DNA of 64,000 bases from assembly GCA_002633005.1 (NCBI GenBank), contig NMRA01000419.1, positions 138,083-202,082 on the forward strand, given 5' to 3'. A program made the position numbers and the translations under genes. This document shows positions 1-64,000 of the stretch, one piece after another (position 1 is the first letter of the stretch; each line of letters opens with the position of its first letter). This DNA is from Phoronis australis. Lineage: Eukaryota; Animalia; Phoronida. The notes under the pieces are model-generated. The model saw only the letters and a program-made list of their open reading frames with translations, was not told the DNA's origin and did not search any database.

Positions 1-1040
1 CACATGGAAAACACCAAGATGTACCTTTCAAAAAGACGTACCTGTTTTTCAGCAAATTCGATAAAATTGTCGGTAGTTTGATTTTATTGAAATTAAGGCG
101 CACTGTCGATTATTTTATCCCTGTTTGCTGGCTGGTAACAGTGCAGGCACTGCTCCAGTCGCACTGACGGCGTTTTCTCGGCCTGGGTTCCTGAATGAAT
201 TGTACTTCCGGGTTCGCGGCAAGTTCAAAATGGCGGTGGTTCTTCGGGTGCGAATCGTGAGTGGCGCGTTCATTTAAACTTTTTTCGAGTAGGGATCGTC
301 TATTAGTTATGGGGTAGGTACTTCTTGGATCCTTATAACATCCTCTATCCATGTAATAAGGGTTAACAACGAGTGAGAGAAGGACTTTAAAAGTTATGCT
401 TGACTAATTTGTAACCATAGTATCAAGTCGTGGTTGACACCAAACGTGAATTGCACAATCGTCACGCCAACAATTGACCTATCGCAAGCTCCGCCCCTAT
501 GCGAAAAGTCACGTGATACCCGACATTCGAACGAGATGTCAGAGGCAAATACACTGTCGCTAAATGACGTTAGTGGTGGAATCGATGAGTGTTTTTGCAC
601 TAGTTGAATACGCGTCGACAGAGACAAGAGGCGATGCTTTTCAACAGTGAATCGTACGTTCATGATATGGGAATTTGTAAAGGTGACGATGAAAAAATAA
701 GTGCTCGAGGAGCCAGCGAAAATCCGAATAAAAATTCGAATAAAATCAGTGAAGATTTACCGATATTCTGTCGTCTGCTAAATTTCGCCAAATGAAAAGT
801 AGGTCACGAGTGGTGGCACTCCTGGAGTAAAGTAGGTCATAGAATACAGACAACACTTGCACTATAGTCTCTGACTAGGTCGACTCGATAGCACGGTTTA
901 CGCTTTTCTAATCTTGTAACGAAATATTGTGGTAAAAAAATTCATGTTCATAGCTCAGGTACACACTCATCTCGTCCTGACCAAACAGTTAGCTCCGGTA
1001 GGTCTAGGGCTGTGTCTAAGTAAAATTAATGTCTGGAATT

Positions 1041-1369
1041 CAGTGGCGGATCTAGGATACCACAGGGGGGCCAACATATGTTGCCTCGTGGAATTGGGCA
1101 AAGTGCAATTGATTGTGCACAGGCGGCCCGAAAGCTGCAGGGGTCATGGATGTAGACCGTTGGACCTTCTGTTCAGAAAATCTATCGGTGGATCAAAAAA
1201 ACAGGAACACGATTCCGCCGCGATCTCGGGTCTGAGCCCCCCTCTTCCGCTACCGGTCCTAGTTACTGAACTCAATATTTCGTCACGCTCTTGCTGTTTC
1301 ATTTTGCTTGCGGCAGCCAAGAGGGGGGCAGGGGCCCCAGCCCCCCCCTCCCCCCTAAATCCGTCTGTG
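1041..1369. mobile_element. MITE, CAGTGGCGGATCT-type TIR, 5-bp TSD GAATT
   Basis: Imperfect TIRs; GAATT at 1036-40 and 1370-74. Confidence 0.75.
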
Positions 1370-1526
1370 GAATTGTCCGTTTGCACCATTAGGACATTTA
1401 AATTAGGCCTACCTTCTTATGAACTTGGCATTTTTTGTAGTTTCATTCCATAAAGGTAGTTTCATTTAATTTTGAAGGTAGCATGATCACTTAGTCGTCG
1501 TATGGTTATAAAAGATTACACGTCTG

Positions 1527-1925
1527 GGCCCGGTCTCCAATCTTTTTACTCGAATTGGAACTCGAAATTAGGTTTGGCATTTTCTACTCTACTTTTGGGC
1601 GAACTCAAGATAATTGTCTATTATTCTATGCTCGAGTGCACAATAACTTACGTAGATAATTTATTGCCCTTAGTACACAGTTTGTAAACCCAATATTAAA
1701 GCAATAAGTTCTAGTTTGAACTCGAAATTTCGAGTTTTTACTCGAGTTTGTAGCACGAATATAAGGGTCTTCAAGGGCAAACTTGAACTAGAAACTCCTA
1801 TGCATAAACTATAATGTATTCGAGCACAGTCTGATAACCAATTATCGTAAGTTCGCACAAAGGGAGCAGAGAAATTGCCAAAATAGTTCGAGTTCGCTTC
1901 CAGTACAAAGATTAGAGACCCGGCC
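1527..1925. mobile_element. Harbinger/PHIS-type MITE (second copy 36787-37167)
   Basis: About 28-bp TIRs GGCCnGGTCTCyAATCTTTkTACTsGAA; internal similarity to 36787-37167, which is flanked by CTG/CAG. Confidence 0.7.
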
Positions 1926-3354
1926 ATGGTGTGGTAGTTGCAAAAATATGGTATTTACAAAAATAACTCAAACTCTTTTTTAAAGCTTCACAAATCTAAA
2001 TATCATGTTTGACCAACTTCAAAATGAGCTCTCTCTAACTCTACAGACATAGTGTATACTAGAGGTACCCGTCAAAAAGTAATTCAACAGTTCATTTTTA
2101 GTGACAACAGCTCGACCAAGGCTTTGAGTTTCGGAAGTGATCCAGTGCCCTTCCCTGTGCCGATCGAATCTCTGAATTTTGACCGGGAGAGAATTTCAGT
2201 TGAACGCCAGCTTACGGTTTATGAATAACAAAAATGTACCTCTGATACGAAACAAAATAATGTCCATTAGGTTGAAATAAATAAAAAACATAAAACAAAA
2301 ATGTCCTTGAAAACAACAATTTCCGGGGACTACCGCTAGAGTGCTGAGATCCAGCAGGTGCCCAGACAAAGGCGGCCTGACCTAGCCAACTCGGGAGTCA
2401 AAATCTGAGATAGCCCTACATCACAGCCACCAAGCTGAAAAGTGCGTATCTTGGAACTAATATATTTGTGTTTATAATAGCCTTCGAGTTATCAAGCAAC
2501 ATCGCTAAGTTCAGCTGCTCGTGTGGCTGTACAGTTTGATCCATAGTTTACGCTTTTCATTTTTTGGCTTGGGACATGCCAAAAAATGACGAAATATTAT
2601 TCTGGATCAGCATAACGGCTGTCGGTGCTACACACGTCATATCAACACCGTTTCCCCCATTCTTAGCGGACAATTTCTTGAGCTATAAACTAAAGTAAGT
2701 TTTACTCGACTGCGTGTGGTTTGTCGGGTAAAATGGCGGCTTGGAAACGCAGACGAAGGTGTGACAAGAGTGCTGTGTTCTGATTGGTCAGTTAAGCCGT
2801 CCGTCATAATCCTGGCGATAGGTCAATTGAAAGTGAAACAGGTTGTGCATTGTTTCAGTCCTTAGATAGGAATACATGTCACGAACCTTGGAAATACCTC
2901 GACTCACCTTCAATAAGGACCATACACAATTTTCATGTCCATTCCAAACAATTTTCATCACTAATTACAGCATTTTCCTCAAGCCCTCAAAACTTGCGTT
3001 CCCACATCAGTCAGAAGCAACTTTTTCTGAATAATCTGGCTTCAGTTTCTTTAAAATGAATAGTTTTACAGACAATTTTGTGCCTTTGCCACTCCAAAAG
3101 CTGATAATTATTGAAAGGACGACAAGTGTTGATGGGTGCTAATAAAGGTCATATGCAATATACCCGCTTTGACTCCCACTTAACTACTATTGTATTGAAC
3201 TTGCATAACCCACGACTTGTCTCTTGACATCTCTTGACTTACATGTAAGACTTAAGCCGAAAATTCGGTCTTACGCTACATATTTTTTCTAAAAACAATT
3301 GAAACTCATTTCAAAAAAGAATAAAGTATCTCCAGATCTGACTATTTTTTATTC

Positions 3355-3707
3355 ATATGTATATACGTGTATGTGTGTATGTAGCCGTGTATTCATGTGT
3401 ATGTGTGTATATATATATATATATGTATGTATTTATTTATGTATGTATTTATATATGTATGTATGTATGTATGTATTTATGTATGTGTGTGTATGTATGT
3501 ATGTATGTATGTATGTATTTATGTATGTGTGTGTATGTATGTATGTATGTGTGTATGTATGTGTGTTTGTATGTATTTATGTGTGTGTGTATGTATGTAT
3601 GTATATATGTATGTATGTATGTATGTATTTATGTATGTATGTGTGTGTATGTATGTATGTATGTATGTATGTATTTATGTATGTATGTGTGTGTATGTAT
3701 GTATGTA

Positions 3708-3749
<42 letters not shown>

Positions 3750-3782
3750 CATGAGTGTATATACATATATATGTGTGTGTGT
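3355..3782. repeat. Compound microsatellite (TATG)n/(TG)n/(TA)n
   Basis: Direct inspection. Confidence 0.95.
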
Positions 3783-4009
3783 TTTACTTTTATTAATTAT
3801 TTATTGTCTGTTTTTAATTATTTATATTTATATTTATATTTTAGTTAATCATCTTGTCTTATTTTCTTTATCTTCTGTTTATCATATTTTATTTTTTATT
3901 TTGTTTCATCGGTCTTTCCATGTTAATTTCTTATTCTTTATTGATTATTTAAATATTGTCTTTCATTTTGTAATTCTGTTAGTTTGTCTTATTGTCTGTA
4001 TGTTTTACT

Positions 4010-4099
4010 GAGGGCCCCCATGGAAAGCAGTGTGAACTGTTGGGGCTACCCTCACTGTAAATATTACATTAATAACAATAATAATAATAAAATAAAAAA
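4010..4099 (+). mobile_element. LINE/SINE 3' tail (stem-loop plus (AAT)n)
   Basis: GAGGGCCCCCA...TGGGGCTACCCTC hairpin followed by AAT repeats, downstream of an AT-rich 3'UTR-like tract. Confidence 0.45.
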
Positions 4100-4501
4100 G
4101 TATACCCATTAATGTTACTTTATGAAAAATTGCACAAATTATTTTTAGGCAGTGGTGTGCTCCAAATTACATCATACTAAACCTTTGTTTGACAAGTGTG
4201 AGCATACCTGCTAAGAACAAATTTCTGTCTTGAAAGTCACGTTTCATGAAACAAACCTCTGTACGTGACTCAAGTTTGCAGGTTTCAAAAGTACATTCGA
4301 GATTCGTGATTCCCCATTTTTCTCTCAGGCTTAAATAAAGTTTTGAAAACATCAAACAGGCTACAAATAAAATTGCATTGTTGCATATTTTGATCAATGA
4401 AATTGAGTCTACACTAATTAGCTATACGTCACCTTGAGCGGCAAGGTTAACGATCTAGCATGACTATAGCGCATGCACACGCACTAAGCGCTCACATTGA
4501 T

Positions 4502-4812
4502 CTACCAGGACATGGTTTCTGCCATGAACATCTTGGCCTGATTTTTTATGCTGTACGGAACATTGTCCATTGAGTTGGTAATTTTCTTGTCCGCGGTCAC
4601 TGACTGAACTAGTCCATCTTTGTACGCCCTCCATCGGGAATGGAGTAGGTAAAGCTCAAATGTTCGTTTTTCTGTTTGTATCTGATTTCGAGCTACATCT
4701 CGTAGTGTTTCCATCGTCCGTAGTCGGCCAAAGCGAGCGATGTCACTACGCACGAACTGCAAGCATTTCACCGCCGTCTTGCTCACTATATAGCACTTGG
4801 TTAGATCTTCAC
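4502..4812 (-). CDS. CNBD2-like terminal exon (GEDLTKCYIVSK...RWRAYKDGLV...TMSW*)
   Basis: tcttag acceptor; phase 1 joins CFCA|GED; TAG stop. Confidence 0.75.
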
Positions 4813-7800
4813 CTAAGAGCGTACAAATAAACCAAGCATGAAATGACAACTTGATAATCATACACCGTATCACACTTCATTAAATTACGGTGTCACATTA
4901 TATTGACACTCAGATGTAGTTAAATTAATCGCCCTATTCATCTGAATAAAATAGTCGAATTAGGCATTTTACTCTCTTAAAATCGATCTCTATATTCGTT
5001 ACCACAGCGACTTAGTAAAACACTTCAGAGTTCATCGCAGGCCCGTATGAAGGAAAAAATATTGGGGGGGCGCAAACAAATTTGACTTCCCCAACCTACC
5101 TCCTTGCTATCGTCACGCTCCCCCCCCCCCCGTTCTCTGGATGTCATCATATTTGTTCCGAGCCCCACCCCCCACGTCCGGCATAGGTGGGGGTAATACA
5201 GGGAATGTAGCCATCAGGATTTGAGTAACCGTGAACCAACAAACCAACAAAGATTCACGGGGAGTAGAAATGCGTCTAGGCCCCGAGCGCACTGACGGGT
5301 AGCTGGGAGCTACATGAAGTAATTATAGCTGGGTAGAAGGTCAAGGTTCCTTTTATTATGATCCATTTTCAGGAAAACTTCATTTTAGTATGGGGATTCT
5401 TTGAAGTAATTTTTGGCCGTTTCAGAATTCCTTGGTGGTCACTGGGGAAAATGATACAGAGTGTGTCCCAAAATTTACACACTTCAACGTCTGGGGTTCA
5501 AATCCTGTTCCCGTGGGTAACTGTTATTCTAAGCAGTCCTACTGCATGATTACTCTTCATTTTAACGTGGATGTGCCTGTCATGACGTCCTCCGTGCATG
5601 CGCGCACCTGGGGGGGCTCGGGGAGCTCGACGGCAAAGTGGGCAAAAGGTCCGCTTAAGAGAAACAAAATATCCGACAAAAACGAGACAAAAGTCCAATA
5701 AAAAGGCAGGATGCGGCGTATGCACAATTCATAGCCCTGATCGAACCCCGTATTCGTTTTTTTAGCAAAAGGTCCACATACTCAAAAATTCGAGCCCCCC
5801 CCCCTTAATTTTAGACTGGATGCGCTTATGAACTTTGTGTAGTATGCACGGGAAATGCAAGCCAACGATTCAGTTTTGCACAATATTACTGGAAACCAAA
5901 AACATCGAGGAAGTTCAAAGACAACCTTTCCAAGTTGATGACCAATAAATTTGATTTCAATAAGTACCTGAACTTCATTTTTGATCTACGGTTTGTAAAC
6001 TTAAACCCAGTAATCTAGTTCCTAAACCAATAAACAATTTATTGTCATTTGAATTGTGAGAACATTTTAGGACACATTTTTGAGCTGTCCGAAATTCATA
6101 AATTTCCTTGAGACTTATTTCAGATAGACAGAAATTGTTTACTGTACTTTTATATTTGGGGATCTGATGATAAGTCGAATTTTCCCAATGTCGGTCCGCA
6201 AATAAATGCATTGAAGTATTTGTCATTTCTTACAAGATTAGCTTCTAACTGTCAAAAAATCATCTCTCAATCAGTCCACTTTCGTAGATACATAAACATG
6301 TCAATCAGAAACCAACAATCAAATCCATGTGCAATGCGTTTACCTTGATTTAATGATTTAATTCCTTTTTAATCCCCTGTTAGTGGCTTTAAACATCAAA
6401 TCTTGCACCGAAGTCAAAAAGCAATGCATTTATTGTCATTTGAATTTTGAGTAAATTTTCTGGGAATTGTCCAAATTTCATCAATGTTTTTGAACCATGC
6501 GGCGTCAAATAAACATAACATCGGCTTTGTGACCGACTGTGTAAAACTGATGAATAGATGAAGGGTGCATTTTTACAAGCCAATTACTTACATGTGTATG
6601 TCGAAGCACAAATGCCATATACTTGGAGTATTTTTGTTTACACCTTTACAAATTATCAAAGAATACAACTGCAGTGTAATTTGAAAACAAAAACAAAACC
6701 GACCTCCGCAAGTGTTTACTTCCTATATAAAATACTCCTCCACTTGTGAAGACTCGGGTCATTCTATTAACGCGCATGTCATCAAAACGCTATCTGGTCG
6801 CTAGATGTCGCGAGAGTAAAAAAGGTAATTTTGTGACTGGGTCGCGTTTGCGGTAAGGACTACTATGAGGCCGATTTTAAGAGAGTGAATAATCTTAATC
6901 GATTTAAATTTTTTAGCCAGTTTAACAGAAAAACTACAGCTTTAACTAGCAAGGTTTGCATGCAACAAGAGATAGTCATGCACTGTATATCATGTTTTAA
7001 GTATCGGTTTATTTTGATACAGCCATGGACCCAATTCACGCGGCGGACATTAAAATCCAAAGCGAGGCTCACTGCAATAAACAAAGCGAAAGTTGACTTT
7101 GCCTGAGTTAAATGGCAGGTCGAGTCCAACCTAGATATTAAATCTTAAAAATGTGTCGACAATTAATCACAAAGACGTAGAAAAATACATTAGAGAACAA
7201 GTTAATGCACCAAAGAGTTGTCTGACGAAAGGGTATAATTTTTTTTTGGAAAACTATTTTCGAAATATGAAAAGTAGATACGATCAAATTTCGGCGATCG
7301 TTGTGTTACGGATTAGGTATTATGCTGAATGCAGGGTTACGTATCTTCTTGTAATTAAATTGTTGATAAAAATGCTTTCTACACGAACCAGGTCATCTGC
7401 CCGTATTGTTGACGAGTTGAACTGAGATATATTCGACAGAGGTGGCTCATCGCATTTTGCTGTCATGACGTGCAAGTAGTCACACCTGGTTTAATTTGTT
7501 GATCGAGAATTTTAACATCAAGCATAGCCTGATCCTGGAGAGGTAGAGACTATACCGGGACTAACAGTTGATTTGTCATTGATCTGATAAAATAATTGAT
7601 GTTATTAAATATATTTTAATTAAAATAAAAAACAGGCTCCTAACTGAAAATAAAAATTATTTGACCATCAATTATGTTTTCTTGGTTTCAATAATTCTTA
7701 CGTCTATTTCATGTATTAGGTTTCAAATATCAATCTGGACCAAGTTGAATTTTAAAATTAAATCACCTAATTCGTTCGTCCAAAGCATAACCTCGTTTTA

Positions 7801-10800
7801 GAACTCGATTCACTGAGTTAACTGGCCAGAGCAATCATAGTTATCATGTTTCCAGGAGCCTCGTTCATCCGAGGCCGGGGAACTGAGGTGCCTAAGCCTT
7901 CTGAGAGGAGATTTTTTCGCTGAGTGAGGGGAAAACTCTACCTCCTGATCACTATCAATAGCACCCCCGCCGATTGCAAGCTCTCATAGGCTCTGTCTCA
8001 ATTTAAAGTAGCATTTTACAGGTGATTTGAACTTTGGATCGAGGGGAATTTTCGGGACTCGTGGAGGAACTTCGCGTGACTTTCAATAGTTTTGAGATAG
8101 AAATAGGGCCGATATTCGGCCCCAAAATCGAGGGATTGAGGACCCTGTCCTTTTTGGAAAGAACAATGCATTATGTTTCAACCCGTAGTCATGAGCCTGG
8201 CTGGCCGAAGATTCTCCGGTCGTTACTATCGATGCTTGACAACCGAGATGCGACAAAATATGATCTAAACTTTTCGAAAACATTTATAAATTTTACACGG
8301 ACATGTTTTCCTTCGTCGCGGCGTATGTAAACGACCCAACGCTTTCGAATCTCAACGTCCTTAGGGATTGTAAATCAGACAGTTGAATGTCCGTATTTTT
8401 CTAGCCGTTCGAGCAACGCGGCTCTACACTACTATGCCGATAAACTAACAGAGCTATCGTAGCGAGCCTCGTTTTGGAACGCGCCTCCTGTCAGCGTGTA
8501 TTGGGTCCATGGTGTCTAGCTTACATATTATTTACTGTCTCCCTGCTACGCTTCATGGATGGAAGCATACCATATCGCATTACTGCTCGCCATGATAAGA
8601 AATATTATACTTGCAAAATTTCGAACAAGCATAAAGTAATCTACGTTCAATAATCATGTGCCCGCATCCTTAACCAGTCTGATATACTCCAGNGACCGTC
8701 CCCTCTCCTTTAAAAATCCTGGATCCGCCCCTGCTACGTTTGGTCTCGTGTCGTAGTAAACCTGAATAATGAAAATAGTCCATTTTCGCTCTAAAACTGC
8801 GTCGCAATTGCACACCGCGCCATCATTCAGTTGTACCTATACCATGCAAGTCTGACATATTTAACAGTTAAACCTGGGTCTGACCAAGTCTAAAGTTAAA
8901 CATGGTTTAAGATCTTAATACAGGTCTAAAGAATATAGACATCGTTGGTGAAATGAAAACTGACTTAGACCAGGTCTATACTGGAGTTAAACCAGGTTTT
9001 ACAAGACCACTGGTCTAAAAGTTAAACCACCTTTATGAAATGCAGATTATCATTAAACCTGGTCTAAGTCCAGTTTAAACCTGGTTTAACTTTAAACCAC
9101 CTTTATGAAATCGGCTGCAGGAGTCTGTGTACATGAAAATATTAGTCATGTCCAACCGCATTTAGATCTACGAATGTGGAAACCAGCAAAATTTGAAACT
9201 ACAGCAATTTTAAACACAAATAACGATCTATGTAAATAACAATTCACAATCTTTCATACATGTGAGTGGTTAAACCTTTCGATCGAATCTGGTACAAGGA
9301 ACAGGTGTTTCAGGTGTGGCGATCACTATGCACGCTAACAGGAGCTGCGGTAGTTTCAAGTGTTCATGATGTTACTTCTACTTCTTGGAAAATTTTGGAT
9401 CAAACATCTTGATTAATGAAAAAATTGGTAAGGTTACAATAAAGGAAAGAGACACGTGTAACAACGCCATGCCATATGGTGCTGGTTGATTACCAATAAA
9501 AGTCCCATTATGAAAACGTTATGTTAACATTAATCAAGTACATTAATGTTGTGTGAGAAGAAGTAACAAAAACGTGTAGTTTGTGTGACATTTCATCAAC
9601 CATTTATGCTTTTAGCACAAGTCTAATGGGAACTTCTGTTGCCTAGGGGATCCCGGTGCAAACCTTCGCCTGTGGACCAATCAAATAGCAATGACGGTCC
9701 TGGTTGTGGTGACTAGGAGCATTATAATGGCAATGATGATGATGATGATGACGATGAATATCGATGGTGAACAATAACAACACAGATTAAAGAACTTCAA
9801 AAAAACCAATAAAACTGCGACGAAGAATCTGCCAATAAGAGCGAAGTCGTCGGATATCTGCGAGATGTATCGAGAAGCGGATAACGCAATCAAAAAACTC
9901 TGTGCGAGGTCTATCTACATGACAATTGAAGGACCTCGACACAAAGTAAAAGGTAGAAAAATGCCATAGACAGCATCATTTCGACCAAGAACAACAGACT
10001 TCGGGTTATTAACGAGTTACAGGATTTGTTTAAATTTCATAGATGTTCATCGGACAAGTAATGCCACCTGTTGTTTGTGTACAAACAGACAAGATCACAA
10101 CACAGCTGCCTCTGACAAATAAAATCAAACGTAATTGATCATCATAAAAGAAACAATAAAACTAATGCAAATACCAATTAAAATAGCACTCAACATGGAA
10201 AGTTCAATTCTAACTTTAAATGAGGAGAACACTGAGGCACTTCATCTCCGGGCTCCGTGACTCAAACCGATGTCTTAGGGATTACCATGTAGCCAGTAGG
10301 TCACAGTGCGACAGATTACCATGTAGTCAGTAGGTCAGAGTGCGACAGGCTTAATCTATTATAGAACTAAATAAGTGTACATGTATAGTAAATCCAAAAT
10401 GAAGGTGGCACCGAAGGAAGGAAATTAAAAAAGCATTCGGTTAAAAAGTGGGATGTAACGGTCACAGATTCTGCGAGTGAGAAAGCCTTCACCTCCGCCA
10501 TCTGTATGTGATCTTGAAGAAAAACAATGTGCTTTGAGACATTGAGGAGTTCGACAATGTGTCTGAATTTCGTGTAAATCAAACAAGAAATGCAACCTGT
10601 AGCATGTGAATAAACAAAATTTTTCATAACTAAGACGGACAGTGTAAAATACTTAGCGAAGTAACAGTATTATGACATAGCAGCAGACATGGATTAATTT
10701 CAATTCACCAAGTAATAATGCAACATCTGCACTTATAGCCCCAGGATCTCAAAATGAACATGATGGAAGAAACGCTTTTGTTTACGCCTTAGTGATTTTC

Positions 10801-13800
10801 TAGTGGCCATGGCGTCTGCGACTACATGTATGTACCGCCACTAGTACCATTTAACTACGACTACATGTATGTACCGACACTAGTACCATTTAAATACGAC
10901 TACTTGTATATACCGGCACTAGTACCATTTAAATACGACTACGTGTATGTAACGACACTAGTGCCATTTAAATACGACTACATGTATGTACCGCCACTAG
11001 TACCATTTAAATACGACTACATGTATGTAACGACACTAGTGCCATTTAAATACGACTACATGTATGTACCGGCACTAATATCACTTAAATACGATTACAT
11101 GTCGGCACTAGCACCATTTAAATGCTTTACTCACAAATGTTCCCAGATTCCGACGATATATCAGAGAATAACCCAGTTTGCAACTGTTTGAAAGATGGCT
11201 TCGCTTTCCTTTAAACCATGCATTTTTAATAAATTTTAGGTTTTTCAGCAGATTCGTTTCAAGTCATAGGAATATCTTTGCTGTACTTTCGTTGTGTATT
11301 TTACACCAAATTTGCCTTATGGACAGCGATATTGTCCTCATTGTTTTGTTTTCAATTGACCTGGGAGACCATTCTAAATGGTTTGATCAAATACTACATG
11401 GTTTGATGAATTTCCTAAGAAATGCTTCACTAAATTAATAGTTGAGATAAAAGGTCATATATATTATGACAAACTAAACTACTACAGATATCAGTAATTA
11501 CAAAAGTTATATAACATGTTGAACTGTAAAGGTGGGTGACAATCTGCCTCCAATGAAGGTATACACAAGTGGTGAATAGTAAGTAAAGAAACAATATGCC
11601 GAAGCATAACAGCAACACCGGGACAGCGACATGTGAAATTTGAGGATAAGAGAGAAAGAAAATTGGTTTGAGGGAGGGAGGGAAAGAGAAATTGAGTGAA
11701 AAATGAAAGTTGGAGGAAATTGTTGTCGATGGCCCAGTGCTGCGACAAGACAAAGAGATCACGTGGTACAATTGAACCAATAATGATAAAACAAAGAGGG
11801 TCACTGACCTGAGAATCCAAACAATATGATAATGAGGGTGAGGCAGTATAGCTTACATAAAATAATTTAATACTTAAATAGTTTCTATTTAACATTTTCA
11901 CCCAATCTTGCAGATTTTGAGATATTATAGTTTCACTTTATGAAAATCACAAAAAGGTGAGAATTGAAGAAATTTAGTCAATCTTTATTTGAACGCACTT
12001 GTTAAATGGACCCATAGATGAGCCTTAAGAACACATTTTCGTGTTGTTTTTTTCCCGCGTTTCGTTCTTGTGTTATTTGACATCGTTTGCGACCGGTATT
12101 GGGGGTAGACACATAAAACCCAACATTTAAGACGAGCATCGGAGAAACAATTCCGTCGTCTTTCGTTGTAATCGGTCTAAAATATGCCAGATCTTGACAG
12201 CAGCTAAACAAGTACGCATGATTTGTTGTTCGTTTCGACCTATTCTTCACAAATTATTCGAGATTTTTAAGTAGATACCCACGTGGGGCAGTGAAAGTCT
12301 GGGAGTCCGCCTGAGAAGACTAATTGACCTCCGTATATGCTGGACGGAAAAGTGGATGTTGAAATATGAAAATTAAAATTCCAGGTTTTAAAAGCATAAG
12401 CAATGAAAAGAAATAAATGAATGTGAAGGTCTCTGATTCGAAAATCATCTACTCATAGTGCTAGGACTGCAATGTCAACTTCGACCACGCGCAATTGAGG
12501 TTGAGCCGCACATGCCTGAGCAATTAGTTTGCATTCACTTGTCCCAGTGCTGTTTCTTGCCATGGAATAAATGGCTTAGGGTGGAAGTTTTGTTAGGTAT
12601 AAACGAAGTAAGTTTAGAACTGTTATTACCAAAAACTTCTTCCGAACAAATTCCATCTCTATTTTTGTAATATTTTACTGTGTAATGGCCCAAACATTGT
12701 CAAAAGGAGAACAAATTGCTTGCAGAGCTCCGGAGAGCCGGCTGTACTTCTTCTTATAGTTTAATATGACGTCAATGGGAAAAGTGTCACTAAGTTTCGC
12801 CGTTTGTCAACCAATAACGAAATTAAGTTTCGTAAAAACCTTAAGTTATGAAAACGGAAGTTTGTTCCAAAGACTTGTTCCAAAAATACTTAAATTTCTG
12901 TCAAAAACTTAAGTTTTTCGGTGAAAACTCAAGTTCATTTTGTAAGGGTAGGAATCGCAAATATTCTCCCTTTGCTGGAACGTTTTGGAAATCCTTTTGT
13001 TGAACACTTTTAACTTTACATACATATCTTCTTGCACTAGTACGGCGGTTTGGTCGCTGCACATTGAGTACTACTTTATTTGCCATGTGCACAAGTTTCA
13101 TATTTTCTTTATGATGTCATTTAAATTTCGTTTGATTTGATTATTTATCAATGTCAGGGTTGTAGTGATCTCATTATCTGTATGAACACACGCTAGAGGT
13201 CGCATTTCTTGTCCGATAAACATAAAATATGCAAAGTGCGTGTGTATCCTCAATAGATATCCGACAATAGTTCATTAATCACAGGTGGGTATCTAAAAAT
13301 GTTTGGTACATTAATTTTTTGTTTGTTTTATGTCTAGGTAGCATCCCTGAAGCATTTAGTTTGGTTGTAATCCTGTCTGTCTTTAGTATTTTCTTAATAT
13401 TCAAATTAAGGTTTCCATTTTTTCAAAACTATATTGCTTTGGAGGTGATGCATCAAAAATGTGCATATATTACGCAAATTAAGGCAGCAATGATTTTGAA
13501 AATTTTGCTTCTTCTTATTGTTGCTGCTATCCGGCATCACGATTTAATTAAATTGATATTTGCACCAATGTATCTCGTTTCTTAAATGAAACCTGTGTTC
13601 AAGCTGTAGCATAAATTTGCATAATTCATACAATTAATGACCACCATTGTTTAAAATTATATTATTTATAATTCTGTTTCGGCTCATGACACTTTCCTAT
13701 CGGGCGCTAAGAATGGATTTTTTGTTGTTGTTTGTGGTCATTGAATTTAACGAAACCAATGTGGAGGTCATTATATCACAGATTTGCATAATTTATGTAA

Positions 13801-16800
13801 ATTAATACAATCAAAAGTAGTTTGCTTATGTGACTTTGTGTGGTTTGATTAAATTCCATAGATTTTTGAAATTATTTTCATAAGTGTGCTGCTAGTATGG
13901 AGAATCTCCAACATTTAGTGAGGTCACTATGATCATGCACTTGGATATCCATATGCATGTCATTGCCGATCATCCATGATTTGCCTTACAACTACAGTAT
14001 CATGGTTATCAAACCTAACCATTTGCTTAGACAATTTTTAAACCCAACACCTAAAGCACAACCTGAAATATTCAAATGACATCTGTATTATGACTTTAGA
14101 AAACATCTGATTGCCTAAGGAATAGAAATGCAATAAAGACTTACAGAGTGTACGTGTTCGTTCATTTTGCTTGACGTACAAGTTGTTGATTACATTGCTG
14201 AATGTGTTTTCGTCATACATGTGACTAGACTGCTGAAAAAAGTCACGATTACCATTGCAGTGCTAAAACTTTAGTCTCACCAGCATGTTCTTGTTGTAAA
14301 CTTGTAAAAAACTAAGAACAAATCTTTTCTTGGGTTTAAAACAAACAAATAACTCAAACCCTGACAACAACCTTGTCACGCACGTAACAACCCCACACCT
14401 CATCGCATTTTTAAAACTTGTGCATATATAGTCAGTGTCTGATCTACGTTTTCAGTTTAGGATTCGCGCCTTGCGCGAAAGCGAGGCACGTAGCGCTGAG
14501 CGGGGGACGTCGTGTAAAACAATATTTTTTTTTTGTTTTCGTAGTCAAATAGTGCAATTTCTATGCATCCTCGCGAGTTTGTGGCAGGTAACGTGTCTTT
14601 GGAGTTTTCCTTAATCCTCTCGATTTCGTCACATGAACTAGGCTCAAACGTTCCGTAAAACCATATTAATTTTGTGCACACCTGGGTATGAGTCATGCCA
14701 CCAGCAAAATATAGTTGGAACATCTGTCTGCACACACCGGTTTTAGCATACGAAAATTCGTATACGAAAAAGTGTAGTGTGCATACAGCTGTTTAGACAA
14801 CTAATAAATATTCATGATCGAGTACCAGTGGCCATGTAAAAGTCCAGGGCTTGAATATTAGATGATCGCGTGACAGCATCCTCAAGTTGTTTAAGAACGA
14901 AGACCGACACTGTTACGTCCGCAAATAAACATGTGTTCTATCTCGTTACGAGAAAAAACTGACGAACGATGGTGATCTCAGCTCATTGCCTGTTATTAAA
15001 AGCGACAATAAACACTTAAGTTTCACTTTATTAAGCTGAATCACGTTGACTGTTGGGTTACTGCATGACTCAACAATTGAAAAACGCCAAATGTACCAGG
15101 AAACAAATCACCTGAAAACATTTTCACGAAACCAAAACATACTTTACACCGTGTCGATAAGATATGCAAGACCAGTTTGCCGAGGGACCAAATGTACACT
15201 GAGAGTCAATATCTTTACAGATAACCTGGCCTGGTCCGTCATGAGGCCAAACGTACACCTGTGCTCGTTATCCCTATAAAATAGTCGATCTGTAGCGTGA
15301 CCAAACAGTACCTACTGTACACTGTTGTAAAAAGGTATCACAAGACTAGTTCGTCGAGGGTCCAGAAGTACACTGAGAGTCAATCTCTACACAAATAATC
15401 TGTCCTGGTCCGCCGAGAGACAAAAAGTTCGCTATGCTAAGTATCTATAAAAATACTAGAACTGTCGCGAAACCAAAAAGTACTGACTACTCAATAGATA
15501 GCTTTACGGAGCACACTGTGGTAAAAATATTACCAGTTCGCCGGGAGAGTCAATAGCTACACAAATAAACTGGCCTGGTCAGTCGCGAGACTTAAAGTAC
15601 ACTATGCCAAAAGCCTGAATTGAAAACTGCTCCCGAGATTATTTTTAATCCCCAGTGGCTACTCATACATCTATTTATACATCTTGCCGTTAATCATTCA
15701 CAAAACTTGGCGCACTTTCACTCAAACAAGAAAAACTTGCAAAACACACGCCTTGGATAAAGCGCTTGACATGTCTAGTCTTTTCGTTGTTTCGTAATGC
15801 ATGGCCATCAGTGATAACCCAGCAAGCCTTTCCTCAGACATAGTAGCCCTCAAGTGTGTGTTCACACGCCTGAACAGAGAAAGTAATCTCTCAGCCTCAC
15901 AGGATCCAATAGGGGATAGACATCCAATTACTAATAGCTCTCTGACGTTTGGGAAGATGTCGCCGTCTGCGTGCTTGAGTGTGGAACGCAAGTTATCTGG
16001 CAATTCCTCTCGACTTTGAGCATTCCAGAAGGACCGCCATCGTCGGAGTTATTGCTGAAATGAGAGCAAAAGATATTAATCCTTTTTATGTTTCGATATT
16101 GTATAGGGCAATCGAAATTTAACAGAGGACACAACGTGTTACTCAAAATGCCGATAGTCAGAAGGGAGTCAGTCACCTTCAAGAATCTGGTGATGGCAAA
16201 TCTATGTCCCAGAAATGCAGCCGATCCTCCAGTGAGCTTACGTCTACATCCCTCATCCTGCTAAGCACTAATGGCACAAGAAATGACAGCTTCCACCTGC
16301 CCGTTGCATTTCGAAAACCTGGTGGTCAACTGATGTGAGAGGTTGTCTAGGAAGGGTATTCCCACTGTTCTTCTGAAGTATAGGTACTTACTGGAACAAA
16401 CAAGCATTGACTACAAATTTAACTATGCTCTACGTGAATTAGATTTAGGTTATGAAGCAGATAAAGGGCCAAGTGGAAATACAAACTAGAACCAGTTTCT
16501 GTGTGCTCGCAGACCCTGTGCTTTAATGGGTAATGTACGAAAATAAGTTCTATATCGTTTCCGTTGTACACAAGCATAAAAGAAAAAAATATGTCAGAAA
16601 ACCAACATTATGTACAAACTGTGTAGAATTATAATTTATTACCTGGGTGTTTCGGCAGGAAAGTTAGCCCTATGCTTCTGTCTTCTGGACTGCCGAGGAA
16701 TCTGTATATTGGATCCAATGGTTTGCGCGTCTTGTAACCATTCAACACAGACATCTTCGATGTTTGTTTCCAATGCTTGCACTTCGTCGACTGCTGTATC

Positions 16801-19800
16801 AATGAGCGTGTAAGCCACTACAATGTCAGAACCTCGTTTGGCAGCTTGACACTAAGCCCCTTGAGGTTGTCAAATCCATTCAAAAGAGTTACAAGCACAA
16901 CTATATTTGCTTCAAACATTGCGCTTTTGTCAAAGACGATGTATCCCAACATCAATTTCCATCTGTTGCGTTTTTCGGGACAAACGTCCCAATGTCTGAA
17001 CACTTTAAACCCGAAGTTGTAACACCAAATAAACGCCCATAGGCATGGGCGTTTCATCGGGTGGGCCTTTCTGCGGAAATTCCCAGTATAGAAGATGGTC
17101 AGTGCTGAGGTCTAAAGTGTTTGGCTACTTCATAAATGTCGATGGAAGCTTCCACTCCGCGCGACTTGACGATGAGCCACGATAACTCGAAATGCGTTGC
17201 TTTTCGTGGTTGCAGAAAATCACAACGCAAAGAAATTATATTTTCAGGGTAAACCCCCCTCAATTTTTCGAAGTGGATTACTTGGGCTTACACACGCTGA
17301 CAGTGCCGTTTTTGTTATGCTGGCGATGTTTTGCATTTTTATTTTTGATCCTGTCCCAAGGGGGGTAAACCCCCTGAACCCCCATAGATCCAGCACTGTC
17401 ACTGCCGCAGTGTAAATAATGCAATTTAAATTCAACTGTGGGGGTACAGATGAGCAACGCACTATTACAAATTGCGCTCTGTAAAGTTGATATGACCGGA
17501 AACTATACCCATGTCGAAGAAATGACTACATCCGGTTAGAAGAGGGTACTTCTCCTCAGTGAATCTTCACTAAAGGGGTAACAGCTAAGGCTACACCCGA
17601 CACTGGATTCGCCTACATTTACATACTACTAGTAGTAGACGTATTTAAGCCATCAAAATATCATGAAAAGGGTTTCGGTAGGTGTCGCAAGTTTTTCTGA
17701 CGGCGAACTAGAAAAGGTGCATGACCTTTCTCCGGCAACTTTTCACTGGAATTCTAATGACTATCGGACCACCTCCACCTGAGCAAACCTGCCACATATT
17801 CATTTGCGAACACGGGTATGCCCGTGCAGCATGGCTCCCACGAAAATTGTTTTAATTTGTTTAACTTTTCAAATAGCCTCCGTGATCCCGATCGATGCGG
17901 ATCCTTAGGTGAATCTGATTACCACCGACCCGCTCGGATATACATTTCCTTGACAATGTAAAATGTGCTTACAAAGGCGGGTCGATGATGTACGTCCATG
18001 AGGTTTCTTGAGGAAAGTTTTGGAGCGTCTCTCAATAAGGGGGCGTTACCTGCACAAAAACACTTTCCATAGCCTATTTGTCCGACGACCCATGTGTGTA
18101 CGTGACACCTTTCGTTTCCATGTCTTCTCATGACGGTACCCCAGCCCAAGCCTTGTGGAGCCAGTTTAGGCTTCGGGAGGCCGTATTTGTTTGTCGTTGT
18201 AATAATCAGAATTTGCCGTACTATGTAACATGTTCCTTCAGTTATGAAGTATGTATGGTAGTGCTGAGCCGTGTTCTCATTTCCTATAATAACCTGCAAA
18301 CCAAAATTGGAAATAGATTTAAACTTGACTTGAATCAGAATATGAATCTGCTCTGACAGAACAGCGATAACATATTATAGTCTTTTTTTGAAATTGCACA
18401 AGCTCGTGCAGATGCCTGGCGACACATTCGCACGCAGCGGCCCACAGCGAGTCTAGTTAGAGCATAAATCTACTTCATATTGGACCGATGTCAATATCTT
18501 TATCGTTAGGTATTTTTGTATAATTAAAAAAACTCCCTCTGGTTATTACATGTATGTGCTCACGCTCCTGTTGCATCTAACACGAAGCAAGCCCCCCTGC
18601 ATATCTCAGGAAAAGTGACATAATGAAAGATTTTTTAAATGTCAGAAATTTCGCCGTAATGATTACGCCACAAAACATTTGTGAAAAGTTATTGATTCCC
18701 ATTGCTACATCATACATAGTTCCTAAGAAGATACCCGAAATTGTAAAACTGTGAAGTTCTAACAAATGGATTGGAAGCACCTTTATTTAGTAATTTGGAA
18801 GTGGGAAGGCAAGACCAATTTTCTTTAGTTACTGTTCAACAAACTATGCTTTCGTTTGCTCGTAACGCCTCTTTTCTTAGTCTCACTTCCTTTCCATACA
18901 TAACGGAAGGTCTGTGTTTTTGGTTATGAAGGCAAGTGTCATATACCAAGGACCACGGAATAAGCTTGTAGTCCAGTCATTCTGAGCCGCCAGAGGGTTA
19001 AGCTAGAAAAAACGCAAGAGAAGGCGTTTTTCAGAAATTGTATCTACCATCACACCATAGATCGAGAATAAAGTCCACAGAAATCGGAGTAGGGAAAGTT
19101 GTAATTTCCATAAAAGGGCCACCAAAACCGTGTTCTCTGGAATATTACTCCGATGCAACAGCTACAAATATATTAATAAAGTGTAAAATTGATTACATTC
19201 TTCTGAACGGCATGCCAACCGATTGTTAATATCAAACACCCACAGCCTGAGACCAACATGGCTGACAAAATGGCGGATGAAAAGGCAATTCCGAATATGT
19301 ATTGCTGCGGGAAGGGTTATCTACAGGTCAAGGTGGGCTTGCAGACGAGTCCACGGTTTCGAGGCATGCATATCTATTTCGTTGCGTGGCGTGTTACAAT
19401 AACGGTAATCATACAAGAGGCACGCAGATGTTTTTTTACAGCCGAGGACGTATACACCAAAGATTTGTAATACAAAATCTGTGAATAAGACGAGACCACG
19501 CATTCAGAACTTCTTCTTATTAGCAGTTTTTTGGTGGGCAATGTTGAAAAACGACGGAAATCGTGCCCACAGCTAGGGGGACGCAATAAGATTCAACGGA
19601 ACAGTAGACACAGAAACGTTACCATGCAATTCTTAATCGAGACAACACATCTCTGCGTTCTGATGTTGCAAGATTATTATCAGGATACCAAACCCACAAA
19701 TTAGAAACGACTTAATTATCCAATTCTCTGAAAAATAATGCTTTGTAGCCCCGTACAAGCCTCAAAAGTGGAAGTCTGTTCAACGGGTAAGCGTGACCTA

Positions 19801-22800
19801 CGTTACTCGGCGAAAGACCACCCACCAAGAACCATAATAGCCCCTCTCTGGCACAGGGAGTGTGAGTTCTTAACCGATTCATGCTTTTATCCTGCAAGAT
19901 TTACGCCAATGATGCATTAGCAAATGACAGAAGTATCATTTTGTGATTTGGAGGTCGTCACTACAGCTAAACAAAACGAGACTCAAAGGATTTTTAACCT
20001 GACTGAAAACATGCCACGTCGCTTGAATCAAGGAGACAGGTACCTTTGACCTGAAAACATGCCACGTCGCTTGAATCACGGAGACAGGTACCTTTGACCT
20101 GAAAACATGCCACGTCGCTTGAATCAAGGAGACAGGTACCTTTGACCTGAAANNNNNNNNNNNNNNNNNNNNNNNNNNNNNNNNNNNNNTTCTTTGTTGC
20201 ATTATAGTAACTGGTCTTGGCTAATTATCATTTTATGGCCTGGTCATCCATTCAGCCCAAAGTAGTTCCAGAGGTGGCTTATCAGCCAATTATTCACGCA
20301 TGCTGACTCACAATAGAAGCCTGATAAGAGTGAAGGTGGATAAATGCGGTGTTCCTACAGTTTCTTGTTTTAGTGGATGTGTTCACGACATGGACGCAAT
20401 AAGATTCAACGGAACAGTAGACACAGAAACGTTACCATGCAATTCTTAATCGAGACAACACATCTCTGCGTTCTGATGTTGCAAGATTATTATCAGGATA
20501 CCAAACCCACAAATTAGAAACGACTTAATTATCCAATTCTCTGAAAAATAATGCTTTGTAGCCCCGTACAAGCCTCAAAAGTGGAAGTCTGTTCAACGGG
20601 TAAGCGTGACCTACGTTACTCGGCGAAAGACCACCCACCAAGAACCATAATAGCCCCTCTCTGGCACAGGGAGTGTGAGTTCTTAACCGATTCATGCTTT
20701 TATCCTGCAAGATTTACGCCAATGATGCATTAGCAAATGACAGAAGTATCATTTTGTGATTTGGAGGTCGTCACTACAGCTAAACAAAACGAGACTCAAA
20801 GGATTTTTAACCTGACTGAAAACATGCCACGTCGCTTGAATCAAGGAGACAGGTACCTTTGACCTGAAAACATGCCACGTCGCTTGAATCACGGAGACAG
20901 GTACCTTTGACCTGAAAACATGCCACGTCGCTTGAATCAAGGAGACAGGTACCTTTGACCTGAAAACATGCCACGTCGCTTGAATCAAGGAGACAGGTAC
21001 CTTTGACCTGAAAACATGCCACGTCACTTGAATCAAGGAGACAGGTACCTTTAAGCTAAGACAATGCTCTAAATATTTCTGTGGGACGGTATTATGACTG
21101 CAGATTAAATAATGTGGTTTCGATGAACTACTGACTTACATAGGTAAACGTTTTTCATTCGTGTCCTACGCTACGAAACGCACCCTCGGTAATTCACTGT
21201 TGGGAGCTACTAGGCATACGGAAAGTGGTTGCAAAAACTGAGTGGTGCTTTAGACCGAAAAAATATGCTATGTGTGGTCCAATTTTTAAAAACAACCTAC
21301 GTCAGAATACAGTTTGTCGCCAACATGCCTCAGCGGAGTCAGTTTTCTAGTGTTTGAACCTCTGGGATGAAGATGGAAATAACAAGCAGGATTAAATGTC
21401 CCCAGTCGTGGATTTAGGGGGGGGGCAAAGGGGGACATGCCCCCACCCCCTAAAATTCTCCCAGATACCATTTGGCAGTTCGGGGTGCGAATTGCTGACT
21501 AGCATATGGCGCACCCAGCGGGGCTCGGGGAGCGAATGCACAATACATAGACCTTGAACAAACCCGTCAACTGGTAATAAGGTTCACAAACCCAAAAATT
21601 CGAGACCCCTGCATCCCTACATTTTAGGCTGGGCGCGCGCATGTGGCGAAGTTCTGGTTATTTTTGTGCCCTGGCATCCCCCCTAATTCAAAGTCCTGGA
21701 TCCGCCCCTGGTCCCTAACGATCTCCGGCAATGCACTCCGCCCAATTTTCGATGTAATCCTTATTCCTTAGAGCATTGAAGACCTACCGTATTCGCCTCA
21801 AATTCTTTTATTACGCTGTCTGTGTGCGCTAAGGAACATAACCGTCTTTCGCCTAAACTTTTGAAAAGTCGAAATTTTCTAATAAGTAGGTATCTCGCTT
21901 TCCATTGTCTTTTAATTTCTGGCTTGACTATTTTCTTGAAGTCTGTTTTCGAGAGTCGGAATAGCTCACAAGTCTCTGGAAATTAAAGGATATTCAGTGT
22001 TGTTGTCCGATAACTATTAGCTTGAGATGTCAAAGGGTTTCACCTTAATTGAAAATGTTTGCAAAAATATCCTGAAAAAGAGTACCAGCAAATTGTTCTC
22101 ATTACTGGAAAATAATAGCGTTTTCTCATCGATTCCGGGGTTGTCCAAGGTTGTTTACCAAGACATCAAAGAAGGGAAATGTCAAGGTTGATGCTCATCA
22201 AAAAAGTGTTGTCACCAGGCGCAATACGGGGCCAGGATCTAATTTTTTAAATGAAATCGAATTCGACATTATTGTTGAGATTTATCCTTTTACTTTGGTA
22301 TTTGCTCAAGGAATGTTGAGTGTATCCCCTAGGCAGACTGCTGCGGTGTTATCTTAGATTGCTCCTGATGACACCAACATTAAAGTTATAATTTCGAGTC
22401 TGTACCCAAAATTTCCAGCTTTTCTTTGAGATTGTACAGTGTAGTTCCAATCCAAAGGTAATCAATTGGGCACCTAAACAGGGATTTGCGTAATCCACAG
22501 ACTAATATTCGAAAGCTTAGAATAGTGGATAATTATCTTGACTTCGTATTAAGAGAAACGGAAAATGTCAACTATGTTTTCAAGTTCAATTACGAGGAAA
22601 AAGCTTAAATCCCAGCTCAACATCGCCGCAGGCCTGCTTACAGGCTTTGGGCTGGAGACAACATCAGCATAGTTGGTCGAATCACTGCTAGTTCCCGGAA
22701 TTGCACGCTATGGGTGTACATGTACGTTCGGAGGAACGGGCGACAGTAAATGAAGGGTTTCCAGTCATTGTAGAGGTTACAGCTCGTGAGGCTTCTCGCA

Positions 22801-25800
22801 TCAAAAATGCACTTCTCGGGGGTGGCGACGGGCACTACCGGGAATAAACAGCGAAGGTGTGGCACCATTTTCCAGGCGTTGTTTTGCAAGAACCTTCATC
22901 AATCCGGCGTACATATCTGTTTCGTAATCCGAAGGCAGAAAATATTGCCACACACTCGATAATTCTCTGCTGCTCTGTACGTTTCGTGGGCGGGTAAACT
23001 ACGTTCTGCACACGAACGAGCCAAGTATGGCGGAGTGTGTCATCTTTCGGAAAGGATGTAATGACATACCCAAAGTGCGCGTAAGACGACAATTAGTACA
23101 ACCCGGCACGCAGCAACCGTACGGTATGTTGACTGACTGGTAAACAAACTGAACACAAACGAGGTAAAACAATGGCTGACTCGACAGCTCACACAGTCAG
23201 ACTATCATATATGAAAACGAAATGGCACGAAATTGTTAACCCCCTAAACGTCACTTCCGGAGTAGAGCGCGCCTAATATTAGAATGACGGGAAGTTGTAA
23301 TAAACTAAGAATATGTCTGGGATAATCAACGAACCCAATTTTTACTAAAAATGACGGAAAAGGTTGCCTTCTCCTTTAACCCGCCGAAGCCGTATACATG
23401 TAGTATGGCGCGGCCGTCACATGAATACCAGTTGTTTTATTGCAAATAATTTACAATTCAAAAACGGGGACACGTTGCTCAGGAAAGCAAAAAAACTATG
23501 ACGGAAATTGTTTTGGACATGATTTGTATCAACTTGAAGTTTAATGGTCGCGTGGGCTCAGTGTTTTGAAAACCTTAAAAGTAGTGAATTTTTATAGTCC
23601 CGCTGACAATAAGTCGTAAAGGTAAAACACAAGCGGGGCAATTGGGGCGAGAAATTGTCGCTTATGGATCAGAAAGAGTAAATTGCACTCCATAATTCAA
23701 CATTTCAGGCTTGCAGACCAATCATACCACTGGCCGCCATTTTGATAGTGTAAACTACTATGGCATGCAAACGCGCATGCTCACAAACCACTCGACTTTC
23801 ATTTGCGTAATTTTGAGTAATCTTGGTTTCCTCACAAATGCCTTGCGTTAAGGTAAAGCATCCCTGTTCCGTTTTCGCTCTTCTAAGCAAGCGCAGCGTC
23901 GCAGAATGCACACCTGGTGTATTAGCTAATGGAAGTTTAATCAGGAGACCACGTGACTCCCTCAAGTTGCCACTAACCTTTGATGGAGTATGTCGACTTA
24001 TAAGTGGACTTTTTCATTATTGGTACGTCACCAATTGTATTGCCAGGTCCAACCTCAGTGATCCTGAAGCAAACGTCATGTTCTTCGTCGTAGTCCCCAA
24101 CATGGACTGAAACCATAGACAACAGAACGTTAAATGAATTTTCCAATTCTCCAAAACGGTGTCCATTGACAGATATTTTTGGTTAACTTTGCTGGACCCG
24201 AGTTGTCGCTGATAAAATTCAAAGTAAACCGAGCTTTTGTCAGTAAAAATACGTACAAATTTCACAGAATATCCATCTAGGAACTTGATGTGCATCACTA
24301 TTTACAATACAATAATTTTTCAGCCATGCACTTCCCAATAGTAACTCATATGACAATTTTCTTAATGATCGTTAGTTTTTTGATAGACAAAGAGAAGGAA
24401 GCCAACTGAAACAACAGACTAGAAAATAATAAAAATGGTCATTGAGGAGTACAGACAGTCCAATCCATCCGACAATGAGAACATTTTGAGTAAACTGAGC
24501 CCAAGAAATTTGACCTGTGCTACAAGGATACAGAAGGGCCGTCATTTTCAGAGCACATCCCTGTACCCTATGACACAGCGCCACTTACACTGAAAAAGGT
24601 TCCATGGAAACTTAATGAAGAACAAACAGAATTCCGTGTGTGCGCGCATCAATGCACATGCCTTGTAAGGAAGTATAACGATCACAGCGACACCCCTTGC
24701 ACAGGCTGAACCTGGATGGGGGTTCCTCTGATTTTGTTTACTTTTATCACTGCCCGTTTTAATAAATTGTAATAGTAAACTGAAATGAGTTTCCCAGATT
24801 TTAACCAATGAGAAGCCATTTCGTAGCACTGTGAAAGATTGATTGTACACATTTTTATTGAATTTTGGTTTCTTGGCGCCAAACCCGGTACCCTTTAGAC
24901 AAGGGGATATTGACAAAAATCCGGTGAGTAATGACAAATTTTAACCTATATTTTTGGAGTTTAGAGTAAAAGAGCATTCGAATGACGGTCTCTTTTTTGC
25001 AACGGGGCAGTCGTGATTTTAGGTAAAAAAGATTAAATTCGAACTGTTTTGGTCAGTTTTGGCATCTCTATTTTCTCACTATGGATGTAGCAGGGTTTTG
25101 ATGAATTTCTCCATTTTTGTGAAACCCCATAGAGTGCACTGGTTATGCCTTTCTCACGTGTCAGCTACAGCTGCGCAAAAGGGGCTAATTGATCAACACA
25201 GACCAGTAATAAGGTCAAAATCAGCCACCGGTACTGTGGTCTTAGTCCCTAACAAAGCAAAATTGGGTAGCCAGTGTTGTGTCTTACCCTGACCACGTTG
25301 GCTCACTACACCAGTAAGTGGTTGGTCGGTGAGATTGGAATGTTGACTTATATGATCACAGTTTACTAGCGTTTTCCGTTCCATAACCCGCGAAGAATCT
25401 CGCCACAAGTGTGTGAGTGATGTCTCGGGCGTATGGAACGCAACCCAGACAGTCGTACAGATGAAGGTACGTATAAAATGCGTAGGTACATGTGCACTCG
25501 CTGGTACACAATTTACACTTTAAAGCGACATCATGGGCGGCGCAGCTCCCCCCTACGGTGCACCCCCCCATACAGATCATGCGGAGCGGCACATGAAAAA
25601 AGTGGGGGGCTTTAGCCCCCAGCCCCCTATGATGCGCCGCCCATGGACATCAGCTGGTAGGAGACCTAATGCAATGCTGTGCCTGGAGAGTTATGGTTTT
25701 GTTGAGACTACCCTGTCTATAGGCCTGCATAATTACATGCAAGTTATGTCTTGACCCGATCGACGACTTGACCGATGCCCAAAAAATATGTTAAGAAATT

Positions 25801-28800
25801 AACGTTGTGTGAAAACCTTACAAACGTGTGTTTTGAAAGATCAGTATTCAAAACAGTCCCCAAACTCAAAGTCAAACCTTCCTGACGATCCGCCAAGTAC
25901 TGACGGTCGAATCGAATTGGGCGGAGTTCCAAGAAGCTCGCGAAGGATGCTAGTGAGATCACGGATCTTGTCTACAATACATGGCAAGCTTGCATTCTCG
26001 CGAGCTTATTGCGTCTACGGAACCACGCCTGGTTTTTGTTAGCCTTCATCAATGCGTGCAACAGATGAGCCTACACTGTCACGGTAATATTTGTTATTTA
26101 GACACAAGCTTTCTGAACATCAGTGAAAGAGAAGCCGATTTTATGTCTACAATAAAAACCAGTGTCATGCTACGAACGCTGTCCACACAACACGATTTTA
26201 AACAGCCCGTCGTGACTAATGTGTGCCGTGCGTTCGCTCAAAATGACAAGTTCTTACCAATTTTTTTCTCATACGTCGTAACACATATTATTCCCGACAA
26301 TATGAAATACATGTTCAGCGGAGGCCTGCCCTGGCGAACTAGTATTCTGGATGGACCAAATCGTTGGTAGTTTACGACTCGACTCAATTTCTCACGCATA
26401 GCGGGTGGATATGAGGAAAAACACGATATTCGGTCAAGGGCTCGCTGCAACGAAACAAACCGTTGGTGAATATTAAAAAATCTATTACTTATTCTCGCGT
26501 TGCTGGGTACGCCATCTAAATATTTCTAAAACGGTATGATCACATTACTTTAGTTTTGTCGCCACAATATTAAAAGAAGATCTAAGAGAAAACTATGATC
26601 TCTACGCAGATCCGGGAAATTTTACATAATTTATCTTTTGAATGAGCAGTGTTAACCTTGATTTTATTATACAAGCGGAAGCGTGCAAAATCTGAACGAC
26701 GTAGTCGGCGACAATGAACCCTGAATGAATGCGCAAAGTGGAACAGAATTACAAATAATTTCGTCCATAACAAATCTGACCAGTTGCTCCGAACGTTTCG
26801 TTCAAAAATTCTTCAGTGTCCCTTCTTGAATGTTTCTTTTTCTTTTATTTTCACTTAATTACATCCGCAACATCACTGACCGTCGACCTACTTGTTGAAG
26901 CACGTGAACCTCGGGTACCGTCTTGCTCGCAGTTTTAATTCACATTACCCTTCACATATATCTCGCTGGTTCCATACTGACACGCAGGTATATCATTCAG
27001 TAGCACGCGCTTTATTTCTGGTTGGTGTAACTTCGGCAGTCTTTGGTTAGCTTAACAATGAACTGAGCAGAGACCATAGACTCGCTGGTTCCCTGCGTGC
27101 CGCTAGGTGATCGGTAGCCAGCACGCAGGTATCACTTAAATTTCCTCGGGAAATTTTTTACACCGGCTTTTCTGATTGGCAGGTCAAATTCTCAACAGGC
27201 ATCGCTTTACGCAAACAAAGTGGCATGACTGATGGAGCAAGTGTAAATGTGGTCTGCTATTGTACAGACAAATCCCGGTGCTTAAAATTTATGTTCAGGA
27301 AATCTGAATCCCAGAACTGTGGTTGCGCCTTTTCGGAGTGCATCTTTCTACTGTCGATGACTTTTGTTTACGATACTGTCCTGTATTCATACAGTATGAA
27401 CAGCACACCGGTTAAATCGTCCAGATATGTGTTTACTCAGTGTACATGTATGTGCTTCAAGCACGCGGCTATTAAACATTACTGCAGAAACGAAATAGCT
27501 GCTGCTCCGCCATTTGCATGACAAGGCTAAAAATCGTTCATAGTCCGCAATTTTTTCACGTTGTTGTAAATGCGGCTAACCAATGACTGCCGAGGTTACA
27601 CTAACCAACGCTAAAGCGCGTGCTACTGCGTGATACCTGCCTGCTGAGAACTTATCAAGACCAGCGTCAAGCAAAATCTAATCAAAGTATGTTTCACTGG
27701 AAGCATTTCGTAACTTCTTCTAGTACGTTAATAACGACCCTAAAACATGTGAATTATAAAAGTGGCATTACTGAAAACTTACTCAAAAGTTCTGCTGACT
27801 TCTTTAGCGAATATTTTCAGACAGTATCGATGTCGGTTGAAGCGCAAGTGCTCGTTCTTGAAAAATTGACCTATATTCATGTCAAACATGCCAATAGTAG
27901 GTGAAATTAATTGGACTTGACCTAATTATAAAATTGTCCTCCCGTAAATGAAGGCTCGTAAATGATAAGCAACCAATTTCCAATGCCAATTTTTTTCCTA
28001 AATGTTCGCAAAAAACTTTCAAAACTGTTTATTGACTTCGCACATCACCATAGCTTTGTAGAGTTATTTTAGTTTCCACATCTTCATGTTAATCAACGCA
28101 CTATTGTTGAGTTTATGCACGTCTCGTAAATGATTCCAAAAAAAATCCACCGCGCCTCTTGAAAAGCAGTGCCACACAGACATTTTCAGATGAGGCAAAG
28201 GTTTAAAAAAATAATGCCATCGCCGTTTTTTGTGTATTACAAATTACTAATCGCGAATTCCCTAAAATATCTCTTGAAACTTTTTTTACAAAAACACGCC
28301 AATGAGGTCTCGTAAATGATTTGAGATTTGGCTTCACTCAGTCAACATGGTAGTAATTAAAATTTATTTTTTGTTTATAAAAAACGTTGACTTTCTCTTT
28401 AAATATTTCTCGCTGAGTTTCCAAAACGCTATTTTTCCTTTCGATTGGACAAGTTATTATAAGAAAAAAGAGCCTGTTTCTACTTTGTCGTTTTTTCAGC
28501 TTCACACAATTTTATGGAACCCTAGGCTACATGGTGCATTGTGACACCTACCATGTAAACTGTAGCCGGTCATAAGACACAGCACCCACATTAGACATAT
28601 TTTTCTTTATTTTAAACGTCTTTTGACGTTGTTTTATGACTTCGGACATTCTCTGTGGTGAGGTGAACATTGGCTTCAGCATTTGTCATGATTCATTGAG
28701 AATGAATGACTAGCGGGCGTGTGTGCAAAAAATATGGCAAGATATGATGGCTCCCGTCGGTAAAAAAGCAATGGTGCTTTTTGCACTGCCTACGCCTGCA

Positions 28801-31800
28801 ACAACAGTTAATTGAAAATTCGTGACATGCTCTTTTGCTTCCTCAATGATTAAAATAGACAATGTTCACGATTGAAACTGAGGATATTTCTGCGTGAAAC
28901 TGTTGCGAGTCAACCAGTGATGGAGTGGGTGATTTGAACTTAATGTCTTTACCCTTCCCTGCATTTGATCTTTTATACAGAAAATTGTCGTAAATTGCAT
29001 GATTTTGGGAACTACCGTTTAGTTTATTCTGTGCCCATTGATGCTTCTTATTACTTTCATTTCTTTCAGCAGTCTTAATACATTCACATCTAAATGTTTA
29101 CTATATGTTTACTATTACAATGTTTTTACTAATTTCATTATTGTTATATTATCATGTTTTTCTTTTTATCAATACTTTGATATTTATTTGTTATTATCTA
29201 TTTATTTTTATTGATTTATTTTCATTTATCCGCTATTACTTATTTGAATTATTTCTTGTGATCCCATACAGTCAACATCCTGGCTGTCGTTGGTCAATAA
29301 TCTATATTGTATGATCATGATATGGATTTCAGAGCATAATAAATATTAATTGTATGGTTTGGAGACCTACTTGATAATTTGTCATAGAAAGTGGTGAAGG
29401 AAGTGTTCTTTTAAAGGCATTGAGCCCTACATCGGTGAGTACTTCGGTAGAATGTGTATTACCTTGGAAACCCGTTACACTTAGTGACGATGTCGTTTGT
29501 TTAGCTTTTTTTTTGTTTTGACGCGGGTCTTAAAACATCAAGTCAGGAAATAAGGCGTCCTTATGTTATTTACTTTGAAGTTGGCCCTCCGACATAGGCT
29601 GAATATGCCTTTAACTAACTGCTGATAGTTGATTTTAAAAATGTGAATGATTTACGAGAGCTGGAAAGCATCGTAAAAACTACCTTAAATGTACTGCGTA
29701 TTCAATAGACATCTTATCTGTTTTATGGGGGAATACAAGGCAGAATTGCTGGCAGGCAGGAACTCCATCTCTTGGTGGTTTTCAACCCCCTACCCCTCTT
29801 GCCTCCAGTTTCATTCACCACAACCCACCCCAATGCGCTACCCAGTTCAGCTAGCATCGGGCACTGATGCTGGGGGTCCAGTGAATCAGACCCAAATAGC
29901 GACTCCACTATGTTCCCTAAAACTACTGCGTATTTGTGAGTTTTCTACGTTGAATTCTCATGAAAATAAGTAGGGATCTTTTCATGCAACGCCCCTCATT
30001 TAATTCCCTAAATGTTTTGACTGAATTAAGGGCTCAGTTTTTAGTTATATTATTAGAAAACGTCTTAAGTCAAAAGAGGACCTCGTAATAAAGTTAAAAT
30101 GATAGAAAAATATAAAAACTGTGAGTAAAGAACGAAAAAATGCCAAAAAGATTTAGCAACTCAGTTGAGCACAGGCAGATCCAGGGTGGGGGGTCAAAGG
30201 GGCCTGTACTCCTCATTTTCCCTTGATTGTATCAAAGCGAGAGTTTCCAAATAATTGGTGACTTGGGCCACCCTTCTTAAAAAAATCATTTATCCAGCGC
30301 CCCCTTTTTAAAATCCTGGATATGCCCCTGTTGAGTCGATATTTGGTAATTTTTTATGTAAATGGGCACAGATCCCCCCTGCTTGAATCTAGAATGTCTT
30401 AAGATGTGAATTTTCGAAAGATATGGACCCGGGCTTGGATGCCGTAATAGGGCAGTTTTTGAACATTGGCGTAGGAAACATTTGATGGTTTGGGGAGGAG
30501 AGTCTGTTAACTTTTCGATTTTATTTTAAAGCAAAGTTTGTGCGTTGAAAGTTTAAATAATTAATTGATAATTAATTGTTAATTAATTGATACTAACACC
30601 TGGAATATTGGGGGAAGAGGCTATCTCCGTCCCCAACCTTTTGGTTGAGGGGCGCCCCCCGTTTTGCTCTTACCTTTTCTTCAGCAGATTTATTTTATTA
30701 CATCCCTGAACCCCCGGAACAAAATCCTACACCCTCCAATAATCTTCTTTCACCTGCTCACCTCTTATTACTAGTCACCAACTCGCTTATGATGTATTTA
30801 TGGTAATTTACATTACCTTTGCTGCCCAAATTTTTTCTTGATTTACTCTATATTTTGCCTATGTGTATTTTTCCATTACACTGCTTATGTTTTTTTTTGT
30901 TTTCAATGTTTCAAAGAAAGACACTTCACTGACAATTTTGAATTTGGCAAACTAAAATCGGCCTTAGTCAACGCCTTGCGTACTTCGTTAGCGCACAGAC
31001 ACCCGCTAGGTGTCGCCACAGTCCATGGCACAATAACGGCGGCGGCCTAAGTAAATAGGTTTGTTAAGGTCTTTGAACCAAGAAAGATAATGGCGGACCT
31101 GAGTATGAACGATTTTTAGGTGGCCTTGTCATGCAAGTGGCGTAACAGGAAATATTTCGTTTTTCAGCACTGAGTAAAGTTTAATAGCCGCGTGCTCGAA
31201 ACAAGACAATAAACAAACATCTGGCCCATTTAACCGGTGTGTTATTCATACAATGTGAATACTGGACAACAACGTAAACAACTAAAAGACAGCGACAGTA
31301 GAATGCACTCCGAAAAGGAGCCAACCACAATTTCTGGGACTCACATTTCTTAAACATTAACAAAGCACCGGTTTGTGTGAACAACAGACACATTTACACT
31401 TCCTCCATCAGTCTACAGTTTGTTTGCGCTACCTGTTGAAAATTCGACCACTAGGCCTACAGCCATGACTCAGGAACGCCGGTGCAAAAAATCGATCCCG
31501 AGGAAAATTAAATGATACCTGCGTGTGCTCTACCACCTAGCGAAACGCAGAGAACCAGCGAGCACAAATATGTGAAATGAGGAATTATATAAAAAACATA
31601 ATGGTGCACTTACTACAGAAATGTTTAGGATCTGAGTTTTTTAAAAATCACCAAGATTTCACGAAGTCTTCCAAAATGCGTTTTCGTGCCTTTAAATATT
31701 CAGTCGTTTCTCAGTTTCGTGAGTACATTAATGGCGCAAAATTGTTTTTCACCTGTAGAAAACCTACAGTTTTGCAATCACATTTTCCTGCGTCATACGC

Positions 31801-33763
31801 AGAACGGATGCCTGAGTGTTGCAATTCGGTTGTGCTGGGACATGCATTCCTATCATGTACTATCATTTGTTATATCGCCAATTGTCGTATAATACACGGA
31901 GCTCATTAACATGAATTTGTACAAACACCGCAATTTTGACCTCTGAGCTAGTACAGTATGGCAAGTGAATATTTGACTTCGACCACAAACGATCATTGGC
32001 TCAGTTTTGATGAGCAGTTTATTACTTCGAAAAAGAGACTTGAAAAGCGCAAATAGTCTACAATTTGAAATCTTAATACACAACCCACCCGTAGAATACG
32101 GCACTGCTTAGGAGATCTCACTTCCGCTGGCTTCGAGCCCGCCATGCGCTCTCTCTCGGACAGAATGCTCTTCACTCCTGTTCCTGTCCCCTCGTGTTGT
32201 TCCATAAGTTCGGGGTCTATATTGATTCCCAAGCCTAGCTGGGACGCCAACCTCCATAACTTGTGTTTGGAACTTTCCAGTACTCTCAAAATGGCGATGA
32301 GCCGAGAGACAAACCGTTTGAAGCAGTGAGGTGGAAGACGTGGATGATGCGAAGATGTTCCACTGTCTATCGTGTCCACCTTTAGTGAGCTTGCAGTACT
32401 CTGGTAAGTCTGTTTAAAAATAGAGCAGTTCTTAACGTTGCCCAGGGATACAAAGCGGATGGTTCTTAAAGTTGCCCAGGGATACAATATGGACCCAGAA
32501 AGTGCATGGTTGCATCTTTCCTCAACAAACTAGCTAATGGCCAACGTCATCCCTTTTGAACAGAGAAACTTTGCGTAACTAGTGTCCCACTAAAAGCTTG
32601 AAAGTCAAAATCTTCCTTAAACCTTACGACAGCTACACACCTTGTGTAACGGCATCACTTAGCATGCGCGCATCCAGGGGGGCCTTGGAGGCAAAGTGAG
32701 CAAAAAGGTCCGCCTCAGAGAAACAAAAAGTCCGAATAGTAGAAAACGAGACAAAGACAGGAACAACCAAAATTCGGCGAATGCACAATTCATAGCTCTG
32801 TGTTTTAATAAAATGTCCACAATTCCAAAAATTCGAGCCCCCTATATTTTAGGCTGGGTGCGCCTGAACATTTCAATTCTTTACTTTATATCAATATGCC
32901 GGATTAATTTCCACGTGACTACGTGTTTTAGTAAATGAAACTTAGGGAAAAGGCACATTCAAAGCAGGGGCGGATCCAGGACTGTGAGTTGGGGGGGGGG
33001 AGGCAGGGCAAAGTATTAGCCAGGATTTTGCCTGTCAGACATTCGCATCCCCAAACTGCCAAATGGAATCTGGGAAACTTTTAGGGGGGGCATGGCCCCC
33101 TTGGCCCCTCCCCCTTAAATCAGCCACGGCAAAGAAGGAAAACAACGGTGTCGAGAACTTAGAACATTTTTGTTTAACATACACCTAAATCCTCAAGATA
33201 AAATCTCAAAAACGCGGTTATAATTTCCTAAATTACGTTTTCGTTTTGTGCTTTTAAGGGTTCACAACTAAACCACGTCATGGCCAGTTTTGAACCCATT
33301 TCCACTAAGAAAGCACTTTCTGATGGAACAAGGCGAGGACTAACATTTTTCTGTCAAATCAGAACGCGTAACAAAGAACGTGCTGACTACTCACGTCGCT
33401 CAGGGATTCGATCGCATATGTTTTCAACACTTCAGTAACCCGCATTTCAGGACTTTTTTGCCCTTTGCGGTTTTTCAGCAGCAATGTTAAACTCGACTCT
33501 TGGCACGGAATTGTCGGCGGACACTTAAAGGAACCAAACGAAGACTTCTCATAACTAACGCCGAAGAAATTTCTCTGCGGTATCTCTTTGTATGTCACGG
33601 GTTCAAGAACAGGAAACTGCCTGGTCAATGCGACCAACTTGTTGTCCCGCTTTTCAACAACTGCCGTGTGTGACTTAGGAAACTGTCTATTCCAGTTTCT
33701 AATAACCGATTCCCACTCGCTTTCATTTGGAATAATTTCTTTCGTTTTTCTTCTGACTTCCAT
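4502..33763 (-). CDS. CNBD2: Cyclic nucleotide-binding domain protein, CNBD2-like (two cNMP domains), 8-exon model
   Basis: Exons 33395-33763, 32100(or 32122)-32409, 29371-29528, 26258-26444, 23978-24106, 21788-21975, 18050-18293, 4502-4812 join in phase if the 32100 donor is used. Peptides FSSYPPAMREKLSRVV..RILVRQGRPPLNMYFILSG, EVGPGNTIGD, CELFRLSKTDF, YFITEGTC, GKCFCAGED and C-terminal RWRAYKDGLV match the CNBD2-type pattern. Orthology is untested. Confidence 0.75.
5597..5830. mobile_element. MITE family CATGCGCGCA(C/T)C.GG (relatives at 32663-32866 and nested at about 21503-21642)
   Basis: Shared internal sequence (aaaaggtccgc..agagaaacaaaa, tgcacaattcatag, aaaaattcgagcccc, ttttagrctgg) and inverted termini; no clear TSD. 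Confidence 0.6.
7027..8508. mobile_element. Non-autonomous ISL2EU-type (PHIS superfamily) DNA transposon, copy 1
   Basis: TIRs GGACCCAAT(T/A)CACGC, AT TSD at 7025-26 and 8509-10, subterminal inverted AAAnCGAGGCTC; + strand KGYNFFLENY (SWIM/YqaJ-type N-terminus); - strand THAP remnant FTIPKDVEIRKRWVVYIRRDEG. Confidence 0.75.
8865..9117. mobile_element. Palindrome-rich Harbinger-like MITE fragment
   Basis: Repeated AAACCAGGT/ACCTGGTTT/AGACCAGG motifs ending in ACCTTTATGAAATCGGC. Confidence 0.45.
10819..11123. repeat. 39-bp minisatellite, about 8 copies
   Basis: Unit CGACTACATGTATGTACCGCCACTAGTACCATTTAAATA. Confidence 0.9.
13152..14378. mobile_element. Helentron-associated (HINE)-like element
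   Basis: Subterminal IR TGTCAGGGTT/AACCCTGACA followed by a short TGACAA..TTGTCA hairpin. Confidence 0.45.
15170..15610. repeat. Diverged tandem repeat of about 180 bp, about 2.5 copies
   Basis: Recurring ACyAGTTyGyCG..GAGAGTCAAT..CCTGGTC. Confidence 0.7.
15722..17398 (-). mobile_element. Decayed hAT transposase (P52rIPK/ZMYM1-like) with one terminus
   Basis: hAT dimerisation motif IFPNVRELLVIGCLSPIGSCEAER..LRATMSEERLAGLSLM; also YFRRTVGIPFLDNL and PRQSRRQKHRAN; frameshifts and stops; terminus CAGTGCTGGATCTATGGGG at 17398. Confidence 0.85.
18050..18293 (-). CDS. CNBD2-like exon, cNMP domain 2 (VIIGNE...YFITEGTCYIVR...GQIGYGKCFCA)
   Basis: ttgcag acceptor, G|gtaacg donor. Confidence 0.85.
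19579..21050. repeat. Identical 574-bp duplication across an N-gap, each copy ending in 48-bp tandem units
   Basis: 19579-20152 matches 20392-20965; unit TGACCTGAAAACATGCCACGTCGCTTGAATCAAGGAGACAGGTACCTT. Confidence 0.9.
21403..21710. mobile_element. MITE with 5-bp TSD GTCCC, carrying a nested MITE (about 21503-21642)
   Basis: Ends CAGTCGTGGATT...GGATCCGCCCCTG; copies at 32966 and 34841 lack the insert. Confidence 0.75.
21788..21975 (-). CDS. CNBD2-like exon (ETCELFRLSKTDFKKIVKPEIKRQW...KEFEANT)
   Basis: ttccag acceptor, ACG|gtaggt donor; missed by the ORF track. Confidence 0.85.
22640..23375 (-). mobile_element. Kolobok-like element remnant with decayed THAP domain
   Basis: Frameshifted GCCVPGCTN..FPKDDTLRHTWL..PSDYETDMYAGLM..RLENGATPSLF; terminus AGGAGAAGGCAACC abutting TTAA at 23376-79. 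Confidence 0.6.
23978..24106 (-). CDS. CNBD2-like exon, phosphate-binding cassette region (…ITEVGPGNTIGDVPIMKKSTYKSTYSIK)
   Basis: tttcag acceptor, G|gttagt donor, phase 1-1; missed by the ORF track. Confidence 0.8.
25532..25645. mobile_element. Small MITE, TIR CATGGGCGGCGCA, 5-bp TSD GACAT
   Basis: Perfect 13-bp TIRs and TSD. Confidence 0.85.
26258..26444 (-). CDS. CNBD2-like exon, start of cNMP domain 1
   Basis: RALDRISCFSSYPPAMREKLSRVVNYQRFGPSRILVRQGRPPLNMYFILSG; ttgcag acceptor, G|gtaaga donor. Confidence 0.85.
27077..27650 (+). mobile_element. Interspersed repeat of about 570 bp (MITE-like); inverted copy at about 31060-31565 and end fragment at 26960-27060
   Basis: Shared ctcgctggttc..cgctaggtg..cacgcaggtatca..aatttcctcggga and internal colinearity. 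Confidence 0.65.
29371..29528 (-). CDS. CNBD2-like exon 3 (…LSVTGFQGNTHSTEVLTDVGLNAFKRTLPSPLSMTNYQ)
   Basis: Open frame, CAA|gtaggt donor in phase with the next exon; weaker taag acceptor. Confidence 0.5.
30170..30330. mobile_element. MITE, 5-bp TSD TTGAG
   Basis: CACAGGCAGATCCAGG...CCTGGATATGCCCCTG flanked by TTGAG. Confidence 0.7.
32100..32409 (-). CDS. CNBD2-like exon 2 (TYQSTASS...FKRFVSRLIAILRV...)
   Basis: aaacag acceptor, phase 0; the donor is ambiguous (32122 gtgaga phase 0 vs 32100 gtattc phase 1). Confidence 0.6.
32966..33129. mobile_element. MITE, 5-bp TSD CAAAG
   Basis: CAGGGGCGGATCCAGG...AAATCAGCCACGG; same family as 21403 and 34841. Confidence 0.75.
33395..33763 (-). CDS. CNBD2-like first recognisable coding exon
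   Basis: ATG at 33763, acceptor ttacag just upstream (33784), GAC|gtgagt donor; low-conservation N-terminus. Confidence 0.6.
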
Positions 33764-34007
33764 TCTCTTTGTATGACAAGAAACTGTAAGAAAGATGACG
33801 TGTTACTATTAATGACGTTTGTGAAAAAATTAGTACGACTTGCCAGAAAAAAACGCTAGTAAATTCCACGTGTTGTCTATGTCTTGAAATTACCAGTTGC
33901 CGAGACAGTGTTCGTTAAGTACCCAGCCCCGGAAAACTATAAATCCATGTCAGTGGAGATTGACATGCCGCCCCTACGACTGGGTTAACGCGAAACGTCG
34001 CCGTCTT

Positions 34008-34021
34008 GTTCTCCAAGCAAC
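34008..34021. promoter_or_regulatory. RFX X-box-like motif upstream of the CNBD2-like gene
   Basis: GTTGCTTGGAGAAC on the minus strand resembles GTTGCYnnGGNAAC; about 245 bp upstream of the ATG. Confidence 0.45.
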
Positions 34022-34041
34022 ACTCCTCAAAGGGCGAACAT

Positions 34042-35850
34042 AGACTCTATTCACGCGGCGGATATTAAAATCAAAAGCGAGGCTCACTGCGACAAACAAA
34101 GCGGAGATTTACATTGCGTGAGTTAAATAGCCGGTCTTTGGAGTCCAACCTGAATATTAAATCTTAAAAAATGTGTCAATAATTAACCACAGAGACGTAG
34201 AAAAATACAGTTAAAGAACAAGTAAATGCACCAAAGAGTTGTCTGACGAAAGGATATAGGTTTTTTCCGGAAAACTAGGTTCGAAACATGAAAAGTAAAC
34301 ATGACCAAATTGCGGCGATCGTAGTGTTACGGATTAGGTATCATGCTGAATGCAGCGTTACGTTTCTTCTAATAAATTCTTGATAAAAATGCTTTCTACA
34401 CGAACCAGGTCATCTGGTCGTATTGTTGACGAGTTGAAGATATATTTGACAGAGGTGGCTCATAGCATTTTGCTGCCATGTGCAATTAGTCTCATCTGGT
34501 TTAATTTGTTGATCAAGAGTAGGCCTATTAGCTTCAAGCATAACCTAGGTCCTGGTGAGGTAGGCACCACCGGGACTAACAGTTGATTTGTCATTGATCT
34601 GAAATAATACTTGATGTTATTAAATATATATTTTGATTACGATAAAAAACTAGGCTCGCAATTGAAAATAAAAAGTATATGACCATTAATTCTGTTTTCT
34701 TGGTTTTAACAATTACGTCTATTTCATGTGTTATATTTTTCAAATATCAATCTCGACCAAGTTGAAATTAAAACACCTAATTCTTTCGTCCAAAGCATAA
34801 CCTCGTTTTAGAGCTCAATTTCAGTTAACTGGACAGAACACAGTGGCGGATTAAGAGGGGAGCCAAGGGGCTATGCCCCATCCCCCCCCCTAAAATTCTC
34901 CCAGATTCCATTTGGCAGTTCAGGAGCGCGAATTTCTGACGGGCAAAATCCTGGCTAATACTCTGCCTTNNNNNNNNNNNNNNNNNNNNNNNNNNNNNNN
35001 NNNNNNNNNNNNNNNNNNNNNNNNNNNNNNNNNNNNNNNNNNNNNNNNNNNNNNNNNNNNNNNNNNNNNNNNNNNNNNNNNNNNNNNNNNNNNNNNNNNN
35101 NNNNNNNNNNNNNNNNNNNNNNNNNNNNNNNNNNNNNNNNNNNNNNNNNNNNNNNNNNNNNNNNNNNNNNNNNNNNNNNNNNNNNNNNNNNNNNNNNNNN
35201 NNNNNNNNNNNNNNNNNNNNNNNNNNNNNNNNNNNNNNNNNNNNNNNNNNNNNNNNNNNNNNNNNNNNNNNNNNNNNNNNNNNNNNNNNNNNNNNNNNNN
35301 NNNNNNNNNNNNNNNNNNNNNNNNNNNNNNNNNNNNNNNNNNNNNNNNNNNCTATATGATTTTGTACTTTTTCAAATTGTCACCTCTGTGGTCACAGGTG
35401 ATTTCAACTGTTGGAGAGAAATTTTCAATCACAAAGGGGATTTTTAGGCCTCGTGGCCGGGAATTTCGCGTGATTTTTCAATATTTTGAGAGGGGAATAG
35501 GGCCGATATTTGGCCCCAAAATTGAGAAAGAAAATTGTAAAGAAAAATGCATCGCGCTTCGACCCATAGTCATGAAAACACAGCCTGGCTGGCCTAAGAT
35601 TCTGCGGTCCTCGTTGCTATGGCGGCATCCAGTCCGACTAGATGCCACAAATTACGATTCGAAAACAGTTATAAATTTTACACGGACATATTTTCCTTCG
35701 TCGCGGCGTATGGCAAGGACCCAACGTTTCCGAATCCAAACGTCCTTAGGGATTGTAAAACAGAGTGTCCGTATTTTTTCTAGCTGTTCGAGCAATGCGA
35801 AGTAGAACTACGCGGATAAGCCACCAGAGCTGTCGGTGTGAATAGGGTCT
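34042..35850. mobile_element. Non-autonomous ISL2EU-type element, copy 2 (with nested MITE and N-gap)
   Basis: Colinear with 7027-8508; TIRs AGAC(T/C)CTATTCAC, AT TSD; THAP remnant FTIPKDVWIRKRWVLAIRRDEG. Confidence 0.75.
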
Positions 35851-36168
35851 ATGGCCGCGTTATCAAGAAGTTGACCTTGCAGCTTTTTGGTGAATTACAA
35901 GTTCACACTAATGCAGGCTGCGCTTATTATGGCAGGACAAAACGGATTCTAAATTAGGCCTATCGCTCAACATTGGACAATATCTACCGTAAGTAGCCAA
36001 GAAGTCAGTGGGTGGCTACGTCCTCAGGGCAGTCAATAAATCTACTTGAACCTTTAAAACAAGTGTTTGCATAGGCTATCCTTATAAATTAGAATTTCCT
36101 TCACTACAGTTTAGCAAAAAAGTTGAGAATCAACACTTAACATCACCAAACTGAAACTTGAAACTTGT

Positions 36169-36174
36169 TTTATT
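36169..36174 (-). other. Candidate polyadenylation signal (AATAAA) of the ABCC gene, implying a 3' UTR of about 2.6 kb
   Basis: tttatt on + strand; T/GT-rich sequence follows on the minus strand; inferred only. Confidence 0.35.
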
Positions 36175-36786
36175 AGATCTAAATACTACTTTTTGACCCA
36201 GTTATGCTACTATACACAAGTACAAAATACGAAAATAAATATAAACATACAAAGCCTTTGGTACAAATGTAAGTACTGTCCCACGAACTCTTGGTAACAA
36301 GAGATACACATGTACTGTAACCATTATCCCAGGATAAAAGGATAAATTCAAGAGGTACTTTCATTAATGCATGAGTTATTGTTAGTGTTAAGTCTTCATT
36401 AAAATCTAGTGCAATCCTCTATGTCTTATGCATGTATTAAGGCCAAGATTAGCAAGATTGGTTCGTCTAGGGCTCACTCATTTCGAAGGCTGTCACTCAC
36501 TGTTCAAAGAAACAAAGTAAGTTCCGACCCATTTCAGCCCACATCAGATGAAATACTACAACTCAAAAAATGCGTCATCAGGCATCAATTTTCAAAGAAA
36601 ACACTGAGCAGGACCAATCATGCAATTTTCTTTGGCCTAGTCATGACTTAAAACGAGGCTTCATTGGGTAAATGCAAGAGAGTCACTAAGAAAGCTAATT
36701 TGATCACATGCTTCCATTATGAATGACTAGCATTACCAGAAGAGTTTATAAATTGCTAGGATCTACGGAATGCAGTCCTGGACCTG

Positions 36787-37167
36787 GGGTCTAAATTTTT
36801 TACTTCAGTTCAAACAGGAATGCTTTTGACATATATTCTCCTTGTGTCCAAACTCACGATAATTGTCTATTGTTCTATGCTCCAGTAAATAATGGCATAA
36901 AATTATTTTATAATCCTGACCTTAATGACCCCATCATTGAGGCTAAAGGTTTGAGTCTGAACTTGAAATTTTGAGTTTTTACTCGAAATCTTGGGCTTTT
37001 ACTGGAGCATTTAGTTTGAATGTAGGAGTCATGAGATGTGAACTTGGATTAGAAACTCAACCACATAAACCATTACATATTTGAGTACAGAAGTATAATA
37101 TACACTTCTCTTCAGTTTGCACACAAGAATAAATCAGAGTTCAATTTCGAGTACAAAGATTAGACCC
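36787..37167. mobile_element. Harbinger/PHIS-type MITE in the putative ABCC 3' UTR
   Basis: TIRs GGGTCTAA...TTAGACCC, CWG flanks; homologous to 1527-1925. Confidence 0.65.
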
Positions 37168-38097
37168 CAGACATTGATCTACCCTGGACGGAAAAGGATC
37201 ATAAAGCATTTGATTACAGCTGACTAAATGTCAACTTACAATGGAGTGTCGTCAGTATAAAATCAAACTTCAAGTAATCCTCAATAGAAAACAACTGACA
37301 ATTCATGACAAGACTTAGTAACAAAAATAAAAGTAAAGGTATTAAAATTAAAGCTAACAAAACATTAATAATTGTTAAACATTTGCTAACAATTTAATGG
37401 CCTCAAACTTATTGCTCAAGCGGCTAATTACACTTCTTTACATAAAAATGCACACAGATCTCAAAAATGTTTTTAAAAATGCTGACAAAGTAAAATGAAA
37501 AGGTTCCAAAAGAGCTGAAAAAGTCTACAAATGTGCAAGCACATATTAAATACAGCATATAAACATGTCCGCAATATCTACATCATAAAAATGGAAACAT
37601 AGCATCTATGCTGCACAGGTGGAAAAAAGGACGACCGCAGGTAAAAACAGGACGACTGCAGGTACAAACAGGAGACAGATCAATATGGTTACAAAACAAG
37701 CATAACTTTGAGATTAAAGTATAAACAAACGAATGCAAATTAAAAGGTAAAAATGAACAATGCTTAAACTCAGTTGTGGCAAAAGGTTCCAGCAAATGTA
37801 TGTATAACACATATTGGGTTCATGCACAAATTATTACAAGTCATGAATTTTCATCAGACAACATAAAGTACTTGTCGGAATGATGAGAGATCCAACACTT
37901 AGATTAAGTATTATCAAGTGTGCTCCTATCAGCTGTCTTACAACTACTTCATACATTCGCTGCTCCACACACAATAAGTCACGTAAATACCAGAATTCTG
38001 GTATATCACATGATTCTGACCAATGGTAAAGCTAAACACAGTCAGAAGCTACTACACTGGAATGTATTCATCAGAAGGCATGTCTGCTGGAGAGAGC

Positions 38098-38505
38098 TGT
38101 CACATTTCCTCCAAGTGTCCATATATGGATGTCACATTTCCTCCAAATGTCCATATATGGATGTCACATGTCCTCCAAGTGTCCATATATGGATGTCACG
38201 TGTCCTCCAAGTGTCCATGTATGGATGTAACATGTCCTCCAAGCGTCCATATATGGATGTCACATTTCCTCCAAATGTCCATATATGGATGTCACATGTC
38301 CTCCAAGTGTCCATATATGGATGTCACGTGTCCTCCAAGTGTCCATGTATGGATGTAACATGTCCTCCAAGTGCCCATATATGGATGTCACATTTCCTCC
38401 AAATGTCCATATATGCATGTCACATGTCCTCCAAGTGTCCATGTATGAACGTCACATGTCCTCCAAGTGTCCATATATGGATGTCACGTGACATGTCCTC
38501 CAAAC
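38098..38505. repeat. 32-bp minisatellite (about 12-13 copies) with 128-bp higher-order periodicity
   Basis: Unit GTCACATGTCCTCCAAGTGTCCATATATGGAT; variant order recurs every 4 units. Confidence 0.9.
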
Positions 38506-38790
38506 CTACATATATGAACTTCTTCAGCCAGCAGTCAGAGATGACAAGTTTGCCGGTGGGTCAAATGCCGCACGGAAGCCATAAAAGTTGTCGTGCAATA
38601 GGTCCATATCAAAGACTGATGTCACTAAAACTTGCCAAAACATCTCTTTCACATCACCTGCTGTACGAGACATTTTGAGGGTGATTCAATCACATACACA
38701 TAGCAAGGCCCTGAATACTGCAACCTCATGGAACACACAAAGCTGCTATTGAACAGACGCTCCAAGCCTTAAAAACAACAGAACTCAGAT

Positions 38791-39205
38791 TTAAAATTTG
38801 CGAAGCGCATAACGATTAGAGGAGAGGTTACTGAGAACGCCTGTTAGTCTGGAACTTTGGAAAGAAGGCAAGAAGCTAGCCGCTGACTTGGTTGGTGTGT
38901 AGTAGACTGGTCGTTCATTATACGGCTCCATCACTGGTGCCACATACGGCTCGTCTTCGTACTTTTTCTTGGCAATCTCTCTCAGCATTTCAGCGTCGGC
39001 GCCTCCAATTTTTTCCACCATCTTGGTGAAGAGACCATTGGGGTTCTGCAGCAGCAGGTGTGGTGGATCGATCTCCTTGATGCGTCCAGCATCCATCACC
39101 ATCACCCGGTCCATATCGATGACCGAGGTCAAGCGATGGGCCACAATAGCTACTGTACTACACTTGAACTTCTGTCGTAAGGACTTCTGAATGAGAGCAT
39201 CAACT
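38791..39205 (-). CDS. ABCC4: ABCC4-like last coding exon (H-loop VAHRL; C-terminus ...RYALRKF*)
   Basis: ttacag acceptor; TAA stop. Confidence 0.9.
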
Positions 39206-42200
39206 CTGTAAAGAAATTATCAGTTAAGTTGAACACAAATGTTGTCAATTACATGTCAACAAATAGGTTTGGTTGTGCACAAGATCAGCTAGAAATTGCC
39301 AACTGTCTCTGATAACATGTAGCACATTACACTTCCCTCATTATCAAAAGAGTCTAATATCTGTTTTCCATCCCGTGATTTCTTCATCTGTTAATATTCT
39401 AAATACAGAGTTGTGTATTAACCCTTTAATGCAAAGTGATGTAAAGCCAGCAGGCATCATGAATAACGTATTATTTCTCTTTTTATGAATCAATAGGATG
39501 TAGAAACAACAAGTGTCACAAACTTCATAAAATCAACAATCATGTAAGATAAGACATGGCTCCAATCATGTAAGATAAGACATGGCTCCAACACTCTCAT
39601 ATAACTAACAAACCGTTCATTAACTACTAGTTCTAATAAATAGTTTGTGGCCTGGAGAAAATGTAATTTCTGTCACATGTTTCACACAAATGAGAAATTC
39701 CCACAAAAACTTGAGAACCTAATTCTCACCTCTGATGGATGTGTCCCGTGGTCTCCTCGTAAATCAAGATGGAGTTGTGTCTGATGAGCGCCCGCGCAAG
39801 GCACAACAGTTGTTTCTGACCTAATGTGAACACGTGACCTATATCAGACAGATCGGCGTACAGTTTACCAGGGAGGCTTTCTATCTTCTTCTTCAAGTGC
39901 ACTTCCTCTATAGCCTTCCATAACTGTGCATCTGTGTACAGTGACGAAGGGTCCAGATTCTTCCGCACTGTCCCGCTCAATAACACAGGATCCTACCATT
40001 AAACAAATTAATTTTAAAAATAAAAAAATGTTCGTTTATACAAGAAGGGAGGAACAGCTGCGGTGCTGAATCAAATAAGGCAGGGTCGGTTCAGTGTTCT
40101 GCTCTTTGGATAATCTAGTTGGTGGTGGGCTATAAGTTCATTTTTTATGCTTTTTATTCATTGCTTTGAAAATCCAGGCATTTCAGACCTTGTTCATTTC
40201 AGACCTTGTTCATTTCAGACTATGTTCATTTCACACCTTGTTCATTTCACACCTTGTTTATACTTGCTTTTTGTGTCTATGCAACTTTTCAAAACACATG
40301 AGACTGGTGGAACTTGATGCAGGTAGGCATTGTTTAATGTGTCAGAACAGGTCTCAGCATGGGTCGGACAGACACACGAACCATCAAAATATGTTTTTGG
40401 GCAAATAATTAAATTTACTCAAATCAAATTTTGGTGAAAGCTGTGTCGCAGGGCCACAAGGTGGCATTAGTGAACCACTTGTGAAGATGAATGTCATGCT
40501 CATGACTCACAACACAGAGTGATGAAGATGACTGGCAACCAGCGAAAGATCTTGATAAAATTTCACCAAATTGATGGCAGCACAGATTAATTATTTGATT
40601 CTAACATTAAGATTCACTTAACATTGCAGAAAAAGTTGTTCCAGTGGTTTTAATATCAATATGGATTGAGCATTTTTTCTTCTGTTTGCAAGGTGAAAGC
40701 AATCTTAGTACAATCTTTACAAAATATCGACACACACAGGCTATTGCAATTTTTATAAAAGTGTTCGAGTAAAACCTTTGAATGCAAAGGGAACATTTGT
40801 GAACAAAGCAACATTTGTGAACAAAGCAACATTTGTGAACAAAGCAACATTTGTGAACAAAGCAACATTTGTGAACAAAGCAACATTTGTGAACAAAGCA
40901 ACATTCAACTACGCACGAACCTGTGGAATGATTGAGATTTTCTCCCGAAGATCTTGCAAACCAATTTCCTTTGTATCTAACCCGTCAATTCTTACAGTCC
41001 CGTTAGGCTCAATAAGACGTAAGATGGCAGCCACAAGTGTGCTCTTCCCAGCCCCTGGTCGCCCTATCAGGCCGATCTGGAAGAAAGATACAACATTTAT
41101 TAATGGAGACACCAAGTACACACTGCCTGCAGCCACCAAGTACACATTGCCTGCAGACACCAAGTACACAATGCCTGCAGACACCAAGAACACATTGCCT
41201 GCACAAATGTGACTTTCGTCATATGTAATCCTCTGTATCTGAATCTGTGTAGAATAAACTATTGAGGCCATATTATTTTATGACCTACACCATCTTCAGA
41301 CTTCGGAACCGAATGTTGGAAGTCTCACTTTTGATGGTGAGTTTGCAATGTAAAGGGCTTCTAACAGTTAAACCAGACACAATTTAAAGGTAAGTAATAA
41401 AACACAAAAACATAGTTCAAAGGCTGCGCTGATCTCCAACACAAATCGGTATTATTCACAAAAGCATGGTCACGTGATTACAAATATCAAGGCATTGTTT
41501 CCATTGATGTAATTAGATGTTGCCGTGATCCTTAAGAACATGAAAATTCATAACTTGATAGGCCGACAATCAGTGTTTTAAATTGCTACAATTTTTGAAA
41601 ACATTTTAGTCTCTGTAACATGTTAGTCTCTGTAACATGTTATTCTCTGAAACATGTTAGTCTCTGTAACATGTTAGTCTCTGTAACAACGATAAGCAGT
41701 TACCTTAAAAGAAGGTATAGCCTAAAAGTCAAGTGTGTGTTAATTCTTAAAATGTTTTCAGATTTATGAAAAAAAATTTGGCCATAAACCATTGTAAGAA
41801 AATTTGGTTCAACTGAGAAATTACATCTTTTATACTTCACCTGTACCTTGATTTAACATATTTGTTTTGTGTTTCACATGTTAACACTATAACAACACTA
41901 TGAACAACGAGGCATACTCTTGGCAATTTAATTTTATTCATGGTAAGGAAATAAGTTTTCTTTCGGTTAGAATAGACTATTCAATAAGACACATTAAAAG
42001 TAATCAAACAAAATATTGTTTTTCCATGTTGACCAACATGTCTCCACCTCTCATGGTGATTTACTATAGTCACTCTGATGGTGAAGATCACTTGCACTCA
42101 GCAGTCACAACGTGGAGGTCAAGGTCATTCACTCAACAATCCCAGTCCATTTCCTCACCTTTTCTTGTGCTCTCAAGCAACATGTGACATTCTTCAGCAC

Positions 42201-45200
42201 CTTAGGCCCGCCTTTCTTATACATGATTGACACAGACTCCAGAGTGATGATGCCATATTTGGGCCACTGTAGAGGAGGTCGTGAAGGCAGAACTGCCGCT
42301 GCCTCAGGCTCCATTGAACTGTACTTGAGGATCTTGGCAACAGATGACAGCTGGAAAGTTACAACATAGCAGTAGTACTATGAGTGTACAATGGTGAGAA
42401 ACATTAACAAGACACTTCAGTTTGGTTACATGGGCCCAAATATAAACACAAACAGCATACTGATGAACTGAAAACTAAGTGCTAGAAGCCAAAGTCTGAT
42501 TAAATATATAACACAAAAAACTTCATAATACATTTGAGGATCAAACATAAAATCCTGTCAGGTAAATTTTCTCGGGCTACATTTCCTCAATGCTAAAAGT
42601 GATGAGAAATCGCCCTCTACTTTACACGGCACAGCTGTCTAGATCAACAGGAGGCACACTGCTAGTCCCTTGAGTCAGGTTTCTAGCTCCTCAGCTCAGT
42701 TTTAACTATATATTAAAGAAAAAAATAGTTCCAGGTGATCAGTGTAATGGGCCCACATGTGTGGTCTGCGCATATAAGGTAAATGTACTAGACTGTCTTT
42801 ATACGTGACCCAGCACCACAAAATAAGTCTTAAATAGAGATTTGTCATTTTCGTAATTGTTATTTTTTCTGAAAATACAGCATTTTCACCAAACCTGTTG
42901 TATCTTAAATTTAGAAATCACAGCGTTCCATTAAAATTGGTTTGACTAAATTGGTTTATACTGTTTCAGGTAACTAACTTTGTCCCTAGTATGACTGAAG
43001 GTCTCAAAAACAGGGCTTGGAATGACCAATGACAAAATACGCGGAAACTTTGAAACTTTTACGGCCCAAATCATGCCCGATAACCAGCCTTGAAATGGTC
43101 AATGTGAACCTCTCCCCGACAAAAATCGGGACTAAAAAAAAAAAAAACGTTACCACCATCAGTAGCATGCGTCTGCGTCCTTTTACCTCGCCCGTCCACT
43201 CCCAACCCACACATTTTTGGCTGCAGAGCGGTAGTATTTGTCGCCGCACTCAACAATGACAAGAGACGCCATTGAAAATCCCACCACGTTGTCCCAGATG
43301 CCCCGGCAATGTTGACAATTTACGTTCCTCCGAAACATAAAGAGCAACTTCTGCTTTTCGAGGTGAACGTCATCTGCAACGCCGCGGTAAGAAAGGAATT
43401 TGCCGCGGAAATTTTATATCAAATCCGATTTTTTTAAGTGGAAATATTATAAAAAAAGCGGAAAGCACATTTGAAAAAAGCGGAAATCCGCGTTTCCGCG
43501 GAAATTTCCAAGCCCAGCAAAAAACAATTTAATTTTCATGAAGCAGACCCCCAAAAAGTAATATTCATGTTGGGCCACTGCAACTGGGTCAATAAATTTC
43601 CCAGCTAATGTAAAAAGGACCAGTCCACTTTTCGCAGGAGGGGTTACCGCAAGTAAAACAAGGTAGTTTAAGTGTAATTTGACAACGTTTAATAAAATAC
43701 AGTCCAGTCTGTTACAAAATACAAATTAGTGGCTGACTCTTGTTCACAATAATTCAAAATTCTATTAATAACCTGAAAATAACTTACAGCGACTCATCCC
43801 TAGCTATATTTTCCACAGACAACTGCAGAGCAACAATTTCTTTGATAGCACACCGCTTGATGCAGCCCTGTCCAAGATCATTCTCGGAACTTTCAGTTAT
43901 ATGTTGGACTAGTGACACTTCTGTTGTATTTACCCCCAATGCAATATGTATTTACCCCCAATGCAATATGTANNNNNNNNNNNNNNNNNNNNNNNNNNNN
44001 NNNNNNNNNNNNNNNNNNNNNNNNNNNNNNNNNNNNNNNNNNNNNNNNNNNNNNNNNNNNNNNNNNNNNNNNNNNNNNNNNNNNNNNNNNNNNNNNNNNN
44101 NNNNNNNNNNNNNNNNNNNNNNNNNNNNNNNNNNNNNNNNNNNNNNNNNNNNNNNNNNNNNNNNNNNNNNNNNNNNNNNNNNNNNNNNNNNNNNNNNNNN
44201 NNNNNNNNNNNNNNNNNNNNNNNNNNNNNNNNNNNNNNNNNNNNNNNNNNNNNNNNNNNNNNNNNNNNNNNNNNNNNNNNNNNNNNNNNNNNNNNNNNNN
44301 NNNNNNNNNNNNNNNNNNNNNNNNNNNNNNNNNNNNNNNNNNNNNNNNNNNNNNNNNNNNNNNNNNNNNNNNNNNNNNNNNNNNNNNNNNNNNNNNNNNN
44401 NNNNNNNNNNNNNNNNNNNNNNNNNNNNNNNNNNNNNNNNNNNNNNNNNNNNNNNNNNNNNNNNNNNNNNNNNNNNNNNNNNNNNNNNNNNNNNNNNNNN
44501 NNNNNNNNNNNNNNNNNNNNNNNNNNNNNNNNNNNNNNNNNNNNNNNNNNNNNNNNNNNNNNNNNNNNNNNNNNNNNNNNNNNNNNNNNNNNNNNNNNNN
44601 NNNNNNNNNNNNNNNNNNNNNNNNNNNNNNNNNNNNNNNNNNNNNNNNNNNNNNNNNNNNNNNNNNNNNNNNNNNNNNNNNNNNNNNNNNNNNNNNNNNN
44701 NNNNNNNNNNNNNNNNNNNNNNNNNNNNNNNNNNNNNNNNNNNNNNNNNNNNNNNNNNNNNNNNNNNNNNNNNNNNNNNNNNNNNNNNNNNNNNNNNNNN
44801 NNNNNNNNNNNNNNNNNNNNNNNNNNNNNNNNNNNNNNACAGTCAACCTGTGTAAATCATTAATTAAGAGCACATTAATGTCTCACATCGTTATACTAGA
44901 CACAGTCAACCTGTGTAAATCATTAATTAAGAGCACATTAATGTCTCACATCGTTATACTAGACACAGTCAACCTGTGTAAATTATTAATTAAGAGCACA
45001 TTAATGTCTCACATCCTTATACTAGACACAGTCAACCTGTGTAAATTATTAATTAAGAGCACATTAATGTCTCACATCCTTATACTAGACACAGTCAACA
45101 TGTGCATTTAGTCCAATATTTATAAATTGAATTAGAAAGATTAAAGTACATATTTCCTGAAAGTCCAAAGTCTGTTGAATTCCATTTTTAACTTAAACAT

Positions 45201-48200
45201 AAAACTGAAATTCATTGGATAATGCAACCATGTCTCTTATGTACTAAAAATTATCACAAAATGTACATTGTAAAACAATGGTTTCAATAACAAGGCCAAA
45301 TTTCATTTATAATTAAAATTAATGTTCAATGAATTCTCAAAATCATTTTTACAGTTTTCTAAATAATGGTTTTGCTTTCATTTTACAGAAAGTTTCACTC
45401 GAATCTCTGACTATATGATGTATTGAAATTAGCCAAATTTGGCATTTTCCATATCATATAATTTTAACAAATTTGACAGACCAAACTGTCTCACACTGCT
45501 AATGCTGGTCAAATCCTTCATTTTGTTCTCCTCGCCCTACTCTTACTCCTGAGATGGGAAGATATTAGACAAAATATTCTACGTCATGACACATGTACAA
45601 AAGTCGCACTAGTATTATCAACAACATCATTGCAACAATATTCTGTTTAAAACTTCAAGTTAAACATGGCTTTGGAAGGGAAGCAGACGTCATTTCAACT
45701 TGGGTCCAATTCAACTAAAACTTGCATACATCAGATCCAACTAAGAGGAGATATTTTATGAGTATGGTGAAATCCAAATGATACGACGGATTGAGTGAAT
45801 GAAGTAGAACAACTATGCAATGGACATTTGTCAGAGTTAGACAAAAATCTGACTTATCCATGTTCAACTCATGCGAGTTTTTGTATATAATCATCAAAAT
45901 ACTCCCAGAATCTTAAAAGATTGCGTGACTTTTAGACAACAGCACCTTGCATTCAAGTTCCAATGGTTTGAAAAGCATTGACAAAACTGGCAATCAAATC
46001 TTATTTCCTGGTAATGTACACAACAATGGGCCACCGACTGTAAACTGAATTGTGCGTCTTGGCAAATTATATAGTCACTAGTGATATGGAACGCATTTGG
46101 TAATTGCATTTCATTGTCTTGAATAGCCAACAGATGGCAGTACTATACAATTGACCTACCTGTGAACTCCTTAGTGACCACGACACCAAAGGCAACCAGA
46201 GTGACAAACAACATGAGCAGAATATCAAGCCTGAGTGCGATCCACCTGGCAGTAGCAATACCCATGTAGCAGACTGCTGTGTGTCTGTCCTGGTATGTAT
46301 CAAATGTATGTAGGAACCTTTCCTCATTCTTTAAGGCTCGTACCGTCCACAGCCCTTCTAAGGTAGCAGTGAGGTGAGTGTAGATAGGGGTACGAGCTGT
46401 TGGCAAGGAAATAAACAAACTACTTACATCAACAGTTGGGCTAATTTTTATTAAAGATACAAAACATTCACCGTCAATGGCTTCTGATGCCAACAATAGA
46501 CTTTTGAATTACAAACTTTCAGGAAGCAATGGAGGCCGATCCCGAAGGACCAGTGACTCATAGTGGCACCTGGCTGTACCACGAGGTACTTTGTCTTCGT
46601 AGCGAGTGGCAAAGGGGAAAATTTTGACTTCGTGAAAAGATCATTTTACAATGTATGTAATTAGACATGATGTATCTTAAACAAAAGTTAGAAAGTGCCA
46701 CTGATTACAGTCCCACATGGTTTAGTCGCCATCTTGAAAGTCTCCATTAGAGTACCTGTCACAGTATGTTGCTTTACATTGGTATCAAGTTTAAGAGGTA
46801 GATATGACTGGACTCTGAATACAACCTAGGAGTCTAATCTTCAGCAATAATCATTTCTGTATCCTTCCACAGCCAAAATATCCCTCCTAATCTCTGTAAA
46901 GAATTACTCTAGACAAAGTTCAAAGCAGTTACACTATCAGTATTTCAAGCCATAAGTCAGCATTTCAAGTTAACATAAAAAATTGGTGATTATGGAACAG
47001 GGTGTTTAAAAATAAATAATTTCACATAGCTTAGTTAGCCACTTAACACCATCTATCTACAGTGAAACACTAAATTACCATAATTATAATTTGTACTCAA
47101 ACTGAACCAGCTGAAAACATGCTCTAGGTGGTCAATACACAAACGTCAAGACACTTGTTTAATCCAAACACTCACTTTGTTCATCAGTCTATTCCCCATT
47201 ATGTATACAAGATATACTAGATCATACCACTTGAGAGTCAACGTGTAACAGTGACACTATCACCCACACAACATATACTTCAAACTTGGCTCTTACATTA
47301 TCACTTGAATCAAATAGAAATTAATGGAGCTGGTAACGGCATTCAAGCCATCACATCCCAATGCTCAACTGCACAACCACACATAGTGCTTGGTTTTGTT
47401 TTCAGAATTAAGTTTGCCCAAGCCATATCACATTAAACAGCACACGCAGCTTTGATATTTATAATCTAAAAAGTTGAAAGTTCAGAATGTGCGACACTGT
47501 AGACTTACATGTGGCCTCCATCCGCCTAATGTCCCTAGCTGTCTGGATATAATAATATCGAGCGTAACCGAATATGAAGGCCAACACAAGTAGGATAATG
47601 AACAACCAATAGTTCATGGCACACACAGTCATCACACAGACCAACACTAGGCTGAAACTCTGTAACAATGAACAGTTGGGTTATGAACAAGATGGCAAAT
47701 TGTGACCAATATGGAGGATAACAAACAAGGATGAACAACAGTCAGTAATTCATGGTTTAGTCATCAGTCAGAACAAAACTAAGCTGAACTTTGTATAAAC
47801 AGACTAATGTTGTATTCTGGTTTCACACACCATAGACACTGGACTTATTTAACATTCACACAAGAATAAATCCTGCAGTTCCATTGGTCCAACCCTCAAA
47901 ATAAATAACAAGAGCAACGCGGAGCGTTGAAATGCGCCAACGAATGCATTACAAATGGTGTGCTTTTAGGGTTATTTATTTGTATCATAAAAATGGCCAC
48001 TAGATGGCGCAAAAACATACAATCCATCCAAAAACGGGAACATGCCATATTTCATAAAAATCTGTCAAGGAACTTCAGAGAAACGAAGGAAAACAGAATA
48101 AAATGAAATTGCCACTAGTGGGCACAGTGTCCGTTGGATCCGCCTGAAAGTCGTCGTCATTTGTTGTTATCTTCATATAAATACACTTACTAAATTTAGT

Positions 48201-51200
48201 AAAGATCCTGCAGTGGGTTTAGAAGATACAACTATAGGCACAAAAAAAATACCACTAGGAGGAAACGCAGTAGTCAGTCACCATCATCAAACGTCATCTT
48301 CACACTGAGAAGTTCAACATAAATGCCAATTTTCAAATGATTTGGTTGATACAGGGGTGGACACCAAAAACAAGATTTGAAAACAGCAAAAAATGGCCAC
48401 TAGGTGGTGCAAAAAACCTCGATTCCATACAAAAACAGGAAGATAGCGTCATCACATCAATAGATGCCTATATTTAAAATTTTATGTTGAGGACCTTTGA
48501 AGATACTGAGTTAAACGTAAAAAATTGAAATTGCCACTAGGGGGCACAGCAGTAGTCAGATCTGTCCCAAAGTCGTCGTCATCCGTAGACAAATACACTT
48601 GCTAAATTAAGTAAAGATCCTGCGAACGGTTAAGGAGATACAGCCATAGGCGCAACAAAAACAAAACTGCCACTAGGAGGTGCCACAGTAATTGAAATCG
48701 TCGGAAAAGCATCGTCAACCGTCCTCTTCATAGTAAGCACATACATGCCAATTTTCACAATCATCCTTTGAGCGGTTTGGTTGATAGAGGGGTGGACACA
48801 AAAAACAGACTCGAAAATAGTAAAAATGGCCACTAGGTGGCGCAAACTACGTTGAATCCATCCGAAAACGGGAGGATAGCGTCATCTCACCAATAGGTGC
48901 CTACATACCAAATTTCATGAAAATCCGTTCAGGACTTTTGAAGATACAAAGGTAAGCGTAAAAACTAAAACTGCCACTAGGGGGCAAACCGGTAGTTGCA
49001 TCCGTCCGAAAGTTCTCTCATGTTGTCCCATTCATGAACGAAACATATGTGCCAAATTTTATGAACGTATGTCAAAGGGTTTTGGAGATAGAGCAGCGGG
49101 TGCCGGACGGACGCCGCCCAGACGGACGCACGGAGATGACGGCATAATGCGTCGACATATAAATATGTGGGCGCATAAAAACAATAAACTTTGATGCAAA
49201 ACCAAAATCCGTCCAATTGATAATGGTACTTCAAGGTAAAACACTGGCCAAGAAGACCCCTACAAAACATACTTTCTGATGGGAACTCGTTTGACGTAAG
49301 TCTTGATACACATGGTAGTTTAGACAGTGCTGAGATGTTAAATTCATTTGTTGAATATTATAGTATGTAAAATAGGCAACAATTATACATTTTATGGCTA
49401 TTGTGAGAAGAGTTAGAAAACAACTTCAAGGTTGGTAATTGTTTTGTAAAATAACATGAACATACAAAACAGACACTTAAGACATTGAAGACATGGAAAA
49501 TGCAATCAAAAACAACAATACCTGAATAGTGTCAAAGAACGTGGAGGGAAGCAGGTCGTCTACAAAACTGACATCTTGAGAGAATCGTCTCAGAATACGA
49601 CCTAAAGAGCAAATGATGCAGATGTTAGTTTGTGTCGTACATATGAGAGCAGACAATCTTTTGTCAAGTAGTCAGCTGGAGGCAACTTGACTCAAAATAG
49701 AAACTGACAATTGTGATATGCAATATTATTAGTGCTAGCATAGTAAGGTGTTTCATTAACTATGTGCATATGGTAATCAACAGTACTATAATTACCCAGC
49801 GGACTCCTCTCAAAGAATAGAATGGGTGCTCGAATGACAGCTTCAAACATGTCGTCATGGAGAATTTTCGATGTCCTTAACGCCGAGATCAGAAACACTA
49901 TTGAGGACATAATGGTAAAGATGAGTGCTGCCACCGTGAGACCAACGTATATGGCCAGGTTATAGTAAATGCCATCAGGCCCCAGTAGGTTACTGTTGAC
50001 ATTGCTCTGAGTTTGATTACGGTACAGACTTGCCCTGCACATGAAAGAAGAGAAAAATAGTCTTGAAAATGAACAGTCTGATGGCGATCATTCTTATCGA
50101 TTTAAAATCTGTAGATAAATAGAAAACTGGACAAACCAAGCCGTATGTTAATGTCATGAGCCATTACAAAGGCTAGGCAAGATTGTCTTAGCTTGCTAAC
50201 AATAAAACTAGATTTGATCTGATCTGTCTAATAAATGACAAGAGGTGACTCTAACTATTGTTTATCAGTTGATACATATAATCTTGGCCTAACTACTGTT
50301 GACCAGTTGATACATACAATCTTGGCCTGACTACTGTTGACCAGTTGATACATACAATCTTGGCCTGACTACTGTTGACCAGTTGATACATACAATCTTG
50401 GCCTGACTACTGTTGACCAGTTGATACACACAATCTTGGCTTAACCATTAGAAACTTACCAAAATGCAAGCCACCAGTCACTCAGAACATAAGAAGCCTG
50501 AAAACAAATGGCAAGGATTGTTAAATTATAATTATATTTTAAGTCTACGACGAATCACCATTTAATAAAACTACAATTAAGTATTAAATCAGTGGGCAGA
50601 AAGGGCAAAGTTCAAAGTTCAAAGTAAGAGAAAACAAAAAAGGGCAAAGTTCAAAGAAAGAGAAAACAAAAAGGGAAAAGTTCAAAGTAATAGAAAACAA
50701 AAAAGGGCAAAGTTCAAAGTAAGAGAAAACAATATTTCTTTAGCCCAAAATAAGACTTATTAGACATTGAGCTGTTTAGCACATCGACATCAAAAAGTAT
50801 TAGCATGCCTATTCTCAGGGGATCATAAAGTTAAATCAAAACAATAGAAACTCAACAAGGCAACAGTCTTATTAGTACCTAAACAACCCTGAATAAATTG
50901 TTAACATAAAAAAGTAAAGAAATATCAGCCTCTGAACCCTGAACTTCAGACAAAACCTTTAATACCTGCTTGACAGTCTGACGACTCATTGTTACAAGAG
51001 ACAAGATGGTCACTCCACATACAGCCATACCAACTTCATTATAACATCATATAAACATAACATGAGCTCAAACTAAGAGTTGAGTAAAAACTGGGAGTCT
51101 TGTTGCAAAGACTGGGTCTTTGAGCCACGGAAACAAAAGTTCAAACAGCTTTATCCAAACACCCATAGACCACTATGAGACAGAATGCTTTGTTGTTGCA

Positions 51201-54200
51201 ACGAACAAAAAGAAGGTACTTACCAGTGTCAATAACCAAAGTACAAAGAATGCCACCAGACCCGACAAGCCACTGCCAATCAGAAAGTAATGCAGGAATG
51301 TATCCATACGCACATAGGATGGTGTCTTGCCTTCAGATACAAGTTGCTTCTCATCATGGTCATTCTAACAACAAAAAACTTACATATAGTGAGCGATTCA
51401 TTAAGACAAAACACAAGAATATTATGTTCTACACAGAACATGGAACAGTTCCAAAATTGAATTGAAATGTTATGCTGCAAGGACATGAATCACATTTGGC
51501 TGGCAGAAGAAAACGGCAGTGTGCTAAGATATGTTCCAACAATGAATTCACAATTCCATAAGAAAAGATAGAAAAACCTCCCCAAACAGGTAGTTTAGCG
51601 GTGCATCTGTAATACTAAGACTAAGAAATTTTTATTTTGCAGCAAAATTACAGGATGGAAGATAGCTTGTTAATTAACACAGGTATAATACCTCTGGGTC
51701 CTTAATTAACACAGGTATAATACCTCTGGATCCTTAATCTCAAGTGTGATATCTTGTAATGATTCCATAGAAGTGTGATTGGAATAGTCCAGCCTCTTTT
51801 TGGCCCTGGTCACCACACTGGGCATAGCAGGGACTTTACTGGTGGATGGGGGCCTCACTGGGGTTACTGATGAACTGTGTGCCTTCTCATAATCCATGAG
51901 CAAGTTACTGAGGTCCTCGTATGTACCTGTGGAATCTATAGTACCCTACAACACACAGATAGCTATAGTACCCTATAACACACAGATGGAGAGGTGATGC
52001 TACAGTACACTCAATTAAACAATGTTTCAAATACAATCAACTAAAAACTGACACAAAATATGTACAATCTCGAGTTTGTTGCGTTCGAGCACAAGCACCC
52101 GAATCTCCCAATGATTCAACCATTATAAGAACCAACAGTTTTACAAATGTTGTTGCTGGCGGTGGATACAAAGAACAGATTCATTCAAGGGCCTGCGCGT
52201 CATTACAAACATCTGTTGAGAGATTATTTCTGATGAGAGCGCTTTTCAAATGCAGAACTTCGGCTGTTATTGCCATAGCATTTTAGCTTGTGTTCTTTCC
52301 ACAAATCCTCATCATAAATGCTTGAAAAACAATGCCTTGAAATTGTTGCTCTCAATGCAGGGCCAGAACTGTATCAGATAAAAACATGTATATGACGCTA
52401 TTGTACACAAGCATTCTACTATGCACAATTCAACCGAAACTACACTGTAAGTAGTACGAGGTAAACTTTAATCTCAATTTGAAGACATGCTTTGTAGTTG
52501 GTCACGGTTGATTTATGTAGGGCCTTGACCACATGACTCCGGAAACTTTTGAAAATGCACACTTAATTTATTAACACAGATACACTTTCTGTCCAAATAT
52601 ACATGAACAGTGTACATGAACAGTGTACATGAACAGTGTACATGAACAGTGTACATGAACAGTGTACATGAACAGTGTACATGAACAGTGTACATGTTTA
52701 ATGTAGGTACTAAATGCATCAACTAATAAAACTCTGGTTAACTTTCAAAACTGTCCTCAATAGTGGAGTTTTTAAAAAGCCGAATTCACGGCATTCATGT
52801 CGTAAGATGACAATACTTTGTACACACAGTTATTGCGCTTTTGTGAACATGCCAAAAAGCAGTCGTACAGTTAAAAAAAATAGCTGGGTTTTCAAAGTGA
52901 AAATGGCATTGTATTGACCGGGACACATCCAATATAACTGAACTCGTTACTGTCACGAGTCAAAGATCGAAAGTGAAAAAAACTTTCACGTCTTGTTATT
53001 CAAAATTGGTTGCGCTGTCCATAATCCCAAAATGTTCAGTTACCGCTTTCCTTCAACCTTCAAATTAGTTGTGTTGTACAACCGAGTGAACTCGTGTAAC
53101 AGTGACACATTAAAACTACTAGGTAAATTTATTTCACCCTGTGCAGAGACCAACATGCATCAGCACCCAATGTGACAATAGCCTGACAACCTATTACACA
53201 ACTGAGACTCTAGCCTAAAAATAGTAGCCAACCACTTTAAAATTGGGTCAACTGATGGCCAGTCAGCAGTCAAGAGTCGACTGAGGGGTGGCCTTATGAT
53301 TCGGCAGTGCAGTCGGCTACAAAATTAGCAAAACAGCCGACCAGTCGTCAACTCTTAGCCGATCCGTCGGACAAAAAATTTGTGATGTGTGCCGTAGATA
53401 ATAATGAGGAGTGAAATGCTATATGAAGTGCAATCAGTAGTTATAAAGAAAATTATACTGAATGCTATGACTAATATATTAAAGGCATTACTTTCTAAAA
53501 TCAAAAGCTCTAACTGTGAATAATGTACTTACATCCTTCATGACAAGAATTTGGTCAGCTGACTTCATAAAGTTCAGACGGTCAGTGACAATAAAGACAG
53601 TTTTGTTCTTTAGTACTGTGCATATACACCTGCAACAATAAAATAGTCAAGTTAATTTAATACAAGGCGGAACATGGAACTGTGAAACAATGCAAGAAAG
53701 ACAATTTTGGGTTATTTTTGAATATTGAGTATTTTTTCAGTGAGATTAGAGAAGTACTTTTTTCTGAGAAATTAAACACTTACCATCAAATATGTCAGTT
53801 GATGTCTCTGTTTCAGGTCTTATCATCAGTGTAAAAGAAACAACAATAGCCTCCTCTATTAAATTCATTTTTGGATGTGTGGTATTCAAAGACTATGTTA
53901 AATTATGTGGTAAAAACATTCATTTGTCATTTCAGTAACAAATATTGAATGACTCACAGTTAACACAAATTGTGACTTCACTTCCTCCAAGCTAAACAAG
54001 TCATATAACTCGACATCCCAGTATGGTTTTGGCATACCTCATGAATATTTCAGTGGCTGTTTTATTATCAACATCCACCAGAGGGCAGTCCAGTAGGTAG
54101 ATGTCTGCATCATGATACACAGCACGAGCCAGGTGGACACGTGACTTCTGGCTATCAGACATGGAGATCCCTTTGTCTCCAATTTCTGTCAAATCTGAGT

Positions 54201-57200
54201 AGGGCAGCGACTCCAAGTCCTGTAAATGTCATGTAACGAACTGAAACGTACACTTCTGCGAAACATGCAAAAAAGTGGATTTTGCGTCGTCCATTAGTCC
54301 CAATACACTAGCCAATAGCCATTAGTCCCAATACACTAGCCAATAGCCATTAGTCCCAATACACTAGTCAATAGACATTAGTCCCAATACACTAGCCAAT
54401 AGCCATTAGTCCCAATACACTAGCCAATAGCCATTAGTCCCAATACACTAGCCAACAGCCATTAGTCCCAATACACTAGCCAATAGCCATTTTCCATGAG
54501 ATCAGAATAAGCGAGACAGTAGTCAAATGAACCAAAAATTACATTAAAAAATATCTGTTACTTAACGCAAAACTTCGCTTTAATTTAAGAGTGTCTTACT
54601 TAACAACTAAGTCAAGGTCAGTTTGCAGGTAATATCTTATTATTTTTTAATGCACACAACAGGCACAAAGCCAGCTCTTGAAAAGTGTACAACATGTGCA
54701 AGCAGAAGGTACCTTGACAAGACAGCAGGCATTCAATATCCTGTTGTACCGCTGCCTGTCCAGTTTAGCACCAAACAGAATGTTGTCTCGTAGGCTTCCC
54801 GAGAACACCCAGGGTTGGGCAGCAGCATAACTCACATGACCTTTGACACGCAAGAATCCGCTTACACGTGGTATTTCATTCAACATAGTCATCAGCAGGG
54901 AAGACTGAAAATGGAAATTTGAAGTCATGAACAAAAAGGTTCTGATAAACACACCAAAAAGAAGGAACAAAGCGTGATACCTTGTCAAAGTCAAACAAAA
55001 ATGCGCTTCGCATTGACACTTTTTGCATTGGTTGAAGTTCAAGAGTGAAAGACAATTATCAAACACTTCTATATAAATTAAGGACTGGTATGAAGCATTG
55101 TCAACGGTCACTTCCCCAGTGACAATTGGGATGAGTTTACCTGTCTGTCGGGATGCGGACGTAGTCTTGTGGGTTATGTATTATTATCTACTCAACTATT
55201 TGATTTAGTAGAGGATTTTGTTGTGGATGAATGGGATGAATCTGATCATCTACCAGTTATTTGTAAGTTTAGGTGTTGTAGGTCAGAGATCAATCCTCCT
55301 AAGGTTCCATTGTTACAACCGCATAGCCGGATTCAGTGGGAGAGCTCTAATGCACAGGCATTCTCTCAGGTTTTTTCAACAGGTGCTAAGAATTGTAGGG
55401 AGACTGTGGATAGCTCGGTTGCTAGTGGCAATCTAGATAATGCAGTCAGATCCATAACAGATTTGTGGTGGCAGTCAGCCGTATCAAGCATGAAAACTCG
55501 TACATCTACAAATAGTCAGACTAAAGTAAATCGAAACTCGGCGACAAAGCAGCCACCCTGGTGGGATGATGAATTGGCTTCGGCCAAACGAGCAAAAATA
55601 TGGTCTTTAAAACTGTTTCGTAAAAACTCTTCTGTCCTTTACGTTAATACGTATAAAGTAAAAAAGATCATGCTTTCTGTGATTTGTTTAAACAGAAAGA
55701 GAAAGCATATGAAGCCCAACTTACTGAAGCCATTTAACGTTCCAAAAATAACCCTAGGAGTTCTGGCAAATAATTAAATCCAACAATCAGACATCCCGTA
55801 TGTCTGTTACAATTAGTTCACAGAAATGGCACGACTATTTCAAGGATTTATTGAACCAAAACTGATCTATTGACGAGTCTTTGAGTGAATTTGCCACGCA
55901 CGATATGATTGAACATGATAGTTCTAGTGAAAAGTGTACTAACAATTACCGATCTGATCTTAACACTGATTTTTTGCCTTCTGAAAGATATGAGGCCATT
56001 GAACAGTTGCCTAATGGCAAGGCTGGGGGTTATGATGGTGTGATTTTTGAAATGCTGAAGTGCACTGAGGTAATGACAGTGCCAGTCTTGCGTAAGTAAC
56101 TTAATGCATTTTTTGATTCTGGGTATTATCCCCAGACTTGGTGTGACACAGTGCTTACTCCAGTACATAAACTAGGTTTAATATCAACAACGATTCCCTG
56201 TTGTCTGCTTTAGGAAAACTTTTTACCGAACTTTTAAATAATCGTCTTTATTACTGGGCTGAAAATACTGTGATAAAACTTTATGAGTCTCAAGCTGTGT
56301 TTAGAAAAGGCTACTCTACGATTGACCAAGTGTTTACACTTCAAGCTATGTGCCACAAGTATTTGAGTTGGCAGGGTGGGAGATTTTACTGTGCCTTTGT
56401 AGATTTCTCGAAGGCATTCGATCGAATCCCACATAATTTTCTCTCCATAGACTGAAAAACATTCATGGGCATGGTAAAATTTTCAACATAATCCCCTCTA
56501 TGTATAGTAAATTGCGCATTTGTGTGAAAACTCAAGAAGGTCTTACAGAGTTCTTTCATTGTACTGCTGGGTTGCATGATCAGCCCATTATTATTTGTGT
56601 TGCATCTAAATGAATTTCTGGATCAACTGAGTGCAAAAAGTAATATTAATACCACATACCTCAGCAAACAATTGCCAAGAGTCAACTCCCTGCTGTACGC
56701 AGATGACATGGTGTTATGTTCCTCTGCCGCCATCAACTTACAACATATGCTAAACTGTTTGGCAGAATTTTGCGAATCATGGGGCATGCAAGTAAACTTG
56801 AAGAAAACTAAACCGGTTGTTTTCAGAAATGGCGGTCCCCTTAGATGATATGAGAATTCGTTTTACAATGGTTAATGTGGTGTCTCATTACAAACACCTT
56901 GGACTACTTATTACTCCAAAAATTTCGTGGACCAAAGTCATTAAAGCCTTATCTAGTCAAGCAAATAAAGCTGCCTCTGCAATTTGTAAATTTAAGCGAA
57001 GATGTCGTGATCTACCCCCGTTAATAGCCTTTCACCTGTTCAATAAAATGGTTTACCCCTCTCTGTGTTACGGCGCTGAGATATGGGGCTTTAAGGAATA
57101 TGAACAATTCGAAAATGTACATATCAAGTTTTGTAAACGCATTTTGGGAGTAGACAGTTGTAGTTCTAACTCAGCAATTATGGGAGAATGTGGTCGATTC

Positions 57201-58327
57201 CCATTGATTAATAAATATTTTGTATTCTGAATAAAATGCTGGTTCAAAATATTGGAGATGCCTGGTAATCGTGGGGAAAAGACAAGTTTTGTAAGTAAAC
57301 TTCTGTCTGTGCATGGTTTTTCAGATGTATGGATTAATCAGGTGTGGTAAACCAAGCGTATTTCTTGACAATTTTTTTCTCAACATGTCAACGACTGTTA
57401 TTTGCAAGGATGGTAATCTGATATCGAATGTAACGCAATACTGCCTTACAATGTGAGGTATAAAACAATGTATTGTCTTGAGAATTATCTAGAAATAATT
57501 AGTATCCCACGTGTTTTTATCCAGTCTCTGACTCGATTGCGATGTTCAAATCATTTGTTACTAGTGGAAAGAGGTCGCCACACAAATATTCCCTATGAAA
57601 ATAAGTTGTGTGCATTATGTAATTCGGTATGTGTAGAGAACGAATCATTATTCTCATTCTCCCACAACGGATATCCTACTTCTAAAATTCGTCCATCATA
57701 CTCTCAAGCGTCACAATTTATTATCCCATTTGTAACGCACCTGACAATGTGCTGTCTTGTACATGTTATACTTTGGGCCTATGGCCATGTGTATATATTT
57801 CAATAAATTACTAAAAATGAAGTTAGTACATTAGTATACATTGCATAGCATTAACTTACCAGGTCTTGCATAACGGTAAGCTTAGCTGATCTCCAAAATA
57901 TCACTCACCTTTCCTGACTCACTAGGACCCACAATACCAATGAGCTGACCTTTCTCTACTGTTAGACTTATATTGCACACTGCAAAGCTTGTATTATGCT
58001 GAAAAAACGAAACAAGTCGTTCAAATCCAACACCTCCAGAAAACTAGTGAGATGAAATGAGATACACAGGTCATGTTCATTGATAGAGTGTTTAAAACAC
58101 TAGATCTACAAAGCAGAGCTTTCAGTCTCACTTCTTGAGAACCTTATCAGAGTTTATTATCAATCAACACAGGCAACCTTTGAACATCCAACCTCGTCTT
58201 AATAAGGATGGGTAATTAAGACAGCCTGCAGATCCTGACATATATATATGTATATGTATAATATGTAGATGTATATGTATATGTATAATATGTATATGTA
58301 TATGTATAATATGTATATGTATATGTA

Positions 58328-58365
<38 letters not shown>

Positions 58366-61300
58366 TGTTAATGCTAAATGTCTATTAGTGTGACAATAGC
58401 AACAACACGAATGTCATCAGCAATGCTTTTAAGGTCTCAATTGACCTATCACCAGGATTTTGAGTGACGGCAAACTGACCAATCACAACGCACATTCTTG
58501 ACACACCGTCGTTTCCAAGCCGCCAATTTACCAGACAAGCAACATGTTGCCGGGTAAAACTTATTGTTTGTTTATCTACATTGCGCAAGGGACAGAGCTT
58601 GCAATAGGTCAATTATGAACAGGTAAAGCTGACCCAAAGGGAGGCTAATGAAGAATTAGTCCTCTTTTTATCATCTGCAGTGACTGAAAACTCAAAGTTG
58701 TTCACCCAAATGAGGCTCAAATGAATATCTGAATGCATGTGTTTATACAGGTCAGACTATTGCCTCGCAAGCGCCACCTGTTGAATCTTAAGTACTATGG
58801 AAAACACCATATGGAGCTGCAATACTTACCCTTTTCCAATTAGCAGTGTAATCCTGGTACTGTATAACTGTATCACCATTCAAGCTTGAGGCAGAGTCAT
58901 AGCCATTCTGTGACCTTTCTTCAGCCATTAAAAATTTCTGCAATGAAAATTGAATTTAGATCGAGACATTGTTTCACTTGAAATAGTACCTGCCCTTGCA
59001 TCAGAGAGCCACAGGCTGTGTTCAGCTATCATAAAGACATATTCCACTGCAAGCTAAGTTTGTACAGGGCTCGACGCTTAGATAAATGCCAAGTCACATT
59101 TGGCAATCTGGCAAAAATTCCAGGTTGCCAAACGAAATCTGAGATTTGCTAAAACTAGAGGCGCCTAAATCGATTCCCAGGTTTCTTATCCGGGTGCATT
59201 AACGAAAAAAAGTCAGACGGCCTTAGTGCCACCCAATTTCCTCATGAATGCCTAAATGTAGGCGTACCTTCATTCTCTAACTCAATTCCTCCAGCTGGCA
59301 GACAAACATAGAATGCAGACGACCACATGGGCTAGTGGCACAAATTTCGCTATCTTGCCTGATTTCCAACTTCTGTCTGTTTACTTCCTTTTGTAATTTA
59401 AATGAGGCGGAAAATGTGCAGATTTCACGAAATAAACAAATTGCGAATCAAAAGTAACAAATCTTGGAAAAAAGCTATTTAATTTTAAGTTTAGAAGCCA
59501 ATATGAACTTAGAAACAAATTGAGAGGGAATTATTTCTGATTTAAAAACTCGCAATGGCGACTTTGTGGCGACTTGGAATCTGAGCATTGATGTATATTT
59601 AAAAAGATAGGGTTGCAATAGGATACTTACTACCTGAACAACACAGCTATTACTCTCAAAAAACAAGTTGAAGAAATCTTTTCATGTAAAAAGTGGTAAA
59701 ATATTTGGCTAATCATCAGAAGTTTCAGTATTATTTTTTATATATTTACTTCCGGATTTTGCCGTAAGTACAACGAATCTGAACAAGCTTTGAGAAAATT
59801 TTTTGAAAATATCCACATACAGTGTTACCATGTAGATAGTTTGTTTTTCTCTAATAACGCACTTAATTATAACTATAATTGTTACAAAGTACAGTCTAAA
59901 AAACCAATAAAGTATGCAATATTTTCAACTTCAGGCTATCATTGTTGTACCAACCTGTATTTTGTCTATTGCCTCCATTGCCTCTGAGCCATACTGTATT
60001 CCCAGTGGGACCATCATTCCAATACTGAGCCTGAGTACCTCAAACACTAGTAGACTCACAAACACAGCCTTGGCAGTGAGAGGGTTACCAAGGAGAACAT
60101 AGACGAGGAATGTGCCAAATGTCACCAGTTTACCATAGATGAAGTAAAACGACAGACTAAACCCCTTGAAAAAGACAGCCCTTTTTATGATATCTGTCTC
60201 TCGCCTGAAATCAGAACATCAATAAATTAGAATTTCAGCCAAAATACACAAACATGGGAATACAAAAAAGTCATAATAAATTTTGAAGCAAATTATTAGA
60301 AGTACAAACAAAAACTGACATAGAGCGTTGCTTAATTACAACATGTGTCGAGAAGTACACAGGATTCAATTATCAACGAAAGTAATTTTTTTAAAACAGT
60401 AATTTTTTTATATTTTCTTAATTAGAAGTAGACCAACTCCCCTGTTGGTCCACTTACTGTCTATACTAGCCAACCAACTCCCCCTGTTGGTCCACTTACT
60501 GTCTGTACTTGGATATGACATGTCCAAATGGCTTTTCCCAACAGAACATCTTGATCACTCTCATGCCATGTACAATTTCATTCATCACACGTAGTCGCTT
60601 ATCAGTGATACCTGTAGCCTTGTTCCTATAAAAGTGTCATTAAGAAGATGATATGAAATTAGACCAGATTGTTACTCAAGCTAACCTTTTGCAGTAAGTT
60701 AGATTAAGACGCAACTATTTTGTGTAAATCTCAAAACTTCTTCAACGACTAAATCCAATATTTGAATACAGTACCCTACCTACACTTCATATAATATGGT
60801 ATACTCACGACACTCATACTCACGACACTCATACTCACGACACTCATACTCACGACACTCATACTCACGACACTCATACTCACGACACTCATACTCACGA
60901 CACTCATACTCACGACACTCATACTCACGACACTCATACTCACGACACTCATACTCANNNNNNNNNNNNNNNNNNNNNNNNNNNNNNNNNNNNNNNNNNN
61001 NNNNNNNNNNNNNNNNNNNNNNNNNNNNNNNNNNNNNNNNNNNNNNNNNNNNNNNNNNNNNNNNNNNNNNNNNNNNNNNNNNNNNNNNNNNNNNNNNNNN
61101 NNNNNNNNNNNNNNNNNNNNNNNNNNNNNNNNNNNNNNNNNNNNNNNNNNNNNNNNNNNNNNNNNNNNNNNNNNNNGACAGGTACATTTTGCACTCATTC
61201 TCATTCTTTCTGTCACTTCTATCAGATGATGTGATATACTATTTTTGACCTTCTACCTGAAGCCACCAACAGCTCAGCACAAATACATGATCCCACCTAA

Positions 61301-62836
61301 TCCCTCATCTTTAAGTGTACTTAGAACTTGATGCCACTGTGGAAATACAACCTGCAAGTCCATAATAAATAAAGTCGTTACGCCAATAACATCACGTTTT
61401 CTGGGCAGTACAGGTGCTATTCCAACACATAAATCATTAGTAGACATTACCAACCTGGTCAAATTTGTAGACATCACTGGACATAAGGTCAATAATGTGT
61501 CCACTCATTTCTTTACTGTTCTCAGTTGTGTTGCGTAACTTCATGGCCTGCACAAAACAATGTTAAGATCAACATATTTGGGCATTAATAAACTAGGATT
61601 CAACTACTGTTTTCAAGTACGGTAAATTTAGTTAGAAAGTGTGTCATTGCACTGGCTCGGATTGTGAAGACAGCTTGTACCCAACCGCCATGACAAGGAG
61701 TATCTACTTCAGTTCCAAAACTCTACACAAACAATGTTACATGAACTACAGATGAATATAGTCCTAATACAATCATGCCATAAACTGCAAGCCATCTCCA
61801 AGCAGAATCTTAGGATAACGGTAAACAAAAGGAATGACAAAACCATGATCACTTCTGAAAGGTCAGGCTAGCCTTTTCCGACTTCACATTCTCTCACAAT
61901 TTCCGTCAACATTTGAAACGGAATGTTTATCATAACAAGGGAAATTTGACTGGGTGTATAGTTACGATGGTCCGGCATAGAAATTCTTTTTTGTCCCAGA
62001 CGTCAGAAAACACGTCGGAAATAATGGGCTGAATAGGAGATCATCGCAAGATACATCAAGTGTCGCTGTATAGTTCAGAACATCTGCACTAGCTTGTCAT
62101 ATTAACAGGGCAAAATGGATGGAACTGCACTCACCTTTCTGTACATGAGAGAAGTACATGCGACCCTGATCTGTAGACCCTTGAGGTAAATGAAGTGAAA
62201 TGCCGGATGTATGATGAGAGTGACCAAAATATATGAGATGCTGAATGCAGCCGCGTACAGGTACGCATGTAACTTGGGCACAGTAGAACTGGGCTCAAAG
62301 TAGGAGACAATTTCACCAAGGATAAACGCCTGAGTCAAGCGGAGGCCTTCCTATAGAGACAAAATGGGGAGACGGTTCTTATATAGCTGTACATGACAGG
62401 AAATGCAATAACATAACGCCATTAGCCAACTGGTGTAAAGTTAAGAGACAGTATAAGCTTGCCATAATAACAAGTGTCTTGGGAAATGAAGGATTTTGTG
62501 GATTTAGTAAGATTGAAGGTTATATTTAATTAATACACAATTTTAAAATCAACTGTGTTTCAAGACATGATGATCAAACAGGCGACAAATCAGTACATAA
62601 CAAGTGATACACACTTCCCAGTTCTAAACACATTGGAAACATTGTACCTCACCACCTTCAAGTTAAAAGTGCACACAATGAACACAACAGGATGGCTGAG
62701 CAGAGCACAACAACTTACCTCAACCAAGAGCAGAAGCCCAATCAACAACACCCCTGGTCCATAGCATCGACACAGGGCTTTAAACAAGCTAGCAGTTCCA
62801 CCAGAGCGCCACCTATACAGCTCCTTCTCCCATTCT
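38791..62836 (-). CDS. ABCC4: ABCC4/MRP4-like ABC transporter (subfamily C), spliced gene, 5'-incomplete
   Basis: Phase-consistent GT-AG exons give TMD1-NBD1-TMD2-NBD2 with ABCC4-type peptides ([123 protein letters not shown], VAHRL). Stop TAA at 38791-38793. The symbol denotes the closest family; orthology is untested. Confidence 0.9.
39730..39992 (-). CDS. ABCC4: ABCC4-like exon, NBD2 signature/Walker B (FTLGQKQLLCLARAL...ILIYEETTGHIH)
   Basis: tggtag acceptor, AG|gtgaga donor. Confidence 0.9.
40790..40905. repeat. 18-bp tandem repeat, about 6 copies
   Basis: AACATTTGTGAACAAAGC. Confidence 0.9.
40921..41076 (-). CDS. ABCC4: ABCC4-like exon, NBD2 Walker A/Q-loop (IGLIGRPGAGKST...IIPQ)
   Basis: ttccag acceptor, CAG|gttcgt donor. 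Confidence 0.9.
41108..41203. repeat. 24-bp tandem repeat, 4 copies
   Basis: CACCAAGTACACAnTGCCTGCAGA. Confidence 0.85.
42159..42350 (-). CDS. ABCC4: ABCC4-like exon (LSSVAKILKY...WPKYGII...QEK)
   Basis: ttccag acceptor, AAG|gtgagg donor; the preceding TM12 exon was not found and probably lies in gap 43973-44838. Confidence 0.9.
43011..43517. mobile_element. hAT-like MITE (TIR CwGGGCTTGGAA), possible CAAAAA TSD, nested in a TGACCCAG-ended element (about 42800-43592)
   Basis: Inverted termini; CAAAAA on both flanks; GCGGAA subterminal repeats. Confidence 0.65.
44839..45100. repeat. 63-bp tandem repeat, about 4 copies, next to a gap
   Basis: ACAGTCAACCTGTGTAAAT...TATACTAGAC. Confidence 0.9.
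46160..46396 (-). CDS. ABCC4: ABCC4-like exon ([20 protein letters not shown]...RWIALRLD, TM11)
   Basis: caacag acceptor, G|gtaggt donor. Confidence 0.9.
47509..47659 (-). CDS. ABCC4: ABCC4-like exon (TM9-10, ...RYYYIQTARDIRRMEAT)
   Basis: ttacag acceptor, T|gtaagt donor. Confidence 0.9.
47907..49180. mobile_element. Helentron-associated (HINE/DINE-1-like) element with internal tandem repeats
   Basis: Terminal hairpin CAACGC-GGA-GCGTTG, subTIR ATGCGCC/GGCGCAT, second hairpin, GACG microsatellite, repeated GCCACTAG(G/A/T) units. Confidence 0.7.
49522..49601 (-). CDS. ABCC4: ABCC4-like exon ([27 protein letters not shown])
   Basis: ctttag acceptor, CAG|gtattg donor. Confidence 0.9.
49796..50034 (-). 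CDS. ABCC4: ABCC4-like exon (TM8, ...LHDDMFEAVIRAPILFFERSPLG)
   Basis: gtgcag acceptor, G|gtaatt donor. Confidence 0.9.
50255..50440. repeat. 36-bp tandem repeat, about 5 copies
   Basis: ACTACTGTTGACCAGTTGATACATACAATCTTGGCC. Confidence 0.85.
50460..50497 (-). CDS. ABCC4: ABCC4-like micro-exon ([13 protein letters not shown])
   Basis: tttcag acceptor, TG|gtaagt donor; DWWL motif. Confidence 0.85.
51224..51364 (-). CDS. ABCC4: ABCC4-like exon (…VRMDTFLHYFLIGSGLSGLVAFFVLWLLTL, TM7)
   Basis: tgttag acceptor, CTG|gtaagt donor, 141 nt phase 0-0. Confidence 0.8.
51724..51945 (-). CDS. ABCC4: ABCC4-like exon, NBD1-TMD2 linker (GTIDSTGTYEDL...IKDPE)
   Basis: ttgtag acceptor, GAG|gtatta donor; both junctions are tandemly duplicated. 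Confidence 0.8.
52600..52697. repeat. 13-bp tandem repeat, about 7 copies
   Basis: CATGAACAGTGTA. Confidence 0.9.
53533..53629 (-). CDS. ABCC4: ABCC4-like exon, NBD1 H-loop (CICTVLKNKTVFIVTDRLNFMKSADQILVMKD)
   Basis: ttgcag acceptor, GAT|gtaagt donor. Confidence 0.9.
54038..54219 (-). CDS. ABCC4: ABCC4-like exon, NBD1 signature/Walker B ([41 protein letters not shown])
   Basis: ttacag acceptor, AG|gtatgc donor. Confidence 0.9.
54291..54490. repeat. 28-bp tandem repeat, 7 copies
   Basis: CCATTAGTCCCAATACACTAGCCAATAG. Confidence 0.9.
54713..54904 (-). CDS. ABCC4: ABCC4-like exon, NBD1 Q-loop region
   Basis: SSLLMTMLNEIP...[21 protein letters not shown]...CLVK; tttcag acceptor, AAG|gtacct donor. 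Confidence 0.9.
55113..57810 (+). mobile_element. 5'-truncated decayed LINE (RTEX-like ORF2: endonuclease end, RT, zinc knuckle), antisense in an ABCC intron
   Basis: SDHLPV, GKAGGYDG, FRKGYSTIDQVFTL, AFVDFSKAFD, LLYADD, YGAEIWG, TRLRCSNHLLLVERGRH..CALC; many frameshifts. Confidence 0.9.
57909..57998 (-). CDS. ABCC4: ABCC4-like exon, NBD1 Walker A (GQLIGIVGPSESGK)
   Basis: tttcag acceptor, AAG|gtgagt donor. Confidence 0.9.
58238..58362. repeat. (TA)n/(TATATG)n microsatellite
   Basis: Direct inspection. Confidence 0.9.
58830..58937 (-). CDS. ABCC4: ABCC4-like exon (KFLMAEE...DYTANWKR, A-loop Trp)
   Basis: ttgcag acceptor, AGG|gtaagt donor. Confidence 0.85.
59065..59590. mobile_element. hAT-like MITE
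   Basis: CAGGGCTC...GAGCATTG ends, TGGCGA subterminal repeats, near-TSD TTGTA/ATGTA. Confidence 0.45.
59955..60204 (-). CDS. ABCC4: ABCC4-like exon (TM5-6, ...EAMEAIDKIQ)
   Basis: tttcag acceptor, CAG|gttggt donor. Confidence 0.9.
60500..60625 (-). CDS. ABCC4: ABCC4-like exon ([33 protein letters not shown]...)
   Basis: ttatag acceptor, CA|gtaagt donor. Confidence 0.9.
60780..60957 (-). CDS. ABCC4: ABCC4-like partial exon (3' end ...SIPYYMKCR), running into a 15-bp repeat and an N-gap
   Basis: AG|gtaggg donor supplies the phase 2 needed by the next exon; the upstream part is obscured by the repeat and gap. Confidence 0.5.
61455..61547 (-). CDS. ABCC4: ABCC4-like exon (AMKLRNTTENSKEMSGHIIDLMSSDVYKFDQ)
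   Basis: tgcag acceptor, CAG|gttggt donor; matches the GQIVNLLSNDVNKFDQ segment. Confidence 0.85.
62135..62350 (-). CDS. ABCC4: ABCC4-like exon (TM2, ...[15 protein letters not shown])
   Basis: ctatag acceptor, AAG|gtgagt donor, 216 nt. Confidence 0.9.
62719..62836 (-). CDS. ABCC4: ABCC4-like exon (lasso/TM1: EWEKELYRWRSGGTASLFKALCRCYGPGVLLIGLLLLVE)
   Basis: ttacag acceptor, GAG|gtaagt donor. Confidence 0.85.
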
Positions 62837-63721
62837 CTGTAACACAAAGTTAAGTGTCATATATTACACTAATGATTGTTGTCGGTGTTCTGCAAAATGT
62901 GTATGCAAGGACACAAAAACATACACGGTGAAAATTCTTCAATTTGGGATGGCCTCTAAGCTTTGAGACACCTATATATTTAAGGAGAAATTAAAATTTC
63001 TTAATTCTAAAGATTGGGATGTGGCCCGTCTTGGCAGTCATCCTCTGTCTTAAATATCACACGCACCATTGTATATCAACACCCTGTGAAAACAGACTTC
63101 ACAGTTGATGAAATTGTCAAAAATAGCCATTGATGCAAAGTTTTCATGAGACCCATATTGTTTAAAAACAAGGTGAATGATCGCATGTTCATGACTGTAA
63201 TTCTTGAATTTGGGACGGCCAGAATTGCATATTTCTAAAATTTGGTACAAACTCTGACCTTGAGCAAAATAATTATTTTTCACTGTCCCAAACTAGAGAA
63301 TTTATTTCATAATTTATGCAGCTCTTTCCTACAGTATACAAAATAATATCCTATATAGTTACTCCTTGGCTTGTTGTAGAACAGTCCATAACATGAAAGG
63401 AGGAGTTGAAAACTTATGGAAGTCATGAAGTTTAGGACAAGATAGGCAAATTGTAAATTTTAAGTAGAAAAACACCTTGTATAAAAATCAGTTTATTTCA
63501 GTCAGTAGTGCCCCTTGAAAATATGTCACATTAAGCAATATAGTTGTTTTTTCATTAAATATCTAAATCCATCCTGTGTCCTATTCTTAGAGCAAACAGC
63601 TGCACGTCAACTGGGCCTCAAAAACAGAGCACAAAAGTTCAAACATTTGTTAACTTTTCATTACACTACCTCATCACCTTAGGACACGACATGGCAGACA
63701 GATGAAATTTGTTCCATTTTC

Positions 63722-64000
63722 CTAGTACTAAAATGATGCTTTGTCATATTCAAACTGTGTACCATATCTACATAAATGATCCATAGTACCAAAATGATGC
63801 TTCACCATATTCAAACTATGTACCATATCTACATAAATGATCCGTAATACCAAAATGATGCTTCACCATATTCAAACTATGTACCATATCTACATAAATG
63901 ATCCATAGTACCAAAATGATGCTTCACCATATTCAAACTATGTACCATATCTACATAAATGATCCATAGTACCAAAATGATGCTTCACCATATTCAAACT
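63722..64000. repeat. 61-bp tandem repeat, at least 4.5 copies, running off the window
   Basis: TAGTACCAAAATGATGCTTCACCATATTCAAACTATGTACCATATCTACATAAATGATCCA. Confidence 0.9.

Follow-up and report, generated by a model that had tools for sequence, protein, structure and literature searches.

An ABCC4-like gene of Phoronis australis in a clade of ABC proteins with a degenerate consensus ATPase site

Gene structure, surroundings and expression

The window analysed here (64,000 nucleotides of Phoronis australis contig NMRA01000419.1) carries an ABCC4-like gene on the minus strand, of which 21 exons were traced between 38791 and 62836 by a six-frame scan, tblastn searches using ABCC4 proteins and inspection of the sequence. 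The initial annotation had bounded the gene at 39730..57998, an interval that falls short at both ends, as the gene runs from 38791 to at least 62836. All introns of the traced gene are GT-AG, the last exon closes at its own stop codon, and conceptual translation gives three segments free of stops, with 142, 717 and 341 amino acids; the exon sizes resemble those of human ABCC4. The 5' end was not found within the 64-kb window, and approximately 60 N-terminal residues, which have no match in its sequenced part, likely lie past position 64000. The TM3-4 exon and the TM12 exon likewise had no match in the sequenced part of the window; N gaps are present at both internal breaks, each of which requires an exon length of 2 modulo 3, and these gaps are the probable sites of the missing exons. 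The features are listed in the direction of transcription, where "clade" denotes the group of related proteins introduced in the next section.

62719..62836 (-): exon, end of the lasso/elbow region, unusually conserved in the clade
62135..62350 (-): exon, TM1-TM2
61455..61547 (-): exon, coupling helix ICL1, relaxed in the clade
60958..61176: assembly gap, probable site of the missing TM3-4 exon
60500..60625 (-): exon, coupling helix ICL2, relaxed in the clade
59955..60204 (-): exon, TM5-TM6; Arg362 equivalent kept, Phe368 to Met, Arg375 to Tyr
58830..58937 (-): exon, NBD1 start with the A-loop Trp
57909..57998 (-): exon, NBD1 Walker A with Glu for Gly at position 4 and the Lys retained; motif letters at 57909-57929, the remainder in the following exon
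54713..54904 (-): exon, NBD1 Q-loop (Gln to Ala) at 54815-54829
54038..54219 (-): exon, NBD1 signature MSDSQ (54148-54162) and Walker B/D-loop (54067-54096)
53533..53629 (-): exon, NBD1 H-loop (His to Asp) at 53575-53589
51724-51945 and 51224-51364 (-): two exons, short linker without an R domain, and TMD2 start
50460-50497, 49796-50034, 49522-49601, 47509-47659 and 46160-46396 (-): five TMD2 exons
43973..44838: assembly gap, probable site of the missing TM12 exon
42159..42350 (-): exon, NBD2 start; A-loop Tyr, plus invariant residues specific to the clade
40921..41076 (-): exon, NBD2 Walker A (intact in the Phoronis protein) and Q-loop
39730..39992 (-): exon, altered X-loop, NBD2 signature FTLGQ (39816-39830) and Walker B/D-loop (39735-39770; Walker B Asp to Glu, D-loop Asp to His)
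38791..39205 (-): last exon, H-loop (intact in the Phoronis protein) and clade-specific tail, with tail motifs at 38935-38961 and 38845-38874

Other features of the window include, on the same strand as the ABCC4-like gene, a neighbouring gene with an exon at 26238-26525 (-) that encodes part of a cyclic-nucleotide-binding domain (PF00027, E = 9e-4, which does not reach the curated cut-off) and a possible 5' exon near 33359-33802 (-); ABCC4 itself exports cAMP. A broken LINE-type retroelement at 55094-57806 (+), with an RVT_1 match at 56171-56452 (E = 1.4e-7), sits in the intron that separates the Walker A exon from the Q-loop exon. A high-copy repeat at 42600-43550, with heavy RNA coverage on both strands and a tRNA-like loose end at 42655, likely represents SINE-type elements, and a remnant of a hAT transposase dimerisation domain (PF05699, E = 7e-4, below cut-off) lies at 15722-16048 (-). 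Just past the stop codon, a 32-bp tandem repeat at 38098-38487 carries RNA on the gene's strand, varies in length between individuals and is likely part of the 3' UTR.

The motifs were checked against three raw RNA runs labelled with the same species name, which come from a study other than that of the DNA runs, and against four DNA runs from one study, which are possibly the source of the assembly and so not independent of it. Across the NBD1 region (53440-55040, with 18-19 in 100 of every RNA run sampled), 40 RNA reads were placed, 38 of them at 99% or more, nearly all exonic and in the orientation that a minus-strand gene predicts. The splice joint 53627-54036 was found in 11 RNA reads from the three runs, and loose read ends matched the Walker A exon and the exon at 51945. 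RNA depth at the NBD1 signature was approximately two per run, all reads being 99% alike in two of the runs, where a canonical signature would mean at least three base differences. The only exon variant listed for the region (53596) is synonymous, and a DNA contig of depth 49.5 spans 53724-54320 with no alternative letter. In the NBD2 region (38300-43900), RNA lies on the NBD2 exons at a depth of up to 16 and eight reads contain the splice joint 41076-42159; the Walker B letters of NBD2 rest on a DNA contig over 38461-40317, whose mismatches are confined to an intron, the RNA there providing exon coverage. The reported substitutions are thus real, being present for NBD1 in RNA reads from three runs and for both NBDs in separately assembled contigs. 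No stop, frameshift or broken splice site occurs among the 21 traced exons, two further exons being unread. As the initial annotation had supposed from the stop-free exons and intact splice sites, the gene is no pseudogene: it is intact, spliced and expressed, at a low RNA depth of about 2-16, and it is not an assembly error.

Relatives of the Phoronis protein

With the last exon as query we obtained a Bugula protein carrying the same tail (KAF6037996.1/KAF6024556.1), and a profile built from these two sequences returned relatives from Watersipora (XP_067949778.1), Pomacea (XP_025086729.1), Babylonia (XP_076446071.1) and Nucella (KAL8559581.1), together with a Logan protein, P0261. These orthologues bear automatic names only (ABCC4, ABCC4-like or hypothetical), and the full-length ones from bryozoans and gastropods measure 1359-1425 amino acids. 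In a quick tree of 28 proteins, the seven members (Phoronis, three bryozoan-type and three gastropod proteins) formed one clade (100) within the ABCC4-like group. Identity to the Phoronis protein is 43% for full-length bryozoan-type members and 35-36% for full-length gastropod members, and the latter value, being below the 40% of frog ABCC4, speaks against the grouping. A long-branch grouping through shared NBD decay was ruled out by a membrane-domain tree (26 rows, 716 columns, omitting the NBDs, linker, tail and the partial Pomacea and Saccoglossus rows), which recovered the clade at 100/99 and placed the Phoronis protein beside the bryozoan-type members at 88/89. Its place among these relatives points to a lophotrochozoan-type invertebrate as the likely source.

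Two further sequences were set aside: a Saccoglossus match (P0265) has canonical motifs and falls outside the clade, and P0078 (349 aa) is an ABCC-type fragment with a degenerate signature, without the clade's tail and Walker B marks. No orthologue was returned by a homologue search with the NBD2 exon (77 matches among 200 candidates) or among the best 150 matches of a HMMER search of 50% representatives, and the ESM Atlas gave generic ABC clusters only. The NBD2-exon search missed the Bugula protein that the last exon had found, which indicates that these homologue searches are insensitive; the range of the clade is therefore a minimum, and the searches cannot show absence from bivalves, annelids, brachiopods or deuterostomes. 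No publication on the clade was found in the literature searched, and genome-paper supplements might list these genes. As judged from these comparisons, the group is an old ABCC4-derived clade spanning bryozoans, gastropods and Phoronis.

Degeneration of the ATP sites

The six-frame scan recovered every motif substitution listed in the initial annotation, at its place on the minus strand. The claim built on them, that both ATP sites are degenerate, stands as far as these changes go, but it passed over how much of site 2, the consensus site, is intact in Phoronis, namely the NBD2 A-loop Tyr, the whole Walker A, the Q-loop Gln, the catalytic Glu and the H-loop His. We compared the clade with 244 other ABC proteins of 1100-1700 aa, which came from similarity searches and are no random sample. 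The Phoronis residues at position 4 of Walker A and at the two signature glycines occur in 0/244 of these proteins and the NBD1 H-loop residue in 0/243, while the NBD2 Walker B Asp to Glu change is found in 7/7 clade members versus 0/241 comparison proteins. The NBD2 catalytic Glu is kept in all seven members. The NBD1 signature is broken in each of the five members having an NBD1, with letters that differ (MSDSQ, LFFGQ, LSYGQ, LDNST, LDSST). The same five proteins retain the NBD1 P-loop Gly, Lys and Ser/Thr and the Walker B Asp, and Phoronis NBD1 also keeps the signature Ser and Gln; site 1 lacks a catalytic Glu in every member.

The orthologues thus have in common with Phoronis the Walker B Glu-Glu, a broken NBD1 signature where an NBD1 is present, and an NBD2 X-loop that is altered across the clade, and NBD2 contains nine clade-specific invariant residues. 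Bryozoan-type members additionally show NBD2 Walker A Ser to His, Gln to Glu and His to Arg, and gastropod members are without the NBD2 P-loop and keep the His. At ten key positions, site-2 changes number three in Phoronis, five to six in bryozoan-type members and seven in each of two gastropods, versus none in 235/241 comparison proteins and at most two in any. Among 14 site-2 positions conserved at 90% or more, 3, 5, 4, 10 and 10 are changed in Phoronis, Watersipora, Logan, Babylonia and Nucella, respectively; at ten site-1 positions chosen likewise the counts are 5, 0, 1, 2 and 2, and three controls have no change at any of these positions. Of the members compared, the Phoronis protein thus shows the mildest decay at site 2 and the heaviest at site 1; in its orthologues site 2 has suffered more losses and site 1 fewer. 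Four relatives have lost the NBD1 A-loop Trp. Separately, in ABCC4-like copies from deer, cattle, takin and hippopotamus (P0004, P0006, P0008, P0009, P0010), Lys or Asn stands in place of the NBD2 catalytic Glu, and two of these copies also carry an altered signature; this represents an independent loss in even-toed ungulates.

Other invariant NBD positions drift too (9-15 of 60 versus 1-3 in controls), which, with two exons and the 5' end unread and RNA depth low, is what a decaying duplicate or an assembly artefact might look like. This explanation is largely refuted: the frame is open and the splice sites are canonical, all three RNA runs contain spliced reads, the contigs agree, and bryozoans and gastropods have full-length orthologues with new motifs in common. 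We regard it as very improbable.

The available texts of the papers cited here state that the Walker B Asp coordinates Mg (PMC10569789; PMC10305233), that its removal in CFTR D1370N abolishes hydrolysis (PMC10569789) and that ABCCs have one competent ATPase site only, the consensus site (PMC8640958). Because the Asp is changed in all seven members and its loss is disabling in CFTR, a protein that would not hydrolyse ATP is the favoured reading: hydrolysis is predicted to be absent with strong confidence in the gastropod and bryozoan members and with moderate confidence in the Phoronis protein. We consider it unlikely that the Phoronis protein is instead a slow ATP-driven pump with changed cargo, either because only the bryozoan and gastropod members are dead or because all members cycle via site 1. 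Eleven of the 14 highly conserved site-2 positions are unchanged in Phoronis, and the retained catalytic Glu, signature Ser and signature Gln would suit such a pump; moreover, Asp to Glu is milder than the tested Asp to Asn. In CFTR, G550E acts as a revertant that stabilises the protein and G551S affects gating (PMC11854517), and the altered signature may be only partly disabling. Set against this, the Walker B Asp and both signature glycines are changed in ways unseen in the 241-244 comparison proteins and no member offers a site-1 catalytic Glu. Since the snails are without an NBD2 P-loop, a function shared across the clade cannot depend on site 2. The initial reading of an ABCC4 paralogue with a degenerate consensus ATPase site is upheld, and the presence of this trait in bryozoan and gastropod orthologues makes a non-pumping role much stronger than it was from one gene.

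Membrane domains, tail and candidate functions

Conservation was scanned in 115 twenty-residue windows, clade members versus controls, with a mean identity of 36% for members and 40% for controls. Relaxation is greatest in twelve windows, all of them in ATPase motifs or the coupling helices ICL1/ICL2. The ten windows most enriched in the clade fall in the tail, the helix that follows NBD2, the lasso/elbow, TM6 and TM10-11, the contrast for the tail being inflated because controls have no such tail. The lasso/elbow exon is 73% identical to Babylonia over 26 aa, TM6 bears a Gly and a Tyr invariant in the clade, and in the TMD2 exons (46160..50497) ICL4 and TM10-11 are conserved with the Arg946 equivalent kept. 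ICL4, conserved in the clade, docks on NBD1 according to the available text of PMC11854517. In the C-terminal half of the Bugula protein as modelled by AlphaFold (mean pLDDT 86.9), the NBD is ordinary and the tail forms short helices of low confidence (pLDDT 53-69); such helices are common for binding motifs, and the tail is a candidate for one. Read in this way, the scan suggests that motor and coupling were lost and surface motifs gained.

The pocket of human ABCC4 is described in the available text of bioRxiv 2022.12.25.521909 as Phe324, Leu367, Phe368, Arg375, Trp995 and Arg998. Equivalents of Arg362, Arg946 and Arg998 are basic in all members with data, bar the poorly aligned Pomacea TM12, and the Arg998 equivalent is kept in 5/6, Phoronis TM12 falling in a gap. 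Phe368 and Arg375 are replaced in 5/5 and Trp995 in the relatives, these pocket positions also varying among invertebrate controls. Among solved structures the best match of the Watersipora orthologue is ABCC4/MRP4 (human PDB 8bjf, bovine 8sx7) at approximately 950-960 bits, versus 630-670 for CFTR and about 445-470 for SUR; placement nearer ABCC4 than CFTR follows this score ranking, the trees containing no CFTR or SUR row. The clade resembles ABCC4 in its domain order TMD1-NBD1-TMD2-NBD2 without TMD0, its short linker, its nesting in the ABCC4-like group and its Arg362/946/998 equivalents, and the match of the Watersipora orthologue to ABCC4 begins with its residue 7-8 on residue 8-9 of ABCC4, the Phoronis N-terminus being unread. 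It differs from ABCC4 in that the consensus ATPase site is broken in all members, that Trp995, Phe368 and Arg375 are replaced and that a new conserved C-terminal tail takes the place of the ABCC4 end.

The special parallel to CFTR drawn in the initial annotation finds no support: the NBD1 segment TATEIFMRCIC, taken there as CFTR-like, is close to ordinary ABCC4 and not conserved in orthologues, ABCC4 scores higher, and both the R domain and an Arg352 equivalent are absent. The NBD1-TMD2 linker measures 114 aa in Phoronis, 119-140 in relatives and 107 in frog ABCC4, which leaves no R domain, and a scan of the linker for the basic-basic-x-S/T pattern found no site. The Arg352-equivalent position, mapped from a statement on Pro355 in the available text of a review (PMC8640958), is Met, Leu or Ile, three before the conserved TM6 Pro. 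Like CFTR, the clade is ABCC4-related, has a proposed non-pumping role and shows extra decay at the NBD interface (available text of PMC8640958); unlike the clade, CFTR has a hydrolysing site 2, an R domain and Arg352.

Among ABCCs, SUR is the model for a non-pumping protein that controls a partner, and it keeps its NBD motifs. Unlike SUR1/SUR2 (ABCC8/9), the clade is without TMD0, its orthologues are without the N-terminal extension, and the relationship is much more distant. The clade protein is thus, to judge from its sequence, neither CFTR nor SUR; it is an ABCC4 offshoot that probably lacks a working consensus site.

We ranked four explanations, placing a non-pumping, SUR-like membrane regulator first, followed by a conduit, the slow pump and decay. 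Our tentative preference for the regulator follows from the decay of motor and coupling while surface motifs were gained. On this reading, an ABCC4-derived lineage has lost its consensus ATPase site; its product may hold nucleotide at NBD1, the cavity may bind an anionic ligand, and the conserved tail and lasso region could act on a partner. The intact part of site 2 in Phoronis tells against this, as does the lack of a SUR-type TMD0, and a nucleotide-sensing site shared by the clade is weakened as a notion by site 1 being most altered in Phoronis and by the loss of the A-loop Trp in relatives. The conserved TM6 and cavity arginines suit a conduit equally. A passive anion channel or uniporter, carrying organic or inorganic anions downhill and gated by ligand, tail or nucleotide binding without hydrolysis, in an independent parallel to CFTR, is a possible but rather doubtful alternative. 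Its cavity arginines are kept, the bulky aromatic clamps Trp995 and Phe368 have given way to smaller residues, and TM6, with its invariant Gly and Tyr, is among the most clade-conserved windows; in the available texts, CFTR is derived from the ABCC4 branch, with anion-binding residues put to new use (PMC8640958), and CFTR mutants that are non-hydrolytic still gate (PMC10569789). The missing R domain and Arg352 equivalent weigh against a conduit, as does the requirement of CFTR gating for ATP-driven NBD dimers, given gastropods without the NBD2 P-loop and the relaxed ICL2/X-loop coupling. For the regulator and conduit together, we consider it probable that the clade represents a third independent ABCC repurposing after CFTR and SUR, as a fully hydrolysis-dead, ligand- or nucleotide-sensing channel or channel regulator, with the Phoronis protein as the least decayed intermediate.

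CFTR and SUR are the textbook non-pumping ABCCs, each with a second ATP site that still works or nearly does. What appears to be new here is a conserved, cross-phylum clade, derived from ABCC4 stock, with a degenerate consensus site, in which the loss of site 2 forms a graded series from three changes in Phoronis through five to six in bryozoan-type members to the absence of a P-loop in snails. This series opens the question of how the motor was lost and what role followed to direct test, and some snail and bryozoan genes now counted as MRP4 detoxification pumps are probably not pumps.
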